Shown: positions 1 through 64,000 of the stretch, one piece after another | Layout of the letters: every line of letters begins with the position of its first letter | How positions within the stretch are numbered: position 1 is the stretch's first letter | Origin: Giardia intestinalis | Taxonomy: Eukaryota | Reading direction: 5' to 3' (one strand) | Assembly: GCA_000002435.2 (NCBI GenBank) | Contig: CM018793.1 | Length of the DNA stretch: 64,000 bases | Program-made: the position numbers and the translations under genes | The notes under the pieces: generated by a model | What the model was told of the DNA's origin: nothing | Databases searched by the model: none | What the model saw: only the letters and a program-made list of their open reading frames with translations

Positions 1-42
1 AAGGAAAAATCTACTTGCCTTTCCGAGAAGTCTGAGCCTTTA

Positions 43-1002
43 GTGTCCATGCTTTCACGTGAGTTAGAGGGATGTGCAATGAGGAATCACGACAGTACGT
101 CTGCTTGCGATAAACACATCAAGGAATCTGGCCTCTCTTATTCATCCATGCTCAACCAGCTAGCTCTAATTGACAAAGACGAAGCTCTGCAAAGGAGTGT
201 TCACTCGTTCATACATACAAATTCGGTGATAATGAATATCGTGCGGGCTAGCTTCTACAGCAATACGTCAGGCACTCTAGAGACAGATACGAGCCAACAC
301 AGACCTCTGTTGGCAGAGCTGTCTGCCGTAAAGCTCTGTGGGATGCATCCGGTGTTTTCGATGAACATCATAGTGAAGCCTCCTGGTGTAGTTGCAGTGC
401 AAGAGGCTCTTTTACAGAGTGAGGAGGTACTGGGTCTGACTCCATTCAGTGATCCACAACGCTTCACCCGATTAAACCCCCTGAACTATGATGATGCACT
501 AGACACACTAGAGTGGTTTTTGAATACACCCAGTAGTGACATGGGTAAGATCTTTTTGCAGAACAAACTGGCTGTGGAAGTGCCATTTAACCGGTCCCAC
601 AGCGTGGTTCGGCTTGAAACAGGTATCGATCTGATAATGCACAGTAATTCACCTTACTTCGAGATGGTTCCTTCGTGCGATGTGGAATGTAGGACTGAAG
701 ATGGTCGCCTACTTGTTTTGGCGAGCTTCAACAGTGAGCTAAAGGAAGTTGTCGCACATATGCAGGACAGATATGTTTTTATAAGTGACTTTCTCATTAT
801 GGGATTGAAGGGCAGATATGTTCGCGACTTGCTTAAGACAGGCAGGCGTTGGCCACGTAGCGGTCAATATGCATTATGCACCAAGCATGCTCGCTGCCAA
901 CACTTATACTCTTCAGTGTGTGAACCAATGTGTGCATACACTGAAATAGAGCAGTTACTGCAGTACACGAGGCGGAGGATTTCCAGCGGGCAGAAGGTCT
1001 AG
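43..1002 (+). CDS. Hypothetical protein (319 aa), no recognisable domain
   Basis: Full ORF from the provided track. Its 3' end overlaps the convergent kinase gene by 48 nt. I recognise no conserved motifs, so the coding status rests only on ORF length. Confidence 0.45.
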   Translation: MSMLSRELEGCAMRNHDSTSACDKHIKESGLSYSSMLNQLALIDKDEALQRSVHSFIHTNSVIMNIVRASFYSNTSGTLETDTSQHRPLLAELSAVKLCGMHPVFSMNIIVKPPGVVAVQEALLQSEEVLGLTPFSDPQRFTRLNPLNYDDALDTLEWFLNTPSSDMGKIFLQNKLAVEVPFNRSHSVVRLETGIDLIMHSNSPYFEMVPSCDVECRTEDGRLLVLASFNSELKEVVAHMQDRYVFISDFLIMGLKGRYVRDLLKTGRRWPRSGQYALCTKHARCQHLYSSVCEPMCAYTEIEQLLQYTRRRISSGQKV

Positions 1003-1830
1003 GACTGTTCTAGAGCTGCTATACACGCGCTGATCCTCGAGGATCTCATCAACTGTTATTCTTTCTGTAGGATCAAGGGACAGCATTCGCTGGCAAAGTT
1101 TTGATAGCTCAGGGGTTTGGAGCGCTATGTCTGAGATTTGAAATTCCTTTCTGCTCTCCTGAACGGCATCCACGAACAGAAGGCTACAAGTGCACATTTC
1201 ATACACCAGGCATCCTAACGCCCAAACGTCACTTGCCGTTGTTAGTACTCTGTCTTCTAGCTCTGGAGGAGCATACGCCCTACTCCCGTAAACCTGTAAT
1301 TGCTCCTTGTCAGCCAGAAGGGTCAGGGGGCACGCAAAGTCGAAGCCCGAAAGGAGGACCGTACCATCGTCTGCCACGAAGACTGACTTGCTCGTTATGT
1401 TCCGGTGCAAGAAACCGGTGTAGTCCCCAAAGGTAGCTGAGGTGTGCAGGTACTGGAGTGCTCGGGAGAGAGCGTTCATGACAGAATAAATGAATTGGAC
1501 TGAGGGAAGTGCATTGCTTTTCCGGAACCGCTCGAGCACGTCGGAGAGAGATCCGTGCTTGTATAGTGGAAAGACTAGCCAAAGGGTATTATCGTCGTAG
1601 TCTGCGCTGTACAGCACGGGCGAGTCAATGTTAGAATGTTCCAAGGAGTCCAGCAGAGGGCCCTCTTGGCGTAGCATATGAAAGTAAACGGAGTCATCGC
1701 TCAGCTCACTGCAGTCGACCTCTCTCACAGCATAGATGTTGCTTGTGGCAGGATCGATGGCTCTATATATCACCGAGTGGGCGCCGATCCAAATCGTCTC
1801 GGTGCAGAGGAGATCCTCGAGGCTCCTCAT
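955..1830 (-). CDS. NEK-like protein kinase, predicted pseudokinase (start trimmed to the internal Met at 1828-1830)
   Basis: Kinase-fold motifs are present but degenerate: glycine loop IGAHSVIY; the VAIK lysine is replaced (YAVREV); HRD is replaced by HRN; DFG is replaced by GFD; the APE-like motif YAPPELED is intact. The longer ORF (to 2076) would overlap the RPL4 gene, so the start is placed at MRSLEDLL, 25 nt downstream of the RPL4 stop. Confidence 0.6.
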   Translation of the reverse strand: MRSLEDLLCTETIWIGAHSVIYRAIDPATSNIYAVREVDCSELSDDSVYFHMLRQEGPLLDSLEHSNIDSPVLYSADYDDNTLWLVFPLYKHGSLSDVLERFRKSNALPSVQFIYSVMNALSRALQYLHTSATFGDYTGFLHRNITSKSVFVADDGTVLLSGFDFACPLTLLADKEQLQVYGSRAYAPPELEDRVLTTASDVWALGCLVYEMCTCSLLFVDAVQESRKEFQISDIALQTPELSKLCQRMLSLDPTERITVDEILEDQRVYSSSRTVLDLLPAGNPPPRVLQ

Positions 1831-1855
1831 TGTGCAAACGTTTTGCGCCAGCGAT

Positions 1856-2806
1856 TTACTTGGGCATGACCGTTCCGCTGGGATCGAGGCGGGCCAGGGC
1901 CTCCTTGGAGGAGAAGGGATCGACCTTACGCTCGATGACCAGAGGATCACGCTTGGGCACGAAGGTCTTCTGGACGGCGTCGGACTGGAGGATGCGCTCA
2001 ATATCCGTCTGGGTGATGCAGGATCTCGGGAGCGTGTAGTTCTGCTTGGCGGCGTAGACGTCATCAAGGGACGCAAACGCAGACTTCGTCCAGAGAATGA
2101 GGCGGCCTGGGTGCGAGCCTGGGGCCAGCTCTAGAAGACGGATGCTCGAGACGTGGCAGAGGTCAACGCCCGGGAGATTGCGGAACCCGCGCGCGACATC
2201 CTCTGTGTTGTAGATGACGAGAGGCCCTTTCCTGGTGATGTAGCGGCGGTTCCTCATCTTCCCGCGACCGGCGCGGATGTGTCGACTATCCTTGCAGCGC
2301 TCAACGTCACGGAGAACGCCGACGGCCTTGATGATCGCCAGCGCGTCCTTGGTCTTGGTGACGTTGTCTGTGTCGACGACGAGGGGAATGGACGGAACAT
2401 CGGCGATGCGGTGCCCGCGTGCCTCCACAAGGGCCGCGTTGGCTGACGCCGCAAGGGCTGACGCGACGGCATACCTCCTCTGGTTCAGGTTGACCTTGCG
2501 GCACCACCTCCTGATGACTGTGGTGGGGTGGGCCATGTGACCGCCGCGGGCGAAGTTCGCGTAGGCGCCGATCCCCCCGTGCTTGCGAGGAAGGCGCGCC
2601 ACGGCACGCCCCGGGCCCCAGGAATGCGCAGTGCACTGGACACCGGCGTAGCGGCTGACCGCATAGGGCGTCCTCAGACATTTGCGGAGCTGCGTGTGGA
2701 CAAAGTTGATGATATCGGGACGCAACGGCACATTGAACACCTTGGGCCTCGGAAGCTCCGCAACCTGGGTTCCTGTGGGGCCGAAGACCTTGACAGTCGG
2801 GTTCAT
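1856..2806 (-). CDS. RPL4: 60S ribosomal protein L4 (uL4)
   Basis: The 316-aa product has the uL4/L4e family signature throughout (KVFGPTG...; RPDIINFVHTQLRK; GHRIADVPSIPLVV; AGRGKMRNRRY). The A-rich stretch aaaaaattgttgaagg lies directly upstream of the ATG on the minus strand. Confidence 0.9.
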   Translation of the reverse strand: MNPTVKVFGPTGTQVAELPRPKVFNVPLRPDIINFVHTQLRKCLRTPYAVSRYAGVQCTAHSWGPGRAVARLPRKHGGIGAYANFARGGHMAHPTTVIRRWCRKVNLNQRRYAVASALAASANAALVEARGHRIADVPSIPLVVDTDNVTKTKDALAIIKAVGVLRDVERCKDSRHIRAGRGKMRNRRYITRKGPLVIYNTEDVARGFRNLPGVDLCHVSSIRLLELAPGSHPGRLILWTKSAFASLDDVYAAKQNYTLPRSCITQTDIERILQSDAVQKTFVPKRDPLVIERKVDPFSSKEALARLDPSGTVMPK

Positions 2807-2881
2807 CCTTCAACAATTTTTTGGCCCACCGAAGCTGACAATATTAATTTGGCTTCTGGTGTCCCAAAAAAAGGGCCCTCG

Positions 2882-3037
2882 ATGCGCGAGACAGAGTTCT
2901 GCACACACATTGCTCACAAGCGTGAGTGCCGTATATGCGGCAATTACAACTCTGTCTACAGAAAGTATGGTCTGTTCATCTGCCGCCGCTGTTTCAAGGA
3001 GAATGCTGGCAAGATTGGCTTCGTGAAGCTCCACTGA
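2882..3037 (+). CDS. RPS29: 40S ribosomal protein S29 (uS14, zinc-binding)
   Basis: The 51-aa product MRETEFCTHIAHKRECRICGNYNSVYRKYGLFICRRCFKENAGKIGFVKLH matches the eS29 C4 zinc-ribbon pattern (CxxC...CRxCF...IGFxKL). The start is the ATG at 2882 inside the longer tracked ORF. AGTAAAT lies 22 nt after the stop. Confidence 0.75.
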   Translation: MRETEFCTHIAHKRECRICGNYNSVYRKYGLFICRRCFKENAGKIGFVKLH

Positions 3038-3058
3038 GCTGAGCGGGCTAAAGTCAGA

Positions 3059-3070
3059 AGTAAATTTACT
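3059..3070. promoter_or_regulatory. Palindromic poly(A) signal AGTAAATTTACT shared by convergent RPS29 (+) and dynein (-) genes
   Basis: The Giardia poly(A) signal consensus is AGTRAAY. The 12-mer reads AGTAAAT on both strands, 22 nt after the RPS29 stop and 10 nt after the dynein stop, within a 42-nt intergenic space. Confidence 0.5.
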
Positions 3071-3079
3071 GGCCTGCAG

Positions 3080-6000
3080 CTAGTCACTCCTTTGGATGAA
3101 GGCGGCTGCCCCGCGCAGGATCCAGTGCCTCGGGTCTTTGCTCGTCGGAAGATGCATGTTTAGGACGTAGTTGGTGCTGGTGCCTGTGGTAGAAAGAACC
3201 CCATAGCGAAGAGTGGTAGTGTACAGGGGCATAGCATACATCTTCTCTTTGTCAAGTTCTGTGCACGGGGCAAACCAGACAGGCCCCAGGCTAGTGATCA
3301 TCTGTCCATAAACAGGCTCTGTCAACTCCTTGGCCTCCGCGTCCCACTGAGCAGACTCAACATAGAGCCCAGTGATAATCAGCCCGGGGTCGTTCCGGTC
3401 TGGGGCAACCATGGTGTCGACTTCCGTGGTTGTAAGAACGGTGGTGGAGATGGCCAGGGCATCGATTGGTATTCCCTCAATGCGAGAATAATGCTGAAGC
3501 TCAGCAGTGAGAAGTCCGTGGGGGAAGAAGAAGGCACCTATCCAGAAAGTCTTGGGCACGTAGCCCTTGATTTGCCAGCGGAAGTCATCGACTCGGTAGT
3601 CGACTCCTTTCTCTCTGTCCAGCTCAATCCAATCGGCCATAAACTGCACCCGATCGATCAGATCCACAATCCACGAGCTTAGTGGCTTGAGCGTGGGATA
3701 ACAAACATCTGTTATCATCCGTGGAATCTTGTTCAACAAAATACACTGATAGACGTCCTCCAACTGGGGAGACATGATCGCCAGTCCTTTAATTGCCTTC
3801 CCCACGTCCTGAAATGCAACTCGGACAAGAGCCAGAAGCTTGTTATACCGTTCAGATTCTTGCTTGAGAACTGCGTAAAGAGGAGAGGGCATCTTGACCG
3901 CCTTTCCGTTGGACACCACTGATATCCGCGGAGGAATGTGAATGTTGCTTGGCAGTAAGTCTGCGGGGATGCGATCGAAGAGGCTGCTAGCGAATTTAAG
4001 GACCTGTTTGTCTGCTGGAGACATAGACTCGTCGTCTCCACCGTCCTGGATCTCCGGTTCTTGGCCTTTGCTGCTAGCGTCGGACTCAATTGCGGGTGCT
4101 TTGCTCTGTGCCTTTGCGCTCTCGATGCGCTTCTTGCGCTCCTCATTTTCTATGGCAACGTCAGCCTCCTTAGGAGACATGGAAAGCACTGAATCTACTA
4201 TAAGGTTGGCCTCGGAATGCTGATAGGTAAGCTCTGCATTAGCGTGGAGCCCAAATAAGCTTGGAGACGCCTCCACAGGAAATTCGTGGGTGAGCCACTC
4301 TATAGTCGACGCCAGGCTCATCTCTGGGTTGGGAGCTTTGTACACCTTTCCACTTGGGGACACCTTGCTCTCCTGACCCTCCTCTAAAAAGAGTTCTGGT
4401 TGGTCGGTGAAGAGCTCTGGATTGATGATGCATGAAAGGATTGCATTAATGCAGCGTTGGTCTAGGGAATCCGTAACGCGTCCTCCGAAGGCAATAACCC
4501 CTACCATGTACTGAAGGGTCTGGTAAGGCACTGCGTTGGAGAGGGACTTGAGGAAGTTCTGGCCAGATGACTGCCCAAGTATGTTTGATGTTCCAACGGT
4601 TGACTCAGTTAGCTGCAGTGCAACGGCACTATCCACAAGATATTGACGGATGAACTTGCGGCTTATTTCCAGATCCGGTATGCTGAATTCATACGGGTTA
4701 TTATACGCAACAGACCCAAACCTTTTACGCTCCAAAAGAGACGAGTAGAAGAACGCAACACCGAAAATAAGCCTGTGCCAGTGACGGAGTACAGCAGGGG
4801 CCTCTGGAACAGAGTCGTGGAGCTCTTCAGTGAGACCCATATAAGAGAGAATCAGATTGGCCTTGAGTCCACGAGGAGGCTCGTGTGAGATCTTGACAGA
4901 TGAAGAAAGGACTGACTGAGGGAACTTCGATGTGGGAAGGGATGTGAGGAAGAGGCGGAAGTCCCTGTTGATTGCTGCACCAGTGATATCACATCCATCT
5001 TGATCCATGGTTGCCAAGTTCTCTACGAAGCGCGCGAGGTTTGGCATCCAGCTGAGACAGAGGTGGCAATTCTGAAGACAGACCCAGTCGCCTTCGATAA
5101 TGGCGCGGGCGAGCATTCTTTCTGCGATGACTCCCTGACCCTGACCAAGTGAGAGTGTCCGCAAACCCTTGTCTGCTCCCTTTTCCTTTGAAAAAGCCAC
5201 CAGCTGTGCGTGCGGGTCTGTCCCTGCACTCAGCACGAAAATAGTTGGAGTAGAAAAGCTGGTATCCAGGTACGCCTGCTCCATACGGAACTGTGGAGGC
5301 TGGACATAGTACTCTCCTATCGTGTCTGCAATATATTGAGGAATGTAGAACATCAAACGACCTGGATTGATCGCCTTTAAGAGCATAAGGCGCTGGAACG
5401 GAGCAAGCGACCTGATAAAAGCACTAACTGACAGGGAGAACGGGCGCTTTCCGTTATAATTTCCACGAGCCATATCGACAACCAGCTCCAGGTCATCACT
5501 TTCTAACCATGCTTTCCAGCCCTCAGGATCATCACGCGACGAGGAAAGGAATTCGTCATATGCCAGACAGGCATGTAAGACCTTATATATGGCATTGATG
5601 TTTGCATACTTAGAGCCATCCTGGCCAAACTGAAGAGTGGCAAGCATATGAGAATAAAAGTCATCGGGCACTTCCGACTGTTTTTCGTTGATTTCCACGT
5701 TCTTGAAGATGGCCCATTCCCTGCCAGTTAAAGCCCCTGAGGCACGCTGAATGGAGACGGCAACCATAAAGCTGAAGATCCGCTTATGTTTTTCGAAGAT
5801 GCCTCTGCATATAGCTCCGTAGGCTGCCTCCGTGATGGCGGATATCATGCTTCCTATTTTTCTCTGTAGAATTGCACTCTCATCACTTTCGAAACTGGCA
5901 TCGGCCGCTAGTAGCCTATCAGGAACTCCAATATTGGACTCTGCCATTTGGTTACGTTGGCTCTGCTCATCGTCGTCCAACAGCAGCCCAGCCGAGGCCG

Positions 6001-9000
6001 AGGGCTCATTTGTACCGATGTAGGACCGGTTGTCGCTGCGCCTCGAACTTTCAGCAGCGTGTGATACCCCGCTAGTTTCGTCTGCAAGGCTCTGGAGTTT
6101 GCTGAGGGTCCTTGTGAAGAGCATCTTAAAGAAGTCAAGAGAATAAATGTACATGGAGTCAAGCGTCGAGAGGCTAGCAATGACCTCGTACAAAATTCGT
6201 CCTCGCTGTGCAACCGGGCGGAAGCGCTCACGAAGTGCATCAACCCGCTTTGCAGTCTGCTCTGCGTTGACGACTTGCTCATCGATACGCTTCTGTGTTT
6301 GCTTGGAGTCCTGGAGAGCATTGATGAGGTTTTCGTCGTCCAAAAGGTTTCCTGTAGCATTGGCTAACATATCAAGTAACTTGTCTTGCAACTGCGTTAG
6401 CGTTTCACGGCCCTCGGCAAGCTGCGAGGCAATCGTGTCCTTTTCACGCTCAAGCTGTGCATCTTCGACAGTAACAACGAGAGAAAGAAGCTGTTCCTCC
6501 AGCCCCTTCGATGACACAGCCATGTTCACAACAGACGCAGACGACTGGATGTCTGGGTTGTAGTTGGGCTGCCGTTTGCGCGTAGCGAGATAAAGGTTGA
6601 AATCTGGGTTGTACTCTACTTCGTTCTCACCTATCTTTATTGTACACTGGCCACCCTTCTTTATAAGCTCTTTCCGGAGGACAGACATCACTGAGCCGTC
6701 AATGTCGTCTTGGAGATTTTCTATCAGAACAGGAGAGCCCAGACGTATGCTATTTTCGAGCGTCCGCATCATGTTATCGACAGCGGTCCCAGAAGTCAGT
6801 TGAAGGCCGTTCTTCTCCTCCAAGCGCTTTAAGAAGCGAACACCCTGACACTCTGGATCGATAAGAAGAGAAAACCGGGTCCCCTGCGTCGCAATGATTG
6901 CAGATTCTACGCTTCCGTTATCAGATGGGAGCGTGCACTGCTCTTTCCAGTTGCGGATTTCGCGGGGGTCGGCAACAGCGGGGTACTCTGTCAAAGCAAA
7001 GTTGGGAGAGAAGTCTATTCCATTGAATGCAGTTGCCTTCCACTGGGCAAGCACGTTTCCGCGTTCATCTGCAGAAAAGGGTCCCAGGTAGGCAATGTAG
7101 CCAGCACCAAGTAGGGCATCTCCAATAGCGGTCTTCAGTCGTTGGTTAATGTCTGCAATACCTGCAATCCATGCATCGTATTCATTTGCAAGGCCAGCAA
7201 TCAGCTTCTCTGCGCGGTCAAGCCGTACCTGCGTTTCCTCGATTTCTGACTCTAATCTGGTTCGATTGGCAATACTCTCATCATAAGAGGCCTGCAGAGC
7301 ATCCAGCTTTGCTACAATGGCCGCAAGGTCCTTCTGCTTAACAGCCAGTGCCTCCTGCTGGGTCTTGAGGGTCTGCTCGGCTTGAGCCAACCGTTCACGC
7401 TTAGGCTCTATTTCAGCGAAGACTTTCGCATATATATCGATGGCACGACACCACATACACAGCGACTTGGCTGCCTTGGAGACCTTCTCAACCTTTGCTG
7501 GATCAAAGTCAGGATTCTGTGTGTACTTTCGAAGGGAGCGCAGAGTTTTGGGCTTAATGTTGTCTTTATCAAAGGTCATAAGGCTCTGCAGGAAGTCTGT
7601 CTTAGAGAGAACCTTCTGCGCCGTGTCCCAGTCTTGCTTCGGTGTCTCCATTAGAATGCAAACGGCCTCCATAACATATCGCACAAGTTCTGGAGGCGAC
7701 TTGAATGACTTGAGTTCGGAGATATCATTCTTGTTAAGACTCTTAAGGCTATTGATGGCCGCGTTGAAGGCCGGCATAGCCGTGTCCAGGTCTCGCTGGG
7801 CGTCATCTTTGATCTCCTCGGCTTCTGCTGCAACCTTTGCAACCTCTTGTTCCTCTGCTTGAACGACTGTTCTAATCTTGTTGACCTCCTCTGTTTCCGA
7901 CGACAAGTTTACGAGCAACGCTTCTGTTTTCGCAACGGAGTCAGCGAGCACGGGCTGTAGATTTGTGAGGGTCTTCTGCATTTCGCTAACCTGCTCACGC
8001 GTCGAAACAAGTTTTGTGAGACCAGACTGAAGGATAGACTCCCTCACCTTGAGCTTGCCGACTGATTTAGCAAAAATTCGCTTAAAGAGGCGAATGAAGG
8101 ATAGGAAGAGCGGTGGAGTAATATAAATGCGGCTCTTTGTCTGAGCAAAATACTGTTCAGAGGACGCCTCTGTTGATCCATGCATAACGACACACGCCTC
8201 TGCAATGCTCTGTTTTAGAGCAAGGAGCTTGTCGGTACGTGGCTTGCCTTCACGGGAGTGCGGGGCAGAAGTGGGGGTTTCAGATGCCGCACTTTGGTCG
8301 GCTCCCAAGAACGCCGGGTGGATGCTGTTAAGCTCGTACATAGCCACACCAGCTAGCGCTTCAGCGTTCCAGTTTGCAAACCAGTCAATAGTCATACAGC
8401 TCGAGAGAGCCGGGAACATCCGCAAGCGGCGGCGAAGGCTCTCTCCAATTGGTGAAAGACAGAGGCAGACGTGGAAGTTGCTTCTTGCGTTTCGGTAGAA
8501 GAGTTGCCAAAGCTCATGAGGCAAGAAGGATCGCTTACTGCTAGACTCGTTATCATCGTCAGCGACCGACGCCAACTCGATCGTTTTCTGCATTATCTTC
8601 TCCTTCTCATCGGGTTTCCAGAGGGACATTGGAAGCGCAACGCCGTTCAAGATGCCATTGAGGATCTCAAGGAAATGATCGTGGGGATCTAGCTGCGACT
8701 CCGAAAGCAGCAGAATAGTTGGAACGTTCTCGCAGCCACTTGTAAGCATACAGCGCTTTAAATCCTCGTTAAATTCGTTGAGCCCATAGAGCTTAGATGC
8801 TGCTGGGTAAACGACCTTTGCGCCCGCTGCAAAAGCTGCAAGGCGGACCAAGCTACGCCGCCCACTTCCGGACAAGCCAATCATGAGCATGTGTCCGCGA
8901 GGCTGTGTGATGACGCGGAAGAGGCGAGAGAAATGTAGGATAGCATCGTGGAACATGACTAGACGCGCAGATCCAGCAGAGTCGTCATTTTGGATGGCGT

Positions 9001-12000
9001 TATCGAGAAGCTCTTGGAAGTCTACCTGACTCTTTGCTCCAGCAGAAGGCGGAGGGTCTTCCTGGACCTCTGAAATGGAGTCAACGTAATAGTTAAGGCA
9101 ATTCTCGACGTCTCGTGTCTGGTTGAAGAGATTTCTGTAGGGACAGTACACTCCGTCGCCATAGGTTCCTCCAGGATTGGCCCAGCGCCCATAGATTAGC
9201 TCAGTGCATTGTATTGGGCAACCTGTCCACAAATTTATGCGCTCGAGCATGCTGCCAAGCTCCTCGTCAGTGTAGACCTTCTGCTCCAGGGCGGCAAGAC
9301 GCTGCACTTCATCGTCAGATCGCTGCACAGGCTCTTCAAAGTCAAGCTCAATGTAGTACTCGTCCTCCTCAGCTCCCTCGTCCAGCTCCTTCTTGCCATC
9401 CTCGGATGCATTAGACGTCTTTTGCTCAAATTGTACAATCCTGTCTTCAAAGAAGTACCAGATATTCTTCAGTAAGACTTTGTCAAATGTGCCGCAGTCC
9501 TTGTCGTCAACTAGACGGTCTCTGAAAACGCGATAAGACTCGTGCACAAGCAGTGTGACCAGGCTAGGCAGAGACGTAACCTCATGTGGGGTGGTAGAGA
9601 AAACTCCTCCAACCACTCGAGCAATATCTCGGACGTTAAACGAATAGTGCGATTTGAGCGGTGTTGCCCTGATCTCCTGCTTGGTTGCACTATACAGGCG
9701 GACGACAAACTCAACGCACGTACGCAGACTCTTGCGAACTTCGGGAGAAAAGGTCTTAGATGACTCCCCGGTCGACGCCATGAATCCTTGAAGAAGATTG
9801 CCGAATATGCTGATCATGGCTGAATCTGTTAGCTCAGGGCAGCTAAGCACCACAAACTTCCCACTAAACCGACGCGTCACCTCATTGCGCCCGCCTCCCG
9901 GAGGCTGGGACGCACAAAGGAACTGAAGCCCCTCCAAGGTGCGGAATACAAGCTTCTGGCGGTCATAGCACCCTGATTCCGAAATGATCTGCCTAAGAAT
10001 CTCAATAGGAGGCTGAGATCCGTATGTGTCCGGAGTGGGCATAGTTGAGTCATCAATGAAGACATAGAATGACTTTCTTTGATTTGCTGGACAAAACAGC
10101 GTTTTTCTCTTCTTTTCCATCTTCTCAATGATTGCGTTTTCTACGGCTGCAGCGCGTGTCTGGGCCGACATCGGAAACTCGAGCGTGTTAGCGTTCAGGT
10201 AAGCAGCCTCCTGAGTGAAGTCGCGCTGCTCTTCATTTGGTACCACAGCGGTAGGCTCTTCCTCCTCTTTAGTATCGGCGCTCTTCTTACTTTCTGCAGG
10301 CTTCTTATTCAGCTCTATATTGCCGATACAACGGTTGAAAATGGTCTTAACGATAGATGTTTTGGAGGTCCCGGTAGGCCCACAGAGAAAAATGTTGTTA
10401 CCATTGCGAAGGAGCGACTGAGTCACCGCACACATTTTTATAAAGTCTGGCGTCGGAACAATCATATCATAGACAGACCCTCCTTGCTGGAGCACAAGGG
10501 GATCAAATTTCTTGCTGCCAAACAAAGTGGCCATGGTGCCGGTATCCCACGGAGAGTAGCCTCGGGTTTGATTATCAAGCTTCCAGTCATAGATACTAGC
10601 GGGCTGGCCTCCCGGAAGGTGGTCAGGAGGAAGTGCTACGGCAAGAGAGGAGATCTCCGCAGGCATGTCGCCACTGCTGGCAAACTCCTTCGGGCTTGTT
10701 AAGAGTGTACGAAGGAACTTATCTAGATTGATCTTATGTTCAGCAACAATACTCCCTGCTAAGCCCCATGCAATTGCAAAGATAATGCGCTGCTCCAATA
10801 TGATAGAAACGACCGGCGCTATTCCAGACATCGCTCGACTTGTCAAGACTTCAGGAGGGGGCAGTCTCTCTAAAAAGGTCGAGATGGCTGTCTTCTCAGC
10901 AAGGACGGTGTCCGCTGCTTGGCCGGTGGCTAGTTCTGGAGCTCCTGAGCTAGCCGTATTACGCGACGCACTCTGCACACGTTCCCTGTTGATCGCGCTT
11001 GCAGCCTCGTATTGCTCCTGGATCTTTTTCTGCATGGCTATCTCTGCAACCTTATCTTTTGTGAATGCAACGCGCTCAGAAACAGCTGCTTCGAGGATCT
11101 GATAAAGAGAAAAGACCAGTTGGAAGTCGACTGTCCGCATCTCCTCTCTGCAATCGTTGCGCAAAAAGCTGATCACCTTTGGGTAAACCATACAGAGTTG
11201 TCTGTGAAGCCGAGCTAAAAGCTGCACAGTGAGCTTATGAAGCAGTTGCTCAAATGTCTGGAATTGCCGTAATGGGCGAGGATATGTAGGAACTGACAAT
11301 TCAACTGTCTGCGCGTCACCGCTCTGTGCAGGGGATTGGTTATCGATCAGGGGCTCGGTGCCATGTGCATCTGCCACAGGTAAGTCAGGCTTGTACTCGT
11401 CGATATTCTCATCTTCCTCGTCAGGTAGAAGAGTCGTCGAGTCCATGAGAACCCTGGCCGCGTCTCGCAGTTCAAATAGGTCGAGACTGAACTCCTCGAG
11501 ACAAACAAGAGCAAGCACCTTTTGAGCAAAGTTGGAGCAATTATCAACAATAAGAGACTTTAACAGATTATTGTACCCGATGAAGTCGTCAGAAAAGTAG
11601 ATCATTCCACAGCGGCTGACTGTGGCAGGCGACGCTTGGCTAAGGTCTGCTACCTCGAAGAATAGATTAACCTTGTTGTGGAGGCGGATACGTTCTCCGT
11701 TGGCTAGGCAGATCATTTTATTGTCATCTAGTGTTGTGTTCAGATTCTCTATCCAAAGGGCGTCCACAGGTGAGTCAAAGCAAATCCAATGCTTTAGGTG
11801 AGCATTGTTGGGATCGATCATCTTCCGCGCAATGACAGCTATCAGGCCATCAGTCCAATCATGAGAAATACTATTGAATTCCCCATAGAGCTCTGGCATG
11901 GTGACGGCCTTGCTGTTTAAAACATACTGGGCGACGGGATGATAGCCATCAGGGTCCATATTCTGCGCAGCTCGCTGTTCGGCTATGGCAGTGATAGCAT

Positions 12001-15000
12001 CTGCCAAGACATTTCTAGCCACGGTCTTTCCTGTCAGAGTGTCTCCTACCGTCATTAGCCCATGTCTTATAATGTGAGTATCATAGATCTGGAGAATCTT
12101 GCTGACGTATTCAGCACACGGTTGAAGCCCTTTGGCTGAGAGAATTCGAACAATCTCTGCGTGTAACCCGCCGTGCTCCACAGAGGGAATCTGGACGCCG
12201 GGGAAGAGATCCTGGATAATGCCCATGAAGAGCTCGATATCGTCAACGAGGAACTTCGGCAAGTTGGCATCACGCATGGCCTGGATGAGGACTATGTCCT
12301 CGCTTAGGTGAATATACTTGCGCCGTAGCCCACCAGCCATGACAAGGACCGATTTGATCGCACGCATACCGAAATCGTAATGGCTCTGGTGCGATAGCTG
12401 CTCCGAGCTGAGCTTGTAGAGCTGCACCATCTTGCGGCTAAGGACCTTGGCCGTTGTAAAGCCCTCTGAGAAGAGAATGATCTCCGCAATTAAGGCGTAG
12501 TTGGGAACAACCATAGAGATAGGGCGGAAAAGTGCCTTCAGGTTATCCGGAAGCTCCACACGGCCCGCATACCCTGGGTTCATTGTGATGAATATACCGC
12601 AGCGCTTTGTCGGATCCCCGTTACCGACCGATATGTCTAGGCCATCTTCTGACGATCCTCCTGCGTTGAAGAGGAAGTGATCAGCGCCTGTAAGGATTGC
12701 CGTTTGAATGCAAAGGATCTGGGATGCTACGACAGAAAGAACCTCAACCTCAATGCGGTTGAACTCGTCAAAGCAGCTCCAAGCACCGCACATCACCAGG
12801 CCAATAAAGAACTTCCCCATGGCAGCAACATTGAGCCCCTCTGAACAGTTAAAGACGAGGCATTGGATGCTCATCGCTTTAGCAAGGTCCTTTGTCGACT
12901 CCGTCTTACCTGTGCCTGCAGGCCCCTGGGGGGCCCCGCCCATGAAGTTCGCCAGCGCCGACGTTAGCGTAATGAAGCATCTGTCCGTCAGTGGTGTGAG
13001 AACCAACCGTGTACTGATGCCCATGTACTCGTATCCGCACGTGAAAAATGAGTTTGTCTGTCGAATAACAAGATCTCCAGAGAATTCATCGGAATCCAAC
13101 TGAGAATGCGCTACCCTTTTCGCTTTATCATTATGGTGCCAATAGTAGCGGAGCTGCTTCAGCCACCCAAACTCTGATGGGATAAGACAATAGTTTTCTG
13201 AGGAGGAATCTAACAAAGAGCTTGTGACGTCACGGCTATGGACCTCTAAGACAATAAGCGTCGAGATGAGCCCCCGCTGCTGGCTGCTCAGATCTGTCAT
13301 GGTGAGGGAGACTAGTTCGTTAATCTGCTTCAGAAGATTTTCACTAAAGCGCTCCATAGCCTCTCTCCCACTAGATCCCTTTTCGGCATCGATGAGTAAG
13401 GCCTCTTCCACCCCATTACACCACACAGCTTGGCCAGCAGCCATGACACACTGCGCAGGATGGTCAAACATCCATTCTTTGCGTTGCTCTCCGACCCGAG
13501 GAGAAAAGCTTAGAGTGTGATACATGTTGTAGCGCACCGTATTCACCATTTCCTTTTCAAGCGCAGTGAGCCAGACTTCCACTAGTCCACCAGATGGAAC
13601 GACGCAGTTGACAAACATGACTTTTTCGCCCTCAGGAGAGATCATGGCAGTTATCTTCTTCTGGGGACCGGAGGCCGGTAACGAGGGCTCGTCCTCATCA
13701 GCATCTTCTGTAGTTGCCATTCGTTTGCGCCTTTTGGCACTAGCCGATGTGGTAGTTGTAAGTGGTTGCTCACCCAACTCCTCGAGCTCTATATCTCCAA
13801 TAGCTTCAAAGATTTTCCTAAGGAAGGGTCTAACAGTGCTGGGCTCCGTCGTCTGAGCAAGAATCTGGAGAAGTTCGTCGTTTGATAGGAAAAAGAAGCG
13901 TGGAAACGCAAGACGCTTGGACTCAAGGTAATCTTCGAGACGTTTCTGGATTACCTCCAGCTTTTCATTGGCAGCTGTCAACTCCTTAAGAAGGTCGTGG
14001 TTTGCAAGGGGCGTATTTGGGATCCCTGCATCCACGACTGTCATAATGCACGGGTTGCTTGCAACAGTCTCCATTAGCTTCTGCCAAAACGCATCAACCT
14101 GGGAGAAATCAGCGGACTCGCGTGGAAGCTGTCTGCGGATATCATCTGGTGCAAAGATGCTCTCCAGATACAGCCAGGTTTGCTGCATCTTGCACCATTC
14201 GTCTAGCACCTCAGCAAATGTACTGAGCTTCTTTTCCCATGACTCCACGGCCGGTTTGATCCCTGCAATGTATCTGGATCCAGCCATCGCTTGAAGAGTA
14301 GAGGTGGAGTCTTCCAGCTGCTGATAGATCTCCTCAACGCCAGAAATTATGTGGTGCAGGACACCAGAACGAGAGCTGTATTCCTTGACAGCCAGGACGG
14401 TTCCTTCCCATATACACCGTATTTTCTCCAGAGAAAGCTCTATGTTGCGCTCTCCGCTTGCAGTAGCAGAAATCGATGCTATCTCGGCGCGCTTATTCAG
14501 AACACCAGCATCTAGGAGCGTCTCAAACGAAAAACCCGAGTTATAGCTCAATGACCCTGGCTCCTTAGCAAATGGCTTCAGAGTCTCAAAGATCTTTTCC
14601 CAGTGGCGTGGCTTTAGGTTAATATTCCCCAGATCAGCGATTAGCTGGGACTTCTGCTTCATAGATGTAACAGCCCTCTTCAGTGCAGCTGCGACACCAT
14701 CCTCTGGGAGAAGTCTAGCGAACTTTGTCGAATCCTTAGTTGCTTCATTAATGAAGCTTAGACACGTTTCTGCACTGAGGTACTTGAACTTGGCAACAAT
14801 CGGGTCTACTTTTTTCTCTGTGTCATCAGCACTTTCGTCATGAGCATCGAGTGCATCATCGGCTGCCGCCTCTCCTTCAGCTGCGTCCTTTTCGCCTTCG
14901 ACTGCCGAGGCAACAGCAACGCCAGCTTCGTTAGGCTCTGCCTCTTCCAGTTTGCAGTTAATGACGGTGTCTATCCAAGAAGAGACCATAAGACGATCCT

Positions 15001-18000
15001 CGAATATGCGCCATTCGTGCATGCGTTTCCACATGCGACTTCGCAAGTCCAGATCTTGTTTGATCTGTGCGATGGTCCCTTTCAGCTCCGTCAGAGTCTC
15101 GATATTCGACATACAAACCAGCTGACTAGGAGTAGCATTCTGGCCTGGGGAAAGCTTAAGGGGCTCCTTCTTCGTCCTTGGCTTCTCAGGCTCGTCTTCG
15201 TCCTCTTCTGCTTCTGCGTCCCGATTATACCATCCCGTAAGGATGTCATTCTGATCAGACAATCCACCGTAGTGCTTTGTCATATCGTTAAGCGTCGCAC
15301 TCAACTCATCGATGTGGCTGACAACAGAGCGCGGATCGGCGTTAGAATCACAAGCAGATCCTGATAAAAGCGTGAGCCTAATGTCGTTGATGTCGTTGGT
15401 CGTCGTGGTGATCATTTCCTTGAGGGAAGATGCCATGACATAGTGCTGGTCCTTAACTAACTGGTCAGCCAACGCGCGCCTGTTCTGTAAAACCTGGAGC
15501 TCCCCATGAAGCGTATCAACAGAGGTGCGATCAGAAACAGAAACCTTAAGACCAAGGCCTGGAATTGACGGATTGAGTTTTGCATCCATAGTAAAGAGGT
15601 CGTCAACTGTCGTAGACACATCAAAAGCAACAAACATTTGATTAGGAGGGGTTGACTGGAGATTGTTCGGTGAGGTTAGCATAATTAGGATATCATCAGC
15701 CAGCTGGACCTCAGAGATGAGGTGCTCAATTTCCTTGTCGATCGATCGGTTATACTCTATGTAATTACAAAACTCTGTAAGAGTCTTCGGCTCGATAGAA
15801 AGGACCTTTGTGTGCGTTTTAAACGCAGTGGTGCACTTGGAAACGAGGTTGCGCAGGACAGAGAGAGCTGTATTCTCGACGGCCTTGAGCCCAATAAGGG
15901 GAACAGGCTGAAGAGTCTGCAGGAGGCTGCGCGCGTCTAGCTGCGTGAATCCTGTCGAAGTATTTGCAGCCATGCGCGAAAGAATCTGAGACCAGCCCCG
16001 GAAGATCGTGATTTGACGTTCCAGTGGTCGCGTGCCATAGGCTGCGCGTGCCGATTCAAATGTATCCTCCAAAAGGCGGCGATCCTCTAGTGGGACCTGT
16101 TGTGGATTAGGAGGATTTTTGAGGTAAGAGTGGAGCTTTGTGACTTTCTTGTTTGTTGTGGGATTCACAATGAAACTTGGTAGAAGGAGCTTTAGATCAC
16201 AGCTGAGCGTATCCTTGAACTTTGCCGCGTAGAGCTCCTCGTTCCAGGTGGAGAGAAAGGCGTGAATAGGATAAAGCTGAGAGTAGCTCTTCGAGAAGGC
16301 CTCCAGCTTTGCAATTTGCTCGGTCGAACTATCACGTATTACCTTGAGCGCCGCCTGGACCTCTGCATCGTTGCTGGCGATGGTTGAGATATTCTGAGGG
16401 TTGGGGAGCTGTTTGTTGGCTAGAATAAAGTATTCTCGGAGGGCGGCCAGCTGGCTGAGATGCGTCTGCTGTGAGCATACGTTAATGGCCTCCGAGACGG
16501 AGTCCAGAAGAGTAGCCTGTATCTCATGCAGGGGTGGATTAAATTGAACATCTCCAACGAGGGGAATCTCCTCGTAGCGCTTTCCTGGGGGAATTTCTTG
16601 GAAGAATATTTCTGAGATAATAAGTCCGGGCGTGGCCGGAGGAGGGTTTGCAACTGCGTTTGCTAGATTCAGGGTGCTGGCATAAATCATTTCGAGCATG
16701 GCCTCATTGTACAAAAAGTCACAGAGCACTATGAAGTCGGAGATAGTCACAAGTTCAAACTGAGCCTGCTGTATTGCTCGGCGTCTGTGGAGCTGCTCGG
16801 CTTTTGTAGCGGTAATGGACTTGACCTTTGCTATCTTCTGCCGCATAAAAAGTGGAAGCTTGGCCTGGTCCATCTCGTCATCGTCACTCGCCCTCTTTCG
16901 CAGCTCATTGCAAAGAGCGGTGATCTCGGTGAGTATGCTGTCGTTGGCTGCGTCCAAGGATTCAGACACTGTGCGCTTTGTGTGTATTTGCGCAGCCTTC
17001 CACGCCTGCAGAGGCTGCGCGATGCCAGAAGGCAGCGAGGGCACGTCTCCTGACCCGGAAGTGGTGAGGCCCTGCGCGGATGCGCTGATGGCACTTTCAT
17101 CTGCATCATCACGCTTGGGTGCAGTAGTGTTCGAGGTAGCCCGCAAGTCAATACATTGAGACATCTTGATGTCATACAGTATAGCCCATATGGTCTTGAG
17201 AGACTGCAGGAAGTGTGGCCTGGATAGGAAAAGAGACTTAGTAATACTCTTGCGATTACGACAGTAGCGTTTGTACTTTCGGAAAGCTATCCATGTCTGT
17301 AGGGTCTTGAGCTGATAGAAGTGCTTAAAAAACTTGTAGTTCCGCAGTATGTCAAAGTTAGACGCCTCCAATATCCATCTATCCAGCATGGTAAACTCGG
17401 AAGCATCGTCGTGGAATGCCGTCACGAGGTCGCTCTCTATTGTCCTACTGAGGATGTTTGGGTCGGTCTGTTCTGGCTTCCGGCGGTGGCTCTTGTCGCC
17501 CCTAATTCCTGTGTCGATGCCGGAGCTGCGGTGCTGGAAGCCATCATTGGAAGAAGCGTCCCCAACAGCGTCGCAATGCACCCTGCTGGTAGCATCATTG
17601 CCGTCGCTAGCTCCGTCTGACCCTGCACAAGGGTCGAGTGCAAAAAAATCAGTGTCTGTGCCGCCGGGAATTCCATCCTGGCGCAATGGATGTGCTAAGT
17701 TTTTATCGACTGTCTTTTCAAGTTTGTAGAGGCTCGGATTAAGAGTGCTCTTGTCATTGATCATGTCGTAGACCTTTAAAACCTTGACGTCACTATTGAC
17801 CACACGCATGACGCCGTTCTGGGATATTGTGTAGTAGACAGGAAGCTTCTTTGCGACGTCACCGTCAATGACGCGTAGGCTGTAGGGGTTATATACCTTG
17901 TCAACCGGGGTGGTGGTGGGCGAGCAATAGACAATCTTGACGACTGCCTTGTCGGGCGTCCGTGCAAAGTATGCAATGACGTCAGCGCCCGTTTTCATGC

Positions 18001-18433
18001 CGCCCACGAGTCTCTCAGATGTAATAATCTTCTTGGTTTCTGCATTACGGGTGCGCAGAGTCTTAGACGCATTTGATATAATTGCTGGGCGCGCATTCTT
18101 GAGCATCCCAGGCGGTAGGGACGCTTCTGAGTGCATCTCAAGGCGGTGCAGAAGACTGCCTGGAGCCCCTCGAATCGTGCACTCCCCGGTCCCGAGCGTC
18201 CGGGTGCATGCGCAATCAAGGGTTTCGTCGGCTGGTGTGATATGTGCTGGTCGCACAGGGTCGAGGTCGAAGGGGGCATACTCCTCCTCGTTGTACGTGA
18301 AGAGCTGATCGGAGAGATGCGGCGTTTGGCGCGATGCGTGCTCCTGGGCTCTCACCAGCTCCATGAAGTACTCTGCGCTGGATGCGTGCCTAGGGGCACC
18401 CTCGCGACGGGCCGGAGTGTCTTGGCGAGACAT
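3080..18433 (-). CDS. Dynein heavy chain (5117 aa)
   Basis: A single uninterrupted 15,354-nt ORF. AAA1 Walker A GPAGTGKTESTKDLAKA. Further P-loops GPTGTSKTS and GLSGSGRRS. Dynein-typical linker, stalk coiled coils and C-terminal domain. The upstream sequence aaaaaagcATG is a Giardia-type AT-rich initiator. Class (axonemal, IFT or cytoplasmic) is not assignable by eye. Confidence 0.95.
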   Translation of the reverse strand: MSRQDTPARREGAPRHASSAEYFMELVRAQEHASRQTPHLSDQLFTYNEEEYAPFDLDPVRPAHITPADETLDCACTRTLGTGECTIRGAPGSLLHRLEMHSEASLPPGMLKNARPAIISNASKTLRTRNAETKKIITSERLVGGMKTGADVIAYFARTPDKAVVKIVYCSPTTTPVDKVYNPYSLRVIDGDVAKKLPVYYTISQNGVMRVVNSDVKVLKVYDMINDKSTLNPSLYKLEKTVDKNLAHPLRQDGIPGGTDTDFFALDPCAGSDGASDGNDATSRVHCDAVGDASSNDGFQHRSSGIDTGIRGDKSHRRKPEQTDPNILSRTIESDLVTAFHDDASEFTMLDRWILEASNFDILRNYKFFKHFYQLKTLQTWIAFRKYKRYCRNRKSITKSLFLSRPHFLQSLKTIWAILYDIKMSQCIDLRATSNTTAPKRDDADESAISASAQGLTTSGSGDVPSLPSGIAQPLQAWKAAQIHTKRTVSESLDAANDSILTEITALCNELRKRASDDDEMDQAKLPLFMRQKIAKVKSITATKAEQLHRRRAIQQAQFELVTISDFIVLCDFLYNEAMLEMIYASTLNLANAVANPPPATPGLIISEIFFQEIPPGKRYEEIPLVGDVQFNPPLHEIQATLLDSVSEAINVCSQQTHLSQLAALREYFILANKQLPNPQNISTIASNDAEVQAALKVIRDSSTEQIAKLEAFSKSYSQLYPIHAFLSTWNEELYAAKFKDTLSCDLKLLLPSFIVNPTTNKKVTKLHSYLKNPPNPQQVPLEDRRLLEDTFESARAAYGTRPLERQITIFRGWSQILSRMAANTSTGFTQLDARSLLQTLQPVPLIGLKAVENTALSVLRNLVSKCTTAFKTHTKVLSIEPKTLTEFCNYIEYNRSIDKEIEHLISEVQLADDILIMLTSPNNLQSTPPNQMFVAFDVSTTVDDLFTMDAKLNPSIPGLGLKVSVSDRTSVDTLHGELQVLQNRRALADQLVKDQHYVMASSLKEMITTTTNDINDIRLTLLSGSACDSNADPRSVVSHIDELSATLNDMTKHYGGLSDQNDILTGWYNRDAEAEEDEDEPEKPRTKKEPLKLSPGQNATPSQLVCMSNIETLTELKGTIAQIKQDLDLRSRMWKRMHEWRIFEDRLMVSSWIDTVINCKLEEAEPNEAGVAVASAVEGEKDAAEGEAAADDALDAHDESADDTEKKVDPIVAKFKYLSAETCLSFINEATKDSTKFARLLPEDGVAAALKRAVTSMKQKSQLIADLGNINLKPRHWEKIFETLKPFAKEPGSLSYNSGFSFETLLDAGVLNKRAEIASISATASGERNIELSLEKIRCIWEGTVLAVKEYSSRSGVLHHIISGVEEIYQQLEDSTSTLQAMAGSRYIAGIKPAVESWEKKLSTFAEVLDEWCKMQQTWLYLESIFAPDDIRRQLPRESADFSQVDAFWQKLMETVASNPCIMTVVDAGIPNTPLANHDLLKELTAANEKLEVIQKRLEDYLESKRLAFPRFFFLSNDELLQILAQTTEPSTVRPFLRKIFEAIGDIELEELGEQPLTTTTSASAKRRKRMATTEDADEDEPSLPASGPQKKITAMISPEGEKVMFVNCVVPSGGLVEVWLTALEKEMVNTVRYNMYHTLSFSPRVGEQRKEWMFDHPAQCVMAAGQAVWCNGVEEALLIDAEKGSSGREAMERFSENLLKQINELVSLTMTDLSSQQRGLISTLIVLEVHSRDVTSSLLDSSSENYCLIPSEFGWLKQLRYYWHHNDKAKRVAHSQLDSDEFSGDLVIRQTNSFFTCGYEYMGISTRLVLTPLTDRCFITLTSALANFMGGAPQGPAGTGKTESTKDLAKAMSIQCLVFNCSEGLNVAAMGKFFIGLVMCGAWSCFDEFNRIEVEVLSVVASQILCIQTAILTGADHFLFNAGGSSEDGLDISVGNGDPTKRCGIFITMNPGYAGRVELPDNLKALFRPISMVVPNYALIAEIILFSEGFTTAKVLSRKMVQLYKLSSEQLSHQSHYDFGMRAIKSVLVMAGGLRRKYIHLSEDIVLIQAMRDANLPKFLVDDIELFMGIIQDLFPGVQIPSVEHGGLHAEIVRILSAKGLQPCAEYVSKILQIYDTHIIRHGLMTVGDTLTGKTVARNVLADAITAIAEQRAAQNMDPDGYHPVAQYVLNSKAVTMPELYGEFNSISHDWTDGLIAVIARKMIDPNNAHLKHWICFDSPVDALWIENLNTTLDDNKMICLANGERIRLHNKVNLFFEVADLSQASPATVSRCGMIYFSDDFIGYNNLLKSLIVDNCSNFAQKVLALVCLEEFSLDLFELRDAARVLMDSTTLLPDEEDENIDEYKPDLPVADAHGTEPLIDNQSPAQSGDAQTVELSVPTYPRPLRQFQTFEQLLHKLTVQLLARLHRQLCMVYPKVISFLRNDCREEMRTVDFQLVFSLYQILEAAVSERVAFTKDKVAEIAMQKKIQEQYEAASAINRERVQSASRNTASSGAPELATGQAADTVLAEKTAISTFLERLPPPEVLTSRAMSGIAPVVSIILEQRIIFAIAWGLAGSIVAEHKINLDKFLRTLLTSPKEFASSGDMPAEISSLAVALPPDHLPGGQPASIYDWKLDNQTRGYSPWDTGTMATLFGSKKFDPLVLQQGGSVYDMIVPTPDFIKMCAVTQSLLRNGNNIFLCGPTGTSKTSIVKTIFNRCIGNIELNKKPAESKKSADTKEEEEPTAVVPNEEQRDFTQEAAYLNANTLEFPMSAQTRAAAVENAIIEKMEKKRKTLFCPANQRKSFYVFIDDSTMPTPDTYGSQPPIEILRQIISESGCYDRQKLVFRTLEGLQFLCASQPPGGGRNEVTRRFSGKFVVLSCPELTDSAMISIFGNLLQGFMASTGESSKTFSPEVRKSLRTCVEFVVRLYSATKQEIRATPLKSHYSFNVRDIARVVGGVFSTTPHEVTSLPSLVTLLVHESYRVFRDRLVDDKDCGTFDKVLLKNIWYFFEDRIVQFEQKTSNASEDGKKELDEGAEEDEYYIELDFEEPVQRSDDEVQRLAALEQKVYTDEELGSMLERINLWTGCPIQCTELIYGRWANPGGTYGDGVYCPYRNLFNQTRDVENCLNYYVDSISEVQEDPPPSAGAKSQVDFQELLDNAIQNDDSAGSARLVMFHDAILHFSRLFRVITQPRGHMLMIGLSGSGRRSLVRLAAFAAGAKVVYPAASKLYGLNEFNEDLKRCMLTSGCENVPTILLLSESQLDPHDHFLEILNGILNGVALPMSLWKPDEKEKIMQKTIELASVADDDNESSSKRSFLPHELWQLFYRNARSNFHVCLCLSPIGESLRRRLRMFPALSSCMTIDWFANWNAEALAGVAMYELNSIHPAFLGADQSAASETPTSAPHSREGKPRTDKLLALKQSIAEACVVMHGSTEASSEQYFAQTKSRIYITPPLFLSFIRLFKRIFAKSVGKLKVRESILQSGLTKLVSTREQVSEMQKTLTNLQPVLADSVAKTEALLVNLSSETEEVNKIRTVVQAEEQEVAKVAAEAEEIKDDAQRDLDTAMPAFNAAINSLKSLNKNDISELKSFKSPPELVRYVMEAVCILMETPKQDWDTAQKVLSKTDFLQSLMTFDKDNIKPKTLRSLRKYTQNPDFDPAKVEKVSKAAKSLCMWCRAIDIYAKVFAEIEPKRERLAQAEQTLKTQQEALAVKQKDLAAIVAKLDALQASYDESIANRTRLESEIEETQVRLDRAEKLIAGLANEYDAWIAGIADINQRLKTAIGDALLGAGYIAYLGPFSADERGNVLAQWKATAFNGIDFSPNFALTEYPAVADPREIRNWKEQCTLPSDNGSVESAIIATQGTRFSLLIDPECQGVRFLKRLEEKNGLQLTSGTAVDNMMRTLENSIRLGSPVLIENLQDDIDGSVMSVLRKELIKKGGQCTIKIGENEVEYNPDFNLYLATRKRQPNYNPDIQSSASVVNMAVSSKGLEEQLLSLVVTVEDAQLEREKDTIASQLAEGRETLTQLQDKLLDMLANATGNLLDDENLINALQDSKQTQKRIDEQVVNAEQTAKRVDALRERFRPVAQRGRILYEVIASLSTLDSMYIYSLDFFKMLFTRTLSKLQSLADETSGVSHAAESSRRSDNRSYIGTNEPSASAGLLLDDDEQSQRNQMAESNIGVPDRLLAADASFESDESAILQRKIGSMISAITEAAYGAICRGIFEKHKRIFSFMVAVSIQRASGALTGREWAIFKNVEINEKQSEVPDDFYSHMLATLQFGQDGSKYANINAIYKVLHACLAYDEFLSSSRDDPEGWKAWLESDDLELVVDMARGNYNGKRPFSLSVSAFIRSLAPFQRLMLLKAINPGRLMFYIPQYIADTIGEYYVQPPQFRMEQAYLDTSFSTPTIFVLSAGTDPHAQLVAFSKEKGADKGLRTLSLGQGQGVIAERMLARAIIEGDWVCLQNCHLCLSWMPNLARFVENLATMDQDGCDITGAAINRDFRLFLTSLPTSKFPQSVLSSSVKISHEPPRGLKANLILSYMGLTEELHDSVPEAPAVLRHWHRLIFGVAFFYSSLLERKRFGSVAYNNPYEFSIPDLEISRKFIRQYLVDSAVALQLTESTVGTSNILGQSSGQNFLKSLSNAVPYQTLQYMVGVIAFGGRVTDSLDQRCINAILSCIINPELFTDQPELFLEEGQESKVSPSGKVYKAPNPEMSLASTIEWLTHEFPVEASPSLFGLHANAELTYQHSEANLIVDSVLSMSPKEADVAIENEERKKRIESAKAQSKAPAIESDASSKGQEPEIQDGGDDESMSPADKQVLKFASSLFDRIPADLLPSNIHIPPRISVVSNGKAVKMPSPLYAVLKQESERYNKLLALVRVAFQDVGKAIKGLAIMSPQLEDVYQCILLNKIPRMITDVCYPTLKPLSSWIVDLIDRVQFMADWIELDREKGVDYRVDDFRWQIKGYVPKTFWIGAFFFPHGLLTAELQHYSRIEGIPIDALAISTTVLTTTEVDTMVAPDRNDPGLIITGLYVESAQWDAEAKELTEPVYGQMITSLGPVWFAPCTELDKEKMYAMPLYTTTLRYGVLSTTGTSTNYVLNMHLPTSKDPRHWILRGAAAFIQRSD

Positions 18434-18638
18434 GCTTTTTTGTCCTGACTCGGATTTTGTGCTGAATTTACATGTTGCTATTTATGAAACAAAGCTCACG
18501 CATACACAGGCTCCGGAAAAATAAATGTAGCGAACCCACGCGCAAGCGTTGCTACGAGGCGATGGAGACAAAAGCAGTTACGTTCGCAACTCTCTGAGGG
18601 TTCCTGATGCTTCCTTGGATGTCCGAGCCTTCCTTTAC

Positions 18639-21600
18639 TTAATCGACCGGCTGCAGGTGCGGCAGCATCGCCTTCAGGGCGGCTCCGCAGTCTTGCAGGT
18701 TCGTCGACATGTGCGCCGTCCGGAGGCGCGCGTACGCCTTTCCGTTGACCTCTGATTCACAGTGCAGTGAGTTGAGCCTCGTCGTCACGGAGCTTACAGA
18801 CGTCGGATGCGCATTGTGGATCGTGGCAAGAGTGATGTCTGTGAGCCGCGCCATTTGCTGGACAGCTAGCAGGGGGTTTTGGTAGACACCAAAGACACCA
18901 AACGACGAGCTTGCCGGGTTCCAGTCAAAGAGGGTGCCGGTCCGCGTGAGTGAATCAAAGACGATCCCCTCTTTCATCAAGGCCACCATAAAGGCCGTTC
19001 TGTTGATGGTCTGAAGGTCGCGATGCCAGAGGAAGGGAAGCGAAAGAACCACCATCGGGGCCTTAGTGATCTGTCGTTTCACAAGGGAAGTGTCATTGCG
19101 ACTTAGAACCCCGTTGATGCTGTCCCACGAGAGGTCTGCAAGGGCCATTGCCGAATAAAGATGGCAGATACCGGGAGTGAACCCGAACGATATGTTAACG
19201 AGAACCGCTGTGCTCCCGCTCTGGCTGGTATAGACGCGGTCGTTGATAGAGGGAGACACGGATTCATCGCCACGCGTTTGCGCATTAAGGCTGGAACAAG
19301 GAGGTCTTGTCCTTGTGGTGCCAAAGACTGTCGGAGACAAAAGGCTATTGAAGTGCGCCACTTCACTGTCATAAACCTTAACACAGTCGCTTGCAGATAA
19401 AACTTGGAAAGGATTCGGGCTGACGCTCATCGACTGCGTGGCCGGCGATCTTATAGACGGGGATGCCGTGGAGGGGAGGGTGCTACGCGTGGAAGTACTT
19501 CCCACGCTTATGTTGCTTAGATGTTGGCTTTCTCCTGCCGAAACCTTCGTACCCTCGGCATAAAGATAGTGGAGGACCACTACGCCGTGAATTCCATAGT
19601 CAATCAGCTTAGCAATAGTGTTGGCTGACTGCCTCTTTAGGGTGAAATAGATAGAGTCTGGAGCAGGTGATATGGTGCCAAAGGACCGTGTAGGAAGATG
19701 CGTCCCTGCCAGTGAGGAAGAAATGTCAACACTAGAGCCCAAGTATGTCACAACGGGCCGCTCGGAAGGTTCTATGTAAATGATAAGCCGCGCAGCCACA
19801 AAGGATTGCTGCAAATCCGCTTTTCTTGCTGATAAGATGTAATAATCGCCCACCCCTAGACTTGAACATATGTTCTTCACCACTCGTTCGTGGGGTTGCT
19901 CTGCATCTGTGATCGGGAGGATGGGATACAGCATGATTCGCCGAGTATGCTTAGACTCTCGTGTAAGACAGTACGATCGCATCCCTGCCAGCCCATACAG
20001 CACAGCTTCTGAAAAGACGTTAGCAAGGCCAGGAGTGAAGGGTGCAATGATGTACTCCGTATCGCTGGAAACCGATCTCTCGTTTCTTAGATACTTGTGG
20101 AGTTCGGAAATAGACTCAACAGCGAAGATTTGCGACTCATGGATGGACGTGAGGACAAGGTCTCTGCAATTAATTCGCTGGCTATGAAGAAGCATTGTTG
20201 TCGGTAACCTGAACGTCCTGGTGAGAGCATAAAGCTCAAAATCCGAGACGGAGTCGATGTTGGAAGAGAAGTATGGCAGAATCTCTAGGTCTTTGGAGCC
20301 TTGTAGTCGCAAGGCTTCCAAGCACACCTTATCAACGGCTCTTTGTAGCTCTTCGATAGTATCTGGAGACGACAGAAGCAGTGAGATGATAGACCCTGTA
20401 TAAGATAGGGTGACAGGGCGGTCGAATGCGTTCGCCTCCAGCGTTGACAAGAGAGTAGGGTGAATAATCACCAGCTTAGTCTTAACAAGAGTGGATAGCT
20501 GAGCTGGGAAAAAGAGGTTTTGATAGTTGCCAGCTAAAGAGGAGCCGTCAGCGTGAGTTGACGCTGAGGCTGCGCCATGCGTAACTGAATCAGGATAGGC
20601 CTCGGTGAAGGGAGTCGGGGAGGTCTGAGAGGCCCGGGGACCTGGCGTATCACTGAGAGTCTTGTTGGCGTGGAGTGGAGAGCTGTGTCTGGAAGGCACC
20701 TCTGGGCTAGGACAGCGCAGCAAGCTGTGGAGCATCTGGTTCCTTTTAAGGAGCATAGACTCTTGGGTAATACCAGTTAGAATAGATTCTATATATGCAA
20801 GAGAGACAGAATGCTCAGCCACAACAACGAGCTTTAGAACAGTTGGGTCGAGTAGGAAGTGAACGAGACTGAGCGGGCAGAAGGAAAAGCCCATGCTCGG
20901 GGTACTGTAGGAGTTGAAGAGAATCGCAGACTCGCCTCCGACGCTTGCGGGCGTAGACAGAAGAACGATGGGTACGGTGAACTTTCGAGGCCGAATCTCT
21001 AGGGCCCCTGTCTGCCGGGACCGCGCATCATCAAAGAGCACCCTTTCTACTCTATCATAGCAGACCGGCATGAAGTAACTAACAATAGGTTCATTGTATT
21101 TATGCTTAGAGAAGATAAATGCATCATAAGCCACGCTAGACGAGCGGCGCGCCACGCTCAAGGCACACAACTTGGCCAGGAATGCTTCTTGATGCTTCAA
21201 GAAAGTATTGCGTGCCCTGTCCGCTACCTTTGCACGGCGCTCTGCATAGGCACACCTGGCCAAGGAGCCTCTGTAGTGAGCCTGGAAAGCCAGGGCTGCA
21301 AGCCGGATGGTCACAAACCAAGTGCGCCGAGTGAGCATTCTGTACACAGATTGGACGACCAAGGCTGCTTTCAGTTCGGCTGGCCTATCGGTGCTGAGGG
21401 TTCTGCAGATAGGGTCGGCCACTTGACTGTCTTGAAAATTCGAAGGGCTGGCATGCAACTCAACACTTGCTCCTGCGGTTGTATTGGTCACCGATAAATT
21501 GCTCATGGAAAGACTCGCAGAGTCCTTCAAAGACTGAGTGCTTGAAGCTATATATTTAATGGCGGACTTAGTACTGCTCAAAGGTCCCAGGACATGCATC

Positions 21601-22271
21601 GAGGCGGCGCAATTCGGTCTTTCCTGTATTCTGCTGGCGGGTTTTTCCTTAGGCAACGTACTTCTGCGTTCCGATTCCTTGCGATTGAACAGTGCAAGAC
21701 GGTCATTTGAAGAAAGATGCTTAGCCGGAGAAGGCTTGGGGGGCTGTGGCTTCCGCAATGTAGAAGTGGCCTTCGCGGGAAATCCCTGAAAATACGACTT
21801 TTCTGCCTCTTCCCTAGATGCAGGCAAGTTTGGCACACGCTCTTGCGGCACCTGCTTGAATCCCGAGCCCTCGTAGGCAAGAGCAGAAGATTTATCCGTT
21901 AGTGCAGCTGACTTTGGCACATGTCGTTTAATGTAGTCCATACGAAAGTGCAGAGAGCCTGTTATGTGGCTGTCAAGGGCACTATAGATGAACTTGCTCT
22001 CTCCGGCCAATGCCACCACGGGTTTCGGAGGCGGAAAGACGTTTTGCAGAATGATGTCGGGAAAATCGTCTCCGTAGATGCTAGGATAGAGTTGCGTGAC
22101 GAACGAGTTTTCCAGTGACCCCAAGAAAGCGTCCTCGTAGCCCATCATGAGCGTCTCCAGGAGCGGCCAATCTGAAAACTCGACGTCCAGAAAAAGCGCA
22201 TTCATCGTCCGCTCCATGTCCTGTGCTAGGGTGCGCATCCCACGCTCGAGCAGGTTAAGAATTAAATGCAA
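18639..22271 (-). CDS. Hypothetical protein (1210 aa) with a possible IQ-like motif
   Basis: A long ORF with Giardia-like codon usage. The sequence LAFQAHYRGSLAR resembles the IQxxxRGxxxR consensus. No other recognisable domain. Confidence 0.6.
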   Translation of the reverse strand: MHLILNLLERGMRTLAQDMERTMNALFLDVEFSDWPLLETLMMGYEDAFLGSLENSFVTQLYPSIYGDDFPDIILQNVFPPPKPVVALAGESKFIYSALDSHITGSLHFRMDYIKRHVPKSAALTDKSSALAYEGSGFKQVPQERVPNLPASREEAEKSYFQGFPAKATSTLRKPQPPKPSPAKHLSSNDRLALFNRKESERRSTLPKEKPASRIQERPNCAASMHVLGPLSSTKSAIKYIASSTQSLKDSASLSMSNLSVTNTTAGASVELHASPSNFQDSQVADPICRTLSTDRPAELKAALVVQSVYRMLTRRTWFVTIRLAALAFQAHYRGSLARCAYAERRAKVADRARNTFLKHQEAFLAKLCALSVARRSSSVAYDAFIFSKHKYNEPIVSYFMPVCYDRVERVLFDDARSRQTGALEIRPRKFTVPIVLLSTPASVGGESAILFNSYSTPSMGFSFCPLSLVHFLLDPTVLKLVVVAEHSVSLAYIESILTGITQESMLLKRNQMLHSLLRCPSPEVPSRHSSPLHANKTLSDTPGPRASQTSPTPFTEAYPDSVTHGAASASTHADGSSLAGNYQNLFFPAQLSTLVKTKLVIIHPTLLSTLEANAFDRPVTLSYTGSIISLLLSSPDTIEELQRAVDKVCLEALRLQGSKDLEILPYFSSNIDSVSDFELYALTRTFRLPTTMLLHSQRINCRDLVLTSIHESQIFAVESISELHKYLRNERSVSSDTEYIIAPFTPGLANVFSEAVLYGLAGMRSYCLTRESKHTRRIMLYPILPITDAEQPHERVVKNICSSLGVGDYYILSARKADLQQSFVAARLIIYIEPSERPVVTYLGSSVDISSSLAGTHLPTRSFGTISPAPDSIYFTLKRQSANTIAKLIDYGIHGVVVLHYLYAEGTKVSAGESQHLSNISVGSTSTRSTLPSTASPSIRSPATQSMSVSPNPFQVLSASDCVKVYDSEVAHFNSLLSPTVFGTTRTRPPCSSLNAQTRGDESVSPSINDRVYTSQSGSTAVLVNISFGFTPGICHLYSAMALADLSWDSINGVLSRNDTSLVKRQITKAPMVVLSLPFLWHRDLQTINRTAFMVALMKEGIVFDSLTRTGTLFDWNPASSSFGVFGVYQNPLLAVQQMARLTDITLATIHNAHPTSVSSVTTRLNSLHCESEVNGKAYARLRTAHMSTNLQDCGAALKAMLPHLQPVD

Positions 22272-22443
22272 ACTCGCTAATCTGTTCTATTTTATGACCT
22301 AAAAATTTAGACGTTTTTGAACCCAAGTATGTATTTACTATGACACCTTTTGCTAAAAGTCATACTTTTTCTTCGCCTACCCGGTCAGACTGATTTTCCA
22401 AGAGACGCACTCAGAGGACTGTACCCGAATTTCGCTCCAATCT

Positions 22444-22457
22444 ATTAGTTAAAAAGT
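22444..22457 (+). promoter_or_regulatory. AT-rich initiator (attagttaaaaagt) immediately upstream of the WRKY gene ATG
   Basis: Giardia core promoters are short AT-rich elements abutting the start codon. This element is an island in a locally GC-neutral context. Confidence 0.4.
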
Positions 22458-25205
22458 ATGAAAGAAGGATCCCTGCATGACTTGGGGGAGCCCATAGAGC
22501 TGAGCGTTGTTTCGCAATATGCTGATAAACACGAGCCCCTACCTGGTGCTATTGGCGCAGGAGGACACCAGAACGCAAGTGGTGTGCATCACCAGATGGA
22601 TGTCTCTGTCCACACACTGACTTCAATATCTGCTGACCTGTATAATCATAACTCCTTTGGCAGAGAAAGAATTAACCCTGTCCCCACGCTTTCCTACGGG
22701 GAACGTCTTCCAGCGGCCTCCTCGGTTTCTGATAAATACCTGCGTCAAATCACAGGTTTCGATGCAAGCCAAGCTATGGATTTACCCGCGTTATCTGGGA
22801 ATCTGCCTGCTGTATCTTACCTTCCCTCTAGCACTCTTCCCTGCCTGCCCTTATCGGCTGCGAATATGGGTGTCTCTCAGATAGTTGAGAGAGCTGCATT
22901 CATTGCTCCCAGCAATTTGCAAGCTAATTCTGACCTGGGCCAGAATTACTCCAATGGCATATCTGTCCAATCCATTCCTCATATTCCTATCTCCGGACTG
23001 CTGCCGACAAAAGCACATGATTTTCCGAGGGATGGAACGCTATCTCCTGCATCATCAGATGACTCAGGTATTGGTAGTTCCTCTTTTCTGTGCTCGATGG
23101 ATCAGAGCTCGTGTCCTATCACAAGCACATCTAGCGCCTTTCAAAGCAGTCGCTCTCAGAGTGTGTCGCTTGCAGCTCCAGGGCCCATTCCCCCTTCAAC
23201 GCCTTCCTTAATATCTCGGTCTTTTTCCGGAGCATCTAGACCTAACATTTCAGCCAAGGACTTACAGACATCGGTTAGTTTGTCCTCGCAGACACGTAGT
23301 GCCACAAAGAGCTTCACTCTCCTAGGCGATTCACTTGGAGGTGCTCCGTCCCAGGATGGAAGCTCTACGCTAGTTGCTTCCGCCACTGTTTCGGAGCCAC
23401 GATCCCTGCGCAAAGCTACAACGCGGCGTGTCGAGTGTAGCATCAGAAAAACCACCACAGAGAGAGTGACGATTCGCGAGCTGCCAGCAGATGGCTATTG
23501 CTGGCGCAAGTATGGCTCCAAGCGTCTTCCGAACAACTCTCATCCCAAATCCTACTTCAGATGCTCTGTACCTGGATGTCAGGCAAAACGGTATGTCACC
23601 GAGACTGACAACAGGGTGCTCAAGACAGAGTACATTGGAGAGCACAATCATGGAAAGAGTTCCAGCACCACTCATGAAGCAACTAGTCTGGCGGACGTGT
23701 GCCGTCTTGCAGCCCTGGGCCAAAACTTCCTCATCAAGAGTGATTTGTCTCTAAGTGTACTGTCTAAAACTTTCCTTGACCTGGCAGTCCTTCTTCGGCC
23801 GAGCATCTTCAATAATGATTATTTAATCTTAAATGGCTTTGGATCCATAGTTTTGGATGACTCAGATAAGCGTTATCGAGATCCGATTAATGGTCACGAA
23901 ATTATTGAGATCTCAGACAGTATCTATCCTCTATCTGCACTGACGTCAATGGTCATGACTTTCTTCGCGAAAGGAGTTGAGCTCAGTAATGCGGTCAATC
24001 TGGCCATCACGCAATTGAACAAAAGTTTTCGTGAAAAAGCTATGTATGCAATCAGAAAGCAAGACAGTCGCGGTCGTAACCATTCGGATGATTCGTCCCT
24101 TGTGGCGATCCCCGGTGAAGATCCCTCCACAAAGGGTTCATCGGCCCATGCACCTCGTGGACGTAAGCTGATTATCTCGTGTAAGCTCCCTAGCTACGAT
24201 CAAATAGAATCCAGTATTGACTTTTTTCGATGGAAGAAGTACGGCCACAAGCCCCAAACAGACACTCGGCTCGATTCGAAGTCGTATTACCGCTGTGCGT
24301 TCTTTAACTGTCCGGCTCGTAGAACAATCACCTTTTTTTATTCCCTGAGCTCCGATGGTACCGAAACAGTTGAGTCCGTGATTGTGCAGTACGAGAATCA
24401 GCACACACACCCTCCTGATAGGACTAGGATACCCTACAAGGATTGCCTTAAACTCCTAAAAGCTCCAGATCACTTACCAATTCAGCCAATTAGGTCTCCT
24501 GACCATCCCATCTTTGCTAATCCCACGTCATACTTGGGTGTCACAGGGGTTACCGTTGCCCAGCGACCCGTGTTCACATCACTGACACCTCACATGACCG
24601 CACCTATTGGAGACCCTGCTGGCCACCATCCTATAGCCATGCAGCACGGAATGCCTGCGCAGGCATCACATGGAATCTCCGACATAAACACTGTCACACA
24701 CGGAGCTCAGCTGGTCTCCTCCATGCAGCGTAGCGACTCATTTGAGCGAACCTCCTGTCTACTTTTCCCCCGGGTAGATTCTATGGCACTTCAAGAAGGG
24801 TTGTCCGGGCTGCACACAGACCAGAGTCTCTACGGATGTGCTTCTGGGTCGCCAGGCTACGGAGCATCGTATCCGCTTGCTACACAGCCAGACTGCAGCA
24901 GCTACAGTCTCGTGCGCTCCAATTCGTTCTTATTTCTCAATCAGCTAGGCCAAGCTCAGTCACAGCTCGATCAGGTGATTGACGCAGGGCATTCGTCCAC
25001 AGTTGGTAGCTTCGGGTCTACCAGCAAAATCCCTTCGATTACGCCTCACTCAATTCACTCTTCGAACATGGAAAAGGATCTCCTCTCCTATTGCTCCACA
25101 ATCGTACGGGGGGATGAGAACATTAACTTGACGAATGCAGAGAATGAATCCATAAGCCGCATGCATGACACCTTGCTGGGCCCGATGGTTAACGTTTACT
25201 CTTGA
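22458..25205 (+). CDS. WRKY-domain transcription factor with two WRKY zinc-finger domains
   Basis: Domain 1: DGYCWRKYGSKRLPNNSHPKSYFRCSVPGCQAKRYV...EHNH (variant heptad WRKYGSK, C-X4-C...H-X-H). Domain 2: DFFRWKKYGHKPQTDTRLDSKSYYRCAFFNCPARR...QHTH (heptad WKKYGHK). The N- and C-terminal regions are Ser/Pro-rich low complexity. Confidence 0.85.
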   Translation: MKEGSLHDLGEPIELSVVSQYADKHEPLPGAIGAGGHQNASGVHHQMDVSVHTLTSISADLYNHNSFGRERINPVPTLSYGERLPAASSVSDKYLRQITGFDASQAMDLPALSGNLPAVSYLPSSTLPCLPLSAANMGVSQIVERAAFIAPSNLQANSDLGQNYSNGISVQSIPHIPISGLLPTKAHDFPRDGTLSPASSDDSGIGSSSFLCSMDQSSCPITSTSSAFQSSRSQSVSLAAPGPIPPSTPSLISRSFSGASRPNISAKDLQTSVSLSSQTRSATKSFTLLGDSLGGAPSQDGSSTLVASATVSEPRSLRKATTRRVECSIRKTTTERVTIRELPADGYCWRKYGSKRLPNNSHPKSYFRCSVPGCQAKRYVTETDNRVLKTEYIGEHNHGKSSSTTHEATSLADVCRLAALGQNFLIKSDLSLSVLSKTFLDLAVLLRPSIFNNDYLILNGFGSIVLDDSDKRYRDPINGHEIIEISDSIYPLSALTSMVMTFFAKGVELSNAVNLAITQLNKSFREKAMYAIRKQDSRGRNHSDDSSLVAIPGEDPSTKGSSAHAPRGRKLIISCKLPSYDQIESSIDFFRWKKYGHKPQTDTRLDSKSYYRCAFFNCPARRTITFFYSLSSDGTETVESVIVQYENQHTHPPDRTRIPYKDCLKLLKAPDHLPIQPIRSPDHPIFANPTSYLGVTGVTVAQRPVFTSLTPHMTAPIGDPAGHHPIAMQHGMPAQASHGISDINTVTHGAQLVSSMQRSDSFERTSCLLFPRVDSMALQEGLSGLHTDQSLYGCASGSPGYGASYPLATQPDCSSYSLVRSNSFLFLNQLGQAQSQLDQVIDAGHSSTVGSFGSTSKIPSITPHSIHSSNMEKDLLSYCSTIVRGDENINLTNAENESISRMHDTLLGPMVNVYS

Positions 25206-25258
25206 CGCTTCAATGTTTAGACCCATAGTTTATTAGTAAACCTTAAAACCACACGTCT

Positions 25259-28200
25259 ATGGAGCCACGCTACTCCTGCTTTGTAAAGACTGGCATTTGC
25301 AGTGCCGGTCTACTTGAGACGGGGTCATCCGTCGAAAGCTTTCTGATCACCACAGCTGCGGGCACGCTCTCTGTATTGACGCCAGATTCGTCTGGGTCTT
25401 ACCGTTCTAAACCCTTAGAATTTGACCCTCAGAAAGTTGTGGCAGCAACGCCAGCGCTAAGGCCAAACAGTGCCTTTCTGGATTTGGCCTTTTCGGCTAG
25501 TTCTTCTGGGGTCATGTCCGTCAATCTTTCCGAAGATTGCCTCTACACGGTTAATGACCTCGTGTGTGATGCAACCCTTTTATCCGCTGTTTCTATGTGC
25601 CGACTCACCACTGCGGAAAGATGCTTTGTTTCCATGCTACGCAAGAATAAGTCTAATGTGGCCAGTGCGATTCCACCCCTAGTCCTCCTAGCCCAGCAGT
25701 GCAATGTTTCAGCGTATAGGATACCAACTACCGCTAGCCTGACGCAAAATCAAACAGAAACTTTCTGGGTTCCCACGGGAGACGTTGTGGTGCACATGGC
25801 CACCTTTTTACCACTAGCCTCTCACCTGAAGATGAGTGAGGGTGATTCGGAAGTAGACGAGGCTGAGCTAGATTACTTTGTGGTTTCACGGGATCGGTAT
25901 GGGCGTTACTTTCGTGGAGAAGAGCTTTTAGCAGAAAAGCGGCTCCCAACCCATGTCCTTCGCATGAAGACATTGGGCCGGTTTATTCTCTTGTTTCTAG
26001 CAGACCACTCCCTCTATCTCTTGTACCTTAATGAAGTGTCAATACTTCAACTGCATAGATTCCCTAGTGATTGTTCGCTGATCGATGCGTGTCTCCTCGA
26101 AAAGCCATCCAGCAACATCTTACTAGAAAAGCGTCCACTTTCCACTAGTACATCCTTCAAAGCCCTCGAAGCAAAGACAATAGAAGAGAGCTTTGACCTA
26201 AATCCCACCACAGCGAGCACTAGTAAAACTGCAAACAGATCAACTGCCGATGGAATACCACTAATAGTGAAGCTCCAGCTTACCAAGATTACATTTAGTG
26301 TGCTCACGTTCCACCCCACTGCTGTGGACAGAGGCATGCCTTCAGTCATGGAGCTACCAATCCACGACTTCCCCATTGCGCTTCCTGTTACAGAAACTGC
26401 ATTGTCCACGAAATCAGTTAAATGTACGATCGACTCCGGCACCTTGTCCGCTTTACCAGACAAGTCGCTGCTGTGGATCATTGCTAGCGACACCCTTCTT
26501 ACTTTTTCTGTTAGGGTATTTACTGACATTTATTCTATGCTACTAGCGTATAACTTCAGAGGACATATCTGCAATTCAAGCCACGATTTTTCGCAATCCA
26601 ATGACGTGCACGATGCAATGCATTTGCTCGCCAAGAAGCGCACACTGATGGCTCAGTTGCAACTTTTGCGGCAACAACAAGTGTCCAACTCTGCACAAGA
26701 GTCTTGTACTGACGCCGACAAGGATCAGGGGAACGATGGTTCCAGGGAATATACATTTGGAGACCTGCTCCGTGAAGCACGATTGTTGGGTATTTATTGC
26801 GCAGATGTAGAGTCTCGTTCGATGCTCCTTTCACTGAACTGCTCTCCTGGCCACTACCTAATTAAAGTCGCCCTTCCTGAGCAACTATTTGTACACAGTT
26901 TTGCTATATTAGATCCTAATACTGGAGCTGCGAAATCAGTATTTGCACCACTTAACGTTAGAGATGCTAGTTCTGAATTCAGAAAGATCTGCTGCGGTTC
27001 TGGAGACAGCTCCGTCGCAGCGTCTCTGGGGCCTATTGTACGCGATAGTAGTCTGCACATGTCGACACGGTTCTTAAATATGGAGCATCGTATCCAGCAT
27101 GCGCTGCTTCTCAATGGACATGATCATGCAATAGATGTGGTCAACGACACGACGGTCATGGAAATAGACAAGGTCCGCAACGTCTTTCTTTCTGAGCTAG
27201 CTCGAACTCATCTTTCAGAGAAGTATACCACATCTCTTCCATCCTCTCACCATATCTCACATCACCTTAACAAAAACGCACAGCCAGAGTCAATTGTGGA
27301 ATTACCTATCTCGTCAGACATCATTGAAGAATATGCTGGATCAACTATTATCCTGCAACTAGCAGTAACACAGACTAATTTATCCTCGGCAACTCATGGC
27401 ATTTCAATCCCAATTTCCGTAAGCCTGCCAGTGTGTCCAATGATGCGCCTCTGTTCCAGTTCCTTTTGCAGTACATTGGCCTCCTTTGAAGGGGGATCTT
27501 TGATGGTTCTCTTGGAAGAAGTCGCGAGTCTGACAATGAACTTTAACAACTATAAGATTTTAAGCACCAAACTGGCGGACATTCTTTGCAAGCCTATTCT
27601 TATAGCACTGCCAGACGATCACGATGCCCTTGATGGCAAGTTAGAGCAAGCTAACGAATTTGTTTTCTTTGTGGAGAGTTGTAACTCAACAAGTCTTCTA
27701 CAGCTCCTCTCTGAAGCGTCCGATGATGATCTACCCCTTCCCAAATTGTTAGGCTACTCCGTGGAAAGCAAGTCACTGGGCCTCCTAGCAAAGACTAGAA
27801 TAGCCACAGTGTTTAGAGTACATTGCTTCTTTGAGAATCTTCAACTTACCAAGGTGCGGCTATCTGGATTAGACATCACTCTCTTAATAAGCTTTGCGCA
27901 GAAACTTGCAACTGTATTGCTTCCTAACGGAGCGGATGTGACCTTGTTTCGTGAATTGTGCTCATCACTCAGATTTAGCCCTAAGGCGCGCTCTTTCTTG
28001 ACTGCAGTCAGGTCTATGTACAGAAGCTCTCAGAATCAATTAGGGCATGTTTCTGCCGGGCTTTCCGAGCTTTCGTCTCGCATGCTTCTCGACTGCGACC
28101 AAACTCTCGATCTCACCAGTGTGTGCTTTTATCGAAGAGCCTTAGATCAGCTTCAGCATCTTAAAAATAGCATACGTATTACTATTAAGCAAGCTCTGGA

Positions 28201-28354
28201 CGCACAGGAAGCCAATAAAGCTTTTGGTTATTGCCAGGCATACCTAGACTCACTAGAAGCATCTCTCTTATTTATCAACAGCTCCAAGGTAGATGACATC
28301 AAAGCGTGGATGAACTCAGACAGCAGTCCAGCCGTTTTAGAGTGGGGCGAGTGA
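25259..28354 (+). CDS. Hypothetical protein (1031 aa)
   Basis: A long ORF with no recognisable domain. Its stop codon lies 1 nt from the stop of the convergent NIF3 gene. Confidence 0.6.
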   Translation: MEPRYSCFVKTGICSAGLLETGSSVESFLITTAAGTLSVLTPDSSGSYRSKPLEFDPQKVVAATPALRPNSAFLDLAFSASSSGVMSVNLSEDCLYTVNDLVCDATLLSAVSMCRLTTAERCFVSMLRKNKSNVASAIPPLVLLAQQCNVSAYRIPTTASLTQNQTETFWVPTGDVVVHMATFLPLASHLKMSEGDSEVDEAELDYFVVSRDRYGRYFRGEELLAEKRLPTHVLRMKTLGRFILLFLADHSLYLLYLNEVSILQLHRFPSDCSLIDACLLEKPSSNILLEKRPLSTSTSFKALEAKTIEESFDLNPTTASTSKTANRSTADGIPLIVKLQLTKITFSVLTFHPTAVDRGMPSVMELPIHDFPIALPVTETALSTKSVKCTIDSGTLSALPDKSLLWIIASDTLLTFSVRVFTDIYSMLLAYNFRGHICNSSHDFSQSNDVHDAMHLLAKKRTLMAQLQLLRQQQVSNSAQESCTDADKDQGNDGSREYTFGDLLREARLLGIYCADVESRSMLLSLNCSPGHYLIKVALPEQLFVHSFAILDPNTGAAKSVFAPLNVRDASSEFRKICCGSGDSSVAASLGPIVRDSSLHMSTRFLNMEHRIQHALLLNGHDHAIDVVNDTTVMEIDKVRNVFLSELARTHLSEKYTTSLPSSHHISHHLNKNAQPESIVELPISSDIIEEYAGSTIILQLAVTQTNLSSATHGISIPISVSLPVCPMMRLCSSSFCSTLASFEGGSLMVLLEEVASLTMNFNNYKILSTKLADILCKPILIALPDDHDALDGKLEQANEFVFFVESCNSTSLLQLLSEASDDDLPLPKLLGYSVESKSLGLLAKTRIATVFRVHCFFENLQLTKVRLSGLDITLLISFAQKLATVLLPNGADVTLFRELCSSLRFSPKARSFLTAVRSMYRSSQNQLGHVSAGLSELSSRMLLDCDQTLDLTSVCFYRRALDQLQHLKNSIRITIKQALDAQEANKAFGYCQAYLDSLEASLLFINSSKVDDIKAWMNSDSSPAVLEWGE

Positions 28355-28355
28355 A

Positions 28356-29162
28356 CTAAACATCACACACTATAGAGACATGCTCTACTGTTATAGAAAG
28401 CTGCTTAGAAATGAGGTCCCCGATAGCCCATAGGCCTGGCTGTTCCGATCTCCAATGGCCCAGCGCTGCCATGCTAATCCCCCGGTCCCGCGCAGTAGAG
28501 ATAGCGCTCTCCTTGGGCTCTCCAAATATAAATAAATCCACGTCTTCTATCTCGTCAATCAGGCCTGAAGAGCCTCCAGAACAAATATAGACGCGCTTTG
28601 GTGGGCTATTAATTGCAAAGGAAGAATTAAACGGCCAAACTCTTGTACCGTAAAACGTCGACGAACAAAGATCATTTTGTTGAGGAGTGCGTGTATCCAC
28701 CTCGTAGGCCCTCCTATCACAAAACTCGCTCAACCTTCGTATTATCTCCAATCCAGACAGATTGCCGGGATTTTCACAGTAGCAGCCGCACGAGTAAAAC
28801 TTCTCCAGCAGAAGCCCCGCAGCCTTACAGAGCTGGGCATTGTGTCCAATAATAGGATGAGCATCCATCGGGAGGTGATATGCAAATAGGTTTATGTCAT
28901 GTTTGAGGAGAGGAGTCAACCGCTTCTTTATCGAATCGGTTACTCGAAGGAATGATTTCCCAAAGAACCCATGATGCACAAGTATTGCATCAGCGTTTCT
29001 ATGGACAGCTTCTGCGATAAGGTCACCACAGAGGGACACACCTGTCACCAAGGTCCTAATTTCCTTTCTTCCTTCTACCTGGAGTCCGTTGTACTGACCA
29101 TCTGGCTGCTCTTCATACACCTCCGACAGAAACTGCAACAACTGGTCTCTGGAAACTGACAT
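28356..29162 (-). CDS. NIF3-family (DUF34/YbgI-like) dinuclear-metal-centre protein
   Basis: The 268-aa length is typical for the family. The N-terminal motif ...DAILVHHGFF matches the family HH metal-ligand motif, and the C-terminal ...LGHWRSEQPG matches the GHxxxE motif. Confidence 0.7.
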   Translation of the reverse strand: MSVSRDQLLQFLSEVYEEQPDGQYNGLQVEGRKEIRTLVTGVSLCGDLIAEAVHRNADAILVHHGFFGKSFLRVTDSIKKRLTPLLKHDINLFAYHLPMDAHPIIGHNAQLCKAAGLLLEKFYSCGCYCENPGNLSGLEIIRRLSEFCDRRAYEVDTRTPQQNDLCSSTFYGTRVWPFNSSFAINSPPKRVYICSGGSSGLIDEIEDVDLFIFGEPKESAISTARDRGISMAALGHWRSEQPGLWAIGDLISKQLSITVEHVSIVCDV

Positions 29163-32100
29163 ATGCTATCCTTTTATTTACAATGTGTCGTTTGAACGTA
29201 TTTTTCTATGAAAACTGAAGTTACAATACAATGTGTCCCTAGGAGAGGCGCCCGCCGCCCTCTGCCGTCTGCCCCGTGGGCCTCTCGAGTGCCCGCGAGG
29301 CGATCCGGCTAGCGTGTCCGCGCCCCTTACGTAGGCAGGGATTCTCGCCGTCTCTGTCCCGCCGCCCTGGGCACCAGCACAGGGTCGCTTGCTGCGCCAT
29401 CGTTGGTGCCTCTCCCGTGCCGAGCCAGGAGCACTGCAACCGCTGCAGCCTCTGTGTCAGGGCGGCCCGCACTGTTTTGTGGGTCCTCCTATGAGGTGCA
29501 AGCCGCGTGGGTGCCCTGATCGAGGTCGGCTAGCTGATCGGAAGCCTGAAGCCGGAATGACAGGCGCTCACAGTCTTCGACAGCTTTTGGTTCTGCTACT
29601 AGGGACAGATACCCACGATGACTATGCCCCCATCAGTTCGAATACAGTTGGCTGCGTTGTGGCCACGTCGTCAGCGTGTATCGGCTGGGCCCCTCAGAAG
29701 CTAAGAGTCTCGTCCAGAGCCCTTTCATCTCTATTTTGTTTCCAGTACTACTCCTGGAAGTCTACTAGCCCTTTGTCATGGTTAATGTGCAATGTTTCTA
29801 AGCTCTCAAGTCGTGGGACAGCCCGAGCACTCCTTGCCTTTCCCACTTCCTAGCAGGTTCACAAGCTGAGTTAGAGACGGCCGATTCTCCTGGCCCACAA
29901 CTAATAGACGCTGTACTAGCTCTACTCAGCTGCGCCTTCGGCTCTGTTTAGGCCAAGCTCCCAGTTCCCTGGAGGGACACCCTCATTCCCCATATCTTTA
30001 ATAAAGGCTAGAGCATTCATAGCCATACGTTCATGTAAAATATAACGCATGCTCCAAATACTCGAGGTGGTTATGCCCTTTCCTACTCCATGCCCCCGGG
30101 ACTGTATGCATTAGCATGACTTCAAAATATGCTCTGTTGAGCCTATCTTTTGGAGCACAGAAAACTAAAAGAACGGAGCCATGTTTTCGCCATGATCGAA
30201 CTCGGTTACGACTAGATATACTGTACTGCGACAGAGGAAAGCTCTCCATTAGAGTGTCTTTTCTCAGACACGTGAAATGCGCCATCAGAGCCGAAATCCG
30301 ACGAACCATCTCGAGGGCTTTGGCCTCTTGGATGGCCATTCTCCACTGTCTGAAGAACCTTATTGCGTCTTTAAGAGCAGACTTATAACATTGCATGCAC
30401 AGGCAAAAGGTTCTTTGTTGTGCAATACCTGTTTGTATTCAAAGGGATGTAAAGGCTTGAAGAGCTGCATAGTACACAGGTCGGCCTCAGTGGCGTCCGG
30501 AATAATCCCCTTCAATTAGATACCCCTACCTACCTCGTCCAATGTGTCTTTCAATGCATAAACAGTTCTATACAATCCTTTGCCAATCACTATAGCCAGC
30601 TTAATCATCGGATCATCACTCGTTTCAGTTTTCTCAGACATTTTTAGTTGATACTCGATGAGCTGACCTAATTGGTAGTGCCAAAGGTAGCATGAAGTTT
30701 GTCTGCTTTGCATATGGAAGGATCTGTTATATCCTTACAGAATTTGGCAGTGCAATGTATAATTACCAACAAGGATCTGTAAAGCAAATAGTCACAAGTT
30801 TTGAAGGATTTAGCAAGACTAAAAGTCACTCTCAGACCTCAACTTGAGTATAAGTGATGATCCTATCGAGAACTAAAGGTCCATAAACGTAACGGAACAG
30901 GCGAATAGTCCGATAATTATTTCTTCTTGAAACGACAGATTTTTTCATGCTTCTAAGTGATTAAACTAAAGACAAATTCTAGGCTAAATAAGAGCCCCGG
31001 AATCCCTTGAAGCATAAGCTATCCTATTACTGGGTTATTATAGAATCTAACTAACTCTAGTACTGTGGAATGGCAACCAGGTTTAAAGTAAGGGAAGATC
31101 TATGTGCTTACAGACTTTAGGCCCACGGGATAGGGGTAGCAAATCATATATTTGAAGCTAATTGTTTGCCATCTTATCTTCTAGCTGATTCACAGTAATG
31201 TGTATCCTTCGCACCGCAAATGGTTTCTAGTATCAAGAAAATGCATAGCAACTCTACCGGGCTACAGCTAAAATAAAGCAAGAAGCAAAGTCCACGGATA
31301 TATGCCCAACTATACATAGTTATCATAATTGGCTAGGGCCTCGCGGATTACACAGTGCCTTTGCGATGTGCAAGATAACATCGTATAGTAATGTGCACTC
31401 ATCCATAAAGTAGCACGCATTATTTGTACATATTGATGTAGCAGGGCCTGGTATCTCCAATTATCCGGATAGCTTTCTAACTCGACTAGTAATAAGTTGC
31501 AATATCTTTATTCTTCGCCAAATGGCCAGCATTTTCTGAGGGTCTAGACCAGGAATAGTGAAGTCAGCATTCAATTGAGTACTTGTACACTGCACATAGG
31601 GTGGGTTGGTCTCTACGCATCCAAAGTTTGTAGCGGAAACTCATTGCGTAACTATCTAAGAATCCTATGCAAAATCGATAGCTCTTAACGCAGATAGGCT
31701 ATCTTTTCAAATCTACAAATCGCTAAGATCCCCTTTCTAAAATCTTCGACATCACAGACCCCATGCCAGGCAGCAAACCTTGTGCTACATAATATGAGAG
31801 CCTCTAGGATGTGTAAACACCTGTGCGGCTACAGCGACGTATCTCCATTCACAGGTGCCAGTAGAACCGATGGACACTGGTGAAGCATATCGGTGGGTGG
31901 AAGATGTAGTGAGTCAGGCATTCTGTATACTGTCATTCACCACAGCTCCCGTAGTGAGCCATGGGGAGCCTGAAGACTGGTGCTCTATGGCGGCGTGAGT
32001 GTGGGTGGTGAGCCTAGAGCAGTCGCCGAATCGATGGTTTCGGGACAGCTTCTGTCATGAAGGATAATAGAACAGTGCAGCGAAGAACAGGTAACCCAAG

Positions 32101-35100
32101 TATCAAGAGATACACCTATAATGGCAACCAAGAGAAGTGCTATACATAGTTAGTGACCAATTCCCTTAGACAGGAAGCGGCAGATTATATGGCAGAAGAG
32201 AAGTGTTGTTACTGTCGGCCGATCAAGCATTCTAAGACATCGAAGCTGTGACGATGCATCTACCAGTGAGCTCCATCGTGCATTCTGAATGGCACGTTGC
32301 CCAACTAAGCTAGGGAAGTTCAGGAGATGACTACGCCCTTCTGTCATCGTATGTGCCCTTTGTGAACACATGTTTGACCCAGCATCCTCTGGCACTCAGA
32401 GTAAACCCAAGTGCAAGCAGGGTCAGGCTCATTGAGGCACACCTGCTACGAGTAGCCCCTAGTGTTGGCCAGTCACACCTGAGAGCGTATCTGTCTAGGA
32501 GAGCTCTATGTAGGGCGAGGAAGACCATCCTTCGCTGGTTGGCCGTGACTTGGAGCTCAGAACAGACAGGAAACTGAAGTGGTGGCTGGGCTATTGCTCC
32601 GCATCGTCTGTGCAGCCATGGCCAGGTCAGCCAGAAGGATGCCTCGATGTGCACATGATTGGCTTGTGTCTGAATACTAAAAAAACTTGAGGCAGCCACC
32701 GCGCCCGCCACCCCCAGGACAGAGCTTCTGCACGTATGGCTAGCTCCCCTTGTCAGTTCAGTCTATTGGTCCAATAGTCTGGGAACCCTCTGCCCCGCTC
32801 TCTGGCGTACGATGTATCGCAACTGCTCATAGGGGTAAGCAGCATGAAAGAGGAATTGCATGTGTAGACAGCGTGTTATGCCCGTCTCAGAGGACCGAGG
32901 TGTCTAACTACAGAGCGCTGCACCGAGCCATGCGCCCCACTGCCTTGCACTGGGGGCTGCCTCCACCACTGCACTTGCTACAACGGAGCTGTGTTGGCCC
33001 AGCAGATTAAGTAGATACTGCATCGACCCTATTTGACGATGTGTACACATCGCGTGATGTCCAATGGTGGAGCGGACACCGTGTGCCAAGGTGTCTGCTA
33101 TTAACGAAAAACAGCACTTGGTTGCACCAGAGATGCTTCTGTGTAAGCATGGGGTCTTCACACCTGTCCCCTATCAGCTATAGTGCCAGCTGTATATCCA
33201 GAAAGGTCCTGCAGAGCACTCCACCGTCTTTCAAGGTGAGACATGGGCTCCACACCTATAGCTAGAAACAGAACTCTGTACACCAACTGTTGTGACCCTC
33301 GTGTGGTAACTGGCCTGTATCATAATCAACTTACTAAACATCTATACACTTGTCTGGATGCCCGTTGCTGGTTTTAGACGGACCTGCGAAAAGGTTTGCC
33401 TTTGTCCGCATGACCTAGTGGTATCTAGTCTTGGTGACAGGCTTCAAGGAAGGAGGATGTTATTTGGGTACACAGAAGGCTACTCGTGTACAAAGATTCT
33501 CGGGAAGCAAATTTAGACAAAGAAGATGGAGAAAGCCAGGGAGCCCACTCTGTAATAGGATGACTAGGTATAGACCCATTTACAATAGGGAAGCACGTGA
33601 GTCATTCTGGCTTCTAAACATGGAAAGATCGTGGAGTCTGCGGACGACTTGGAGGCTGATTTGATTTTGTGCATTTGTAGCGAGGCAGAGGCTTTTGAAG
33701 ACCCACCTGTTCCGAAGTCGAGGGAGCTCGTTTCCTCTCCGTACGTGGCGCAAGACCCTATTGTAGAGGTATACGGTGCACACCAATATCAGTCAGCGTG
33801 TTTGCTACTCAGCAGTTCCTCAGTTGCGTCTTTTCGCAGTAGACGAGCCACCGGATGAGGCTCCCACAATCCACACGATTAGCTTTATAGTGCTCTGTAG
33901 ATGGCCATCCACCCTCACCAGGGGATGACTACATGCATTACGCAGTTTGAGGTACTTGGCAACCAAGGTGGCATAGTTAGCTCTTGCCCACTCAAGCTAG
34001 ACCTCAACCACCTTGCCAACCACATTCCAAGTCACGGTGTTTGTAGATGTCCACCTCAAGTCTACAAGGTGCATCCCACGACTGCACAGCGCGGATAGAA
34101 CCCTTTACCTGCTATAAGAGGCGCCAACCAGTTTGCTGCATCTGGATATCCCTTGTGCGCCCAACGGAGACTTAATGGATCACATTGCTGTGCACACCAG
34201 CCTCTCTGCTCGCGAGCTGCTTTAAGGCTCTCTCATTGTCTCGCCTCCACATGGTTGTCAGACTACCAAGCACTTTGTAACGTCAGCTGATCACCCGAGA
34301 TATCAAGCTTTCGTACAGCGGGTTGCTCAATGTGACACGAAATCTAGAGGGCACTGACTTTCTTAGCTTGCTGTCCATATAGCACTATCATCAATCTTCA
34401 GTCCAGTTGACCAGCACACAGTCCGTTCTCTGGCCAGCCAACCGGGCCTAGTCTTGCTGGTAGACTTTCGAGCATAAGAGTATCCCCTGACAGCGGTGGC
34501 CACGCTGTGTACATTGCCCGGATGATCACTCTTGGCAATGGCTCCAGGACCTGGGCACCCCAGACCAGAGGGACGACAACGGCCCAGTTCGTCTACGGCT
34601 CCACTATCCCTTAGTTAGCATGGAGTGTGGCAGCCCAGATAGCGCTGGCCGTCCGGTATCACCTTTTCTCCGGTGCGCGGGGGTAGCCCTCGTGTGAGAG
34701 GCGCTGTGATATGTTGGCTGGAGCCGGTCAGGCGAGCGGGACCACCGCTCTAGAAGTGCTGGCACATCATTGCGTGTCCGAAGGCATGCCCACCTCAGTG
34801 GGACCATCCCAGATGAGGACGGACGGGCACCGGTTCCTAGATGGGCCTGCGACCGGCGAGGGACAGTCTTTAAAGACGATCGGCCGGCAGAACCTGCTTC
34901 AGTGGCATAGGAGTCGACAGGGGGCAGGCTTATCGACGGTCTGCGGTGCAACCAGGTTAAGTCGTATGACAGACGGACATCCATCCGTTCGCGGTGGGCA
35001 TGTTGCGTGTCCCTAAGCAGAGGGGGCAGTCGTAGTGAGTCGCGATAGAACACGCAGCCATCCTCCACGGGGCATCGCTCCTGCCGGGCCTCAATGTAGG

Positions 35101-35456
35101 ACCTCGACAAGCAGTGTCTGAGGCATCTGCTTGTGATGACCCGTGGCTCGGGCTGCTGGGGATCGCACGGCCGGCTCCATCGGGTCGCTGGTCAGACATC
35201 CAGGAGAGCCTAGGAGTCCCTTGGCAGACCTTGTGACTGGCACAGCAGGAGAACTGGTCGCCAGGAGACCCTCACATCACAGCGAAGAGCGAGGCAGACC
35301 ACTGTCTAGCAGTTACCATGCGATGCGCCTTGCAACACAGAGGAGGGGCCTGCACTGATCGATCCATCTCACAGCCAGCCAGTCACATGAAAGTCGAATC
35401 AGCACGACCCCACCTCTCAGTGCAGACCATGTAGAGACCCTCCCTGCCAGCGCGTC
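29163..35456. other. About 6.3-kb region without credible protein-coding ORFs (GC-rich 29.24-29.56 kb; AT-rich about 30.7-31.8 kb; moderately GC-rich 31.9-35.4 kb)
   Basis: The six-frame track shows only scattered ORFs of at most 168 aa in mixed frames, against a background where more than 85% of the window is coding. Stop codons are dense in all frames across 30.7-31.8 kb. Confidence 0.6.
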
Positions 35457-35537
35457 ATGCAGCACAGGCAGATGCCACGAAGGGGCGGACTAGTGAACAG
35501 AGCTGTCATGGCCTGTGTGACAGAGCGCCGGGCCATA

Positions 35538-37313
35538 ATGTTCTACGCAGTTTTACTGATCGGCCTTGCGCTTCAGCTGGCGACAGAGGAGTGCACACCT
35601 GTTTCTTCCGGTGGCCCCAACACTTGCAAGGCCTGTGACGCTGTCATCAACGGCAAGAAGTACTGCTCGCAGTGCAATGATACTGGGAATTCTGATTCCA
35701 GTGGCGCCCCGACAGACGGAGTGTGCTCAGCAGACAATAACGAGTGCAGCCAAAAACAAGATGGGAAGTGTACACAGTGCGCTAATAAATCCTTCATGTA
35801 CAAGGGCGGATGCTACAAGGATAGCCAGGCACCTGGCAACACGATGTGTGAAACAGCAACTGATGGAGTGTGCACGCAGGCTAAGGCTGGGTACTTCCTA
35901 CCACCCGATGCTGATAGAGATAATGCACACCAATCGGTCATACCATGTGGAGATGACACAGTAGTAACGCTTGGAAATAGCAAACAGTACAAGGGCGTAC
36001 CGCACTGCACTCAGTGTGAGAAGCCCACAGAGGCAAGTGATACTACTACTGCCAAGGCTGCGACGTGCACGGCTTGTGAGGACGGGTTCTTTGGGGCTAC
36101 TTGTGAAGCATGCCAAGACGAGAATTGCGCTACGTGTGCCATGACAGGCAATAACAAGTGCAGTAAGTGTAAAGGAACTGGTACTAAGACATATCTGAAA
36201 GTGGACGGTGGCAGCACAGGCACGTGCGTCGAAGCATCTGGATGTACAGCTGCTACGTTTCCAAAGGTCGATGAACAACAGGGAAACAAGTGCGCTGCAT
36301 GTAATAGTGTGCCAGATGGTGGAATCGCTAATTGTGCGACGTGCAGTCTGCTCACTCAAGGATCTAGAGCCGCCCCTTTGGTCACATGCTTGACGTGTGA
36401 ACAAAATAAGTATCTCACTCCAGAAAAGAATGCGTGCTTAGATACCTGCCCTGCTGGAATGTATGCCGTTAGTGGCGATAGCGGCAATGTTTGTACCCCC
36501 TGCCACGAGTCGTGCGCAAGCTGTAGCAATGACGCAGCAACGTCGTGCACGGCCTGCTATCCGGGGCATGTGCTGAGTCGGTCGTCTGGTGACGCAGGAA
36601 CGTGCATAAAAGAGTGCACGGGAGACTTTATGGCCCACTGCAAGGCCGACGGCTGCTCACTGAACGTCGGAGGCTCGAAGTACTGCGATCAGTGCGAGGA
36701 GGGGTACGCCCCAGTCGACGGCGTCTGCACATCCATACCTGCAACAGCGAGAGATGCCTCCGGATGTAAGGCAAGTGGCGGGAAATGCACTGAGTGTGGG
36801 GCAAACTACGCTCTGTTATCGGGCGGATGCTACAACACACAGAAGCTTCCTGGTAGCTCTGTGTGTACGGCTGCACAGAATAAGGGACAATGCCAAACGT
36901 GTGCCAATGGACAAAGCCCAGCTGGAGGAAAATGTCCGGCGTGTACTGAAGGATGTGTGAAGTGTGCGGGTAGTAAGGAAACCTGCACAGATTGCTTAGC
37001 AGGGTATTACAAAGGTGCCGGTGATAAATGCTTCAAATGCACGGATAGTGATAAGGCTAGCTCTAATGCAATAACTGGTGTAGAAAACTGCATAAGCTGT
37101 GCCCCGCCAGCTGGTGGCAATGGCCCTGTCACCTGTTACGTAACGCAACAAAAGGCTGACGATGGCACCGGCGGAGATACTGGAGGAGACAGCACGAACA
37201 AGAGCGGCCTCTCCACGGGCGCCATCGCGGGGATCTCCGTCGCTGTGGTCGCTGTCGTGGGGGGCCTCGTGGGCTTCCTCTGCTGGTGGTTCCTCTGCCG
37301 GGGGAAGGCGTGA
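35538..37313 (+). CDS. Variant-specific surface protein (VSP), about 591 aa from the signal-peptide Met
   Basis: N-terminal hydrophobic signal peptide [15 protein letters not shown]; more than 25 CXXC motifs; GGCY motif; C-terminal TM segment plus the invariant [17 protein letters not shown] tail. The conserved 3' motif CTTAGGTAGTGAAT starts at the stop codon. The start is trimmed to the ATG at 35538. Confidence 0.9.
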
Positions 37314-37327
37314 CTTAGGTAGTGAAT
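37314..37327 (+). promoter_or_regulatory. Conserved VSP 3' end and poly(A) signal (CTTAGGTAGTGAAT)
   Basis: It directly abuts the VSP stop codon. The same TAGGTAGTRAAY core recurs at 37590, at 40296 (minus strand) and at 42942. Confidence 0.6.
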
Positions 37328-37395
37328 GCTGTACAGTGATAGTGATAGTGCTATGTGGTGTGACATGCTCTGTGGGTGACTGCAAGAGCTGTGTG

Positions 37396-37584
37396 ATGGA
37401 TGATGTGTGTGGGGAGTGCAGCGATGGGTTCAGCATAGAGGGTGGCAGGTGTGTGTCTTCTGGCACCAACAGGAGCGGGCTCAGCGCGGATGCCATCGCG
37501 GGGATCTCTGTGGCTGTCGTCGTCGTCGTCGGAGGGCTTGTCGGCTTCCTCTGCTGGTGGTTCGTGTGCAGAGGAAAAGCGTAG
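37396..37584 (+). pseudogene. Truncated VSP 3' fragment (last CXXC module, TM and CRGKA tail), a tandem partial duplicate of a VSP 3' end
   Basis: It encodes ...[76 protein letters not shown]. There is no signal peptide and no in-frame Met upstream except the one at 37396. It is followed by its own CTTAGGTAGTAAAT motif (37590-37603). Confidence 0.55.
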
Positions 37585-38135
37585 ATGTACTTAGGTAGTA
37601 AATACGTCACTGTATAAGCCTATCACTCCTGTTTCCAGGGCCTCGCCTGTAGGTGCATTCAAGGATCTCACGGGCAATTCTTATTCAATTTCTGGCCGTC
37701 CGGAGATGAGGGTTGGTTTTGGATAACATAACGAGAGAGTCCTCTCCAGTGATATATCCAGAGCCTAGCGCCTTCCCCGGTCGCTCCGCAGGGGTGTGCT
37801 CAGACCGAATGCGTACTTCGGTCCTTTCGGGGTTCAGGCCTTCTTACGGACTCTCTGGTCCACCAATGGCGCCTCTTCTTGGTCTTCCTTCGTGGCGGGT
37901 GAAGCTCCGGTCGCTGTCTTTTTTAGATGCCCCGTCTGTCGGGGGCTGCCATCGGGCTCTCCGCTGGCTGGGCCCCTCGGTGTCCGTCCGGCTGTGGTTC
38001 TGGGCAGTGGTCCCACAGTCGCGGTCACGTAGGTCCCAGTGGGCCGGCTGGTGGGTGGGGCGGGGGTATGGGGCGGTGAGGCTGGAGGGGCTCTGGTGGG
38101 ACCAGGTGGTGGGTGTTCGTATGTGCCCCTGAGCT
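37585..38135 (+). repeat. Inverted-repeat arm A (3' flank of VSP 35538..37313 and its tail fragment)
   Basis: The translated ORFs on this arm (37713..38132 +, 37796..38032 +, 37844..38287 -) reappear almost residue-for-residue on the opposite strand at 39626..40274. Direct nucleotide comparison of 37690-37800 with the reverse complement of 40090-40200 gives about 80% identity, rising above 90% over 37863-38075 versus 40024-39799. Confidence 0.8.
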
Positions 38136-39759
38136 CCTGATGAGTGGGGTGATCGCAGCTGTGGTGACTGGGGGCTGTCCATCTGTGACTCACCCCTCTG
38201 TGTGCTCGTGGTCTGTGAGTGCCTCCACCCAGACAACGCCTCAGGAGCCGTGCACACCGGGACAGAGAGGATGACCAAGGGGGTCAAGCAGCCCCGCTAC
38301 GAGAGATGAGAGTGCACAGCAACCAGCCTGATCTGCAGGGCTGCTCGAGCGATGTAGTGGTAGACGGCTCCCTCTGACAGCGACCCTGGTGACTGCACTG
38401 GCCTGCTCTCGAGGCTGAGTGACAGTGTGCACAGATGGACCTGAGTGCAGGAGGACCATCCACACACGAACAGACTGTGTAGACCCAGAGAGGACTGGAG
38501 TCTGCTCGGGACACGCTGACTGTGCCCCCATACGAGAGCACCAGGCAACCACCCGAGCACCCGAGAGGCAACAACAGACACGGGCACCAGAGATCCCCAA
38601 CCAGATACATTGCTACGCTCATCCACAGGGGCATCAGAGGACCAGGTGGGGTCACCCTCACAGTCAGGGCCTGATAGGAAGCCAGAGGACTCACGCAGCA
38701 CAGTAGGTCCAAGGGAGGCACACTCCAGGCAGGTGAGCAGTGGCAGAGCCCTGACAGCTGCCAGCCCCCATGACACCCAGGCAGGCACCAGACTCACCGA
38801 AGACTCCGCTGGCCTCGACTGTCTTCATTGATGACCCGAGGGGGCAGCAGCCAGAGGAGTGAGGAGGCCTTCGGACGCCACAAGAGGCCCGGCTGTCCAG
38901 CAGGCTACGAGGCAGACAGGTGACCTCTGAGCACCACCCAGGCACAGAGCCGACCATCAGAGTGATGCCCGATCACAGAGATGATCACGAGCACCCTCCA
39001 CTGCACTCTGAGGGGCTGTCAATCATCCCAGCTGCCTCTCATAGCAGACCTCCTTGGGGGCAGTGCAGTGGGTCCCAGCTCATGCAGGAGGGTGCACGCC
39101 CCTCGGCATAGGATGCCCCGGCTCTCCCCGAGGGGTCATCAGAGCCACGAGAGGTGTTAAGGTTAGTAGACCACACCGGGAACTCCCGAGGGCACAGCAG
39201 GTGATGTTGGGTGATCCTCAGCGTGCTCCTCTCTGATGGTAGAGCATCCTGAGACCAAGGAGGCTCACCTCTGCCTACGGACGACACACAGCGCTCCACA
39301 ACGAGGACCCACCAGGAGCAGCACAGCTGGTCACGGGGATAGTGCAGCCACCCGGTGCCCCACCGTGTTAGTCTTTTGAGTCATCACACTAGAGGCATGA
39401 GAGAACCCCATCCCATCCACAGGCTCATCCACACCCCTGCTGGCCCGAGGTGAACTACCGTCGAGGCACTGGACAGGGCATGCCAGGGGCTCAGCAGATC
39501 CACACAGAGCATCAGCACAGAGCATCAGCGAGTAGCAGGAGAGGCTGCGATGGCCTGCCTCAACCCTCACGCACCAGCCAGACAGAGAGGCAGTACTGCC
39601 CGAGACAAGGGGCCAAGGGAGGCGCTCAGTCAGGGGGACACGACACGATCGTCGGTGCCTGTGTCTTGGAGTGCAACGAAGGCTGGGGATCAGACACAAC
39701 CACCTTAGCAAACAGAGCGGGGATCACCCACCACCCCACTGGCCCACTAGACCCAGGGA
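38136..39759. other. GC-rich spacer, ORF-free (only Pro/Arg-rich GC-artefact ORFs), between the VSP-flank inverted-repeat arms
   Basis: No ORF has recognisable protein features. Composition is above 60% GC. It contains a small direct duplication acagagcatcagc x2 at about 39503-39530. Confidence 0.5.
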
Positions 39760-40310
39760 CACATACAAGCACCCCCCACCTCAGCCCCCACCAGGAGCCT
39801 ACCAGCCTCACCGCCCCATACCCCCGCCCCACCCACCAGCCGGCCCACTGGGACCTACGTGACCGCGACTGTGGGACCACTGCCCAGAACCACAGCCGGA
39901 CGGACACCGAGGGGCCCAGCCAGCGGAGAGCCCGATGGCAGCCCCCGACAGACGGGGCATCTAAAAAAGACAGCGACCAGAGCTTCACCCACCACGAAGG
40001 AAGACCAAGGAGAGGCGCCACTGGTGGACGATGTACATGGTGAGTAAGCGGAATCCCAGGCCGACTGAGCAAGCATTCCCGGGTGTGCACACTCAGCTGA
40101 GCACACCCCTGCGGAGCGACCAGGGAAGGTGCCAGGTTTTAGATATACTAAAAGAGAGGAGCTCCTCGTTATATCATCCACAACCAACCTTTGTCTCCGG
40201 ACACGGCCAAAGGAGCGAGAATTTATTCGTGAGATTTCTGGATCGTACCTACAAGCACCCGGTAGCACATCCATATAAGCTACATAAAGTAACGCGTTTA
40301 CTACCTAAGT
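39760..40310 (-). repeat. Inverted-repeat arm B (3' flank of VSP 40311..42638)
   Basis: Reverse-complement counterpart of arm A. It includes the VSP 3' motif (GTTTACTACCTAAG, 40296-40309 on the plus strand, reading CTTAGGTAGTAAAC on the minus strand) and the downstream block tggccgtgtccggagacaaaggttgg...ggtcgctccgcaggggtgtgctcag. Confidence 0.8.
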
Positions 40311-42638
40311 CTACGCCTTCCCCCTGCAGAGGAACCACCAGCAGAGGAAGCCCACGAGACCCCCCACAACGACGATGACTGCGACGGAGATCCCCGCGAT
40401 GGCGCCAGTGGAGAGCCCGCTCTTGTTCGTGCTACCACCGGCACTGTCACCGTTCATGAGGTAGCAGAGAACGGAGCCAGTACTAGACGATGGAGGAGCG
40501 CAGCTCATGCAGCCAGCAACTCCCTTGACACTTCCACTGTTGCTGTCACACGAAGTGCATGGTCCAGCTGCTGATCCGACCATATAGTACCCAGCTGCGC
40601 ATGACGTACACTGGTCAGAGCTATCTGCAGCTGAACATGTATTACAGGTTGAATGACACGAGGGGCATGCTCCATCATTGGGCCGAAGACTATTAGCACA
40701 TGTTTCGCACTTACCCCTGCTATCAGCTAATGTGCATATCTGTTTGCCTGGCTGCTTGGTAGTTTCATAGCAGCCGCCTTCCTTGAGGAAGTAGTTAGCG
40801 GCGCATTTGATACATGCTCCATTATTCATTTCAGTACAGAAAGCTACTCGTGCGTTACTTGTTGTACAGACCCCGTTCAGAGGAGCCTGATTATCCACTG
40901 AGCACTGGGAGCAGTAGTCTGTCCCGCCGATCCTTGCCCCACAGACCTTACATCCGTTCTTGTCCGCCGTACACGCATCCCCGCAGGTGCCCCCTTGCAC
41001 AGGATCACTACTTTTGTATATTAATGCCTTGCCAGCAGGACAAGCACTACACTGATTGTTGGCTGGCCCAACGCACTCAGCGCACTCAGGGCTGCATGCC
41101 TTACACTTCCTGTCAGTATCTCCATAGTATCCGCTGATGGTCGTGCAGTCAGGTATGCACTGGTTTGTTGGAGTGAGATAATTGTTGTCATTACATTCAG
41201 TGCAGACCTCTCTGTCAGTCTTCGGGTTATCACAGGCCTTGCAGTTGGGAGTATTGCAGGCCCCTGCCTTCGGAACACACGTGAGCCCGTCCTCTGACGG
41301 CTGGTACGTCTCCGTGCACGTGCAGATTCCTCCTGCCTCGTTTGCGTTATCGGGGCACTTCGCTATGCAGCCCTTTCCGTTCGGCTGGACCTTCTGTCCG
41401 ACCGTCGCACAGCCCGTGCATGTCTGCTCGCCCCCAGGAGGCGTTGCGCACGTGCTACAGCCGGGTATCGGTGGGTCACAGGCCGTTTTCAGGACACACG
41501 TGAGCCCGTCCTCTGACGGCTGGTACGTCTCCGTGCACGTGCAGATTCCTCCTGCCTCGTTTGCGTTATCGGGGCACTTCGCTATGCAGCCCTTTCCGTT
41601 CGGCTGGACCTTCTGTCCGACCGTCGCACAGCCCGTGCATGTCTGCTCGCCCCCAGGAGGCGTTGCGCACGTGCTACAGCCGGGTATCGGTGGGTCACAG
41701 GCCGTTTTCAGGACACACGTGAGCCCGTCCTCTGACGGCTGGTACGTCTCCGTGCACGTGCAGATTCCTCCTGCCTCGTTTGCGTTATCGGGGCACTTCG
41801 CTATGCAGCCCTTTCCGTTCGGCTGGACCTTCTGTCCGACCGTCGCACAGCCCGTGCATGTCTGCTCGCCCCCAGGAGGCGTTGCGCACGTGCTACAGCC
41901 GGGTATCGGTGGGTCACAGGCCGTTTTCAGGACACACGTGAGCCCGTCCTCTGACGGCTGGTACGTCTCCGTGCACGTGCAGATTCCTCCTGCCTCGTTT
42001 GCGTTATCGGGGCACTTCGCTATGCAGCCCTTTCCGTTCGGCTGGACCTTCTGTCCGACCGTCGCACAGCCCGTGCATGTCTGCTCGCCCCCAGGAGGCG
42101 TTGCGCACGTGCTACAGCCGGGTATCGGTGGGTCACAGGCCGTTTTCAGGACACACGTGAGCCCGTCCTCTGACGGCTGGTACGTCTCCGTGCACGTGCA
42201 GATTCCTCCTGCCTCGTTTGCGTTATCGGGGCACTTCGCTATGCAGCCCTTTCCGTTCGGCTGGACCTTCTGTCCGACCGTCGCACAGCCCGTGCATGTC
42301 TGCTCGCCCCCAGGAGGCGTTGCGCACGTGCTACAGCCGGGTATCGGTGGGTCACAGGCCGTTTTCAGGACACACGTGAGCCCGTCCTCTGACGGCTGGT
42401 ACGTCTCCGTGCACGTGCAGATTCCTCCTGCCTCGTTTGCGTTATCGGGGCACTTCGCTATGCAGCCCTTTCCGTTCGGCTGGACCTTCTGTCCGACCGT
42501 CGCACAGCCCGTGCATGTCTGCTCGCCCCCAGGAGGCGTTGCGCACGTGCTACAGCCGGGTATCGGTGGGTCACAGGCCGTTTTCGGGCCGATTCCTGCT
42601 AGAACCGTTGTGCACACTAAAAGAATTACTGCCAACAT
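40311..42638 (-). CDS. Variant-specific surface protein (VSP, 775 aa) containing six identical 73-aa tandem repeats
   Basis: Signal peptide MLAVILLVCTTVLAGIG; a six-fold repeat KTACDPPIPGCSTCATPPGGEQTCTGCATVGQKVQPNGKGCIAKCPDNANEAGGICTCTETYQPSEDGLTCVL; then canonical CXXC-rich VSP body, GGCY motif, TM segment and [12 protein letters not shown] tail. Confidence 0.9.
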   Translation of the reverse strand: MLAVILLVCTTVLAGIGPKTACDPPIPGCSTCATPPGGEQTCTGCATVGQKVQPNGKGCIAKCPDNANEAGGICTCTETYQPSEDGLTCVLKTACDPPIPGCSTCATPPGGEQTCTGCATVGQKVQPNGKGCIAKCPDNANEAGGICTCTETYQPSEDGLTCVLKTACDPPIPGCSTCATPPGGEQTCTGCATVGQKVQPNGKGCIAKCPDNANEAGGICTCTETYQPSEDGLTCVLKTACDPPIPGCSTCATPPGGEQTCTGCATVGQKVQPNGKGCIAKCPDNANEAGGICTCTETYQPSEDGLTCVLKTACDPPIPGCSTCATPPGGEQTCTGCATVGQKVQPNGKGCIAKCPDNANEAGGICTCTETYQPSEDGLTCVLKTACDPPIPGCSTCATPPGGEQTCTGCATVGQKVQPNGKGCIAKCPDNANEAGGICTCTETYQPSEDGLTCVPKAGACNTPNCKACDNPKTDREVCTECNDNNYLTPTNQCIPDCTTISGYYGDTDRKCKACSPECAECVGPANNQCSACPAGKALIYKSSDPVQGGTCGDACTADKNGCKVCGARIGGTDYCSQCSVDNQAPLNGVCTTSNARVAFCTEMNNGACIKCAANYFLKEGGCYETTKQPGKQICTLADSRGKCETCANSLRPNDGACPSCHSTCNTCSAADSSDQCTSCAAGYYMVGSAAGPCTSCDSNSGSVKGVAGCMSCAPPSSSTGSVLCYLMNGDSAGGSTNKSGLSTGAIAGISVAVIVVVGGLVGFLCWWFLCRGKA
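41271..42584. repeat. Six 219-bp tandem repeats, nucleotide-identical where compared, inside the VSP coding sequence
   Basis: The string gtgagcccgtcctctgacggctggtacgtctccgtgcacgtgcag recurs at 41281, 41500, 41719, 41938, 42157 and 42376 with identical intervening sequence. Only the outermost junctions differ. Confidence 0.9.
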
Positions 42639-42922
42639 TAAGTTTAAGCTTACGCTCGATTATTATTCTCTTCAATTAAGCTTATAATTAATCCATAAGT
42701 TATAGACAAACCACTGTTACCTTTTGATAAATCAATTAGAATGGAAAAGAATAAAATCAAGAGCACACCTACCAGAGGCCGGCTGATAGTGCGGTTCTCC
42801 CTGGCTTCAATAGAAACAGGATGAGTGAGGGCTAGACTCAGATCGTGCGTCCCTTGCGGAAACTAATAATTGTTCAGAGATGCATTCCTATACATTGCTG
42901 TCAGTATGTTTGTCGACTTTTT

Positions 42923-42955
42923 TGCAGAGGCAAGGTGTAGATTTAGGTAGTAAAT
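42923..42955 (+). pseudogene. Relic of a VSP 3' end: codons CRGKV* followed by the conserved TTTAGGTAGTAAAT motif
   Basis: tgc aga ggc aag gtg tag at 42923-42940 is one substitution from the invariant CRGKA*. It is followed by atttaggtagtaaatgcg. The upstream frame opens after a stop only about 20 codons earlier, so no gene body remains. Confidence 0.5.
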
Positions 42956-44101
42956 GCGTTAACTGATATGTGCAGATCCCTCTGTGCCCAGCTCGGGCTC
43001 CTCAGTAGCATACCTGGATCTGATGGATAGAGAAGCACACCTACTATAAGCATCTCTTGCTGATGGCCTGTAACCACCTTTTACAGTCCAGTGTGCATCC
43101 TCTAGTGCTCCACTTCCCCCTGTGGCCAGTGTATCTCTAGGGCGAAGCAGACTCTTTTGAAAAGGTATTGACCTAGCACCATGAAGGAGCGCGGGGCACT
43201 GCACTGGGCCCGTACACAGGTCAGAGGCCCGTAGTTGTAGGTCAGCAAGATCCCGGTGCGACGGTCGGGTGCTCGTCCATCAGAGCTCTCAGGATGGTGG
43301 CCAGGGGGCAGGAGCGACGCCTTTCTTGTCGGTCGCGACGCTGGTCAGTTGTCGATGCAAAATGTGCAAGGCCCCACAGGCGAGGAGCACAGAAGGGCAC
43401 AGGGAGCGTAAGGCCACCAGCAACTCGTAACTTTTTATATCTTGGTGGCCGGTCTCAGCACTTCGTAGGTGCAGATATGAGAAGCTGGGCCGAGTGATCT
43501 GCTGGTGGAGGGGCCGACACACACTTCTCTAAGGGTTCTGCCATGGGTGACGACGATGGTAGGCCGCACCACTGCAGGACCGACGCACGCCAGAAATAGA
43601 TGAAAGGCTCGCAAGCAGGTGCAGACTGGAGCGCCAGCCGCTGGCCGGATCACCCGCACAGGCACGCTCTGGTTACTTCAATAGATGGTTCAGTGGCACC
43701 TTAACGGAAAACACTGCTGCGCTCCACTTGCTGGCCATTTGAGGCACGCAGGTTCGATTGGTCCCAGGGCCACCGCTAAGCGTGGCATGACAGGCTATCT
43801 CCCAACATCGGGCGACGGTAAGACTCACGCCTACTTTTAGCCAACTGAGCTCGAAGCAATCCATGCCCTTGCGGGTCCATACTGGCGTGGTCTGTACAGC
43901 TATGCGCAGTGATGCATAACAGACCTCGGAACCGTAGACACCCTGGGCGCGCCCCTTGCTGCGCAGGGCCAGGGACGCCGGGAGGGCTCGGGCCGCCAAA
44001 TGCCTTGGTTCGCAGTCTTTCGCAGGAAAACCAGCTAGGAAGCGTAACCGCACGCCTCTTCGAGGTGAACGGGAATGGCGCAGCACTGTTCAGATTATAA
44101 C

Positions 44102-45874
44102 CTAAAGAGCATGAAAGTGTGTAATCATCTGTAGTTTGTCTGCATCCTTATATGAACAGAAACTTCCAGATTTGGCTATTATGACTTCACTGTCCCCTTC
44201 AAAATCCATTTCACGTACATATCCTTTAGCCACGTGAACGGTCGCAATCATGCTAAGCCGCTGAGAAAGGGCATCTTTCATTGTTGCAGTCTTATTTTGG
44301 TACTTCCTAGTCATCCTCTTATCATCGCAAGATTGAATCCTCTGAAGCTGGCCGTGGGTATCTACCTCAAACGAATAAATAACACTCCGTGTCTCTGAAA
44401 GTGTGTCTTGAGCATCAAGTCCTAGAGAAATTTTCATCGTAAGCCCTAGTGGTGTATTAGGATCCTCTACTTCTACTGTATCTAGTTTTCCATTTTTTGC
44501 TTCAGTGGTACAGCTGGCAGAAGCTTTGAAGTCTTCGTCAACTATCTTGAATAAAGGAGTAAGCACCTCTACTGTAGAACCAGATGATGTGCTACTCCAG
44601 TCTTCATTTCTCTTGCCTTCTATGGTACTGCCCCCCACTACTGATAGCCTAGTCAATGGATTTTTAGATGTACTAATATTAGTATGGGATTGATATTCTT
44701 CACAAACTTTACAAATAAAATCTTTGGTTCGTATTCTGTTAAATTCCCTAAGATTGCTAGCTGTCAAAGTACAGTCATTATATATAGTCCCCGATATAGA
44801 ATAAAAATATGCTAAAGCGGACCCAACGCAGTCAGTTATACCAGGATTGGTGCACTGATTGGGCTGTGCCAAGGCTATTGGGTCAAGCTTGTACTTAGTG
44901 TTGAGAAGAGGGAGCGAATCAAGGAGTTGTAACTTTGATAGATACTGATCTACTAGGTGCTGCCTTTTAGCCGAGATCTTGAGACTGTTGCAAATATGAA
45001 CAAAGTCGTCCTCGCCGAATGTATTTTTCTTGTTGGTGCGATGGGATTTTTCATAATCTCGAATCTTGTTTTTAACAATCGTGCTTGATATACTATACAA
45101 GGCAGTCAGAGCATTACCAAATGCGTCTGCCGACAGACACTGTGAGTAATTTGTGTCATGAAGGTAATACGATAACAGATAAGGAAACCCTCTGATCTTT
45201 GGAAGGCGATATAAGAAGTAACATATTTGTACATATACCTCGCACGTGATGACTTCGACGCTCGTGTAAGCATACTCCCAGATGAACCAAATATCTTCAA
45301 CTGTCGCAGAGAGCTTATAGAGTGTCTCTGTACAGACAACATCGTACTTAGTGAACTGCTTGGCAAGGGCCATGCCCAGTGTACGGCGAGAAATATGTCC
45401 ATGGCCGTGAAAGTCAAGAAGGTGGAAATCGTGGGCCACTTCTGCTGGCCTAAATGCAAAGAAGCTAAAGTCGGCATAAAGCCCGTCAGTGCCTAGAGAG
45501 CCAGATGCACGTGTATGTCCTAGTGCACCACGTTCAGCCCTTCCATTAGATTTCTTGCTGTCATCTTGAGATGTCGATCGAGCTTCCAAACCCTGTATTG
45601 AATAGCCTTTTGGGATTAGTGGGAGCACAGCAGTCAATTTTGTGCGAGGTTTATCCTTGGGAGGTTTTCTTTGCAGACATTGTTGTGGGCTATTTTTCTG
45701 TTGACTAGAAGACGAAGAAGAAGAGGACAGCTTTCTCTTTAATAGTCGGGCCTTCTGACTAGGCGATAGCATCGCCAAAAACATATCTTCGTCTTGGCGG
45801 CTGCCAGCTAAACCCATGGTCGACGCACCAAATGACAATTTTTTGCTTGAAACTGACCTGGTTCCAAAGCTCAA
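44102..45874 (-). CDS. Hypothetical protein (590 aa)
   Basis: A long ORF with a Ser-rich N-terminal region (SSSSSSSSQQ) and no recognisable catalytic motifs. Confidence 0.55.
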   Translation of the reverse strand: MSFGTRSVSSKKLSFGASTMGLAGSRQDEDMFLAMLSPSQKARLLKRKLSSSSSSSSQQKNSPQQCLQRKPPKDKPRTKLTAVLPLIPKGYSIQGLEARSTSQDDSKKSNGRAERGALGHTRASGSLGTDGLYADFSFFAFRPAEVAHDFHLLDFHGHGHISRRTLGMALAKQFTKYDVVCTETLYKLSATVEDIWFIWEYAYTSVEVITCEVYVQICYFLYRLPKIRGFPYLLSYYLHDTNYSQCLSADAFGNALTALYSISSTIVKNKIRDYEKSHRTNKKNTFGEDDFVHICNSLKISAKRQHLVDQYLSKLQLLDSLPLLNTKYKLDPIALAQPNQCTNPGITDCVGSALAYFYSISGTIYNDCTLTASNLREFNRIRTKDFICKVCEEYQSHTNISTSKNPLTRLSVVGGSTIEGKRNEDWSSTSSGSTVEVLTPLFKIVDEDFKASASCTTEAKNGKLDTVEVEDPNTPLGLTMKISLGLDAQDTLSETRSVIYSFEVDTHGQLQRIQSCDDKRMTRKYQNKTATMKDALSQRLSMIATVHVAKGYVREMDFEGDSEVIIAKSGSFCSYKDADKLQMITHFHAL

Positions 45875-45974
45875 TTACGAGATAGAAGCACCCGCTGCCA
45901 ATGAATACGTGTCCTTCCAAGGCAATGGTCTGAGACAGTAGACTTCAATTCCCAAAATTTTCATTTACCTTTTA

Positions 45975-46460
45975 ATGAGTGGAAACAACCCTCTGAAGAA
46001 GCTTGTCACCATCCAAACCACTTTAAAGAAGATTATGATGCGAATAACTAACATAGAAGAGCAGATAGAGCAAGAGGAGCGCGAAAAGGCGCGGTGTATG
46101 ATAGGGATTACCCGAAGCATTATGAAGAGACATATAGAGCAGAACAAAACTTTGGAGCGTGAGCTAGCAATTCTTATGATGGTGGACGAACGTCTCACAA
46201 ACCAAGCGAATGCTAATGAAAAACTTAGTAGAGAACTCGTCAGCCTCGTGACGTACTTCAAAGACGCAGTGATCCCAAGAGAGAGGCAGCTGGCTCCTGT
46301 GTTCGTGCCGGCCATGACGCCCCAGACCGCCCAGGTGATTCAGAAGGCTCCGGCTCCAAGGCCGCTTTCTCACATTCGGCAGATCACGCATTTGAACAGT
46401 TCGGTAGGGTCTTTCATTACAACCACAGCAACGCCTGTTACGAAAGACGTATCAAAGTAA
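45975..46460 (+). CDS. Hypothetical small coiled-coil protein (161 aa)
   Basis: An AT-rich initiator aaaattttcatttacctttta precedes the ATG. A charged heptad-like segment (EEQIEQEEREKAR...) is present. An antisense ORF of 116 aa overlaps it but lacks these features. Confidence 0.4.
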   Translation: MSGNNPLKKLVTIQTTLKKIMMRITNIEEQIEQEEREKARCMIGITRSIMKRHIEQNKTLERELAILMMVDERLTNQANANEKLSRELVSLVTYFKDAVIPRERQLAPVFVPAMTPQTAQVIQKAPAPRPLSHIRQITHLNSSVGSFITTTATPVTKDVSK

Positions 46461-46521
46461 TGTCTACCTCTACCGTCATCAAAATCATGGTAGACTTCTT
46501 GTAAATTTTACCTTTAATCAA

Positions 46522-47601
46522 ATGGAGAAAGACCGCCTGCAGAATAGGTCGACACCTCATGTGGTCGCTATGAAGCATAGCACAAGTAGCTTGTTTCATG
46601 ATAGTAAGCGGGCAATCCCTGGACCTCCCAGATCGATTGCTCCCGTTGATCTACAGGCATTGAAGCGGATTGCAAGCAATGCAAGCTCTGCTATTCCACC
46701 ACCCTTGGACTCCTATGTACCTAAGGCAGAACAAGTGAAGGGCCTGGCTCATATGTGCCCGAAGTTGTTCGAATTGGGCAATCGCTCTGTAGTTCCACTA
46801 TCTAAGGTGAAGGCTATCCCGGCCTACAAGGGCACCCCATATGACCAGCGAGCAGATGATATTTCTATCTTAGTAGCAATTGCTCATGAGAATCTAAGCT
46901 ATTATCGAAAAATCAATCTCCTGGTATTAATTCTAAACATGGTCTCTAACGTGTCTCAGTATCTGCACCAATGGATTGCTAACGATTACGCTCACTATAT
47001 TGAAAAGAAGAAGGCTGGAGACACTTGCATTAAGAGTATCTATGATCCAGCCAAGCAACCAGCAGCTGACCTCATTCGCGACCCGGAGTACTTGCCGGAC
47101 ATGTCAAGGTTTTGCAGTGAACATAGAAAATACAAACCAGAACTGTACAATAGCACGATCTCTATTCTGTCCGACTGCTTCTCTGACGCTGCATCTGAGC
47201 CTCCATCAATACTAGAATCGATGGTCAACACGCCCATAGGTTCTTCTGCCACGTCGATCCCCTCTGAAAACTCGTCAATCTCCTCGTTATCAGATCTGTC
47301 CACAGCCAGCGTCAGTGCCGAATTGCAGCGACGAAAAGTCATGAGAGAGTCTGTTTCTATGACAACAAGCAGCCTATCCGAGGGGTACAAGCAGATGGAA
47401 CTAAAAACACTAAAGCAGATACTACAGACTACTTTCAGTTGTCAACGAATAATCCCATTAGTTGATATAGAGAAGCAGCTGAAGCGAAAGCATCCCAAGG
47501 TAAACGCTCTTAAGCTACTCAGAGACCTAGCAGACACCACCACCTGCATTACAGTTTCCCAGGGAGATGTATCTATTGATTGGGCTAAAGCAAACTTCTG
47601 A
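46522..47601 (+). CDS. Hypothetical protein (359 aa)
   Basis: An ORF with an AT-rich context before the ATG (ctttaatcaaATG). No recognisable domain. Confidence 0.5.
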   Translation: MEKDRLQNRSTPHVVAMKHSTSSLFHDSKRAIPGPPRSIAPVDLQALKRIASNASSAIPPPLDSYVPKAEQVKGLAHMCPKLFELGNRSVVPLSKVKAIPAYKGTPYDQRADDISILVAIAHENLSYYRKINLLVLILNMVSNVSQYLHQWIANDYAHYIEKKKAGDTCIKSIYDPAKQPAADLIRDPEYLPDMSRFCSEHRKYKPELYNSTISILSDCFSDAASEPPSILESMVNTPIGSSATSIPSENSSISSLSDLSTASVSAELQRRKVMRESVSMTTSSLSEGYKQMELKTLKQILQTTFSCQRIIPLVDIEKQLKRKHPKVNALKLLRDLADTTTCITVSQGDVSIDWAKANF

Positions 47602-47617
47602 AGCGGCATGCGTTATT

Positions 47618-48754
47618 CTACTTTACGGTAAAAGAGCCTGTATTTAGCCATGAATGTGTAATACATACAACCAGATCCGTGATGTTACTGGCCCCAGTTG
47701 AGTCGGGACTGAAGTGTTGGGCCACTGCTGCATGAATACACTCAACGGATGGGTTCTCTAGCACTAGCTTAATGATGCTACGGAGGCTCTTGTCTAGAAG
47801 CTCACGTCCTATCACCGTCTGTGCCTTTTGATATAGCTGCTTATATCTGTGTGCTAGTTCTGCCCGTAGTACCTTAGTATATTCAGTATTTAGAACTATT
47901 GGCGTAAGGACTCCAGGCTGGCTCATCTTGCCATTTGCAGATTGTCCAGCACTAGCTAGGACACCAAACATGGCGAGTGCTTCTGCTGCATCTGAGCGCC
48001 GCTTTTCCTCCTTTTCCAGCATGTTATAGATGGCGTTGCAGAATGGTTTGGAAAACTTTTCCGGAAGAGGGTCGTACTTTCCTTCAACAATCTGCATGGC
48101 AACAGATACAATTGTTCGCCCCGTGAAAGGGCGTTTTTGCGCCGCAAGCTCATAGAGTGTCACGCCTAATGACCATATGTCCGATTTTGTGCTATACATA
48201 TGCTTAGAAATGAGCTCTGGCGAGAGATAGTAGGGGGTTCCGACCAGTGTCGTTGCAAGGGACGACTCTCCAAGGACCTTTGCAATGCCAAAGTCTCCCA
48301 GCATCACACGAAACGGGTACTTTCTTTCTTTCGAAGATTCTACAGTGGTCTTTGCGAGGAAGATGTTCGCCGGCTTTACGTCACGATGTATCACATTGTG
48401 TGAATGCAAGTATATGAGAGCGTTTAGTATCTGTGTAGCAACATAAGTAATGAACGGCTCATCAAAAGGTTCTGAAGAACTTCTCATAAAGTTTTGGAGA
48501 TCTCCCTTGTTAGCGTATTCTGTTATGATGTTGAGTGCTCCGTTTTCTAAAAAACTTTGCTTGTAGGAGACTATGTTTGGATGGAAGAGTTGTGATAAGA
48601 GATTTGCCTCCCTAAGCGCTCGCTCTCTCTCGGCAGCAGGTAGCTGCGCCAGGGTAAGCTCTTTGATAACGACACTGGCACCAGTCTCAGTATCCTTTGC
48701 TAACCATGCAATTCCATAAGCACCTCTACCAAGAATACGATTCTTTATGTACAT
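47618..48754 (-). CDS. NEK-family serine/threonine protein kinase (catalytic motifs intact)
   Basis: Glycine loop GRGAYGIAW; VVIKEL; HRDVKPANIFL; DFGIAKV; GTPYYLSPE. The N-terminal kinase domain is followed by a non-catalytic tail, as in NEKs. Confidence 0.8.
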   Translation of the reverse strand: MYIKNRILGRGAYGIAWLAKDTETGASVVIKELTLAQLPAAERERALREANLLSQLFHPNIVSYKQSFLENGALNIITEYANKGDLQNFMRSSSEPFDEPFITYVATQILNALIYLHSHNVIHRDVKPANIFLAKTTVESSKERKYPFRVMLGDFGIAKVLGESSLATTLVGTPYYLSPELISKHMYSTKSDIWSLGVTLYELAAQKRPFTGRTIVSVAMQIVEGKYDPLPEKFSKPFCNAIYNMLEKEEKRRSDAAEALAMFGVLASAGQSANGKMSQPGVLTPIVLNTEYTKVLRAELAHRYKQLYQKAQTVIGRELLDKSLRSIIKLVLENPSVECIHAAVAQHFSPDSTGASNITDLVVCITHSWLNTGSFTVK

Positions 48755-48891
48755 CAGTAGGGTAGTATGAGTCCTTCGATATTAAATTTAGATTAACGTA
48801 TGCAGTTACTGGCTACAGTAATATAAAACGTGTTGAGAGAATATTACAGATTTCCAAGTAGCACGTTTATTTGTTCTAGAACACGGTTGGT

Positions 48892-50694
48892 GTGGGGCAA
48901 AAAATAATGAGAGAGCGACTGCACTCCCAGTTCCATAAAAACAGTGTTTATATCCGTAGTAGTCAGCTGGGGGCTGTGTATAAAGCAGAGAGACTGTCGG
49001 ATGGAGCCACCGTTGCTGTAAAGGAGATTTCTCTGCGGAACATCCCTGATGACCAATATGTGGCTCTGTGCCGTCCGTACGAGCTGTCACGCTACCTTGC
49101 TCACCCACACTTACTAGTATACCATGAAGCGTATGTCATTCCTGGAGAGCGCTGCCTTCTCGAGATGGAGCTCTGCGAGAATGGCGCACTTATCGACGTC
49201 CTGGATGACCTTTACAAACGGAAAGAGCATCTCGAGGAGTCGTTCGTGTGGGAGATAATTGCACAGATTGCAGATGCTCTTGCCTACCTTCACGACGCTG
49301 ACAAGCCCCAAGGACCAGTTCTCCACAAGGCTGTCAGAGCCTCGAGCATATTCATTGGGGAGAGCGGTCTAAAGCTAGCAAAGCTAGGCTCAACACGCCA
49401 CGCATCAGAGCTCACAGTGTTTGGGACCAGGCACAAGCACGATATGTACCTTCCTCCGGAGGCCACAGTGCGGCGAACGCCCACTGATAAATGGGACATC
49501 TGGGGCCTTGGCTGCCTCGCAGTTGAGGTGTGCACCCTCGGGACTGTTTATAACGACTCCTCGACAATGCTTAGCAGATTATCATTTGATCTCCGACCTT
49601 ACTCGAACGCTCTTGCTTTCATGGTGGCGAGTTGCCTCAGTGTGTGTGATAGGGACAGACCATCGGCTGTGGAAATCAAGGGCCATATAGAGATAAAGCG
49701 TGCGCTACGCCGCGTCAATCCGTCCAGCGTGACAAAAATTTGCAATCCGGAACTCCGGGCTCCAAACGAACATGGATCTGAAACTGACAGTTTACAAGAT
49801 GAGTGTGAGGTAGAAACAGACGTAGAAGTTTGTACTGCTGACTTCGACCACAGCATCAGCATGAGCTCGCCCATTGTTGGAGATGGTGTCATAAAAGCAT
49901 CCCTCGGTGAAGCTAGCCAGTGTTCTCAGGTCGATCTAACTCTATCTCGAGGGTGTGCACACAACGGGCTCATATCTGACGATCTCATGGAGCTTATATT
50001 GAACGACAATTCCCACGGTGTATCTGCTCAAATAGACAGGCTCATGAACTGCCTCAAAACAGCCTTAGATGTAGCTGCATTCGAATCTAGGCCAAATGCC
50101 CTTCGGATTATTTGTGAAGCAATCTATACAAACGCACTTCCCATACAGATTTCTAAAAGAAAGGGGGAACGTAGTCTTGGGAAGACCCCCTTGATGTTTG
50201 CAGCAGAAACAGGTAATACAGAGAAAATTCTACAACACCTTGACCAAACAATGCAGTTATTCTACACCTCTCTTCCTTCTAGATCCGATCAAGGTGTACA
50301 CCATGGTGTAAGCAATAATAGACATACAGATGAAGTGACAGCGCTGATGATTGCTGCTTCAGCAAACAAAGTTGAAGCTGTAAAGCTTCTCCTCTTGGAA
50401 ATTGGTGTGCAGAATCAAAATGGGATGACGGCATTGATGTTTGCAGCCATGAACGATAGCGTTGAAGCAGCAAAATACTTAGTTGCCGAAGCGGGGTTTA
50501 GAACTGCGGAGGGAAAGACTGCCCTTATGCTTGCAGTTTATAACAATGCAACGGAATGTGTAGAGCTACTCAGGGGGAGAGAAAATCACATCGCCGACAG
50601 AGCTGGAAACCGAGCTATAGACTATGTGTACACATCCGGAACGAAGGTCCCTTTATACCATCAAAAGAGAATGGCAAGTATCTTGAACAGTTAA
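48892..50694 (+). CDS. NEK-like kinase-fold protein (predicted pseudokinase) with C-terminal ankyrin repeats
   Basis: Kinase-like N-terminal half with the VAVKEI lysine but no HRD or DFG (LHKAVRASSIFIGESGLKLAKLGS). The C-terminal half has three or four ankyrin repeats (TPLMFAAETGNTEKILQHL; TALMIAASANKVEAVKLLL; MTALMFAAMNDSVEAAKYLV; KTALMLAVYNNATECVELL). Confidence 0.75.
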   Translation: MGQKIMRERLHSQFHKNSVYIRSSQLGAVYKAERLSDGATVAVKEISLRNIPDDQYVALCRPYELSRYLAHPHLLVYHEAYVIPGERCLLEMELCENGALIDVLDDLYKRKEHLEESFVWEIIAQIADALAYLHDADKPQGPVLHKAVRASSIFIGESGLKLAKLGSTRHASELTVFGTRHKHDMYLPPEATVRRTPTDKWDIWGLGCLAVEVCTLGTVYNDSSTMLSRLSFDLRPYSNALAFMVASCLSVCDRDRPSAVEIKGHIEIKRALRRVNPSSVTKICNPELRAPNEHGSETDSLQDECEVETDVEVCTADFDHSISMSSPIVGDGVIKASLGEASQCSQVDLTLSRGCAHNGLISDDLMELILNDNSHGVSAQIDRLMNCLKTALDVAAFESRPNALRIICEAIYTNALPIQISKRKGERSLGKTPLMFAAETGNTEKILQHLDQTMQLFYTSLPSRSDQGVHHGVSNNRHTDEVTALMIAASANKVEAVKLLLLEIGVQNQNGMTALMFAAMNDSVEAAKYLVAEAGFRTAEGKTALMLAVYNNATECVELLRGRENHIADRAGNRAIDYVYTSGTKVPLYHQKRMASILNS

Positions 50695-50719
50695 CCGAAG
50701 TCTGTGACACTTCCGCATA

Positions 50720-53212
50720 TTATGCAGAGAAGTCATAATCATCTAGAGCGTCGTAATCATCATCTAACAAGTCAGATACCGTAAGGTTATCATGCTTAGG
50801 AATGAATTCGTTATCAAGAGCCTCTACCTCCTTGTGCTGAATCCGGTATCCGGCATATTGAGATGAGTAAGGTATGGTGATCGCCTTGTTCTCTCTTTCT
50901 TCTTCAATATTTTCACCATGCTCTCTTTCATCGGTGAATGTCACACTTTTCTGCCTTACCTGATTTTTTGGTGTGGGTGCCGGTGTAGTCCGTCTGGTAA
51001 GCTTGTGTGCGGATGCTTTGTATTCAGAGGAACTCGAGGCTTGTGATGGATGTGCCTTCTCCTCGTTGTGGCTGTTAGCAGTTGGCCTAAGCTCCCTTGA
51101 AGGGTTTCTAACGACGGACTTTACGGGATTCTTGTCATTATTGCTTGCATAATCGTCTTCGTGTTGCTCTGAATCAGATTGCATGTTAGATCTTGGTCCT
51201 CTCCGATCTTGTTGACTTTGGCGCTTTGCCGATTTATTAGCGCTTCTCTTATTGTAATTTTCTTGATAATTAACCACTGCAATCCTTACTTCGCTGTCCT
51301 CGTCGTCATTTTCACTGTGGCAGGAATGGTTATTTGTGTGCACTTGGGCTTTCAAGTCTGGGTCTTGCTGCTCTGGGAGGCTGCTTTTGTACGCTCCACT
51401 TCTGCTCTTTGTCTTTACAACGTTGAGTACACCATACCCGACACTTTGAGAGACATCAAGGGGACCCGAAAAGAGGGATTTCAGAAGCTGATGATTCGAC
51501 ACATGAACCTCTTGTGATGCGGAGGAGTCATCAGCGCCCCCAGATGACGCTAGCACAGTAGGCAGGGGCTTTGGCTCAGAGAGACTTTGTTTTGCAGATG
51601 TGCGCCGCATGACTCGCCGTATGGGACCTGTTGCTTGCGCACTCTTTCCACGCCCGTTGCTATTGGAGATATTAGTATTGCTTGTACTGCTGTTTAGTGG
51701 CGCAATAGCAGAATACTGAGCCTTGCTACTTTTATTGCTCGCAGAGGGCAGTCGTTGATCTGGCTGCTGCTGTGTCTTCAACTGATCTATATTCTGGACT
51801 CGAAGTTGGTGCGGACCAACTGCTGCATTTGAAAGGGATTCTTTTACTGCCTTGCTATCGTGCATCTGCTGGTGTTTAAGGTAGTCTAGGCGCTTTTTCT
51901 GTCTCTGCTCGTCGGTGAGGTCGTCATCAGGTGATCCGTATGCAAGATCTTCTAACGTCTTAGAAGGTCGCTTGGGAGGATAGTCAGACAGTATGGAGAT
52001 AGATACCCCGGCTTGGTGGCTTACGTTTGTGCTATCGATAGAGTAGTTTGCCAGTTTCTTGTCCAGTTCAGACAGCTCTCTCTTCAATGCCTCTTCATCA
52101 TCGGTGCATTTGGCAAGGTTTCGATTCAATTTCACGGTTTCTAGGCCCTCGAATGTCTTTGGTTTCGGGGCTGGCCTTGTTTTGAGCTCTACTTCTTTGT
52201 TTTGTAAGATAGGAGATAGTCGCATGATACCATTTGCTAATTGCTCGTGAGCAGACGCAGAGAAAAACATGTGCGTGTGGGCCTGGTCATTCGTTAGATG
52301 GGGCTCCAATTGAGCCGAAGAGGTAAGTGCTGGTATAGCAGCTTGAGAGTACCGCTGCAGTCCATTATCATAGACACTATCTGCGTAGTTTGTGTCGTCT
52401 TCATCATCAGAAGATTCTGCATATGTTGGAAGTTGGCGAACATCATCAATGGCTCGCTGTAGACCTGCAGCATTATTCGAATTGATGGAAGTAAGGTATT
52501 CATCTTCTGGCGGGACTACGGGTGCTGATGTTTTGGCTTTGGCTTGTGAAAGGTTGGCTATGGAGGTATCTGTACTAGAGACACTGAATTCGTTAGCGTG
52601 CCGCTTATCGCTACGACGGTCAACTGGTCCACCTTTCATTTTGGAGGGCGGAAGCTTATTCTGAACGGAGCACATGGCAAGCTGATGTGTTTCCGAGACG
52701 GCACGATTTTCCTCCAAAACAAACGTCTTTGCGCCCTGGGCTTCTGACTGCAAAAATGGGACACATGAATCCATAAATGCAGTGTTCTGTAGTTTTCCTC
52801 TGGCAACTTCTTGATAAACATTGTGTAGTATATTAGTAAACGTTGTCCCTGTGTGGTCAGTTGTTTCGTTTGTGGGTAAGTGCAAATCTGCCGACCTGGC
52901 GGATGACCTGAATTCAGCCGAGGGCGCCGGAAGCCGGCTAACCTTGCGTTTCTCTGCCACTTGTCTCGTGTGCGCTATTTTGTACTGCTGCATTCGTTGA
53001 TGCTCTTGTTCCTCCAGCTGCCTTGTCTGTTCATCATAGCGTTTTATCCTGTCACGAGTCTCCTTAGCAGCGCTGGAAGACGAAGCCGAGGGCGCTGGCT
53101 GACGCATACTAGTGGATGGTTTCGAGGCTGATCCATGCGAGTAGCTGTAAGCATACCCGTTCCCGTCCATTAAGGGCGCCCGACTAGCCCTGGGCGGCTC
53201 CCTCAGGGCCAT
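50720..53212 (-). CDS. Hypothetical Ser/Thr/Gln-rich low-complexity protein (830 aa)
   Basis: A long uninterrupted ORF. Compositionally biased, with a C-terminal acidic DDYD cluster. No domain recognised. Confidence 0.55.
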   Translation of the reverse strand: MALREPPRASRAPLMDGNGYAYSYSHGSASKPSTSMRQPAPSASSSSAAKETRDRIKRYDEQTRQLEEQEHQRMQQYKIAHTRQVAEKRKVSRLPAPSAEFRSSARSADLHLPTNETTDHTGTTFTNILHNVYQEVARGKLQNTAFMDSCVPFLQSEAQGAKTFVLEENRAVSETHQLAMCSVQNKLPPSKMKGGPVDRRSDKRHANEFSVSSTDTSIANLSQAKAKTSAPVVPPEDEYLTSINSNNAAGLQRAIDDVRQLPTYAESSDDEDDTNYADSVYDNGLQRYSQAAIPALTSSAQLEPHLTNDQAHTHMFFSASAHEQLANGIMRLSPILQNKEVELKTRPAPKPKTFEGLETVKLNRNLAKCTDDEEALKRELSELDKKLANYSIDSTNVSHQAGVSISILSDYPPKRPSKTLEDLAYGSPDDDLTDEQRQKKRLDYLKHQQMHDSKAVKESLSNAAVGPHQLRVQNIDQLKTQQQPDQRLPSASNKSSKAQYSAIAPLNSSTSNTNISNSNGRGKSAQATGPIRRVMRRTSAKQSLSEPKPLPTVLASSGGADDSSASQEVHVSNHQLLKSLFSGPLDVSQSVGYGVLNVVKTKSRSGAYKSSLPEQQDPDLKAQVHTNNHSCHSENDDEDSEVRIAVVNYQENYNKRSANKSAKRQSQQDRRGPRSNMQSDSEQHEDDYASNNDKNPVKSVVRNPSRELRPTANSHNEEKAHPSQASSSSEYKASAHKLTRRTTPAPTPKNQVRQKSVTFTDEREHGENIEEERENKAITIPYSSQYAGYRIQHKEVEALDNEFIPKHDNLTVSDLLDDDYDALDDYDFSA

Positions 53213-53577
53213 GCGGTGATTCTTTTTTGGACTAGCCTACACCCGCAGCCAAAGAGCATAGACAGAGACACGGGTGAGTAGTTGACATTTACTGGGCCTG
53301 CAGAGAAGGCAGGCGTAGAGAGTGCTTAAAGGCTCAGGGCGTTCGATGCGCACGCAGAAACACAGGCCCCACACTCTATGCACGCATCTGGACGGGCAAC
53401 AGATACAACCTTGGCCCCCGATGGAAAATCGAACACGTCTGCAGGGCACACCTCGCAGCACTCCATCGTTGCGCAGCACTTAGCAGCATCAAGCTTGATC
53501 GGCATTTTTAAAGTGGAACATCTTCTAGTATTTACGAATGCGGTGGGAAGTCTAAATTTACAACTATCAATGCAGCG

Positions 53578-54297
53578 TTATACATACGAACGTTGGGCTG
53601 GACGGCGAGGACAAAGGAAAAGTCCGATTACACCGTACAATATTAGCACAGTAGTAACGCACACCACTAAGAACATAATTATGGACCCGACGAAGCGAGG
53701 CATGTGCTCCGACGAAAGATTGTAAGGGTATGCAAGACAAAGAAACGAAAGGACAACGAGGGAAGCCCACTTGTTGAGCAGCAGAGGGTTCGTGTCCAGG
53801 AACTTCCTCATGATTGCAAGGTCTAAGTGGCAGAGGCCAAACAGGATTGTGATGAAGCCGAAGAAGAGTGAGCACATGAGCCAGTAGAACTCAAACCCGC
53901 CGTTGTTGATTTTGTAGAAGATAGACAAAATGAACGCAAGACAGGTCAGAAAGTGCGTGATAGAGAACACACACTTTAGTACGGTAGCCCAAGTACCCTT
54001 GCTCACAGGGTACGTGTCTGGGATGCGAACGGGAAGACGCGCTTTTGCGTACTCATCATCGTCGTTTCCGAGGTTATCCCTATCAGGAACCGGGGGCTGG
54101 GAAGCCCTGAAGTTGTTAACGGCGCTGTTGTCAAGGTTCATCCCGGAGCTCCCGATAGCGTTCCCGGGTTCTGAGGTCTGCCATCCCGGCTGTTGCGCTG
54201 GTGCATAGGGATTGCCTGAGGCGATGGGCCCCGGGGCCACCATACCGGCAGGAGCGCCCATACCCATAGTTTGGGGCATGTTGGAGTTGTACTGCAT
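53578..54297 (-). CDS. Hypothetical four-pass membrane protein with Pro/Gly/Gln-rich N-terminal region (239 aa)
   Basis: A disordered N-terminal 100 aa (MGMGAPAGMVAPGPIASGNPYAPAQQPGWQ...) is followed by four hydrophobic helices of 20-27 aa each. The architecture is reminiscent of Yip/PRA1 or tetraspan vesicle proteins, but I cannot assign a family by eye. Confidence 0.55.
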   Translation of the reverse strand: MQYNSNMPQTMGMGAPAGMVAPGPIASGNPYAPAQQPGWQTSEPGNAIGSSGMNLDNSAVNNFRASQPPVPDRDNLGNDDDEYAKARLPVRIPDTYPVSKGTWATVLKCVFSITHFLTCLAFILSIFYKINNGGFEFYWLMCSLFFGFITILFGLCHLDLAIMRKFLDTNPLLLNKWASLVVLSFLCLAYPYNLSSEHMPRFVGSIIMFLVVCVTTVLILYGVIGLFLCPRRPAQRSYV

Positions 54298-54433
54298 GTC
54301 GACAAGAAAAGCCTTTTAAAACTCTATAAAATCTTACAGGATAAGACACGTGACTCTTATCTTTAACATTTCATTTAATTTATCTTAATAACCTTTTCAC
54401 TGATTTGTCCTTTAATAACTTTATTTTTCGGAC

Positions 54434-56248
54434 ATGTCCACTGATAGAGAATGTGCACAATGCAACTGGGTCATGGACAGAGATGACGTAGATCTCACCG
54501 TAGCAACCATGGTGAGCGACATCCTTCAGCAGTACTCACGAGATCCTCATAAAACTCACGGTACAAACCGCTCGGGGAGCCCCTGCTCGACTCAGGCGTC
54601 TGTTCCTCTATCCGAGATTACTGGCTCAGAAGAAGAAGCCTCTCTCCGGCCCATTGCTCACAGATTAGGAACTGTTCCCCGTCCTGCTTCAATGAATGCA
54701 GTTGCAGACGTGAAGACGCGTCTTAAAGAGTATAAGCAAAGGGTCAACCACCTGGAGGCAGAAATTCGCAACCTGGAGCAGACACTCATCGACGAGCGCA
54801 CCAAAGCATCCGTATATCAAATGGAACAAGAACAGCTTATTGCTACCATGAAGGAGAGCTTTAAGCAAGAGAACTTGAAGCTGCTGGCGTCCAACAAGCA
54901 AATTGTAGAGAAGCTCCTTGCAGAAAAAAAGGACCTGGCCGACAAGTATGAGGAGCTGGCCAATGATCTCCACAAAGCCAAGCTTGAGCAGATGGGCAAC
55001 GTAACGGCTGCCTCTGAAAACGAAATTCTCAAGACGCAGTTAGATAAGCTTAAGCAAGAACACGTGTCACTAAAGGCAACCTTCGATGAGCAACTTGAGA
55101 AGGCCAAACACAGAATCCAAGTAACTGAAAGCAAGAAGCGAAAGCAAGCTGTTGAAGAGGCCATAGAGCAGACCAAGCATACGCTAGCATTAGGATTAGA
55201 GCCAAAGCTCCAGGAGATGGACCTAGCTCATAAGACAGAGACATTAAAGCTCACAGCTGACCATGAAACAGCTCTCCGACGGCAAAAGCAAGACCTGACT
55301 CTTCAGCACGAAGAAGCCTTGGCAAAGCAGCGTACAGAAATTATGAAGCAAACAGCAGAGGAAATCGATCAACTCCGCGAAGAGATGCAACAGAAAATCA
55401 AACGAGTCAAGGCAGAGTTACAGCATGAACACAGCCTAGAACTAGAGACCATCAAAAAGAAACTGCAAATGGAGCACGATGTGTCTGTCAGCACAGAGCT
55501 TACCAAGATGCGCGGCCTTCTCAACGAAAAAACATTAGAATGCGACATACTCAATGACAAATTGCAAAAGTTGAGTGCAGAAGCTCAGAAATCTATAGAG
55601 CAGCTCAAGCTAAGCTACATATCTGAGGTAGACAAGTACAGAGTTGCCTATGCAAATGAGGTTTCAGTGATTAAAACGCAGTACAAGGAGCTAGCAAGAA
55701 CACTCTGGTTGCAGAGTAAGCCAGAGATGGTGGAGCAGGTAAGGACGGAGCGCGATAAGATTCTCAAGTCCATGGCAAAGACATGGGATGAGAAGATCGA
55801 AGCAGCTCGGCTGCAAGAGCGCACGGTGGTGACTGAAAAGGAGGCTGAGATAGCTACAAAGGACGCGAGGATTAAAGACTTGCAGCTACAACTTCTCAAC
55901 GCTGAGGTAGAAACGAGCAAATGTAATGCAGAGCGGGAGGCTTTAACTGGTAGAATTTCTCACCTTGTTAATGAAAAGGATTCTTTCATGACTAGGCAAT
56001 CCTATAGTTATGCTAGGCTGCAGATGAGTGTGGAGGACTATCGCTGTCGAGCAATTCGCCAGCAAACCAGACGGCGCGACTTCGAGGCCAAGATTAAGAA
56101 CAAGGTGCAGGAGAAGCTTCTGGCCATTGCTCAGGAGAAAGACACTCTAATAGCACAACTCACTGAAGCCCTGGAACTAGAACAGCAGCGCTCCGCCGAG
56201 TATGTCGCACAGCTTGCTCAGCTGCAGGAGCTGACAAATGCCGAGTGA
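54434..56248 (+). CDS. Hypothetical coiled-coil protein (604 aa)
   Basis: Strongly heptad-like and rich in Glu, Lys, Leu and Gln throughout (LEAEIRNLEQTLIDERTKA...; ELQHEHSLELETIKKKLQMEHD...). Typical of Giardia cytoskeleton-associated coiled-coil proteins. Confidence 0.6.
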   Translation: MSTDRECAQCNWVMDRDDVDLTVATMVSDILQQYSRDPHKTHGTNRSGSPCSTQASVPLSEITGSEEEASLRPIAHRLGTVPRPASMNAVADVKTRLKEYKQRVNHLEAEIRNLEQTLIDERTKASVYQMEQEQLIATMKESFKQENLKLLASNKQIVEKLLAEKKDLADKYEELANDLHKAKLEQMGNVTAASENEILKTQLDKLKQEHVSLKATFDEQLEKAKHRIQVTESKKRKQAVEEAIEQTKHTLALGLEPKLQEMDLAHKTETLKLTADHETALRRQKQDLTLQHEEALAKQRTEIMKQTAEEIDQLREEMQQKIKRVKAELQHEHSLELETIKKKLQMEHDVSVSTELTKMRGLLNEKTLECDILNDKLQKLSAEAQKSIEQLKLSYISEVDKYRVAYANEVSVIKTQYKELARTLWLQSKPEMVEQVRTERDKILKSMAKTWDEKIEAARLQERTVVTEKEAEIATKDARIKDLQLQLLNAEVETSKCNAEREALTGRISHLVNEKDSFMTRQSYSYARLQMSVEDYRCRAIRQQTRRRDFEAKIKNKVQEKLLAIAQEKDTLIAQLTEALELEQQRSAEYVAQLAQLQELTNAE

Positions 56249-56296
56249 TAGATGTAGAGGCATGCATACACGAACATATGCACACCAACGAATCAT

Positions 56297-57208
56297 TCAC
56301 TTACTTGAAAAGTTTAGTCCCCACGTGGAACTCTTGATTGGCCCCTTTTTGTCGACAATTTGGGGTATCGCGTTCAGTTTAGATAGATCAATCCGTTGCT
56401 TAGGGTCGTAGTTTAACATGCTCTGTAGCGTTCCGATCAGCTCCTCGCTATACTCCCGCTCTCTTAATTCATTCACGTCTACCTCAAAGCCTTGCAGCTT
56501 TTTCAGTAGCTCCTCGGGGTTTGCAGAGTATGCAGGCGGCTTAAGAGCACACACACAATACACAAGAGCGCCTAGGGACCATAGATCGCTTTCTTCTGTG
56601 TATCTCTCCATTTTGAGGACCTCTGGGGGACAAAATCCCAGGGTGCCGAATATGGTAGAGCTCAATATTACATTGTCCAGCAGTCTAAACGTTCCGGAGT
56701 CAGCGAGTTTGCAGTATCCGTCGGCTGCTAGAAACACCTTCGATGGCTTAATGTTTCTGTGTACTAGGGGACCCATGTCGGTATTGTCCTTCTGTGGAGA
56801 ATGGTAATAAAGAAGAGCCTCTGCTAGGTGAGAGAGAATATACCACACCGTTTCCTCAGGGATCACGCGCTCCTTCATTCTGTAAAAGAGGATCACATCC
56901 ATTAGGCAGCACCTTTCGTAATACTCCATTACAAAATGACCAAGGTTTTTCGTATCATTATAATAAACATCGTAATACTTCACAAGGTTCTTGTGTGACA
57001 GTGAGCATAGCTTGATGAAGTCGTTGCGTACGACAGATCTGTACCTGTTCGGTATACTTGTAATATTGACTACCTTGACTGCATAGTCTTGCCCTTGACT
57101 TCCATCATTGCACGCTGGGTCCAGTGACCGTACCACTTCCACGTGTCCCAAAGCCGTCTTTGCTAGGACGGGGCCAGTGGAGACATAATGCTCCTCGAAC
57201 TTGGCCAT
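56297..57208 (-). CDS. NEK-like kinase-fold protein, probably catalytically impaired (HRN and DSG variants)
   Basis: YAVKVV lysine present; HRNIKPSKVFL (Asp to Asn in HRD); DSG in place of DFG (KLADSGTFRLL); GTLGFCPPEVL. Confidence 0.75.
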   Translation of the reverse strand: MAKFEEHYVSTGPVLAKTALGHVEVVRSLDPACNDGSQGQDYAVKVVNITSIPNRYRSVVRNDFIKLCSLSHKNLVKYYDVYYNDTKNLGHFVMEYYERCCLMDVILFYRMKERVIPEETVWYILSHLAEALLYYHSPQKDNTDMGPLVHRNIKPSKVFLAADGYCKLADSGTFRLLDNVILSSTIFGTLGFCPPEVLKMERYTEESDLWSLGALVYCVCALKPPAYSANPEELLKKLQGFEVDVNELREREYSEELIGTLQSMLNYDPKQRIDLSKLNAIPQIVDKKGPIKSSTWGLNFSSK

Positions 57209-57277
57209 TTTTTAAAATGCCTGAGAGGTCTGCAGAGGCACCACGTTACAAATTATTTAATATATAACCGCTCTGGA

Positions 57278-60200
57278 TCACTGGACAATCCGTCCTATAA
57301 ATTTTCCATCCAGAGAATAGATAATTACATACTTGCCATACCTAATTGTTTTATAGTATTGTAGTAAATTCCTATTGACACTTGGATCTCTATCAATATA
57401 GATTGGAAGGAAGAGCCTAGTATCTTGCTGCGGCATGCCCAAAGAGACGCTTTGGTGCTGGCCTGTCATCTTCTCTGCTCCGTCTCGAACAATTAGCATG
57501 GAATAGGACAACAGCTCTAGGCGCATGCTCCTCCTTGAGATTATGTCAGTCAACTGAAGAGTGCGAAGTATAGTACATAACGGAGGGAAGTCACGAGCCC
57601 TGTCCACATTGTGAACAGGCCGCCCCTCCAGTTTAAATGAGCCAGTGACCTCTGGAAACGAGGAGACACCGTACACGGAGATAGACTTGGCTGCAAGCAA
57701 GCTTATGTTGCTAGAATTGATGAAATAAGGTGCATTGTTGGTTGAAACGATCTGCTTCGAGGATACGCGGTCAAGAAAGGCATCAAATGTGTGTTGCATG
57801 AACTGGAGAAGAGCTCGTTGGCAGATTACAGTGTTAATTGTGGTTAACATTATGAGAGAGTGGATTGAAAGATACTGCAGGTTGATTCGAGAGTACTTCT
57901 GCAAGAGATACATCGCTAGTTCTTTGTCCAATGACTCATAGCAGAGGTCAGACAGCCAGTAGCGAGGAGCAATCTCAACCGTCATGACAATCGAGAGGAC
58001 GTCCTCTACGCTGACTCCTGGACTGATCTGGTTTAATTTTGACGAGGTATTTGTCACGCCACAAAGGAGATTTAGCAAGACGTTACATGTCTTGGCTATT
58101 ACAGTTTGTCTGGTTGGCAGCGTATCGTGGTATGACTTCAAAAGGCTGTGCATGCGTGCATACATTCTCGCGAAAATTGGCTTAATACGCCCATTGCTCT
58201 GGATGAGGGAGAAAGAAACCTGGTCGTTTTTGGCTATCGCCTGCATACGCTCCTTCTCTAGGGTAAATGTGCGGAGAAGAGTAAGCAAGTCGCCCTTCTC
58301 TGATAAATCTAAAAGGCCTAGGCAAACTCTAAAGGCTTTCTTCATGCGAATGTCAGCTACAAGACGCCGTTGGTCATCCAGTGAAGTGGATCCAATCAAA
58401 TTACAGTTAAAGTAGGGAACAAGGGCTTCATCGAACTGCTTGTACAGGCTTCCTAGGGAGATAACTGGCAGAACTTCGTTGTTGTAGTATCGCATAAGAT
58501 AATGGCCCACTCCATTAGAGTACGCTTTAACGTACCGAAATGCAGGGGCATCGAATGCTAGCTTGTACCGCAAGTGTCTGGGAGCAAACACCGGTATGCC
58601 ATCGCCACCTGAGCGTGCCAACCACAGGTGCACCGTTTCAGGAAACGATGTAGTGTCCCCTATATAGTCATAGCCAGAGGGCTCCTCAACCGCAGTCAGC
58701 TGTGTATAGATGGACGGAGGATTGAGATCAAAGAGAATGTAAAAGCTTTGTGGACCATTTTGCAAAACAGACGGATTAGTATAGCATAGCATTCGTACAC
58801 TCAGGTGAAGGAGCCCTGTGTGACCGGGTAGTGGATCAACCTGCGTCTGCTTGGCCATGGTATTGGTGATTCTCTTGTAGTGCAGGGCGCCAGAGACCAC
58901 CATTGGCGAGAGAGAATCGGTTAGCTTAACGTGGGACGTGGCGCTCTTGTCAGGCTGATATTTGCTTTCCTGGCTCTGCGGCCAAGCCCGCTCAAAGGTC
59001 TCTCGCTGAGTACTAATCCGTGCCCTTAGCGAATCTGTAGCCTCTATGGTTGTCGTTGCAACAAACTCCCTCTCCATGCCGGCAAGCTTTATGCAGTGAG
59101 GCTCAGTAGTTGCATATGTATCCAACGGCTCAAGCAAGAGCCTGTTTTCAAAGAATGTGGTAGGCATGTACGCCATGCGAAAGATAACACCAAGAAGCCG
59201 TGCATTTTCATACACTCTCCCAAAGAGGCAATTGAGTAGCTGCCGTGTTTGCTTATTGTGCTCAGGTCCCAATCCTTTATTAGACGGCTCACGCAATAAA
59301 AAGCATGAAAGCTGTTCCGGATTAAGGTATCCCCCGGGGAATTCTAAAGTATGGGTGTATATCTGCTGAGGTTTGGACCTCTTGTCGCTCCTATTATCAG
59401 TCTTACTCCAGGCATCGTCAAGGCGATAGGAGTGCTGCGTTATCAAGTGTGCAAGACTGGTTGCAGTAAAGATGACGATGGCCTCCTCTTCTTCGACGAT
59501 GTTATAATAATGCTCAAGTGGCAGGCCTGGCACTTTGACTAAAGACTCTTGTAGACCTTGGGAAGCGCTTACTTTGTTGTCGCTCCAAATCTTTGCTTGC
59601 TGCTTGAGTTGACTACCTGGCATGAAATTAAGATAGGATAGCTCTCGCACACGATGATCAGATGCAGATAGGGAGTGCTCCGATCCTGCTCCCTGATGTC
59701 CAAACAGCCTCTGCGAAGGAATGAATGGTATCAATGGAATCTTTTGTCCTGGAAGCTTAAATGAATAGATGCACCGTCGCAAGCTCCGCTTAGACACAAA
59801 GTCCTGATGGAGAGCAATCAGCTTGATAAACATCTTATGCTGCTCTGGGGTGCATCCGTTAAGTTTAACGTTGGTCGGTATGACATCTGGATCTAGTATG
59901 TAACTAATGAATGACTGATAATTAAATTGAAGCTCACGAGTTTTCATAATATAGTTTCGCAGATTGAATAACAAAAGGACAAGGTCTCGTCGCGTGAACG
60001 CCCGAAAGTCTACCTCGGTGGCCCGTTGACGCTGCATGGAACTCTGTGTCTGAAGAGCCTTCTCACTACGCTGTAAATAGATGTGCAGAGGGAGGTTGTC
60101 GATCATCGCCTTTGCAAAGAGTTGACAGCAAATGGTCGGTGCGATTGTCAGAAGTGCTCTTGAGACAAGGCTGTAGCTGGCCCGCCCATTATAAATAGCA

Positions 60201-63200
60201 ATTGACCGCTCCACTTCTCCAGTTGAATCGGGATTGGCTTCATCTGGTGGGGTAGTGTATAGAATAAGATGCAGCTCAAGTGCAGAAGCAGCCTTGCTAC
60301 GACATGGGTTTTTTAGATCACAGTTGCATGCCTTACACTGTCGTAGTTGTGGAATAAGCATAGTATTAAGTACACTTGAACCTTTGGCAGAAAACGCTCC
60401 TTCAGTTGAGTTAGGCAGTGTCCGATAGACGATACGAAGTCTGTATGGAAGAGCAGAATATGAGGGCGATCGGTTAAGCAATAGCGTAAACAACTGTATT
60501 GTTAGTTCAGACTCCTGACTCACATCACCATGCGCTGATGTCCTCTGAATAAACTGACGAAACCGTTTGCACTCGCTGCAGGCCTTGTTACTCTCCAGAA
60601 TCACCGAGGGATTGTATCCTAGAAGAAGGCGCTCAATCGCTCTGTGCCATAGCAAACTGTCGATATGAGCCACTATACCATATAGTTTGGAGAGGCACAT
60701 AGCGCTCCCAGAGACACGACACGTTGTGACAGTGGTATTCAGAAACGCATACGTTGCTAAGAAGTCAGACTCATATGCAGGATTGCATCTGAGATACTTT
60801 AGATATGCAGAGTTGATTGGAATGGATTTGATTACAGAGCCTGCCCATGCGCCTGAGGGTTTGGCGCTTAGAAGGCCCGAAGGGCTGATAATGTTTGGTA
60901 ATGAGTAGGCTAGTGCCACGAAGACGCAGCACTCTGCTTTCTGTTGAATGGTCATATCTGTAATAGGGCTTTTAACAGACATGCTTTCCTTCAGAAATTC
61001 GCTGTAAAAACGAACGCTTTTGTCCCACATAGCCACCGCCACATGTGCATGAGGAATGGGAGTTGGAATAAAGTAGCCTCCGTGGTAGTAATTCAACTGT
61101 TCAGAAATGTTTTCAATGGACATAAATAGCGACGAGTTCAAGCTATTCATGGAGTCTCCCTCGTTGGTTTTAAAGGACTTGATGTCGGCTCCAAAGAGCG
61201 AATACTGTGTGTGGGGTATCTCCATAGAAAACCGGCATGTGCGAAGAAGGTAGTTAAACTTTCGCAGCGCCTTATAAACCTTCTCAGTGTAAAGAGACTT
61301 CGTTGTATCCGTGGGAGGAAGGCTAAACACTGTTGTTGGATCTATGCCCTCGAGTACCAGATACCTATTAGCCTGCGGCTGCGCCTGCAGTTCCTCGAAC
61401 TGCAACTTGGAGAAATGGGGTTCCGTATTTCCTGCAGACAAGTCACTTATCAGAAAGAAGTACCTAGCAAAATCTGACATGAAGTCCACAATGGTATCCG
61501 TATAGGAGTAGATAGCTGCAGAAAAGATACGCTGAACAATTTTAGTAACATCCGCCCCTTTTATCTGGAAAGTAAGCTGGAGGCGTCCATCACCTCCAGG
61601 GCTTATGATAGAGACGGCAAGTCCGAGAGATGCATCGAGAACAATTTCAACGGAAGATATTTCTGCCTGGAGTCCTTCCCTGGTGGCATCTACCAGGAAA
61701 GTATTGTTAGCCAATATTACCTTAAAATGATTATAGAAATCTACGAGAGGTATGTTGATATGTGAAGAAAGCTGCGAATGTAACGACATGATGAAGCGAA
61801 AAAGAAAAACGCTGGATTGGCTGCGTGTAGATAGGTCCGTACTGTCCGTAGAGTAGTATGGGATTCTTGTCACATCAAGATACTCGGCGAAGTCTGGGCC
61901 TTTTCTGTGCTTGACACGTGTATCTGAAAGCAGCTGAATAAGCCCAAACGGATAAGTGTATACAGGCCGGAAGAAGAAAATAGCATAGTTATCTTTCCGC
62001 TTTGTCTGCTGATAAAGGGTAAGAATGTGACCGATTGTTTGGTGGGATCCTTTCCCGACACCCAATGCCAAGCTCTTTACTGCAGTCAAGGAGGTATCCT
62101 CATCTACAGAATAACCGATCATATACTTTAGGTCTATGTGTGGATAGAAAAGGCCGACGTCCTCAAGCATACAGCCCCCAAGTTCGTATACCTTCTCAAT
62201 CAACGAATTGCTCCATACTGTCAAACGAAAAATGACAGCAAAGCAGGGCTGCAATAGCCTATGTTTATGTTTATCAAAGAAATGATGAAACGAGGGAACA
62301 GCGATTTCATGGAGCGCATCTTGTAGCTGAACACCGTAAGCGTTGGGAGCTCTCCGGTAGAAGCTTGCCCTTGCTTGAAAAGCAGAGTTCTGATTGGAGG
62401 CCTTGTACATGGCAAGCTGTGTCACCATCGTCGAGGCAGCTCTTGATGAAATAAAGTCACAAATAATCGAGTGGACCATGTAGAAGCGCGTATCAGTAGG
62501 ACGAATAGAGGTCATCTCGAGACTCTTACGTACACGCTGCAACTTCTCCTGTATGCACTCTGTAATAGAACTTATCATTATTGTATTCTGTGCTAGCTCT
62601 GCCGGGTAGAACTGGAGCTTCATAAGCTCCATAGGTAGAAAGTCAATCCCGCTATTGAGATAAAAGTTTATATCAGTAACAAAAACGCACCGGTAGAAGT
62701 CTGTTTTTACGGCAACCCTAGCGCCACTTACAGCCAAGGACATCCCCGCAGGCTTCAACTCTCGTACCATGTAACGAACTACTTCCTCGGTTGTGGCACG
62801 CTTATATTGTCCGTGTATGAGTGATTTGTACCGTTCCTTTGATGCCTGCAACATACTAATGGGGGTGGAATAGAATGGCCACCGGGTCAATCTTGTCCCG
62901 GGCGGCCCCGAGAGCATGACGATTGCCCGGTCAACCGCGTAAATGGGGTCATAGAAGCCGTGTACTTCAGTGAAAGTAACTGGAAACTCATCCACCGAGC
63001 GCAGAACCCGATAGTGGTCATGGGACGAAGCCCACCGGGAAAGAATAAGTTGCTTGCCCTTGGAAATAATATCTCGCGAGTGTGTCGAGTATATCGGTAA
63101 AAGATGCTTCAGAAAACTCAGCAAAGTTCTAATCTTGGAAAGAATCAAGATCGAGCGTGTTGCTGGGTTAATCTGGCCCTTACGGGGAAGCTCCTCTACA

Positions 63201-63340
63201 ACTCGCTTGAGGGCCTCATAAAGGACATATTTTAATAAGACGTAATTAGGAATGCTCTCTTCTATGGTCTCGCTGTCTGCTATAACGCTGCTCAGATCCT
63301 TGCAGCTGGAATCATGATTATTCATTTTATTTACTAGCAA
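57278..63340 (-). CDS. Hypothetical large protein (2020 aa)
   Basis: A single 6-kb ORF in a single frame. No recognisable motif. Confidence 0.65.
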   Translation of the reverse strand: MLVNKMNNHDSSCKDLSSVIADSETIEESIPNYVLLKYVLYEALKRVVEELPRKGQINPATRSILILSKIRTLLSFLKHLLPIYSTHSRDIISKGKQLILSRWASSHDHYRVLRSVDEFPVTFTEVHGFYDPIYAVDRAIVMLSGPPGTRLTRWPFYSTPISMLQASKERYKSLIHGQYKRATTEEVVRYMVRELKPAGMSLAVSGARVAVKTDFYRCVFVTDINFYLNSGIDFLPMELMKLQFYPAELAQNTIMISSITECIQEKLQRVRKSLEMTSIRPTDTRFYMVHSIICDFISSRAASTMVTQLAMYKASNQNSAFQARASFYRRAPNAYGVQLQDALHEIAVPSFHHFFDKHKHRLLQPCFAVIFRLTVWSNSLIEKVYELGGCMLEDVGLFYPHIDLKYMIGYSVDEDTSLTAVKSLALGVGKGSHQTIGHILTLYQQTKRKDNYAIFFFRPVYTYPFGLIQLLSDTRVKHRKGPDFAEYLDVTRIPYYSTDSTDLSTRSQSSVFLFRFIMSLHSQLSSHINIPLVDFYNHFKVILANNTFLVDATREGLQAEISSVEIVLDASLGLAVSIISPGGDGRLQLTFQIKGADVTKIVQRIFSAAIYSYTDTIVDFMSDFARYFFLISDLSAGNTEPHFSKLQFEELQAQPQANRYLVLEGIDPTTVFSLPPTDTTKSLYTEKVYKALRKFNYLLRTCRFSMEIPHTQYSLFGADIKSFKTNEGDSMNSLNSSLFMSIENISEQLNYYHGGYFIPTPIPHAHVAVAMWDKSVRFYSEFLKESMSVKSPITDMTIQQKAECCVFVALAYSLPNIISPSGLLSAKPSGAWAGSVIKSIPINSAYLKYLRCNPAYESDFLATYAFLNTTVTTCRVSGSAMCLSKLYGIVAHIDSLLWHRAIERLLLGYNPSVILESNKACSECKRFRQFIQRTSAHGDVSQESELTIQLFTLLLNRSPSYSALPYRLRIVYRTLPNSTEGAFSAKGSSVLNTMLIPQLRQCKACNCDLKNPCRSKAASALELHLILYTTPPDEANPDSTGEVERSIAIYNGRASYSLVSRALLTIAPTICCQLFAKAMIDNLPLHIYLQRSEKALQTQSSMQRQRATEVDFRAFTRRDLVLLLFNLRNYIMKTRELQFNYQSFISYILDPDVIPTNVKLNGCTPEQHKMFIKLIALHQDFVSKRSLRRCIYSFKLPGQKIPLIPFIPSQRLFGHQGAGSEHSLSASDHRVRELSYLNFMPGSQLKQQAKIWSDNKVSASQGLQESLVKVPGLPLEHYYNIVEEEEAIVIFTATSLAHLITQHSYRLDDAWSKTDNRSDKRSKPQQIYTHTLEFPGGYLNPEQLSCFLLREPSNKGLGPEHNKQTRQLLNCLFGRVYENARLLGVIFRMAYMPTTFFENRLLLEPLDTYATTEPHCIKLAGMEREFVATTTIEATDSLRARISTQRETFERAWPQSQESKYQPDKSATSHVKLTDSLSPMVVSGALHYKRITNTMAKQTQVDPLPGHTGLLHLSVRMLCYTNPSVLQNGPQSFYILFDLNPPSIYTQLTAVEEPSGYDYIGDTTSFPETVHLWLARSGGDGIPVFAPRHLRYKLAFDAPAFRYVKAYSNGVGHYLMRYYNNEVLPVISLGSLYKQFDEALVPYFNCNLIGSTSLDDQRRLVADIRMKKAFRVCLGLLDLSEKGDLLTLLRTFTLEKERMQAIAKNDQVSFSLIQSNGRIKPIFARMYARMHSLLKSYHDTLPTRQTVIAKTCNVLLNLLCGVTNTSSKLNQISPGVSVEDVLSIVMTVEIAPRYWLSDLCYESLDKELAMYLLQKYSRINLQYLSIHSLIMLTTINTVICQRALLQFMQHTFDAFLDRVSSKQIVSTNNAPYFINSSNISLLAAKSISVYGVSSFPEVTGSFKLEGRPVHNVDRARDFPPLCTILRTLQLTDIISRRSMRLELLSYSMLIVRDGAEKMTGQHQSVSLGMPQQDTRLFLPIYIDRDPSVNRNLLQYYKTIRYGKYVIIYSLDGKFIGRIVQ

Positions 63341-63456
63341 ACGGCCGAAACTTGCTTAGAATACGAAAATAGACCCTATCCAGACAATATAAGGCGGTGT
63401 CTCATATAGCCGCCTTCCTATTTTTGTTACTTAGGAGTTTTAAAAGATGAACCTTG

Positions 63457-64000
63457 CTATACTAGGTTATAAGTTATGTCTGTTAGTAGATTGAGACGAG
63501 CTGTATGCCACCCGGATACGTCTGTTACCGTAATCACAGCACCTCCGTCTGTGATGTCTACCTGCTCGTCGGCGTCAAATTGCGAAAATGCGTTCCAGTC
63601 TGCCACGGCCCTACTAATTTGCTCTAGCTCATCTGCTGTGAAGGCGTAGTCTGATGCTTGTGTGGTTGATAACATTGCATCTTCACAGCTACTGTCTCCA
63701 TCTGTGAGACTACCCCAAGTGGTACTGGGGTCACAGTCTGTGTGCTCTGACACATGCTTAGGTACTGCCTGAAACAGATGTAAGGGCAACAGATTGACCA
63801 CATCAGTCTTAGCGACAGAGTCATGCTGGGGTGAAGGCGTGATATTAAGTGTTGTTGGGTCTTGCGTGGAAATAGCGTTCTCGTTAAGGTCAACAATGCT
63901 CTCTATAAGCTGTGGAATATCTTTTGATACTGGAGCACAAATGAATTCTTCGCTCTCTGAATCGTGTGGCGAATTGAGACAAGAGCTTGGCGCACTAAAC
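63457..64000 (-). CDS. Possible 3' portion of a minus-strand gene extending beyond the window end
   Basis: Two overlapping minus-strand ORFs (63457..63801 and 63624..63896) in different frames, and the window ends at 64000. The frame relationship is unresolved. Confidence 0.3.
   Translation of the reverse strand, partial: FSAPSSCLNSPHDSESEEFICAPVSKDIPQLIESIVDLNENAISTQDPTTLNITPSPQHDSVAKTDVVNLLPLHLFQAVPKHVSEHTDCDPSTTWGSLTDGDSSCEDAMLSTTQASDYAFTADELEQISRAVADWNAFSQFDADEQVDITDGGAVITVTDVSGWHTARLNLLTDITYNLV

What the first reader, a model, noticed from the sequence alone, without database searches (positions are those of the whole stretch)
29163..35456. A 6.3-kb gene desert with a roughly 1.1-kb AT-rich core in an otherwise wall-to-wall coding genome
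Elsewhere in the window intergenic spacers are 1-370 nt. Here 6.3 kb has no ORF longer than 168 aa and frames switch constantly. Composition is heterogeneous: very GC-rich at 29.24-29.56 kb, then AT-rich with stops in all frames at about 30.7-31.8 kb, then about 58% GC to 35.4 kb. Candidate explanations are a heavily degenerated mobile element such as a dead non-LTR retrotransposon of the GilD kind, a decayed gene cluster, long non-coding RNA loci, or a structural chromosomal element. It sits immediately upstream of the VSP module, and VSP clusters in Giardia are often adjacent to repeat or retroelement debris.
Basis: seen in the sequence. Interest (0 to 1): 0.65.

Follow-up and report, generated by a model that had tools for sequence, protein, structure and literature searches.

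The report
Dead kinase gene beside VSP
The 6.3-kb "gene desert" in this Giardia WB chromosome is real but ordinary: it holds a long-dead NEK kinase gene, an old AT-rich spacer and fast-changing non-coding DNA upstream of a surface-antigen (VSP) gene, which is how VSP neighbourhoods in this genome are already known to look.

Summary
Window 29163-35537 has no ORF above 168 aa, no codon periodicity and no repeats.

It splits into three parts:
1. 29239-30641 (minus strand) is a unitary pseudogene of a NEK kinase/ankyrin gene. The gene is intact (579-588 aa) at the same position in assemblage B and in two more distant Giardia lineages. WB carries 26 frameshifting indels and 6 stops. Eleven frameshifts and two stop positions are shared with assemblage E (P15), so the gene died before A and E split. 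It has since drifted at about the neutral rate.
2. 30642-~31900 is the AT-rich core. It is the spacer upstream of that NEK gene, is present in every lineage examined, and has the base composition of ordinary Giardia intergenic DNA.
3. ~31900-35537 is non-coding DNA upstream of a VSP gene whose real start is 35538. It is highly variable between isolates and its origin is unknown.

I found no reverse transcriptase, VSP remnant, known RNA family or tandem repeat. However, Pfam also failed to detect the proven dead NEK, so the Pfam negatives are weak evidence.

The literature already describes VSP flanks as gene-poor and variable, and NEK/VSP genes as sites where synteny breaks. Interest is low.

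The parts
28356..29162 (-). NIF3-related gene (GL50803_9239 by the orthologue naming GSB_9239/DHA2_9239). This is the left boundary of the desert.
   Evidence: Pfam DUF34_NIF3, E 3e-35. The protein is identical to XP_001708805.1/KAE8305453.1 of G. intestinalis WB C6.
29163..29238 (.). Short spacer between the NIF3 ATG and the relic stop codon of the dead NEK gene. The equivalent spacer is 66 nt in assemblage B.
   Evidence: DNA alignment with the intact assemblage B locus. The CTCTCCTAG stop context is still recognisable.
29239..30641 (-). Unitary pseudogene of a NEK kinase + ankyrin-repeat gene. The kinase-domain remnant is about 29845-30641. The ankyrin remnant is about 29239-29560 and is the GC-rich block (GC 0.68).
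   Evidence: tblastn with the intact 582-aa assemblage B neighbour of NIF3 gives: aa 1-82 to 30641-30405 (45% identity); aa 76-273 to 30426-29845; aa 186-305 in another frame; joint E 1e-23. The full-length DNA alignment shows 26 frameshifting indels and 6 in-frame stops. Thirteen indels and stops at codons 42 and 148 are shared with P15. The intact B gene hits Pkinase at 6e-34 and Ank_2 at 1e-63.
30642..30668 (-). Relic promoter-proximal motif of the NEK gene (GGTCAGCTCATCGAGTATCAACTAAAA immediately before the ATG).
   Evidence: This is the only block upstream of NEK that is recognisable across A, E, B and a distant lineage: CAATCTCATTGAATAC..TAAAAA.
30642..31900 (.). AT-rich core (GC 0.40). 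It is the ancestral spacer upstream of the NEK gene.
   Evidence: Upstream of NEK, P15 has an AT-rich core (GC 0.35-0.38) and assemblage B has an AT-rich stretch of at least 800 nt (GC 0.34-0.46). Contigs of two distant lineages are AT-rich right up to where they end. WB-P15 identity here is 0.66-0.75, against 0.72 at four-fold degenerate sites of flanking genes. Genuine short spacers in the window have GC 0.28-0.42.
31901..35537 (.). Variable non-coding segment upstream of the VSP gene; origin unknown. GC is 0.51, rising to 0.61 next to the VSP.
   Evidence: No periodicity. No protein or Pfam similarity. Contig L024 aligns end to end with 31975-35760 at 76% identity (a mosaic of 0.55-0.92). 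L028 and L029 align at 94-98%. Substitutions against L024 are not three-periodic (p 0.25-0.8), unlike those in the VSP coding control (p 0.009). P15 is only weakly alignable here (0.44-0.63).
33630..33810 (.). Small island still alignable with P15 (about 69% identity), containing a near-identical 21-mer, TTGATTTTGTGCATTTGTAGC.
   Evidence: blastn and tblastx give equal scores in all frames on both strands, so the homology is non-coding. No stable RNA fold (z +1.5 and +1.8).
35538..37313 (+). VSP gene, the right boundary. The true start is [13 protein letters not shown]..., not the ATG at 35457.
   Evidence: Pfam VSP, E 5e-87. The start and signal peptide are conserved in L024, while the upstream in-frame ATGs are not.

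Best explanation
The desert is non-functional or weakly functional DNA made of three pieces with different histories.

1. **A dead NEK gene.** A NEK kinase/ankyrin gene once sat tail-to-head next to NIF3. It was inactivated in the common ancestor of assemblages A and E and has decayed by point mutations and small-to-medium deletions at about the neutral rate. Its ankyrin-coding tail is the GC-rich block.
2. **An old spacer.** The AT-rich core is the unusually long spacer that lay between the divergently oriented NEK gene and a VSP gene. It has the base composition of ordinary Giardia intergenic DNA.
3. **Fast-changing VSP-upstream DNA.** The remaining 3.6 kb is non-coding sequence upstream of the VSP. 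It turns over quickly and exists in strongly diverged versions among isolates. This is typical of recombination-prone VSP neighbourhoods.

Shown here: the pseudogene, its age, the neutral drift, the conserved position of the spacer, and the non-coding evolution of the right segment. Inferred: that nothing in the desert is currently under selection, and that the right segment is either very old dead sequence or VSP-linked filler.
For: **Source and layout in other lineages**
- The window is G. intestinalis WB.
- Assemblage B contigs carry an intact 582-aa NEK gene 66 nt upstream of NIF3 on the same strand.
- A further B isolate shows the full layout VSP(-), 1168-nt spacer, NEK(+), NIF3(+). This is the WB order.

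**The pseudogene**
- tblastn and a full-length DNA alignment place the WB relic at 29239-30641.
- WB has 26 frameshifting indels and 6 stops. P15 has 22 frameshifting indels and 13 stops.
- 13 indels are identical in position and size in both (11 of them frameshifting), and 2 stop positions are shared.
- Zero frameshifts or stops occur in four intact orthologues.
- No orthologue above 36% identity exists among A or E proteins.

**Rate of change**
- WB-P15 identity is 0.69 in the pseudogene and 0.66-0.75 across 29163-32000. Four-fold degenerate sites of flanking genes give 0.72.

**The AT-rich spacer**
- P15 has the same compositional architecture and no ORF above 180 aa.
- The spacer is present upstream of NEK in all lineages examined.
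- Its GC matches genuine spacers in the window.

**The right segment**
- It evolves without codon periodicity.
- It has diverged homologues at 76% and 94-98% identity.

**Literature**
- VSP surroundings are gene-poor with elevated allelic variation, and 306 pseudogenes are annotated in WB (PMC7000408).
- 26 of the 184 NEK genes tabulated for G. intestinalis are pseudogenised (PMC7641422).
- Synteny breaks cluster at VSP/NEK/21.1 genes (PMC3091692).
Against: - The origin of 31.9-35.5 kb is not established. Assemblage B has only 1.17 kb between NEK and VSP, so about 3.7 kb in A/E is an unexplained gain or a loss in B.
- This segment diverges from P15 faster than neutral sites do (0.44-0.63 against 0.72). 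That needs replacement or recombination rather than simple drift.
- I could not examine transcription, small RNAs or chromatin, so absence of function is inferred only from lack of constraint.
- A spacer of roughly 1 kb persisting in every lineage of a very compact genome is not explained by neutrality alone.
- I could not check whether the WB annotation already lists this pseudogene.
Confidence: 0.78

Rival explanations
1. The right-hand 3.6 kb (31.9-35.5 kb), or part of it, is a very old dead non-LTR retrotransposon of the GilD kind that inserted between the spacer and the VSP before A and E split.
For: - A/E carry about 3.7 kb more between NEK and VSP than assemblage B does.
- A 76%-identical copy exists in other samples, which could mean the sequence is multi-copy.
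- Retroelement debris is reported at some synteny breaks (PMC3091692).
- The Pfam negatives are weak, because Pfam also fails on the proven dead NEK even after frame correction.
Against: - No RT or endonuclease hit in six frames at E<=1.
- No hit for stop-free segments among 5.8 billion proteins.
- The 195-aa segment matches only short unnamed ORFs. The two looked up lie on contigs homologous to this segment.
- No poly(A), tandem or terminal repeats.
- Homology with L024 runs collinearly through the whole segment into the VSP coding sequence rather than stopping at element ends.
- No second copy in the 64-kb window.
Confidence: 0.06
2. The AT-rich spacer and/or the VSP-upstream segment is a functional non-coding unit. 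Examples would be a regulatory or insulating region, or the source of non-coding or antisense transcripts involved in VSP control.
For: - An AT-rich spacer of 0.8-1.2 kb lies upstream of NEK in every lineage where the contig reaches that far, and contigs of two distant lineages are AT-rich to their ends, although the genome's median spacer is about 81 nt (PMC7641422).
- A near-identical 21-mer sits in an otherwise diverged region between A and E.
- Blocks of 83-92% identity occur within the 76% WB-L024 alignment.
Against: - Sequence identity in the spacer equals that of synonymous sites.
- Nothing beyond a roughly 25-nt promoter motif is conserved between distant assemblages.
- No Rfam family at E<=1.
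- The conserved island folds less stably than shuffles.
- The high-identity blocks are not conserved in P15, which fits recent recombination better than constraint.
Confidence: 0.1
3. The AT-rich core is a structural chromosomal element such as a centromere or a replication origin.
For: It is an AT-rich, ORF-free stretch of about 1.2 kb whose position is conserved.
Against: - No tandem or inverted repeats.
- Its composition is simply that of ordinary Giardia spacers.
- It drifts at the neutral rate.
- It stays with the 5' end of the NEK gene even where that gene sits in a different gene neighbourhood. This fits a gene-associated spacer better than a chromosome-level element.
- I found no published cenH3 map.
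Confidence: 0.03
4. The desert hides a real gene that is broken only by sequencing or assembly errors.
For: Short-read contigs from more than 20 samples all stop at window 29267, so the region is hard to assemble.
Against: - There are 26 frameshifts and 6 stops, many shared with an independently sequenced assemblage E contig.
- An assemblage A2 contig is 96.7% identical over the first 543 nt of the desert, which covers most of the ankyrin-coding relic of the dead NEK gene.
- There is no codon periodicity anywhere in the desert.
Confidence: 0.01

Closest known systems
Gene-poor, variable VSP-flanking regions of the G. intestinalis WB genome (Xu et al. 2020, PMC7000408)
   Same: It lies directly upstream of a VSP gene, has very low coding density, shows strong between-isolate divergence, and short-read assemblies break here.
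   Different: That paper describes the pattern genome-wide. Here the content of one such region is resolved into a dated pseudogene, an ancestral spacer and a variable segment.
Pseudogenised NEK kinases of Giardia (26 of 184 tabulated for G. intestinalis; PMC7641422 Table 2) and assemblage-specific NEK/ARP genes (PMC10132058)
   Same: It is a kinase + ankyrin architecture, belongs to a fast-turnover family found at synteny breaks, and has a positional orthologue that is intact in another assemblage.
   Different: This copy is so decayed that Pfam no longer recognises it even after frame correction. Its death is shared by assemblages A and E.
GilD dead non-LTR retrotransposon (Arkhipova & Morrison 2001, cited in PMC7000408)
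   Same: Both are degenerate and ORF-free.
   Different: Here there is no RT or endonuclease similarity, no repeat structure and no element boundaries, and the left half has a different proven origin. I could not compare the sequence directly with GilD.

Membership tests
Unitary pseudogene of a NEK kinase/ankyrin gene | Significant similarity to an intact gene of the family | tested here: met
   tblastn E 1e-23 to the assemblage B NEK. DNA alignment runs over the whole gene from ATG to stop.
Unitary pseudogene of a NEK kinase/ankyrin gene | Positional orthology (same neighbours and orientation) | tested here: met
   In B the intact gene lies 66 nt upstream of NIF3 on the same strand, with a VSP beyond the spacer.
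Unitary pseudogene of a NEK kinase/ankyrin gene | Multiple disabling lesions | tested here: met
   26 frameshifting indels and 6 in-frame stops in WB. None in four intact orthologues.
Unitary pseudogene of a NEK kinase/ankyrin gene | Evolution without coding constraint | tested here: met
   WB-P15 identity 0.69, against 0.72 at four-fold degenerate sites. No three-base periodicity.
Unitary pseudogene of a NEK kinase/ankyrin gene | Recognisable kinase and ankyrin domains by family profile | tested here: not met
   Pfam finds nothing in six frames or in the frame-corrected translation, while the intact orthologue hits Pkinase at 6e-34 and Ank_2 at 1e-63. This reflects the depth of decay and does not contradict the orthology.
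Non-LTR retrotransposon (GilD/GilM/GilT) | Reverse-transcriptase or endonuclease remnant | tested here: not met
   No Pfam family at E<=1 in six frames. No protein hit. Sensitivity is limited.
Non-LTR retrotransposon (GilD/GilM/GilT) | Poly(A) or 3' repeat, defined ends, dispersed copies | tested here: inconclusive
   No such repeats and no second copy in the window. One 76% homologue elsewhere is collinear into the VSP gene. Genome-wide copy number was not testable.
Non-LTR retrotransposon (GilD/GilM/GilT) | Nucleotide similarity to the published consensus | not testable with these tools
VSP pseudogene | CXXC-rich frames, or the TM + CRGKA tail, or similarity to VSPs | tested here: not met
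   No Pfam VSP hit. tblastn with three VSPs finds nothing in 29163-35537, although it does detect a 47-aa VSP tail fragment at 37441-37581.
Known non-coding RNA family | Match to an Rfam covariance model | tested here: not met
   No match at E<=1 in 28800-35800. As a positive control, GlsR2 was found at 18526-18631.
Centromere or other structural element | Repeat arrays or cenH3 occupancy | tested here: inconclusive
   No tandem or inverted repeats. cenH3 data are not testable here, and no such map was found in the literature search.
Gene-poor VSP-flanking region (Xu et al. 2020) | Adjacent to a VSP, low coding density, elevated sequence variation | tested here: met
   A VSP starts at 35538. 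No coding signal. Homologues in other samples are 76-98% identical, against 98.9% overall nucleotide identity (97.6% at four-fold sites) for the flanking genes in WB vs DH.

The most novel reading that the evidence does not exclude
The AT-rich spacer plus the 3.6-kb VSP-upstream segment could be a maintained non-coding unit attached to this VSP locus, acting as a regulator, an insulator or a transcript source. Under this reading it exists as hyper-divergent haplotypes. The L024 type is 99.9-100% identical across four independent samples, yet only 76% identical to WB. One of those samples carries the A2-type NIF3, and flanking genes of A1 and A2 are about 99% identical. That would point to ancient balanced polymorphism or introgression at a VSP locus rather than junk.
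Probability: 0.08. Interest if true: 0.5.

Novelty: new member of a known kind. Interest (0 to 1): 0.15.

Why it matters
The main value is for annotation and for calibrating methods.
- It shows that an apparently empty stretch of the reference Giardia genome is a datable gene loss. A NEK kinase is intact in assemblage B and two other lineages but dead in A and E.
- It corrects the start of the neighbouring VSP gene to 35538.
- It shows that family-profile searches miss pseudogenes of this age, while positional orthologues recover them.
- It adds one concrete example to the known link between VSP/NEK genes, synteny breaks and gene-poor DNA.

It does not open a new question.

Tried and rejected
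- **Six-frame Pfam scans of the desert:** nothing (searches failed on stop codons).
- **Rfam:** nothing at gathering threshold or at E<=1. No tRNAs.
- **Repeat searches** in the region, in the whole window, and by sensitive self/rest blastn and tblastx: nothing involving the desert.
- **Protein search with a concatenate of all stop-free segments from 30.5-35.5 kb against 5.8 billion proteins:** nothing.
- **A concatenate handed to the exhaustive HMMER search:** The single 195-aa segment found only four short unnamed ORFs; the two looked up lie on contigs homologous to this segment.
- **tblastn of all window proteins, three VSPs and the five G. muris genes upstream of NIF3 against the desert:** only the NEK signal.
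- **Pfam on the longest ORFs of the P15 and L024 homologous regions:** nothing.
- **RNA folding of the conserved island:** no stability signal.
- **The Giardia ncRNA 3'-end motif, recalled from memory:** found after the snoRNA, as expected. It occurs once inside the pseudogene (29997-30007, minus strand), at a frequency compatible with chance.
- **Two metagenome scans for more copies:** empty.
- **Exact look-ups of the VSP protein:** not on record.
- **The GilD paper:** not held, and a literature search for GilD gave nothing useful.
Full report
**Source and observation**

The window is Giardia intestinalis WB.
- It carries the Giardia snoRNA GlsR2.
- It carries VSP genes.
- Its NIF3-related protein is identical to XP_001708805.1/KAE8305453.1 of WB clone C6.

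The described desert is real.
- No ORF above 168 aa overlaps 29163-35456.
- The longest stop-free run is 195 codons, within the range of shuffled sequence (161 +/- 34).
- Three-base periodicity equals that of shuffles (0.73 in both), against 3.4 in neighbouring genes.

| Stretch | GC |
|---|---|
| 29240-29560 | 0.68 |
| 30650-31850 | 0.40 |
| 31850-34400 | 0.51 |
| 34400-35537 | 0.61 |

Two corrections are needed.
1. The VSP starts at 35538 (MFYAVLL...), not at 35457.
2. Two further ORF-poor stretches flank the second VSP, at 37314-40310 and 42639-44101. The desert is therefore part of a roughly 15-kb gene-poor VSP neighbourhood.

**Left part: a dead NEK kinase gene**

Contigs of assemblage B (GS and GS_B) carry an intact 582-aa kinase + ankyrin gene. 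It lies 66 nt upstream of NIF3 on the same strand.

tblastn of that protein against the window gives these matches, with a joint E of 1e-23:
- aa 1-82 to 30641-30405 (45% identity);
- aa 76-273 to 30426-29845;
- aa 186-305 in another frame;
- a weak ankyrin match at 29440-29351.

Intact orthologues of 579-588 aa also exist in another B isolate and in two more distant Giardia lineages. No protein from assemblage A or E exceeds 36% identity.

A DNA alignment of the six sequences runs from the ATG (30641) to the relic stop codon (29239-29241). Counted against the B reading frame:
- WB has 26 frameshifting indels and 6 in-frame stops.
- P15 (assemblage E) has 22 frameshifting indels and 13 stops.
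- 13 indels are identical in position and size in both (11 of them frameshifting), and stops at codons 42 and 148 are shared.
- The four intact orthologues have none.

The gene was therefore already dead in the common ancestor of A and E.

WB-P15 identity in the relic is 0.69, and four-fold degenerate sites of the flanking genes give 0.72. That is drift at about the neutral rate.

The GC-rich block at 29.24-29.56 kb is the ankyrin-coding tail. The same part of the intact B gene has GC 0.58-0.68.

**Middle part: the AT-rich core**

An AT-rich stretch sits directly upstream of the NEK start codon in every lineage examined.
- P15 has GC 0.35-0.38 over about 900 nt.
- Two B isolates have GC 0.34-0.46 over about 800 nt.
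- Contigs of the two distant lineages are AT-rich right up to where they end.

In the B isolate L023 the complete layout is VSP(-), 1168-nt spacer, NEK(+), NIF3(+). This is the WB order. The core is therefore the ancestral spacer between a VSP and the NEK gene.

Further properties of the core:
- Its composition equals that of genuine short spacers in the window (GC 0.28-0.42).
- WB-P15 identity across it is 0.66-0.75, the same as at synonymous sites.
- Only a roughly 25-nt promoter-proximal motif is recognisable between distant assemblages.
- It has no repeats, no Rfam match and no tRNA.

**Right part: 31.9-35.5 kb**

This segment has no periodicity. It shows no similarity to any protein, to Pfam, to VSPs or to the rest of the window.

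An exhaustive HMMER search with its longest stop-free stretch found only four short unnamed ORFs. Two were looked up, and both lie on contigs homologous to this segment.
- L024 (3.7 kb) aligns end to end with 31975-35760 at 76% identity, as a mosaic of 0.55-0.92. The alignment includes the VSP start.
- L025, L026 and L027 come from three further samples and are 99.9-100% identical to L024.
- L028 and L029 are 94-98% identical to WB.

Substitutions between WB and L024 are spread evenly over the three codon phases in the desert (p 0.25-0.8). They are biased towards one phase in the 200-nt VSP coding control (p 0.009). The segment has therefore evolved as non-coding DNA.

P15 is collinear with this segment but barely alignable (0.44-0.63), apart from an island at 33630-33810. 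That island shows no frame preference and no stable fold.

Two things are unresolved.
- I could not determine whether L024 is the A2 orthologue, an allele or a paralogue.
- I could not determine why A/E have about 3.7 kb more than B between NEK and VSP.

**Caveat on negative results**

Pfam fails to recognise the proven NEK relic even after frame correction. The intact orthologue scores 6e-34 for Pkinase and 1e-63 for Ank_2.

Profile-based negatives in the right segment, including the absence of reverse transcriptase, are therefore weak evidence. A gene or element that died equally long ago and has no surviving orthologue would be invisible.

**Context and literature**

The region is a synteny breakpoint.
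- In G. muris the genes upstream of NIF3 are different.
- In the two distant lineages the NEK gene is followed by genes that in WB lie at or beyond the right end of the window.

Short-read assemblies of A1, A2, B and the two distant lineages all break within or next to the region.

All of this matches published descriptions:
- VSP surroundings are gene-poor with elevated allelic variation, and WB has 306 annotated pseudogenes (PMC7000408).
- 26 of the 184 NEK genes tabulated for G. intestinalis are pseudogenised (PMC7641422).
- Synteny breaks concentrate at VSP, NEK and Protein 21.1 genes (PMC3091692).
- NEK/ARP genes show assemblage-specific presence and absence (PMC10132058).

**Verdict**

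The thing is a new, well-dated example of a known kind. Interest is low.

Noticed in passing
window 29267 (loci L001-L010): Short-read (Logan) contigs from more than 20 WB-type samples all end at exactly the same base, 104 nt upstream of the NIF3 ATG, inside the GC-rich ankyrin relic. A2-type contigs end 139, 227 or 542 nt upstream. Possible causes are a heterozygous or repeated sequence starting there, or a coverage drop in GC-rich DNA.
   Followed up: partly
L011 vs L023 (assemblage B isolates): Two B isolates have almost identical NIF3 genes (98% identity at four-fold degenerate sites), but their adjacent NEK genes are only 81% identical in protein (86% at four-fold sites). Diversity rises sharply towards the VSP.
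   Followed up: partly
L024-L027 vs window 31975-35760: A sequence type 99.9-100% identical across four independent samples is only 76% identical to WB over the VSP-upstream segment. One of those samples carries the A2-type NIF3, and A1/A2 flanking genes are about 99% identical. It could be a paralogue, an allele or a hyper-divergent orthologue.
   Followed up: partly
L021, L022 vs window 57278-64000: In two distant Giardia lineages the intact NEK gene is followed by a 599-aa gene, an EF-hand gene, ERCC4, dNK, a 586-aa gene and a 2026-aa gene. The last two match the right end of this window. A rearrangement therefore has one breakpoint exactly at the 3' end of the NEK gene.
   Followed up: partly
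window 35457-35537: The longest ORF of the VSP gene starts at an upstream ATG (35457). The conserved start with a typical VSP signal peptide is at 35538. The upstream ATGs are not conserved in the homologous contig L024.
   Followed up: yes
window 37441-37581; 37858-38125 and 39762-40029: A 47-aa VSP C-terminal fragment (membrane anchor and tail) lies just after the first VSP. A 268-nt inverted repeat (92% complementary) and further inverted arms link the two VSPs, which sit tail to tail about 3 kb apart.
   Followed up: no
window 41269-42663: The second VSP gene (40311-42638, minus strand) contains six tandem copies of a 219-nt unit, five of them 99-100% identical.
   Followed up: no
window 18526-18642: The snoRNA GlsR2 (Rfam, 134 bits) is followed immediately by the motif CCTTTACTTAA. 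This fits the Giardia ncRNA 3'-end motif I recalled from memory. The same motif occurs once inside the NEK pseudogene (29997-30007, minus strand), probably by chance (5 matches in the window against 2.3 expected).
   Followed up: partly
window 42639-44101: There is a further 1.46-kb ORF-free stretch (GC 0.54) between the second VSP and the next gene. I did not examine it.
   Followed up: no

Follow-up and report, generated by a model that had tools for sequence, protein, structure and literature searches.

Two complete VSP genes, VSP-A and VSP-B, converge in the 64,000-nt window of Giardia WB chromosome 5 analyzed in this study (Table 1). Both genes match annotated WB VSPs exactly and exhibit the characteristics of the VSP family (PF03302), namely a Cys-rich CXXC ectodomain, a C-terminal transmembrane (TM) helix, the terminal CRGKA, the extended polyadenylation signal ACTTAGGTAGTAAA, and a PyAATGTT initiator, which reads TAATGTT in both cases; the PF03302 assignment was precomputed for the proteins P0002 and P0024. 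For the motif of this signal, we followed the S6 table of the 2022 preprint (Rodriguez-Walker 2022). The convergence of two complete genes on opposite strands agrees with the initial annotation, and so does the near identity of their ends: the final ~140 nt of VSP-A and VSP-B are 90.7% identical (37191-37329 versus 40433-40294). The likeness stops 16 nt beyond the VSP-A stop codon, at the polyadenylation signal (37329). The bodies of the two genes are unrelated, the likeness of the complete genes is limited to their 3' ends, and no larger inverted repeat taking in the upstream regions of VSP-A and VSP-B was found. A pair paralogous to VSP-A/VSP-B is GL50803_0050101/0050102.

Table 1. Genes and sequence elements of the converging VSP locus, in window coordinates.
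Feature	Position	Strand	Basis
VSP-A, complete VSP, GL50803_00115742, XP_001703913.2, 591 aa	35538..37313	+	ORF, exact match, gene ID
VSP-A initiator TAATGTT	35536	+	Motif
VSP-A extended polyadenylation signal GACTTAGGTAGTGAATGCTG; VSP-A/VSP-B likeness stops here	37312..37331	+	Alignment and motif
5'-truncated VSP remnant (pseudo-VSP)	37339..37584	+	ORF, Cys motif, TM helix, CRGKA-stop
Inverted repeat, left arm: remnant coding tail 37463-37584, polyadenylation signal, 547-nt flank 37585-38131	37463..38131	+	Alignment
Left copy of the perfect 177-nt tract, probably from gene conversion	37909..38085	+	Alignment
Unique centre, 1622 nt, GC 0.62	38132..39753	.	Alignment, domain and RNA scans
Perfect 177-nt tract, right copy	39802..39978	-	Alignment
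Inverted repeat, right arm: 557-nt flank 39754-40310 and final 122 nt of VSP-B CDS	39754..40432	-	Alignment
VSP-B, complete VSP, GL50803_0050100, XP_001703852.2, 775 aa	40311..42638	-	ORF, exact match
VSP-B, six 219-nt tandem repeats	41269-42663	-	Self-comparison
Third vestigial VSP tail (...FCRGKV-stop and GATTTAGGTAGTAAATGCGT, 42923-42961) with flank	42923..43980	+	Alignment and motif

A second, truncated VSP end lies head-to-tail behind VSP-A. The stop codon of VSP-A is at 37311-37313 and that of the remnant at 37582-37584, a tail-end spacing of 271 nt. The remnant (246 nt) retains a membrane-proximal Cys motif, the TM helix, the terminal CRGKA with its stop codon, and the polyadenylation signal, and carries neither an initiator (no PyAATGTT) nor a signal peptide. 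The mechanical ORF over it (37162-37584, 140 aa), which overlaps the 3' end of VSP-A, is the old XP_001703911.1 (P0024, 100% identity) and was listed as "VSP" in 2010 (Adam 2010), where it fits "VSP30" by length and cysteine count. VSP-A and the remnant constitute a two-member array comparable to the VSP linear arrays of Adam (2010), in which a VSP is followed by initiator-less pseudo-VSPs: the two are head-to-tail, closely spaced, and the downstream member has no initiator. By length and cysteine count, they fit the "overlapping linear array" entries VSP31/VSP30 (Adam 2010). In contrast to the published arrays, the final member here also anchors an inverted-repeat module on its left side. A unit of VSP tail and mini-VSP tail recurs at another locus of isolate DH, with a spacing of 272 nt and without the flank. 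It is the pseudogene stub, and not the complete VSP-A, that carries the left arm. The initial annotation had placed the beginning of this arm past the stop codon of a complete VSP, whereas position 37585 follows the truncated tail, 271 nt farther on.

The inverted repeat pairs 37463-38131 with 40432-39754 at 79.6% identity over 696 columns of a gapped alignment (18 gap openings; E values of 1e-165 to 1e-167), and its ungapped core (37858-38125 versus 40029-39762) reaches 92%. These results uphold the inverted repeat that had been proposed, except for its left start, which is not at the stop codon of the complete gene. Its proportions, given as ~550-bp arms and a ~1.6-kb spacer, were also recovered: the left flank arm (37585-38131) is 547 nt long and the right one (39754-40310) 557 nt, and 1622 nt separate the two. 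Both arm ends coincide within a few nucleotides in the alignment, and the likeness drops abruptly there.

The identity of the arms is mosaic, with a coding tail, a diverged proximal flank, and then a perfect tract. The coding tails of the arms (~120 nt) are 81% identical, which lies within the 79-91% of unrelated VSP tails at this locus; only the flank is specifically duplicated, the coding tails being no closer than those of unrelated VSPs. The "VSP 3' end plus flank" unit of the initial annotation is thus borne out in the unrelated bodies and the inverted duplicate flanks but not in the coding tail. The proximal flanks exhibit 66.5% identity with 48 gap columns. They are followed by a run of 177 identical nucleotides, so that the blocks described earlier as more than 90% identical are even more similar than stated. 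The next longest run is 25 nt, the arms outside the perfect run are ~72% identical, and an order-of-magnitude estimate of the chance expectation of such a run is ~1e-23. Because 177/177 identity adjoins ~66% identity, the tract is best read as probable arm-to-arm gene conversion and not as constraint. A perfect block could in principle mirror strong constraint instead of conversion. Palindrome arms are kept alike by arm-to-arm gene conversion in other genomes, for example in human Y-chromosome palindromes. The locus resembles these palindromes in its inverted arms, unique spacer, and perfect tracts from intrachromosomal conversion, but it spans kilobases rather than megabases and its homogenization has largely been lost.

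The palindrome-like junction could also be spurious, created in the PacBio assembly by a chimeric or fold-back long read. In many isolates, short-read assemblies break at ~29266 and ~43950, on both sides of the VSP island, which indicates that the island is hard to assemble; all Logan, ENA, and DH contigs stop within ~40-540 nt of Nif3 and ~150-520 nt of the 571-aa gene. A fold-back artefact, however, gives a perfect palindrome without a unique centre, whereas the present arms, 80% identical and interrupted by many indels, lie on either side of 1622 nt of unique sequence. Furthermore, the adjacency of A-like and B-like genes is present twice in the annotation, and the geometry equals that of 12 independently assembled pairs. 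An assembly artefact is therefore hardly credible.

We searched the arms and the centre for other elements. Pfam comparison of all six frames of 37585-40310 yielded no match at E <= 1, and a transposable element with terminal inverted repeats or a retrotransposon relic was rejected, as no transposase, reverse transcriptase, or other Pfam domain was present. The 1622-nt centre contained neither VSP fragments nor a tRNA. In a comparison of 37300-40500 with Rfam 15, the best match (22 bits) fell short of its gathering score of 58, and GlsR2 (18526-18631) was the only element in the window to reach its gathering score. The 177-nt block folded no better than shuffled sequence (z-scores of -0.35 and -0.87); a known or structured RNA in the block was rejected for want of a significant Rfam match or fold signal. 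A protein-database search with five concatenated translated arm ORFs returned 0 matches. A 39-mer taken from the perfect block likewise had 0 exact matches in the JGI metagenomes, and the VSP-tail scan of the same metagenomes gave only seven matches of ~45-56% identity and no copy of the flank. Other flank copies, for which the initial annotation called for a search, were absent from the 64-kb window.

The arms might nevertheless act at the RNA level. Convergent or read-through transcripts could form a long hairpin or double-stranded RNA, with the VSP tail and a perfect 177-bp stem in it, that is cut by Giardia Dicer into small RNAs helping to silence VSPs, or an A-rich site within the perfect block (CTAAAAAAG, antisense strand) could be a cryptic promoter of antisense VSP transcripts; in both cases the block would be kept by selection. 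In an in silico transcript of 37463-40432, 576 of the 669 left-arm nucleotides pair with the right arm, including 177/177 of the block. Consistent with such a role, 81% of Giardia tail-to-tail gene pairs with mapped 3' UTRs have overlapping transcripts, A+T-rich stretches act as cryptic promoters in Giardia (Franzen 2013), and control of VSP expression by RNA interference has been put forward (cited in Franzen 2013). However, the intact polyadenylation signal of each VSP precedes its arm, 177/177 identity beside 66% is the signature of recent conversion and not of constraint, and the module is missing both from the orthologous P15 locus and from the flanks that follow six VSP 3' ends at four loci of DH and P15. 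Functional arms at this locus are very improbable on this evidence. The more general proposal, in which tail-to-tail modules would be generators of hairpin or double-stranded RNA whose read-through transcripts feed Dicer, yield small RNAs against VSP 3' ends, and take part in mutually exclusive expression, the tract being kept by selection too, is a long shot. No support for a function of the inverted module was found in these searches, and recombination within the VSP family most likely left the structure as a by-product rather than as an element with its own function.

The geometry of the locus was compared with published tail-to-tail VSP pairs. Homogenization is common in the VSP family, with 19-20 identical pairs in WB, and 12-13 of the identical WB pairs are tail-to-tail, such as vsp1267, which is GL50803_00112208/d112208 (Adam 2010, Xu 2020, Rodriguez-Walker 2022). 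In 12 of these, the stop codons are 2526-2813 nt apart (mean 2693, SD 77; Xu 2020 Table 2). The published arms extend 318-559 nt past the stop codon and then diverge abruptly (Adam 2010 Table 5), and the size of the centre, which we calculated from the same table as the distance minus twice the arm, is ~1.4-2.2 kb and mostly ~1.6-1.7 kb. At our locus, two VSP 3' ends converge, namely the remnant on the plus strand and VSP-B on the minus strand, with VSP-A also facing VSP-B. The distance from the remnant stop codon (37582-37584) to that of VSP-B (40311-40313) is 2726 nt, which is within the 2.5-2.8 kb of the published pairs (z = +0.43 versus the 12 pairs), whereas the distance from VSP-A to VSP-B is 2997 nt and beyond the published range (z = +4.0). 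The flanks are alike until an abrupt end 547 and 557 nt past the stop codons, also within the published 318-559 nt, although at 80% identity and not ~100%. Because the arm and distance geometry equals that of identical tail-to-tail pairs, the flank symmetry is not unusual, and its description as striking in the initial annotation was not sustained (Adam 2010 Table 5; Xu 2020 Table 2).

The identical tail-to-tail WB pairs share with our locus the converging 3' ends, the stop distance, the arm length, and a ~1.6-kb non-coding centre without an annotated gene. They differ in having identical or near-identical ORFs and flanks, whereas at our locus the bodies are unrelated, one partner is a 246-nt stub behind a complete VSP, and arm identity is 80% save for the 177-nt tract. 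Strictly, a "duplicated pair" has identical ORFs, and the locus does not qualify as one: the bodies are unrelated, the left partner is truncated, and the likeness is restricted to the final ~120-140 nt; it represents only the same module. The intergenic regions of tail-to-tail pairs form groups of "very similar" sequences, among them groups *3 and *5, that are common to several pairs, non-identical ones included (Rodriguez-Walker 2022 preprint, S4 table). For example, the non-duplicated VSPs GL50803_0050392 and GL50803_00112647 are separated by an intergenic region "very similar" to the one between the identical genes GL50803_0014586/d14586 (2022 preprint, S4 table); as here, differing bodies sit on a common tail-to-tail intergenic region. 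On the basis of this geometry and these published statements, the locus is probably an unlisted, decayed, non-identical member of the known class of tail-to-tail VSP modules. P0220 and P0134, which were picked by length as other-isolate orthologs of published tail-to-tail VSPs, were rejected, being only 53-60% identical to P0210 and P0108, the equally long WB proteins used for comparison.

Comparison with isolates DH and P15 located the limits of homology. Homology to a DH locus stops at 37602, and the homology between VSP-B and its relatives in DH and P15 stops at 40294-40305; all mapped breakpoints (37329, 37602, and 40294-40305) coincide with the conserved tail and polyadenylation signal. 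This pattern fits the tail as a candidate joint for the exchange of bodies and flanks. The flanks after the six DH and P15 VSP 3' ends had nothing in common with the arm flank beyond the polyadenylation signal, and the flank is thus not a general VSP 3' module. The reading of the flank as a recombination or gene-conversion module therefore agrees with the breakpoints at the tail joint and the conversion tract, but it does not extend to VSPs in general.

The orthologous P15 locus carries no tail-to-tail module, indicating that either the assemblage A lineage gained the module or P15 lost it. The same P15 site contains a 1190-nt inverted repeat, 100% identical, that brackets the orthologous VSP (ACVC01000010.1; L025 8534-9723 / 11186-12375). 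It resembles the WB repeat in that the unit consists of a VSP CDS end, polyadenylation signal, and flank, inverted at the same chromosomal site, but its 1190-nt arms enclose a VSP body and not a non-coding centre. Non-coding sequence here is 63-76% identical between WB and P15, and the proximal arms (66.5%) are similarly diverged. Arm divergence of about the WB-P15 level fits poorly with in-situ duplication unless the flanks evolve fast or the arms were already diverged.

Alternatively, the arms may be two pre-diverged members of a dispersed VSP-flank family that were joined through tail recombination, the 177-nt tract being converted later. The proximal divergence and its 48 gap columns, together with the P15 site that is devoid of the module, are in accordance with this origin, as are the several related groups of published intergenic regions (2022 preprint, S4 table) and the attachment of the left arm to a mobile VSP and mini-VSP unit present elsewhere. 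The geometry (2726 nt, ~550-nt arms, matching ends), however, is exactly that of in-situ inverted pairs, and arm ends coinciding within a few nucleotides are expected of one duplication and less of a chance juxtaposition. We consider pre-diverged arms rather unlikely.

In the most likely history, a VSP 3' flank underwent inverted duplication long ago, the bodies were exchanged later, and gene conversion partly re-homogenized the arms. A VSP 3' end and its downstream flank would first have been duplicated in inverted orientation, giving a module of ~2.7 kb of intergenic sequence in which two ~0.55-kb arms, each starting at a stop codon with its polyadenylation signal, enclose a ~1.6-kb unique centre. 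The left flank has an AT skew of -0.35, the right flank one of +0.35, and each half of the centre one of +0.25; this agreement in sign between the centre and the right arm suggests that these two would form the uninterrupted original flank, of which the left arm would be the copy. The gene bodies would later have been swapped by recombination at the TM/CRGKA/polyadenylation-signal joint, so that the left arm came to carry a head-to-tail "VSP plus mini-VSP" unit and the right arm VSP-B with its tandem repeats. The arms would then have drifted to 66-80% identity, and a recent arm-to-arm gene conversion would have restored the perfect 177-nt tract. We infer the order of these events, the direction of copying, and the homology to the intergenic regions of other pairs.

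Giardia antigenic variation rests on VSP genes, and the creation and reshuffling of their repertoire are still poorly understood. The locus leaves the current picture unchanged; it would illustrate a later stage of the inverted-pair modules that have been catalogued from identical ORFs, with the geometry kept, the bodies exchanged, and the arms decayed. The breakpoints at the tail and polyadenylation signal, the short and probably recent conversion tract, and the unrelated "tail plus flank" repeat at the P15 ortholog are three clues that together make the idea of the VSP tail as a recombination joint testable genome-wide.

The flank of the P15 repeat is unrelated to the WB tail-to-tail flank and is orthologous to WB 42923-43980. 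This WB segment, which comprises the third vestigial tail and its flank, is collinear (63-76%) with one arm of the perfect 1190-nt P15 repeat, and the third tail points away from the start of VSP-B.

Segment 37463-38131 forms an inverted repeat with 40432-39754; the blastn alignment spans 696 columns and shows 79.6% identity (E 1e-165 to 1e-167). The repeat is genuine, far exceeding what chance would give, and the initial annotation had placed its arms of about 550 bp and spacer of about 1.6 kb correctly to within a few bases. The arms enclose 1622 nt of unique sequence (the centre), and their likeness is lost abruptly beyond 38131. That the structure is an artefact of assembly is highly improbable because the arms are 80% identical with indels and the centre is unique. 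An ungapped core (37858-38125 / 40029-39762) is 92% identical and contains a perfect block; the second-longest perfect run between the arms is 25 nt. The duplicated unit had been described as a VSP 3' end plus its flank. The flank part of this description holds, but the coding tail of the arms is no more similar than the tails of unrelated VSPs in these data (79-91%), and for this reason the specific duplication comprises the flank only, with the coding tail excluded.

Features of the tail-to-tail VSP locus and related elements (window coordinates except for P15; arm segments in left-arm coordinates)
Feature	Coordinates	Strand	Remarks
GlsR2 snoRNA, Rfam RF02335 (GlsR2_miR4)	18526-18631	+	full-length match, 133.9 bits (gathering 100)
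VSP-A, GL50803_00115742 / XP_001703913.2	35538-37313	+	exact annotated match
Remnant	in frame from 37339, ends 37584	+	short Cys motif, TM helix, CRGKA*, own polyadenylation signal
Left arm flank, from remnant stop	37585-38131		547 nt
Right arm flank, from VSP-B stop	40310-39754		557 nt
Arm segment, coding tail	37463-37584		81.1% identity
Arm segment, proximal flank	37607-37857		66.5% identity, 48 gap columns
Arm segment, distal, ahead of perfect block	37858-37908		92% identity
Arm segment, perfect block	37909-38085 = 39978-39802		100% over 177 nt
Arm segment, terminal	38086-38131		77.6% identity
VSP-B, GL50803_0050100 / XP_001703852.2	40311-42638	-	exact annotated match
VSP-B tandem repeats	41269-42663	-	6 copies, 219 nt (73 aa) each
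Vestigial VSP tail	42923-42961	+	…FCRGKV*, then polyadenylation signal GATTTAGGTAGTAAATGCGT; flank to ~43980
P15 inverted repeat	ACVC01000010.1, 8534-9723 / 11186-12375		1190 nt, 100% identical

Three proteins encoded in the window matched annotated proteins of Giardia intestinalis WB clone C6, chromosome 5 (NC_051860.1, 4,018,654 bp) exactly. Both converging genes, VSP-A and VSP-B, carry the TAATGTT VSP initiator and the CRGKA end, and downstream of each stands the extended VSP polyadenylation signal. The left arm had been taken to begin directly past the stop codon of the complete left VSP; however, VSP-A stops at 37311-37313, and the arm is attached instead to a second VSP 3' end, a 5'-truncated remnant 271 nt downstream of the VSP-A tail. 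The remnant has neither an initiator nor a signal peptide. Its mechanical ORF (37162-37584, 140 aa) equals the old XP_001703911.1 and fits by length and cysteine count "VSP30"; Adam et al. 2010 (PMC2996952) entered the latter and "VSP31" together as an "overlapping linear array". VSP-A resembles VSP-B at 90.7% (37191-37329 vs 40433-40294), and this likeness stops 16 nt past the VSP-A stop, at the polyadenylation signal. The VSP-A tail, polyadenylation signal, Cys motif of approximately 130 nt, and second tail form a unit at 37191-37602; there are many mini-VSP relatives, 55-142 aa long.

The flank symmetry had been considered striking, but its geometry is that of a published class. Giardia contains 14 identical inverted VSP pairs, and the 3' flanks of tail-to-tail pairs are nearly identical until an abrupt divergence 318-559 nt past the stop, with 2393-3222 nt between the ORFs (PMC2996952). 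In the chromosome-scale assembly, 12 of 12 tail-to-tail pairs are 2526-2813 nt apart (Xu et al. 2020, PMC7000408, Table 2; mean 2693, SD 77). Against these 12 pairs, the distance from the remnant stop to the VSP-B stop (2726 nt) yielded z = +0.43, and that from the VSP-A stop (2997 nt) yielded z = +4.0; the arm and centre lengths fit the published pairs as well. Tail-to-tail intergenic regions form groups whose members are identical or "very similar", and only identical pairs are tabulated (Rodriguez-Walker et al. 2022, preprint, 10.1101/2022.03.07.483299); the present locus is absent from that table. On the basis of the geometry and the published description, the locus is probably an unlisted, decayed member of the known tail-to-tail VSP class.

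We compared the locus with DH and P15 sequences. In DH (assemblage A2, AHGT01000035.1), at a locus other than the present one, a mini-VSP lies downstream of a VSP-B-like gene, with a tail spacing of 272 nt; positions 9906-10326 are homologous to window 37191-37602 (82%). Because this homology ends at the polyadenylation signal, the tail-plus-remnant unit occurs independently of the flank. Synteny of the P15 contig (assemblage E) covers window 43742-52582 (83%), and the contig holds a positional ortholog of VSP-B (79%), but no homolog of the flank, centre, or VSP-A was found on it. In each arm of the P15 inverted repeat, the final 48 nt of the VSP CDS and the polyadenylation signal are joined to 1142 nt of flank; the arms are 1462 nt apart and bracket the body of the VSP-B ortholog. 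A flip of this body by recombination between the arms would leave the protein unchanged. The repeat could also be an effect of 454-era assembly. In WB, the vestigial VSP tail is found upstream of VSP-B, 285 nt from its start, and faces away from the gene; window 42923-43980 is collinear with the P15 arm (63-76%). Inverted repeats of tail plus flank have thus arisen more than once at this chromosomal site.

The initial annotation had proposed the 3' flank as a recombination or gene-conversion module. All homology breakpoints mapped here fall at the conserved tail and polyadenylation signal, which resemble a joint for recombination, and the two arms have likely undergone gene conversion with each other; to this extent the proposal is supported. 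By contrast, the WB flank is not a general VSP 3' module because the flanks of six VSP 3' ends in four DH and P15 loci (L024, L025, L026, and L035) share only the polyadenylation signal with it. Conversion and homogenisation are evidently active in the family, as the identical WB pairs and the perfect P15 inverted repeat show.

The simplest account of the module has four steps. First, a VSP 3' flank would have been duplicated in inverted orientation, giving the canonical module of approximately 2.7 kb. The left flank has an AT skew of -0.35, against +0.35 for the right flank and +0.25 for each half of the centre; because the strand asymmetry of the right arm is carried on through the centre, these values hint that the right arm and centre are one original flank and the left arm its inverted copy. 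The gene bodies on both sides would then have been swapped by recombination in the tail and polyadenylation signal, where every breakpoint lies. Decay of the arms would have followed, and a short, recent arm-to-arm conversion would have left the 177-nt perfect tract. One difficulty for this account is that the proximal arms have diverged as far as WB and P15 have in non-coding DNA, yet the module is missing in P15. The arms may thus derive from two already diverged family members, which is unlikely but deserves some weight, or P15 may have lost the module. It is quite improbable that the arms are functional, as a source of hairpin double-stranded RNA from a read-through transcript or as an antisense promoter: if transcribed through, 576 of 669 nt of the arms pair in silico, but the polyadenylation signals are intact, the block edges are sharp and conversion-like, the module is absent at the orthologous site, and we found no support for such a role in this analysis.

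Searches for other elements were negative. No Pfam domain was detected in six frames of 37585-40310 (E <= 1), no VSP fragment in the centre, and no tRNA or Rfam family in the module. Compared with shuffled sequence, the perfect block shows no folding advantage on either strand (z -0.35 and -0.87). The 64-kb window contains no further copy of the flank or centre and no larger symmetry taking in the regions upstream of VSP-A and VSP-B.

The next VSP pair in accession order on chromosome 5, approximately 17 genes away, is GL50803_0050101 / GL50803_0050102 (KAE8305472/473). The former differs from VSP-A over the first 65 or so residues but equals it, bar one residue, from about residue 66 onward; the latter matches the last 319 residues of VSP-B at 100% and, at 410 aa against 775 aa, lacks five of the 73-aa repeat units. 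Judged from the proteins, chromosome 5 probably carries a second copy of the entire tail-to-tail locus. That the pair is A-like and B-like and nearly identical over the shared parts suggests a recent segmental duplication with both ends inside VSP genes. Five of the VSP-B repeat copies are 99-100% identical; the remaining copy, the one closest to the 5' end of the gene, extends over the start codon and is 79% identical. Copy number in such genes was probably collapsed in older assemblies, since the VSPs with 219-nt repeats listed from them (Adam 2010 supplement, PMC2996952) have only about two copies.

Long regions lacking sizeable ORFs lie on both sides of the VSP island. The one upstream of VSP-A covers 6.3 kb (~29170-35530), with GC swinging between 37% and 63%; the one beyond VSP-B covers 1.4 kb (42640-44100). 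Short-read, ENA, and DH contigs carrying the neighbouring single-copy genes all end approximately 40-540 nt from Nif3 (near 29266) and 150-520 nt from a 571-aa gene (near 43950). A miRNA derivative of GlsR2 is reported to target VSP 3' ends, and the RF02335 match sits in the short gap that separates a 5117-aa dynein heavy-chain ORF from the gene after it.

Follow-up and report, generated by a model that had tools for sequence, protein, structure and literature searches.

The inverted repeat between the two convergent VSP genes VSP-L and VSP-R of Giardia intestinalis is probably the palindrome at the centre of a tail-to-tail VSP cassette, which would have arisen by inverted duplication and been partly re-homogenised by gene conversion. 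The locus lies in a stretch of 64,000 nucleotides that was analysed as a whole (referred to as the window), and it falls into the small 'other tail to tail' class of VSP pairs described by Adam 2010 (PMC2996952). To judge from its sequence, the repeat fits a worn copy of this already described module.

VSP-L and VSP-R face each other on the + and – strand, with ORFs that end at 37313 and 40311, 2997 nt apart (Table 1). Counted from an upstream in-frame ATG at 35457, VSP-L would be 618 aa long; its product ends in CRGKA-stop and is 95% identical to the WB VSP XP_001703913.1. VSP-R likewise ends in CRGKA and contains six 219-nt tandem repeats (41269-42663); it is probably VSP236 or VSP275 (TR219) of Adam 2010 (PMC2996952), in which case the repeats were collapsed there. 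The two ORFs (618 vs 775 aa) are alike at their 3′ ends only (87-90%).

Table 1. Features of the VSP-L/VSP-R locus, in window coordinates
Feature	Coordinates	Strand	Description	Evidence
VSP-L	35538..37313	+	Complete VSP, 591 aa from TAATGTT initiator ATG	Translation, initiator context
VSP-L extended poly(A) signal	37314..37330	+	CTTAGGTAGTGAAT; hexamer AGTGAA at 37321	Sequence, motif scan
VSP pseudogene tail	37331..37605	+	Last ~80 codons of a VSP, stop 37582-37584, own extended poly(A) signal	
Left outer arm	37606..37855	.	~80% complementary to 40032-40284, many indels	Gapped alignment
Left core	37856..38133	.	37856-38085 98% identical to right core; 37909-38085 perfect	
Spacer	38134..39751	.	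1.6 kb, unique in window, non-coding, multi-copy family	
Right core	39752..40031	.	Partner of 37856-38133	
Right outer arm	40032..40310	.	Last 17 nt are the VSP-R extended poly(A) signal	
VSP-R	40311..42638	–	Complete VSP, 775 aa, TAATGTT initiator	Translation, start context

The sequence-only reading had described an inverted repeat with arms of ~0.55 kb around a 1.6-kb spacer. Such a repeat indeed exists far beyond chance (left arm against right arm, blastn E = 2.8e-135), but its arms are not uniform. A repeat search retrieved arms of 268 nt (37858-38125 and 39762-40029) that are 92% complementary and 1636 nt apart, together with weaker collinear pieces, and a gapped alignment of 37463-38217 with 40432-39695 yielded 602 identities over 680 positions. 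In this alignment the core segments 37856-38085 and 39802-40031 are identical at 225 of 230 positions, including a perfect run of 177 nt, whereas further out, over 270 nt per arm, similarity drops to ~80% with many indels. Similarity between the outer arms nevertheless persists, in weaker form, outward to the VSPs, and the arms stop 546 and 559 nt beyond the stop codons; on the left, weaker similarity runs on from the core to an inner boundary at ~38133. The core itself is non-VSP sequence, and its perfect part has no other match within the window. The conserved 3′ ends of VSP-L (37172-37313) and VSP-R (40311-40452) would form the outermost part of a possible left and right stem. This VSP-coding part amounts to 140 nt at 87-90% and lies just outside 37314-40310, with 37172-37311 being 87% complementary to 40313-40452 in the repeat search. 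Tandem repeats within the interval were trivial ones only, and no repeat within the window accounts for the short-read contig ends at ~29,266 and ~43,850.

This arrangement corresponds to that of known tail-to-tail VSP pairs, of which there are 12-13 per genome, 2.5-2.8 kb apart and with ~0.5 kb of inverted 3′ flank. Their spacing has been given as 2393-3222 nt (Adam 2010, PMC2996952) and as 2526-2813 nt (Xu 2020, PMC7000408). In most pairs the flanks are identical over 486-559 nt (318 and 354 nt in two lower cases) before diverging abruptly, and in identical pairs the repeat takes in the whole VSP (Adam 2010, PMC2996952). Intergenic regions are conserved across different pairs, and pseudogenes are frequent between tail-to-tail pairs (preprint 10.1101/2022.03.07.483299). 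The locus studied here combines convergent VSPs, a spacing in the 2.4-3.2 kb range and ~0.5-kb inverted flanks with an abrupt end. Its spacing becomes 2723 nt after subtraction of an inserted segment of 274 nt (37314-37587), which consists of the VSP-L poly(A) signal and the VSP tail remnant. With ORFs that differ and outer arms of ~80% similarity, the locus falls outside the subclass of identical inverted pairs. The 2010 assembly probably had VSP-L and VSP-R on separate contigs, and VSP-L together with the remnant seems to figure there as the 'overlapping linear array' VSP31/VSP30, a match by size only (the 618-aa VSP-L and an overlapping 140-aa ORF; Additional file 1 of PMC2996952). The locus was therefore not recorded as tail-to-tail in that study.

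Homologues of the spacer and arm were found adjoining other VSPs in contigs of other assemblies (L001, L021, L026, L027 and L028), at 83-91% identity for spacer plus arm and 88-93% for the spacer, these contigs being too short to show pair orientation. In L021 an arm and spacer homologous at 83% come after a different VSP of 625 aa, L026 contains the tail of a VSP together with an arm and the spacer's left half, and L027 is a 1639-nt contig corresponding to the whole spacer at 89%. The short-read contigs L027 and L028 both begin at the inner boundary of the repeat (window positions 38090 and 38092). Downstream of a VSP-L homologue elsewhere (L025, 84%), the flank is unrelated. Cassette sequence has been exchanged between loci, and relative to the window, isolate DH shows 96.5% identity in the flanking genes and 93.5% in the middle of VSP-R, while the VSP 3′ end, arm and spacer reach only 83%. 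A 21-mer from the core, used in one JGI metagenome scan, returned three contigs, none of them similar to the window.

The footprint of a gene replacement is located directly after VSP-L, in the form of a VSP tail that carries a separate poly(A) signal (AGTAAAT at 37597 in the motif scan). This pseudogene tail was recognised in the translation of ORF 37162-37584 and by a tblastn match at 37441-37581, and it is 80-81% identical to the 3′ end of VSP-R. It is the only VSP-like sequence inside 37314-40310 (~37330-37584), its partner (40311-40432) being outside. Judged by this similarity, the tail is what is left of the gene that originally faced VSP-R on the left.

In the scenario we favour, a VSP and its 3′ flank would have been duplicated in inverted orientation, giving a cassette of two convergent VSPs ~2.7 kb apart (a 0.55-kb 3′ flank, the 1.6-kb spacer and the same flank inverted), and gene conversion between the arms would have kept these alike. 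Later recombination would then have replaced most of the left copy with a different VSP (VSP-L, with an upstream region and poly(A) signal of its own), so that only the last 250 nt of the old left gene were left. Because long flanking homology was lost, the arms would subsequently have drifted to ~80%, the exception being the 230-nt tract adjoining the spacer, which would have been re-homogenised recently. Core identity is 98% from arm to arm at this locus vs 79-86% between cassettes, and it is from this pattern that we infer gene conversion; concerted evolution was checked in this window only, as no other contig covers both arms. The repeat would thus act at the DNA level, as a product of, and substrate for, the recombination that turns over the VSP repertoire. 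It would have no function as RNA, and an RNA hairpin, rather than being its purpose, would form only now and then when polyadenylation fails.

The spacer has a G+C content of 62%, is A-rich and T-poor on the + strand, and is single copy within the window by blastn. Protein coding in the spacer and arms was rejected, all six frames being broken by 24-28 stops per 903 codons. The ORFs of the two arms do not match in frame, and Pfam searches of the six frames of 37590-40300 returned no family at E <= 1. Substitutions among six spacer variants showed no codon phase (0.18/0.19/0.18), and most indels were not multiples of 3. A retrotransposon relic in the spacer was likewise undetected by Pfam, and a bacterial promoter and terminator scan was set aside as irrelevant to Giardia.

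Between cassettes, identity is 0.79-0.86 in the core, 0.88-0.93 in the spacer and 0.52-0.73 in the outer arm, and the left outer arm is the least conserved stretch of the 3′ flank among the cassette copies. Each core has a single AT-rich patch, and a T6/A6 patch is kept in 4 of 5 arms. Going by these identities, the better conservation of a non-coding core and spacer than of the outer arm is unexplained by a neutral relic. It might in turn indicate that core, spacer and core together constitute a unit of ~2.1 kb bounded by terminal inverted repeats of 230 nt. This unit could be a selfish or a non-autonomous element; alternatively, it could be a functional DNA module beside which VSPs duplicate, with a recombination site, a chromatin site or antisense transcription from the AT-rich patch of the core as candidate functions. 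The inner boundary shared by several assemblies, the retained T6/A6 patch and the transposable-element relics around duplicated VSP pairs (preprint 10.1101/2022.03.07.483299) would be in line with such a unit; in the literature, retrotransposon relics occur mainly between head-to-head VSP pairs. However, no transposase or reverse-transcriptase signal was found in six frames by Pfam, and neither a transposase ORF nor a relic of one, as in TIR transposons or foldback elements, emerged from Pfam or from coding signatures. Moreover, although the 230-nt cores flank the spacer, the weaker arm similarity reaches as far as the VSPs, which is unlike a clean terminal repeat, and in identical pairs the repeat takes in the whole VSP (Adam 2010, PMC2996952). 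We consider this explanation quite unlikely.

As for the RNA level, the sequence-only reading had argued from geometry that an RNA spanning both arms would fold into a long hairpin, and RNAfold predicted just that for either strand. The interval 37314-40310 was predicted to form one long hairpin with a minimum free energy of –1676 (+) and –1710 (–) kcal/mol, 469 (+) and 492 (–) long-range pairs, and longest uninterrupted helices of 177 and 208 bp. Over the folds of the locus, long-range pairs were put at ~600. The further claim that the stem reaches the conserved VSP 3′ end held in the fold of 37100-40520 but not for 37314-40310, from which both real VSP 3′ ends are absent because that interval begins and stops at the two stop codons. 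In 37100-40520, long-range pairing was predicted to add ~–660 kcal/mol over the best fold with pairs at most 600 nt apart. There, 115-123 of the 142 nt of the true VSP-L 3′ end were paired to antisense sequence from the 3′ end of VSP-R, in helices of 17-45 bp, and the pseudogene tail was unpaired (0 of 125). As a stand-alone structured RNA the core was rejected (Z-scores of 0.28 and –0.89, with only 2 compensatory pairs among 5 arms), and matches to known RNA families in 37100-40520 were at chance level only in Rfam.

The long hairpin is predicted only for RNA that runs past one or two strong VSP poly(A) signals, as read-through needs bypass of two extended signals on the + strand and of one on the – strand. 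The VSP-L signal fits the published extended signal ACUUAGRUAGURAAYRY (preprint 10.1101/2022.03.07.483299), the VSP-R signal on the – strand contains AGTAAAC at 40302, and VSP 3′ UTRs are only 24-27 nt long with an extended, VSP-specific signal (preprint 10.1101/2022.03.07.483299). Beyond the VSP signals, the motif scan detected no AGTRAAY hexamer for 2.7 kb on either strand, an absence that is not significant given ~0.4 expected from base composition. In the literature some VSPs use alternative distal poly(A) sites, antisense reads outnumber sense reads in most VSPs, and antisense poly(A) sites are ascribed to run-through. These transcripts, the convergent genes with a TAATGTT initiator each and the lack of an internal poly(A) hexamer between them would also suit convergent read-through without any hairpin, in which antisense RNA through the partner gene pairs in trans with its mRNA or transcription interferes, the repeat being uninvolved. 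This is unlikely, as it needs 3 kb of transcription past strong signals, is not specific to the locus and leaves the conservation of core and spacer unaccounted for.

If read-through from VSP-R or VSP-L did produce the both-arm hairpin, Dicer might cut it into 25-27-nt RNAs, of which those from the VSP 3′ end would act on many VSP mRNAs. Besides the predicted pairing energy, the perfect helices of 177-208 bp with shorter ones of 26-45 bp over the VSP 3′ ends, the hexamer-free 2.7 kb and the distal poly(A) use and antisense excess mentioned above, several points agree with this proposal. When 26-mers are taken from one VSP 3′ end, those at 15-46% of positions match the 3′ ends of other VSPs with at most 2 mismatches, dsRNA of 100-200 bp expressed in Giardia has been reported to yield small RNAs, and an RNAi-like model for VSP control exists. 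However, the only near-perfect dsRNA would be the non-VSP core, and therefore the majority of products would miss VSP mRNAs; within the stem, VSP sequence makes up the outermost 140 nt only and is imperfect. The short 3′ UTRs with their extended signal and the insignificant lack of hexamers also count against it, and the outer arms are decaying, so there is no selection maintaining complementarity there. None of 100 published Argonaute-bound small RNAs mapped to the repeat with at most 5 mismatches, in a list filtered for miRNA-like precursors rather than the full read set, and the genes of the locus are absent from a gene-level small-RNA table dominated by the known endo-siRNA region SRI (PMC11080815). 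Expressed dsRNA gave only ~30% knock-down in Giardia in the literature. Identical tail-to-tail pairs would serve far better as sources of a hairpin, and therefore this locus is not special, while membership of the known tail-to-tail family offers a simpler origin for the repeat. Altogether, we regard a hairpin trigger at this locus as very unlikely. An extension that we likewise regard as very unlikely would have the dozen or so tail-to-tail cassettes, including the decayed one, serve as hairpin-RNA genes, in which read-through RNA forms the dsRNA, Dicer products of the VSP 3′ end seed family-wide silencing and core and spacer are kept to nucleate or stabilise the hairpin.

The RNAi-like model of Giardia antigenic variation does not yet explain where its double-stranded or antisense VSP RNA comes from; should tail-to-tail cassettes supply it, this long-standing question would become testable with existing sequencing data. 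On the more likely DNA-level reading, the locus presents a clear footprint of VSP repertoire change, made up of a palindromic module, an overwritten gene copy, a left-over tail and a cassette that diverges from its positional orthologue far beyond the flanking genes.

Endogenous hpRNA loci that give endo-siRNAs include the Drosophila hpRNA genes and the inverted-repeat siRNA loci of Trypanosoma brucei. Like these, the locus carries a long inverted repeat interrupted by a spacer; if transcribed, it could, according to the predicted fold, form several hundred bp of intramolecular dsRNA. Unlike in these, transcription would hinge on read-through of poly(A) signals, and for the best dsRNA segment there is no target gene elsewhere in the window. 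Small RNAs proposed for VSP control comprise snoRNA-derived miRNAs (miR2, miR4, miR5 and others), Argonaute-bound miRNAs against VSP coding sequence (PMC3937270) and Girep repeat RNAs (PMC2817412); GlsR2/miR5 is encoded within the same window (18526-18631). The repeat resembles these as a genome-encoded candidate source of small RNAs partly complementary to many VSP mRNAs, whereas they have sequenced small RNAs and reporter tests. The Giardia endo-siRNA regions SRI-SRIII give siRNA-size RNAs (Liao et al. 2014, as relayed in PMC11080815). The SRI genes (table in PMC11080815) overlap the genes of the CH991767 1.35-1.39 Mb cluster in Saraiya's table, while the window, judged from the miR5 coordinate, is on CH991768 at ~104 kb, and the two are therefore different places. 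Compared with vsp1267-type tail-to-tail pairs, the two VSPs here are not identical and the arms are ~80% alike except for the 230-nt core, but the locus shares with those pairs the convergent VSPs, a distance that is ~2.7 kb when the remnant is left out of the count, inverted flanks of ~0.55 kb and a pseudogene between the genes.

The interval 37314-40310 is exactly the gap between the stop codons of two convergent surface-antigen genes, VSP-L and VSP-R, both of which begin at a TAATGTT initiator; a short-read contig (SRR10919358) matches the window over 6.5 kb at 100% identity. A repeat search revealed best arms at 37858-38125 and 39762-40029 (268 nt, 92% complementary, separated by 1636 nt), along with weaker collinear pairs (e.g. 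37698-37803 with 40097-40202 at 80%) and pairs involving the VSP 3′ ends. Gapped alignment of 37463 to 38217 against 40432 to 39695 yielded 602 identities over 680 aligned positions (arm-against-arm blastn, E = 2.8e-135). The arms are non-uniform: the core is near-perfect (225/230 identical, perfect across 37909-38085), whereas the outer arms, the 270 nt from the core to each VSP, are decaying (about 80% alike, with some twenty indels). VSP-L is followed by a VSP pseudogene tail bearing its own extended poly(A) signal, and it is with this tail, not with VSP-L, that the right arm is collinear.

Features of the VSP-L/VSP-R locus and its surroundings
Feature	Coordinates	Strand	Description
GlsR2 box C/D snoRNA	18526-18631	+	Rfam RF02335, 133.9 bits
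VSP-L	35457/35538-37313	+	ORF ending in the VSP signature ...CRGKA
VSP pseudogene tail		+	250 nt, after VSP-L stop codon and poly(A) signal; last ~80 VSP codons
Core, left / right	37856-38085 / 39802-40031		Inner part of each arm
T6 patch, left core	37921-37926	+	Sole AT-rich patch of this G+C-rich core
A6 patch, right core	39962-39967	+	Sole AT-rich patch of this G+C-rich core
VSP-R	40311-42638	-	775 aa, ends ...CRGKA, six 219-nt tandem repeats
VSP-tail relic	42924-42958	+	35 nt, 'CRGKV*' then extended poly(A) signal-like ATTTAGGTAGTAAATGCG

The sequence-only reading had proposed that read-through RNA from this interval forms a hairpin dsRNA whose stem extends into the conserved VSP 3′ end. 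RNAfold of 37314-40310 indeed predicted a single long hairpin on each strand (MFE -1676 kcal/mol on + and -1710 on -). Pairs bridging more than 1.2 kb numbered 469 (+) or 492 (-), and the longest helix without interruption measured 177 bp (+) or 208 bp (-). For 37100-40520, allowing long-range pairs contributed about -660 kcal/mol relative to the best fold restricted to pairs within 600 nt. The near-perfect part of the predicted stem is the non-VSP core, however, and not the VSP 3′ end. Folding of 37100-40520 did pair the true 3′ end of VSP-L with antisense sequence from the 3′ end of VSP-R, but imperfectly and just outside 37314-40310, in helices of 17, 26, 33, 12 and 18 bp (+) or 18, 26, 45 and 12 bp (-), while the pseudogene tail was looped out (0/125 nt paired).

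Whether such a hairpin triggers small RNAs against VSPs is a separate matter, and we consider this quite improbable. In favour of a trigger, besides the predicted fold, exact runs of 20-41 nt are common to VSP 3′ ends, so that, allowing up to 2 mismatches, 26-mers of one VSP tail have matches in other tails at 15-46% of positions. The literature further reports distal poly(A) use by some VSPs and, for most VSPs, an excess of antisense over sense reads; it also contains an RNAi-like model with its trigger still unexplained. AGTRAAY, scanned on both strands, occurred only at three VSP-type signals (37321 (+), 37597 (+) and 40302 (-)) and nowhere else in the 2.7 kb, but only about 0.4 others are expected from base composition. 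Against a trigger, VSP 3′ UTRs are reported as 24-27 nt with an extended VSP-specific signal (10.1101/2022.03.07.483299), two of which would have to be bypassed by + strand read-through; the best Dicer substrate is the non-VSP core, and the outer arms are in decay. Allowing up to 5 mismatches, none of 100 Argonaute-bound small RNAs (Saraiya 2014) mapped to the repeat, although miR5 matched perfectly elsewhere in the window, and the genes of this locus do not appear in a gene-level small-RNA table where the SRI region, on another scaffold, predominates. Moreover, expressed dsRNA gave only about 30% knock-down in Giardia, antisense VSP RNA would already be obtainable from convergent transcription alone, and, if hairpins mattered, identical VSP pairs, whose arms take in entire VSPs, should be much more potent sources than the decayed copy here. 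Full-text literature searches found no proposal of hairpin RNAs from VSP pairs.

Somewhat better than an even chance, and the most likely reading, is an origin at the DNA level, in which inverted duplication would have been followed by gene conversion between arms and by replacement of one VSP. Related sequences occur in contigs of other Giardia assemblies. The isolate DH contig L001 is orthologous by position to the right side (L001:1-6498 against 38873-46486), with identities of 96.5% in flanking genes and 93.5% in mid VSP-R but only 83% across the 3′ end of the VSP, the arm and the spacer, a drop that suggests a recombination breakpoint within the VSP-R ORF. In L021 a different VSP (625 aa) precedes an arm and spacer homologous at 83%, and L026 holds a VSP tail, arm and left half of the spacer. 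L027 (1639 nt) is an entire spacer at 89%; in the sample it derives from, flanking genes match the window at 98.5%. L027 and L028 both terminate at the repeat's inner edge, which is what an exact inverted duplicate beyond that point in those genomes would cause. L025 contains a VSP-L homologue (84%, including the upstream region) followed by unrelated sequence, with neither tail remnant nor arm downstream. Together, these comparisons show that arm-spacer-arm is a multi-copy module beside different VSPs; VSP-L seems to be a later arrival here.

Between cassettes, the VSP 3′ coding end showed identities of 0.83-0.86, the outer arm 0.52-0.73 and the core 0.79-0.86, with a drop beyond about +550 nt; the spacer stood at 0.88-0.93. 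Within this locus the two copies of the core are 98% identical, yet cores of different cassettes differ by 14-21%, a pattern of concerted evolution that recent short-tract gene conversion would produce. Such conversion leaves the between-cassette conservation of core and spacer without explanation. The core alone showed no significant fold, and only 2 compensatory pairs were found among five arms. A coding spacer was ruled out, as its variable sites are even across the three codon phases, its indels are mostly not multiples of three and it has no Pfam match. The AT-rich patch of each core is kept in 4/5 arms from different cassettes and could be a candidate cryptic initiator, antisense into the neighbouring VSP.

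Several observations concern the surroundings. The published 26-nt miR5, for which repression of VSP expression has been reported, exactly matches 18606-18631 within GlsR2, which places a known VSP-directed small-RNA gene 19 kb from the VSP pair and assigns the window to the old WB scaffold CH991768 (at ~104 kb). The + strand has a 501-codon open frame (41182-42687) antisense to the VSP-R repeats (41269-42663); by length alone, the 219-nt unit resembles the Girep repeat RNAs (222 nt), reportedly transcribed from both strands and similar to VSP repeat units (PMC2817412). The VSP-tail relic sits upstream of VSP-R, about 290 nt from its start codon, and is oriented toward it. The WB VSP XP_001703913.1 (614 aa) shares every residue with VSP-L (35457-37313) downstream of about position 100 and is 95% identical to it overall; the differences fall in its signal peptide and initial cysteine-rich segment. 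This would make it a near-duplicate gene whose 5′ end was swapped, or else a variant introduced by the assembly. In more than 20 independent short-read Giardia assemblies, contigs all end at ~29,266 and ~43,850, leaving a 14.6-kb VSP island never connected to its flanks there; no repeat within the window accounts for these break points, and 29.3-35.4 kb lacks any ORF above 170 aa.

Tail-to-tail VSPs have been described before. Adam et al. 2010 (PMC2996952) reported ten such pairs of identical VSPs as a "cryptic observation", nine of them tabulated with ORF-to-ORF distances of 2393-3222 nt and 3′ flanks identical for mostly 486-559 nt (318 and 354 in two) before diverging abruptly, together with a few non-identical pairs about 3 kb apart. 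A PacBio assembly contained 12 pairs spaced 2526-2813 nt (Xu et al. 2020, PMC7000408), and a 2022 preprint (10.1101/2022.03.07.483299) counted 13, with intergenic regions highly conserved across pairs and frequent pseudogenes between them. Matched by size and annotation only, VSP31 (GL50803_115742, 618 aa) and VSP30 (115474, 140 aa), listed as an "overlapping linear array" (PMC2996952), correspond to VSP-L and a 140-aa ORF containing the pseudogene tail, and VSP-R corresponds to a TR219 VSP (555 or 549 aa, unplaced contig) whose repeats are collapsed; if both matches are true, the tail-to-tail layout of this locus was hidden in 2010. The VSP-L to VSP-R distance, less an inserted 274 nt, is 2723 nt, and the arms end 546 and 559 nt beyond the stop codons; both values fall within the published class, of which this arrangement is a worn member.

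Follow-up and report, generated by a model that had tools for sequence, protein, structure and literature searches.

Directly downstream of an intact VSP gene on chromosome 5 of Giardia lamblia WB, a second VSP-type 3' end is encoded; it comprises a CXXC module, a TM helix and a terminal CRGKA followed by a stop codon. Judged from its sequence, this fragment is very probably a non-expressed, 5'-truncated and promoterless VSP pseudogene, vsp30. It would be the second member of a two-member linear array behind vsp31 and a relic of recombination. It is an already known element and falls within a known class of silent VSP fragments, since Adam et al. 2010 and Rodriguez-Walker et al. 2022 describe such elements and this copy has itself been catalogued. 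All coordinates below refer to the window, a 64,000-nt stretch of WB chromosome 5. The upstream gene and the fragment consist of the following features:

35538-37313, plus strand: intact VSP gene vsp31 (GL50803_115742; KAE8305454.1; XP_001703913.2; 591 aa), identified by its ORF, a Pfam match (E=3.5e-87) and an exact protein match.
37313-37327, plus strand: extended poly(A) signal of vsp31, ACTTAGGTAGTGAAT, found by motif search.
37328-37359, plus strand: junction, a non-coding post-poly(A) flank of the 'GCTGTACAGTGATAGTGATAG...' type, 32 nt long and common to composites elsewhere, identified by alignments.
37162-37584, plus strand: open frame of 140 aa, formerly annotated as a VSP (vsp30; GL50803_115474; XP_001703911.1), from the ORF list.
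37360-37584, plus strand: 5'-truncated VSP remnant, identified by reading and from the ORF list; C-termini of full-length VSPs align with it, and it matches Pfam profile positions 358-397.
37360-37462, plus strand: last CXXC module of the fragment.
37463-37581, plus strand: juxtamembrane stretch, TM helix and CRGKA of the fragment.
37582-37584, plus strand: stop codon of the fragment, TAG.
37589-37603, plus strand: extended poly(A) signal of the fragment, ACTTAGGTAGTAAAT, found by motif search 4 nt past the stop.

The gene upstream is intact, as the first-pass annotation had stated: it matches the VSP profile with the E-value above, an initiator (TAATGTT) is located at 35536, and the frame closes with TGA at 37311-37313. 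An older, 618-aa model of vsp31 (XP_001708801.1) starts at 35457. The second VSP tail and second poly(A) signal reported beyond this stop were also found, at 37360-37584 and 37589-37603 respectively. Four occurrences of the extended poly(A) motif were counted in the window, where 0.52 would be expected by chance, and none of 100 shuffled sequences reached four.

VSP homology in the fragment begins 46 nt past the upstream stop. The tail of the fragment is 79-80% identical to that of the upstream VSP over about 120 nt; the two WB tails form a direct repeat with a period of 271 nt. The fragment shares with complete VSPs a TM helix with a CRGKA tail and an extended poly(A) signal just past the stop. 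It contains two CXXC motifs only (CKSC and CGEC), and the extracellular domain of a complete VSP, with its many CXXC motifs, is absent. Other traits are those of array members and pseudogenes: the fragment lies head-to-tail behind a vsp gene, it lacks an initiator and a signal peptide, and it has kept the conserved 3' end.

The fragment had been credited with a single Met and a product of 62 aa. The Met codon at 37396 does give a product of exactly 62 aa and is the only Met of the VSP-like part; however, the frame remains open further 5' to an ATG at 37162, which lies within the upstream VSP and in a different frame from that gene. The resulting 140-aa frame shares 152 nt with the upstream gene, and its first ~66 residues correspond to the out-of-frame tail of the upstream VSP plus the junction. 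Pfam PF03302 (VSP) matches the 140-aa ORF with E=1.2e-19, covering only profile positions 358-397 of 397 (the last 40 residues).

Further downstream is a second intact VSP gene in the opposite orientation. The features of this side of the locus are:

40311-42638, minus strand: opposing intact VSP gene (KAE8305455.1; 775 aa) with six tandem repeats of 219 nt, identified by an exact protein match; its initiator is at 42640(-).
40296-40310, minus strand: poly(A) signal of the opposing VSP, found by motif search.
37463-38131, plus strand: left arm of an inverted repeat, consisting of the fragment tail, UTR and about 547 nt of 3' flank, identified by collinear alignment.
39754-40432, minus strand: right arm of the inverted repeat, consisting of the tail, UTR and 3' flank of the opposing VSP, identified by collinear alignment.
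38132-39753, no strand assigned: GC-rich (60-65%) spacer with no recognisable gene, delimited by composition.

ORFs in the spacer gave no Pfam match. The two arms are 79.6% identical over 696 nt. The stop codons of the fragment and the opposing VSP are 2726 nt apart, and flank homology ends at 38131, ~547 nt past the stop. Tail-to-tail VSP pairs are known with separations of 2393-3222 nt and flank homology of 318-572 nt (Adam 2010, Table 5). Spacing and flank homology here are also inside the pair criteria of 2.2-3.8 kb separation and abrupt divergence 139-729 nt past the stop. The fragment, not vsp31, occupies the place of the inverted partner; this follows from the collinearity of its tail, UTR and flank with those of the opposing VSP, together with a spacing within the published ranges.

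The locus resembles tail-to-tail pairs (e.g. vsp1267; Adam 2010, Tables 4 and 5) in its facing 3' ends, in its spacing, and in flank homology that is followed by divergence. In contrast to those pairs, the partners are not identical ORFs; one is a remnant of 225 nt that follows an unrelated VSP. Alignment of the fragment with the opposing VSP is limited to the last ~122 coding nt (81% identity), and the last module of the opposing VSP is different, so the two are not near-identical ORFs. The arms of published pairs are nearly identical, whereas the arms here are about 80% identical except for one 97% patch.

A second recent copy of the VSP pair is present on WB chromosome 5 (KAE8305472.1 and KAE8305473.1). 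The vsp31-type (VSP1-type) paralogue of this pair is identical from about residue 62 on; the opposing-type (VSP2-type) paralogue is 99% identical and has one repeat unit against six. In the 2007 proteome the 140-aa ORF appears twice, in each case two numbers ahead of a VSP1-type entry. This double entry suggests that the fragment was duplicated along with the second chromosome-5 pair, and thus seemingly travelled with the VSP-pair unit.

The 140-aa ORF is 100% identical to XP_001703911.1, 'VSP [Giardia lamblia ATCC 50803]', from the 2007 annotation. In the catalogue of Adam et al. 2010 (PMC2996952, Additional file 1), vsp30 (GL50803_115474) is listed as 'LAO' (overlapping linear array), clade III, chromosome 5, with no Inr, 140 aa, 11 Cys and 2 CXXC; vsp31 (GL50803_115742) is listed as LAO, first of the array, with Inr TAATGTT and 618 aa. 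Beyond this catalogue, the gene IDs of the pair were not mentioned in the literature searched. Roughly 75-200 partial VSP genes have been catalogued for the Giardia WB genome.

The current annotation seems no longer to count the fragment as protein-coding. KAE8305454, KAE8305455 and KAE8305456 (VSP, VSP and next gene) run consecutively, which suggests that this annotation has no protein-coding gene between the two VSPs. The next gene is GL50803_0015013 (KAE8305456.1), and all three are on one 4.02-Mb chromosome. The 140-aa protein is on record in older sources only, with no called gene. A lookup of assembled contigs returned no record for the exact 140-aa ORF, the 618-aa or 591-aa VSP, or the paralogue P0375.

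The fragment was described earlier as promoterless and without a signal peptide, and both points hold. YAATGTT sites near the locus are found at 35536(+) and 42640(-), where the two full VSPs start, and at an internal, out-of-frame position (36485). The motif search found none from 36491 to 42634, and hence none at 37162 or 37396. By reading of the sequence, neither the 62-aa nor the 140-aa product has a hydrophobic N-terminus that could act as a signal peptide. According to Rodriguez-Walker et al. 2022 (bioRxiv 10.1101/2022.03.07.483299), VSP-like ORFs that end in CRGKA and lack a signal peptide are VSP pseudogenes.

Two routes by which the fragment could be joined to the upstream protein were considered and discarded. 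Splicing of the upstream VSP to the fragment was rejected because GTATGT and intron-like 3' signals are absent from 35.4-37.7 kb. Stop-codon read-through is excluded because the upstream frame reaches a second stop, TAG, 9 nt past the TGA of vsp31.

The arrangement of tail, junction and tail is not confined to WB. It is found at three further loci, two in DH (L001 and L002) and one on a metagenome contig from ENA (L022), and the neighbouring genes differ from locus to locus; together with WB, these are the four composites compared. The junction is 87-90% identical between loci, compared with 77-85% for the tails. Between 37314 and 37352, WB and L001 have only one difference. A scan of metagenomes with the junction pattern gave no matches.

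The copy at L022 is the most informative about origin. Here the fragment can still be recognised as a ~268-nt tandem duplicate of the parent end; the copies are 86% identical in the module, 92% in the tail, and 34/34 in the poly(A) signal and the next ~20 nt of flank. A 'GCTGTACAGTGATAGTGATAG...'-type flank follows both tails, and the flank duplicated in L022 is the WB junction sequence, 'AATGCT(C/G)TA(T/C)AGTG..GATAG'. Because L022 bears the same type of sequence after both tails, the junction is explained as a post-poly(A) flank. An alternative derivation of 37328-37359 from upstream VSP coding sequence (...CTSCDSDKKP...) with deletions was dropped in favour of this origin. A distinct family of short (<150 aa) fragments was likewise ruled out; an exhaustive protein search showed that full-length VSPs share the C-terminal module.

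The period of 271 nt and the direct-repeat tails could be read as a duplication of the adjacent VSP tail in place at this locus, with later divergence of the copy; L022 is an example of such a tandem duplicate. This is improbable for WB. The last module of vsp31 has no counterpart to that of the fragment, which is instead the standard C-terminal module of another VSP class (P0110; P0111 is similar). The flanks after the two poly(A) signals also differ: the first is of the L022 type, and the second resembles the flank of the opposing VSP. Finally, the same junction is found at other loci behind other upstream VSPs.

Two earlier suggestions are thus modified. The statement that the fragment is not a simple local duplication of the adjacent gene agrees with the 79% identity of the tails and with a module unmatched in the neighbour; however, L022 indicates that the structure probably did begin as a local 3' duplication. 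The suggestion that recombination joined the 3' end of another VSP at this position is sound in so far as a recombination origin is the best reading. The position is another matter, as the junction recurs (87-90% identical) at the three other loci.

Recurrence also bears on whether the composite could be an assembly artefact, for instance two VSP 3' ends that were collapsed or joined into a chimera. On either side of this island, short-read assemblies do break at VSP loci; more than 40 such contigs of other isolates all end at window position ~29266 or just past GL50803_15013. DH is 98% identical over the neighbouring genes, and its contig ends inside the spacer; in P15 (assemblage E), synteny extends up to the orthologue of the opposing VSP and is then lost. 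An artefact is nevertheless extremely improbable. The 2007 assembly contains the ORF seen in the window, the window is an exact match to current chromosome-scale proteins, including the six-repeat VSP, and the composite was assembled independently in DH (twice) and in the ENA metagenome.

Gene conversion has left marks on these tails. At L001, a 59-nt tract with L001-specific variants is identical in the parent and fragment tails. In WB, a patch of 225 nt (37864-38088; 97-98% over 37858-38085) is 97% identical between the arms and 88% identical to the DH orthologue, which shows that the two arms have undergone conversion in the WB lineage. Such conversion tracts show that the fragment swaps sequence with other VSP tails.

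The four copies also permit an assessment of coding potential. The frame of the fragment is intact in three of four, and the differences among copies are mostly synonymous (dN/dS 0.15-0.21); 23 of 40 differences are synonymous, against 24% expected (binomial p=7e-6). Taken at face value, this bias suggests protein-level constraint. The preferred explanation is gene conversion, by which the variation would have been brought in from functional VSPs; this is shown directly only for L001.

Low dN/dS is one of several properties which would fit a functional small gene, encoding a cysteine-rich protein of 62 or 140 aa with a C-terminal TM anchor in tail-anchored style and without a signal peptide. 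The ORF with its TM helix and CRGKA is intact, the fragment has its own poly(A) signal, and it was once annotated as a VSP. Such a gene is nonetheless highly unlikely. The initiator element is absent, and VSP-like ORFs without a signal peptide count as pseudogenes. The start codon is not kept across the copies: WB has the ATG at 37396, both L001 and L022 lack a start codon, and in L002, where the frame arrangement differs, the AATG within the poly(A) signal is used. The copy at L002 is decaying, with part of the TM helix and CRGKA gone. In addition, the ~66 residues at the start of the 140-aa model are out-of-frame neighbour tail and non-coding junction, and the protein is seemingly missing from the current set.

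Given the same synonymous bias, there is a slight chance that a cis-acting role maintains the second tail. The composite would then be a maintained module, as might be argued from a frame open in three of four diverged copies, strong synonymous bias, and a junction conserved above the tails. The second tail could have been selected as a recombination buffer or landing pad, such that VSP bodies are swapped upstream while the anchor and poly(A) signal are spared; it could also serve as a homology donor cassette that diversifies VSP 3' ends, or provide a longer alternative 3' UTR with a second small-RNA-targeted region. Downstream array members have been proposed as recombination cassettes (Adam 2010), pseudogene arrays of G. 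muris have been proposed as conversion reservoirs, and alternative polyadenylation has been reported for one VSP. Fragments do take part in conversion tracts, and the junction is better conserved than the tails.

Several observations speak against such a role. No sign was seen that expressed genes receive sequence from the fragment by conversion, as opposed to donating it. The antigenic diversity on offer is almost none, as the fragment consists of one module and an invariant tail. The L002 copy is decaying. In a superficial check, the nearby GlsR2/miR4 snoRNA and the fragment had no exactly complementary stretch of at least 8 nt. A cis-acting role is consequently unlikely, and a promoterless pseudogene is the preferred reading.

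The structure probably started as a local 3' tandem duplication, since the parent end and fragment of L022 are still tandem duplicates. We infer a single ancestral event which was later spread and overwritten, and by which the junction would be old and not made at this locus; the order of steps is based on four loci. In an ancestral VSP, a unit of ~270 nt would have been duplicated in tandem; it would have begun with the last CXXC module and included the TM helix, CRGKA, stop, extended poly(A) signal and the next ~30-45 nt of 3' flank. This would have produced the tail-junction-tail composite. Duplication or ectopic recombination may then have carried the composite to several loci. Repeated gene conversion from other VSPs would have overwritten both tails as well as the body of the upstream gene; the upstream gene in WB would for this reason now be an unrelated clade II VSP. 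The second tail, continuous with its 3' flank, would form the left arm of a degenerate tail-to-tail inverted pair.

At present, the fragment presumably makes no protein. It would act as a passive block of homology, with other VSP 3' ends and the opposite arm as its partners in gene conversion. At most, it may form part of the 3' UTR of read-through transcripts that end at the poly(A) signal of the fragment.

These properties correspond to those of linear arrays. More than half of WB vsp genes are located in head-to-tail linear arrays, in which the intergenic distance averages 60 bp and ranges from an overlap to 241 bp; downstream members have no initiator, are probably not expressed, and may be either cassettes for recombination or discarded remnants (Adam et al. 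2010, PMC2996952). In the same study, vsp13/vsp14 consists of a stop, 38 bp, a further stop, and 224 coding bp with a terminal CRGKA, an arrangement essentially like that of the fragment. As in these arrays (Adam 2010, BMC Genomics 11:424), the fragment lies head-to-tail behind an initiator-bearing VSP with a very short or overlapping gap, has no initiator, and ends in CRGKA and a poly(A) signal; there is no essential difference between it and the overlapping linear arrays.

The fragment also resembles the pVSP class (Rodriguez-Walker et al. 2022) in its TM helix, CRGKA, extended poly(A) signal and missing signal peptide. Only VSPs and VSP pseudogenes carry the extended poly(A) signal ACUUAGRUAGURAAYRY, and pseudogenes are frequent between tail-to-tail VSP pairs (bioRxiv 10.1101/2022.03.07.483299). 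What goes beyond Adam 2010 is the shared junction, the origin by a ~270-nt tandem duplication, and the tail-to-tail relation to the opposing VSP. In the assembly of Adam 2010, the opposing VSP was apparently located on another contig.

Outside this species, the closest parallels are the pVSP arrays of G. muris and the VSG pseudogenes of Trypanosoma brucei, which are likewise promoterless, truncated copies of surface-antigen genes; their conserved 3' ends are shared with expressed genes, with which they also exchange sequence. In T. brucei, VSG pseudogenes serve mosaic formation. VSP switching in Giardia is held to be epigenetic or post-transcriptional and not recombinational. Unlike other silent antigen arrays, the fragment has almost no variable sequence; this would make it a poor donor of antigenic diversity.

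By itself, the fragment matters little: it is one of many catalogued partial VSP genes and already has a name. The added value is comparative. The fragment belongs to a composite that recurs across loci and isolates and is no private accident; this composite can be traced to a 3' tandem duplication of ~270 nt and carries clear gene-conversion tracts. As a small, concrete case that is easy to assay, it illustrates the homogenisation of VSP 3' ends and the way in which linear arrays may start. It may also be of use for testing whether silent VSP fragments feed repertoire evolution.

Synteny between WB (assemblage A) and P15 (assemblage E) is unbroken, at 84% identity, from window position 55800 down to 43742 (position 12136 of the P15 locus, L010). 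Below 43742 it is represented by a single gene, the orthologue of the VSP at 40311-42638 (VSP2); P15 genes beyond this orthologue have no counterpart within the window. The VSP island is located at a WB/P15 synteny break. Features in and around the island are listed below, together with a VSP fragment from isolate DH.

Features discussed in the text (window coordinates unless a locus is named)
18526-18631 (+): Giardia snoRNA GlsR2, the miR4 precursor; full-length match to Rfam RF02335
29267-35456: stretch of ~6.2 kb upstream of vsp31
37864-38088 and 39802-40029: 225-nt patch with 97% identity between the inverted arms
41269-42663 (-): 219-nt (73-aa) unit, repeated six times in tandem inside the VSP at 40311-42638
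~42880-42955 (+): second orphan VSP tail, ...CRGKV* and then ATTTAGGTAGTAAAT, close upstream of the start of VSP2 (42638, -)
L003 5001-5339 (DH, AHGT01000047.1): lone 112-aa VSP 3' fragment

A second copy of the VSP1/VSP2 pair is found on WB chromosome 5, outside the window but on the chromosome from which the window comes; its proteins are KAE8305472.1 and KAE8305473.1. The VSP1-type paralogue is identical to vsp31, the intact VSP in front of the truncated tail vsp30, from residue ~62 through the C-terminus; the first ~60 residues differ. This 5'-end transition is a sharp mosaic boundary.

The six 219-nt units of VSP2 (minus strand) share ~99% mutual identity. Only one unit is present in the VSP2 paralogue KAE8305473.1 (410 aa), and the same is true of the orthologues in P15 (410 aa) and DH (405 aa). 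Given the single unit in all three proteins, the expansion to six is recent and restricted to the window copy.

Two inverted arms extend from the vsp30 side (37463-38131, +) and the VSP2 side (39754-40432, -). Outside the 225-nt patch, the arms are only 50-80% identical; the patch itself matches the DH orthologue at 88% identity. In the neighbouring segment (37699-37863), the DH arm beside the VSP2 orthologue is 86% identical to the WB vsp30-side arm and 58% identical to the WB VSP2-side arm. Conversion events have shaped these arms.

The ~6.2-kb stretch upstream of vsp31 contains no ORF longer than 170 aa and has no similarity to the loci compared with it. More than 20 independent short-read assemblies end exactly at position 29266; this shared end point suggests that a dispersed repeat begins there. 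GlsR2 lies ~19 kb from the VSP island and scores 133.9 bits against RF02335 (gathering score 100). In a simple search, neither vsp30 nor the vsp31 3' end showed a run of 8 nt or more exactly complementary to GlsR2.

The second orphan tail is oriented divergently from VSP2 and carries, in WB, a 16-nt deletion within the TM region. Its P15 counterpart (L010 ~12873-12946) retains a readable 13-residue stretch; in DH (locus L001), a counterpart is likewise found upstream of the VSP. Its presence in both P15 and DH shows that this relic arose before assemblages A and E separated.

Orphan VSP tails exist outside arrays too. In DH, the L003 fragment has a zf-C3HC4/ankyrin gene on one side and a WD40 (NLE) gene on the other; this locus contains no full VSP close to it. 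It ends in ...GGLIGFLCRGKA*, which indicates that the TM helix has been partly deleted.
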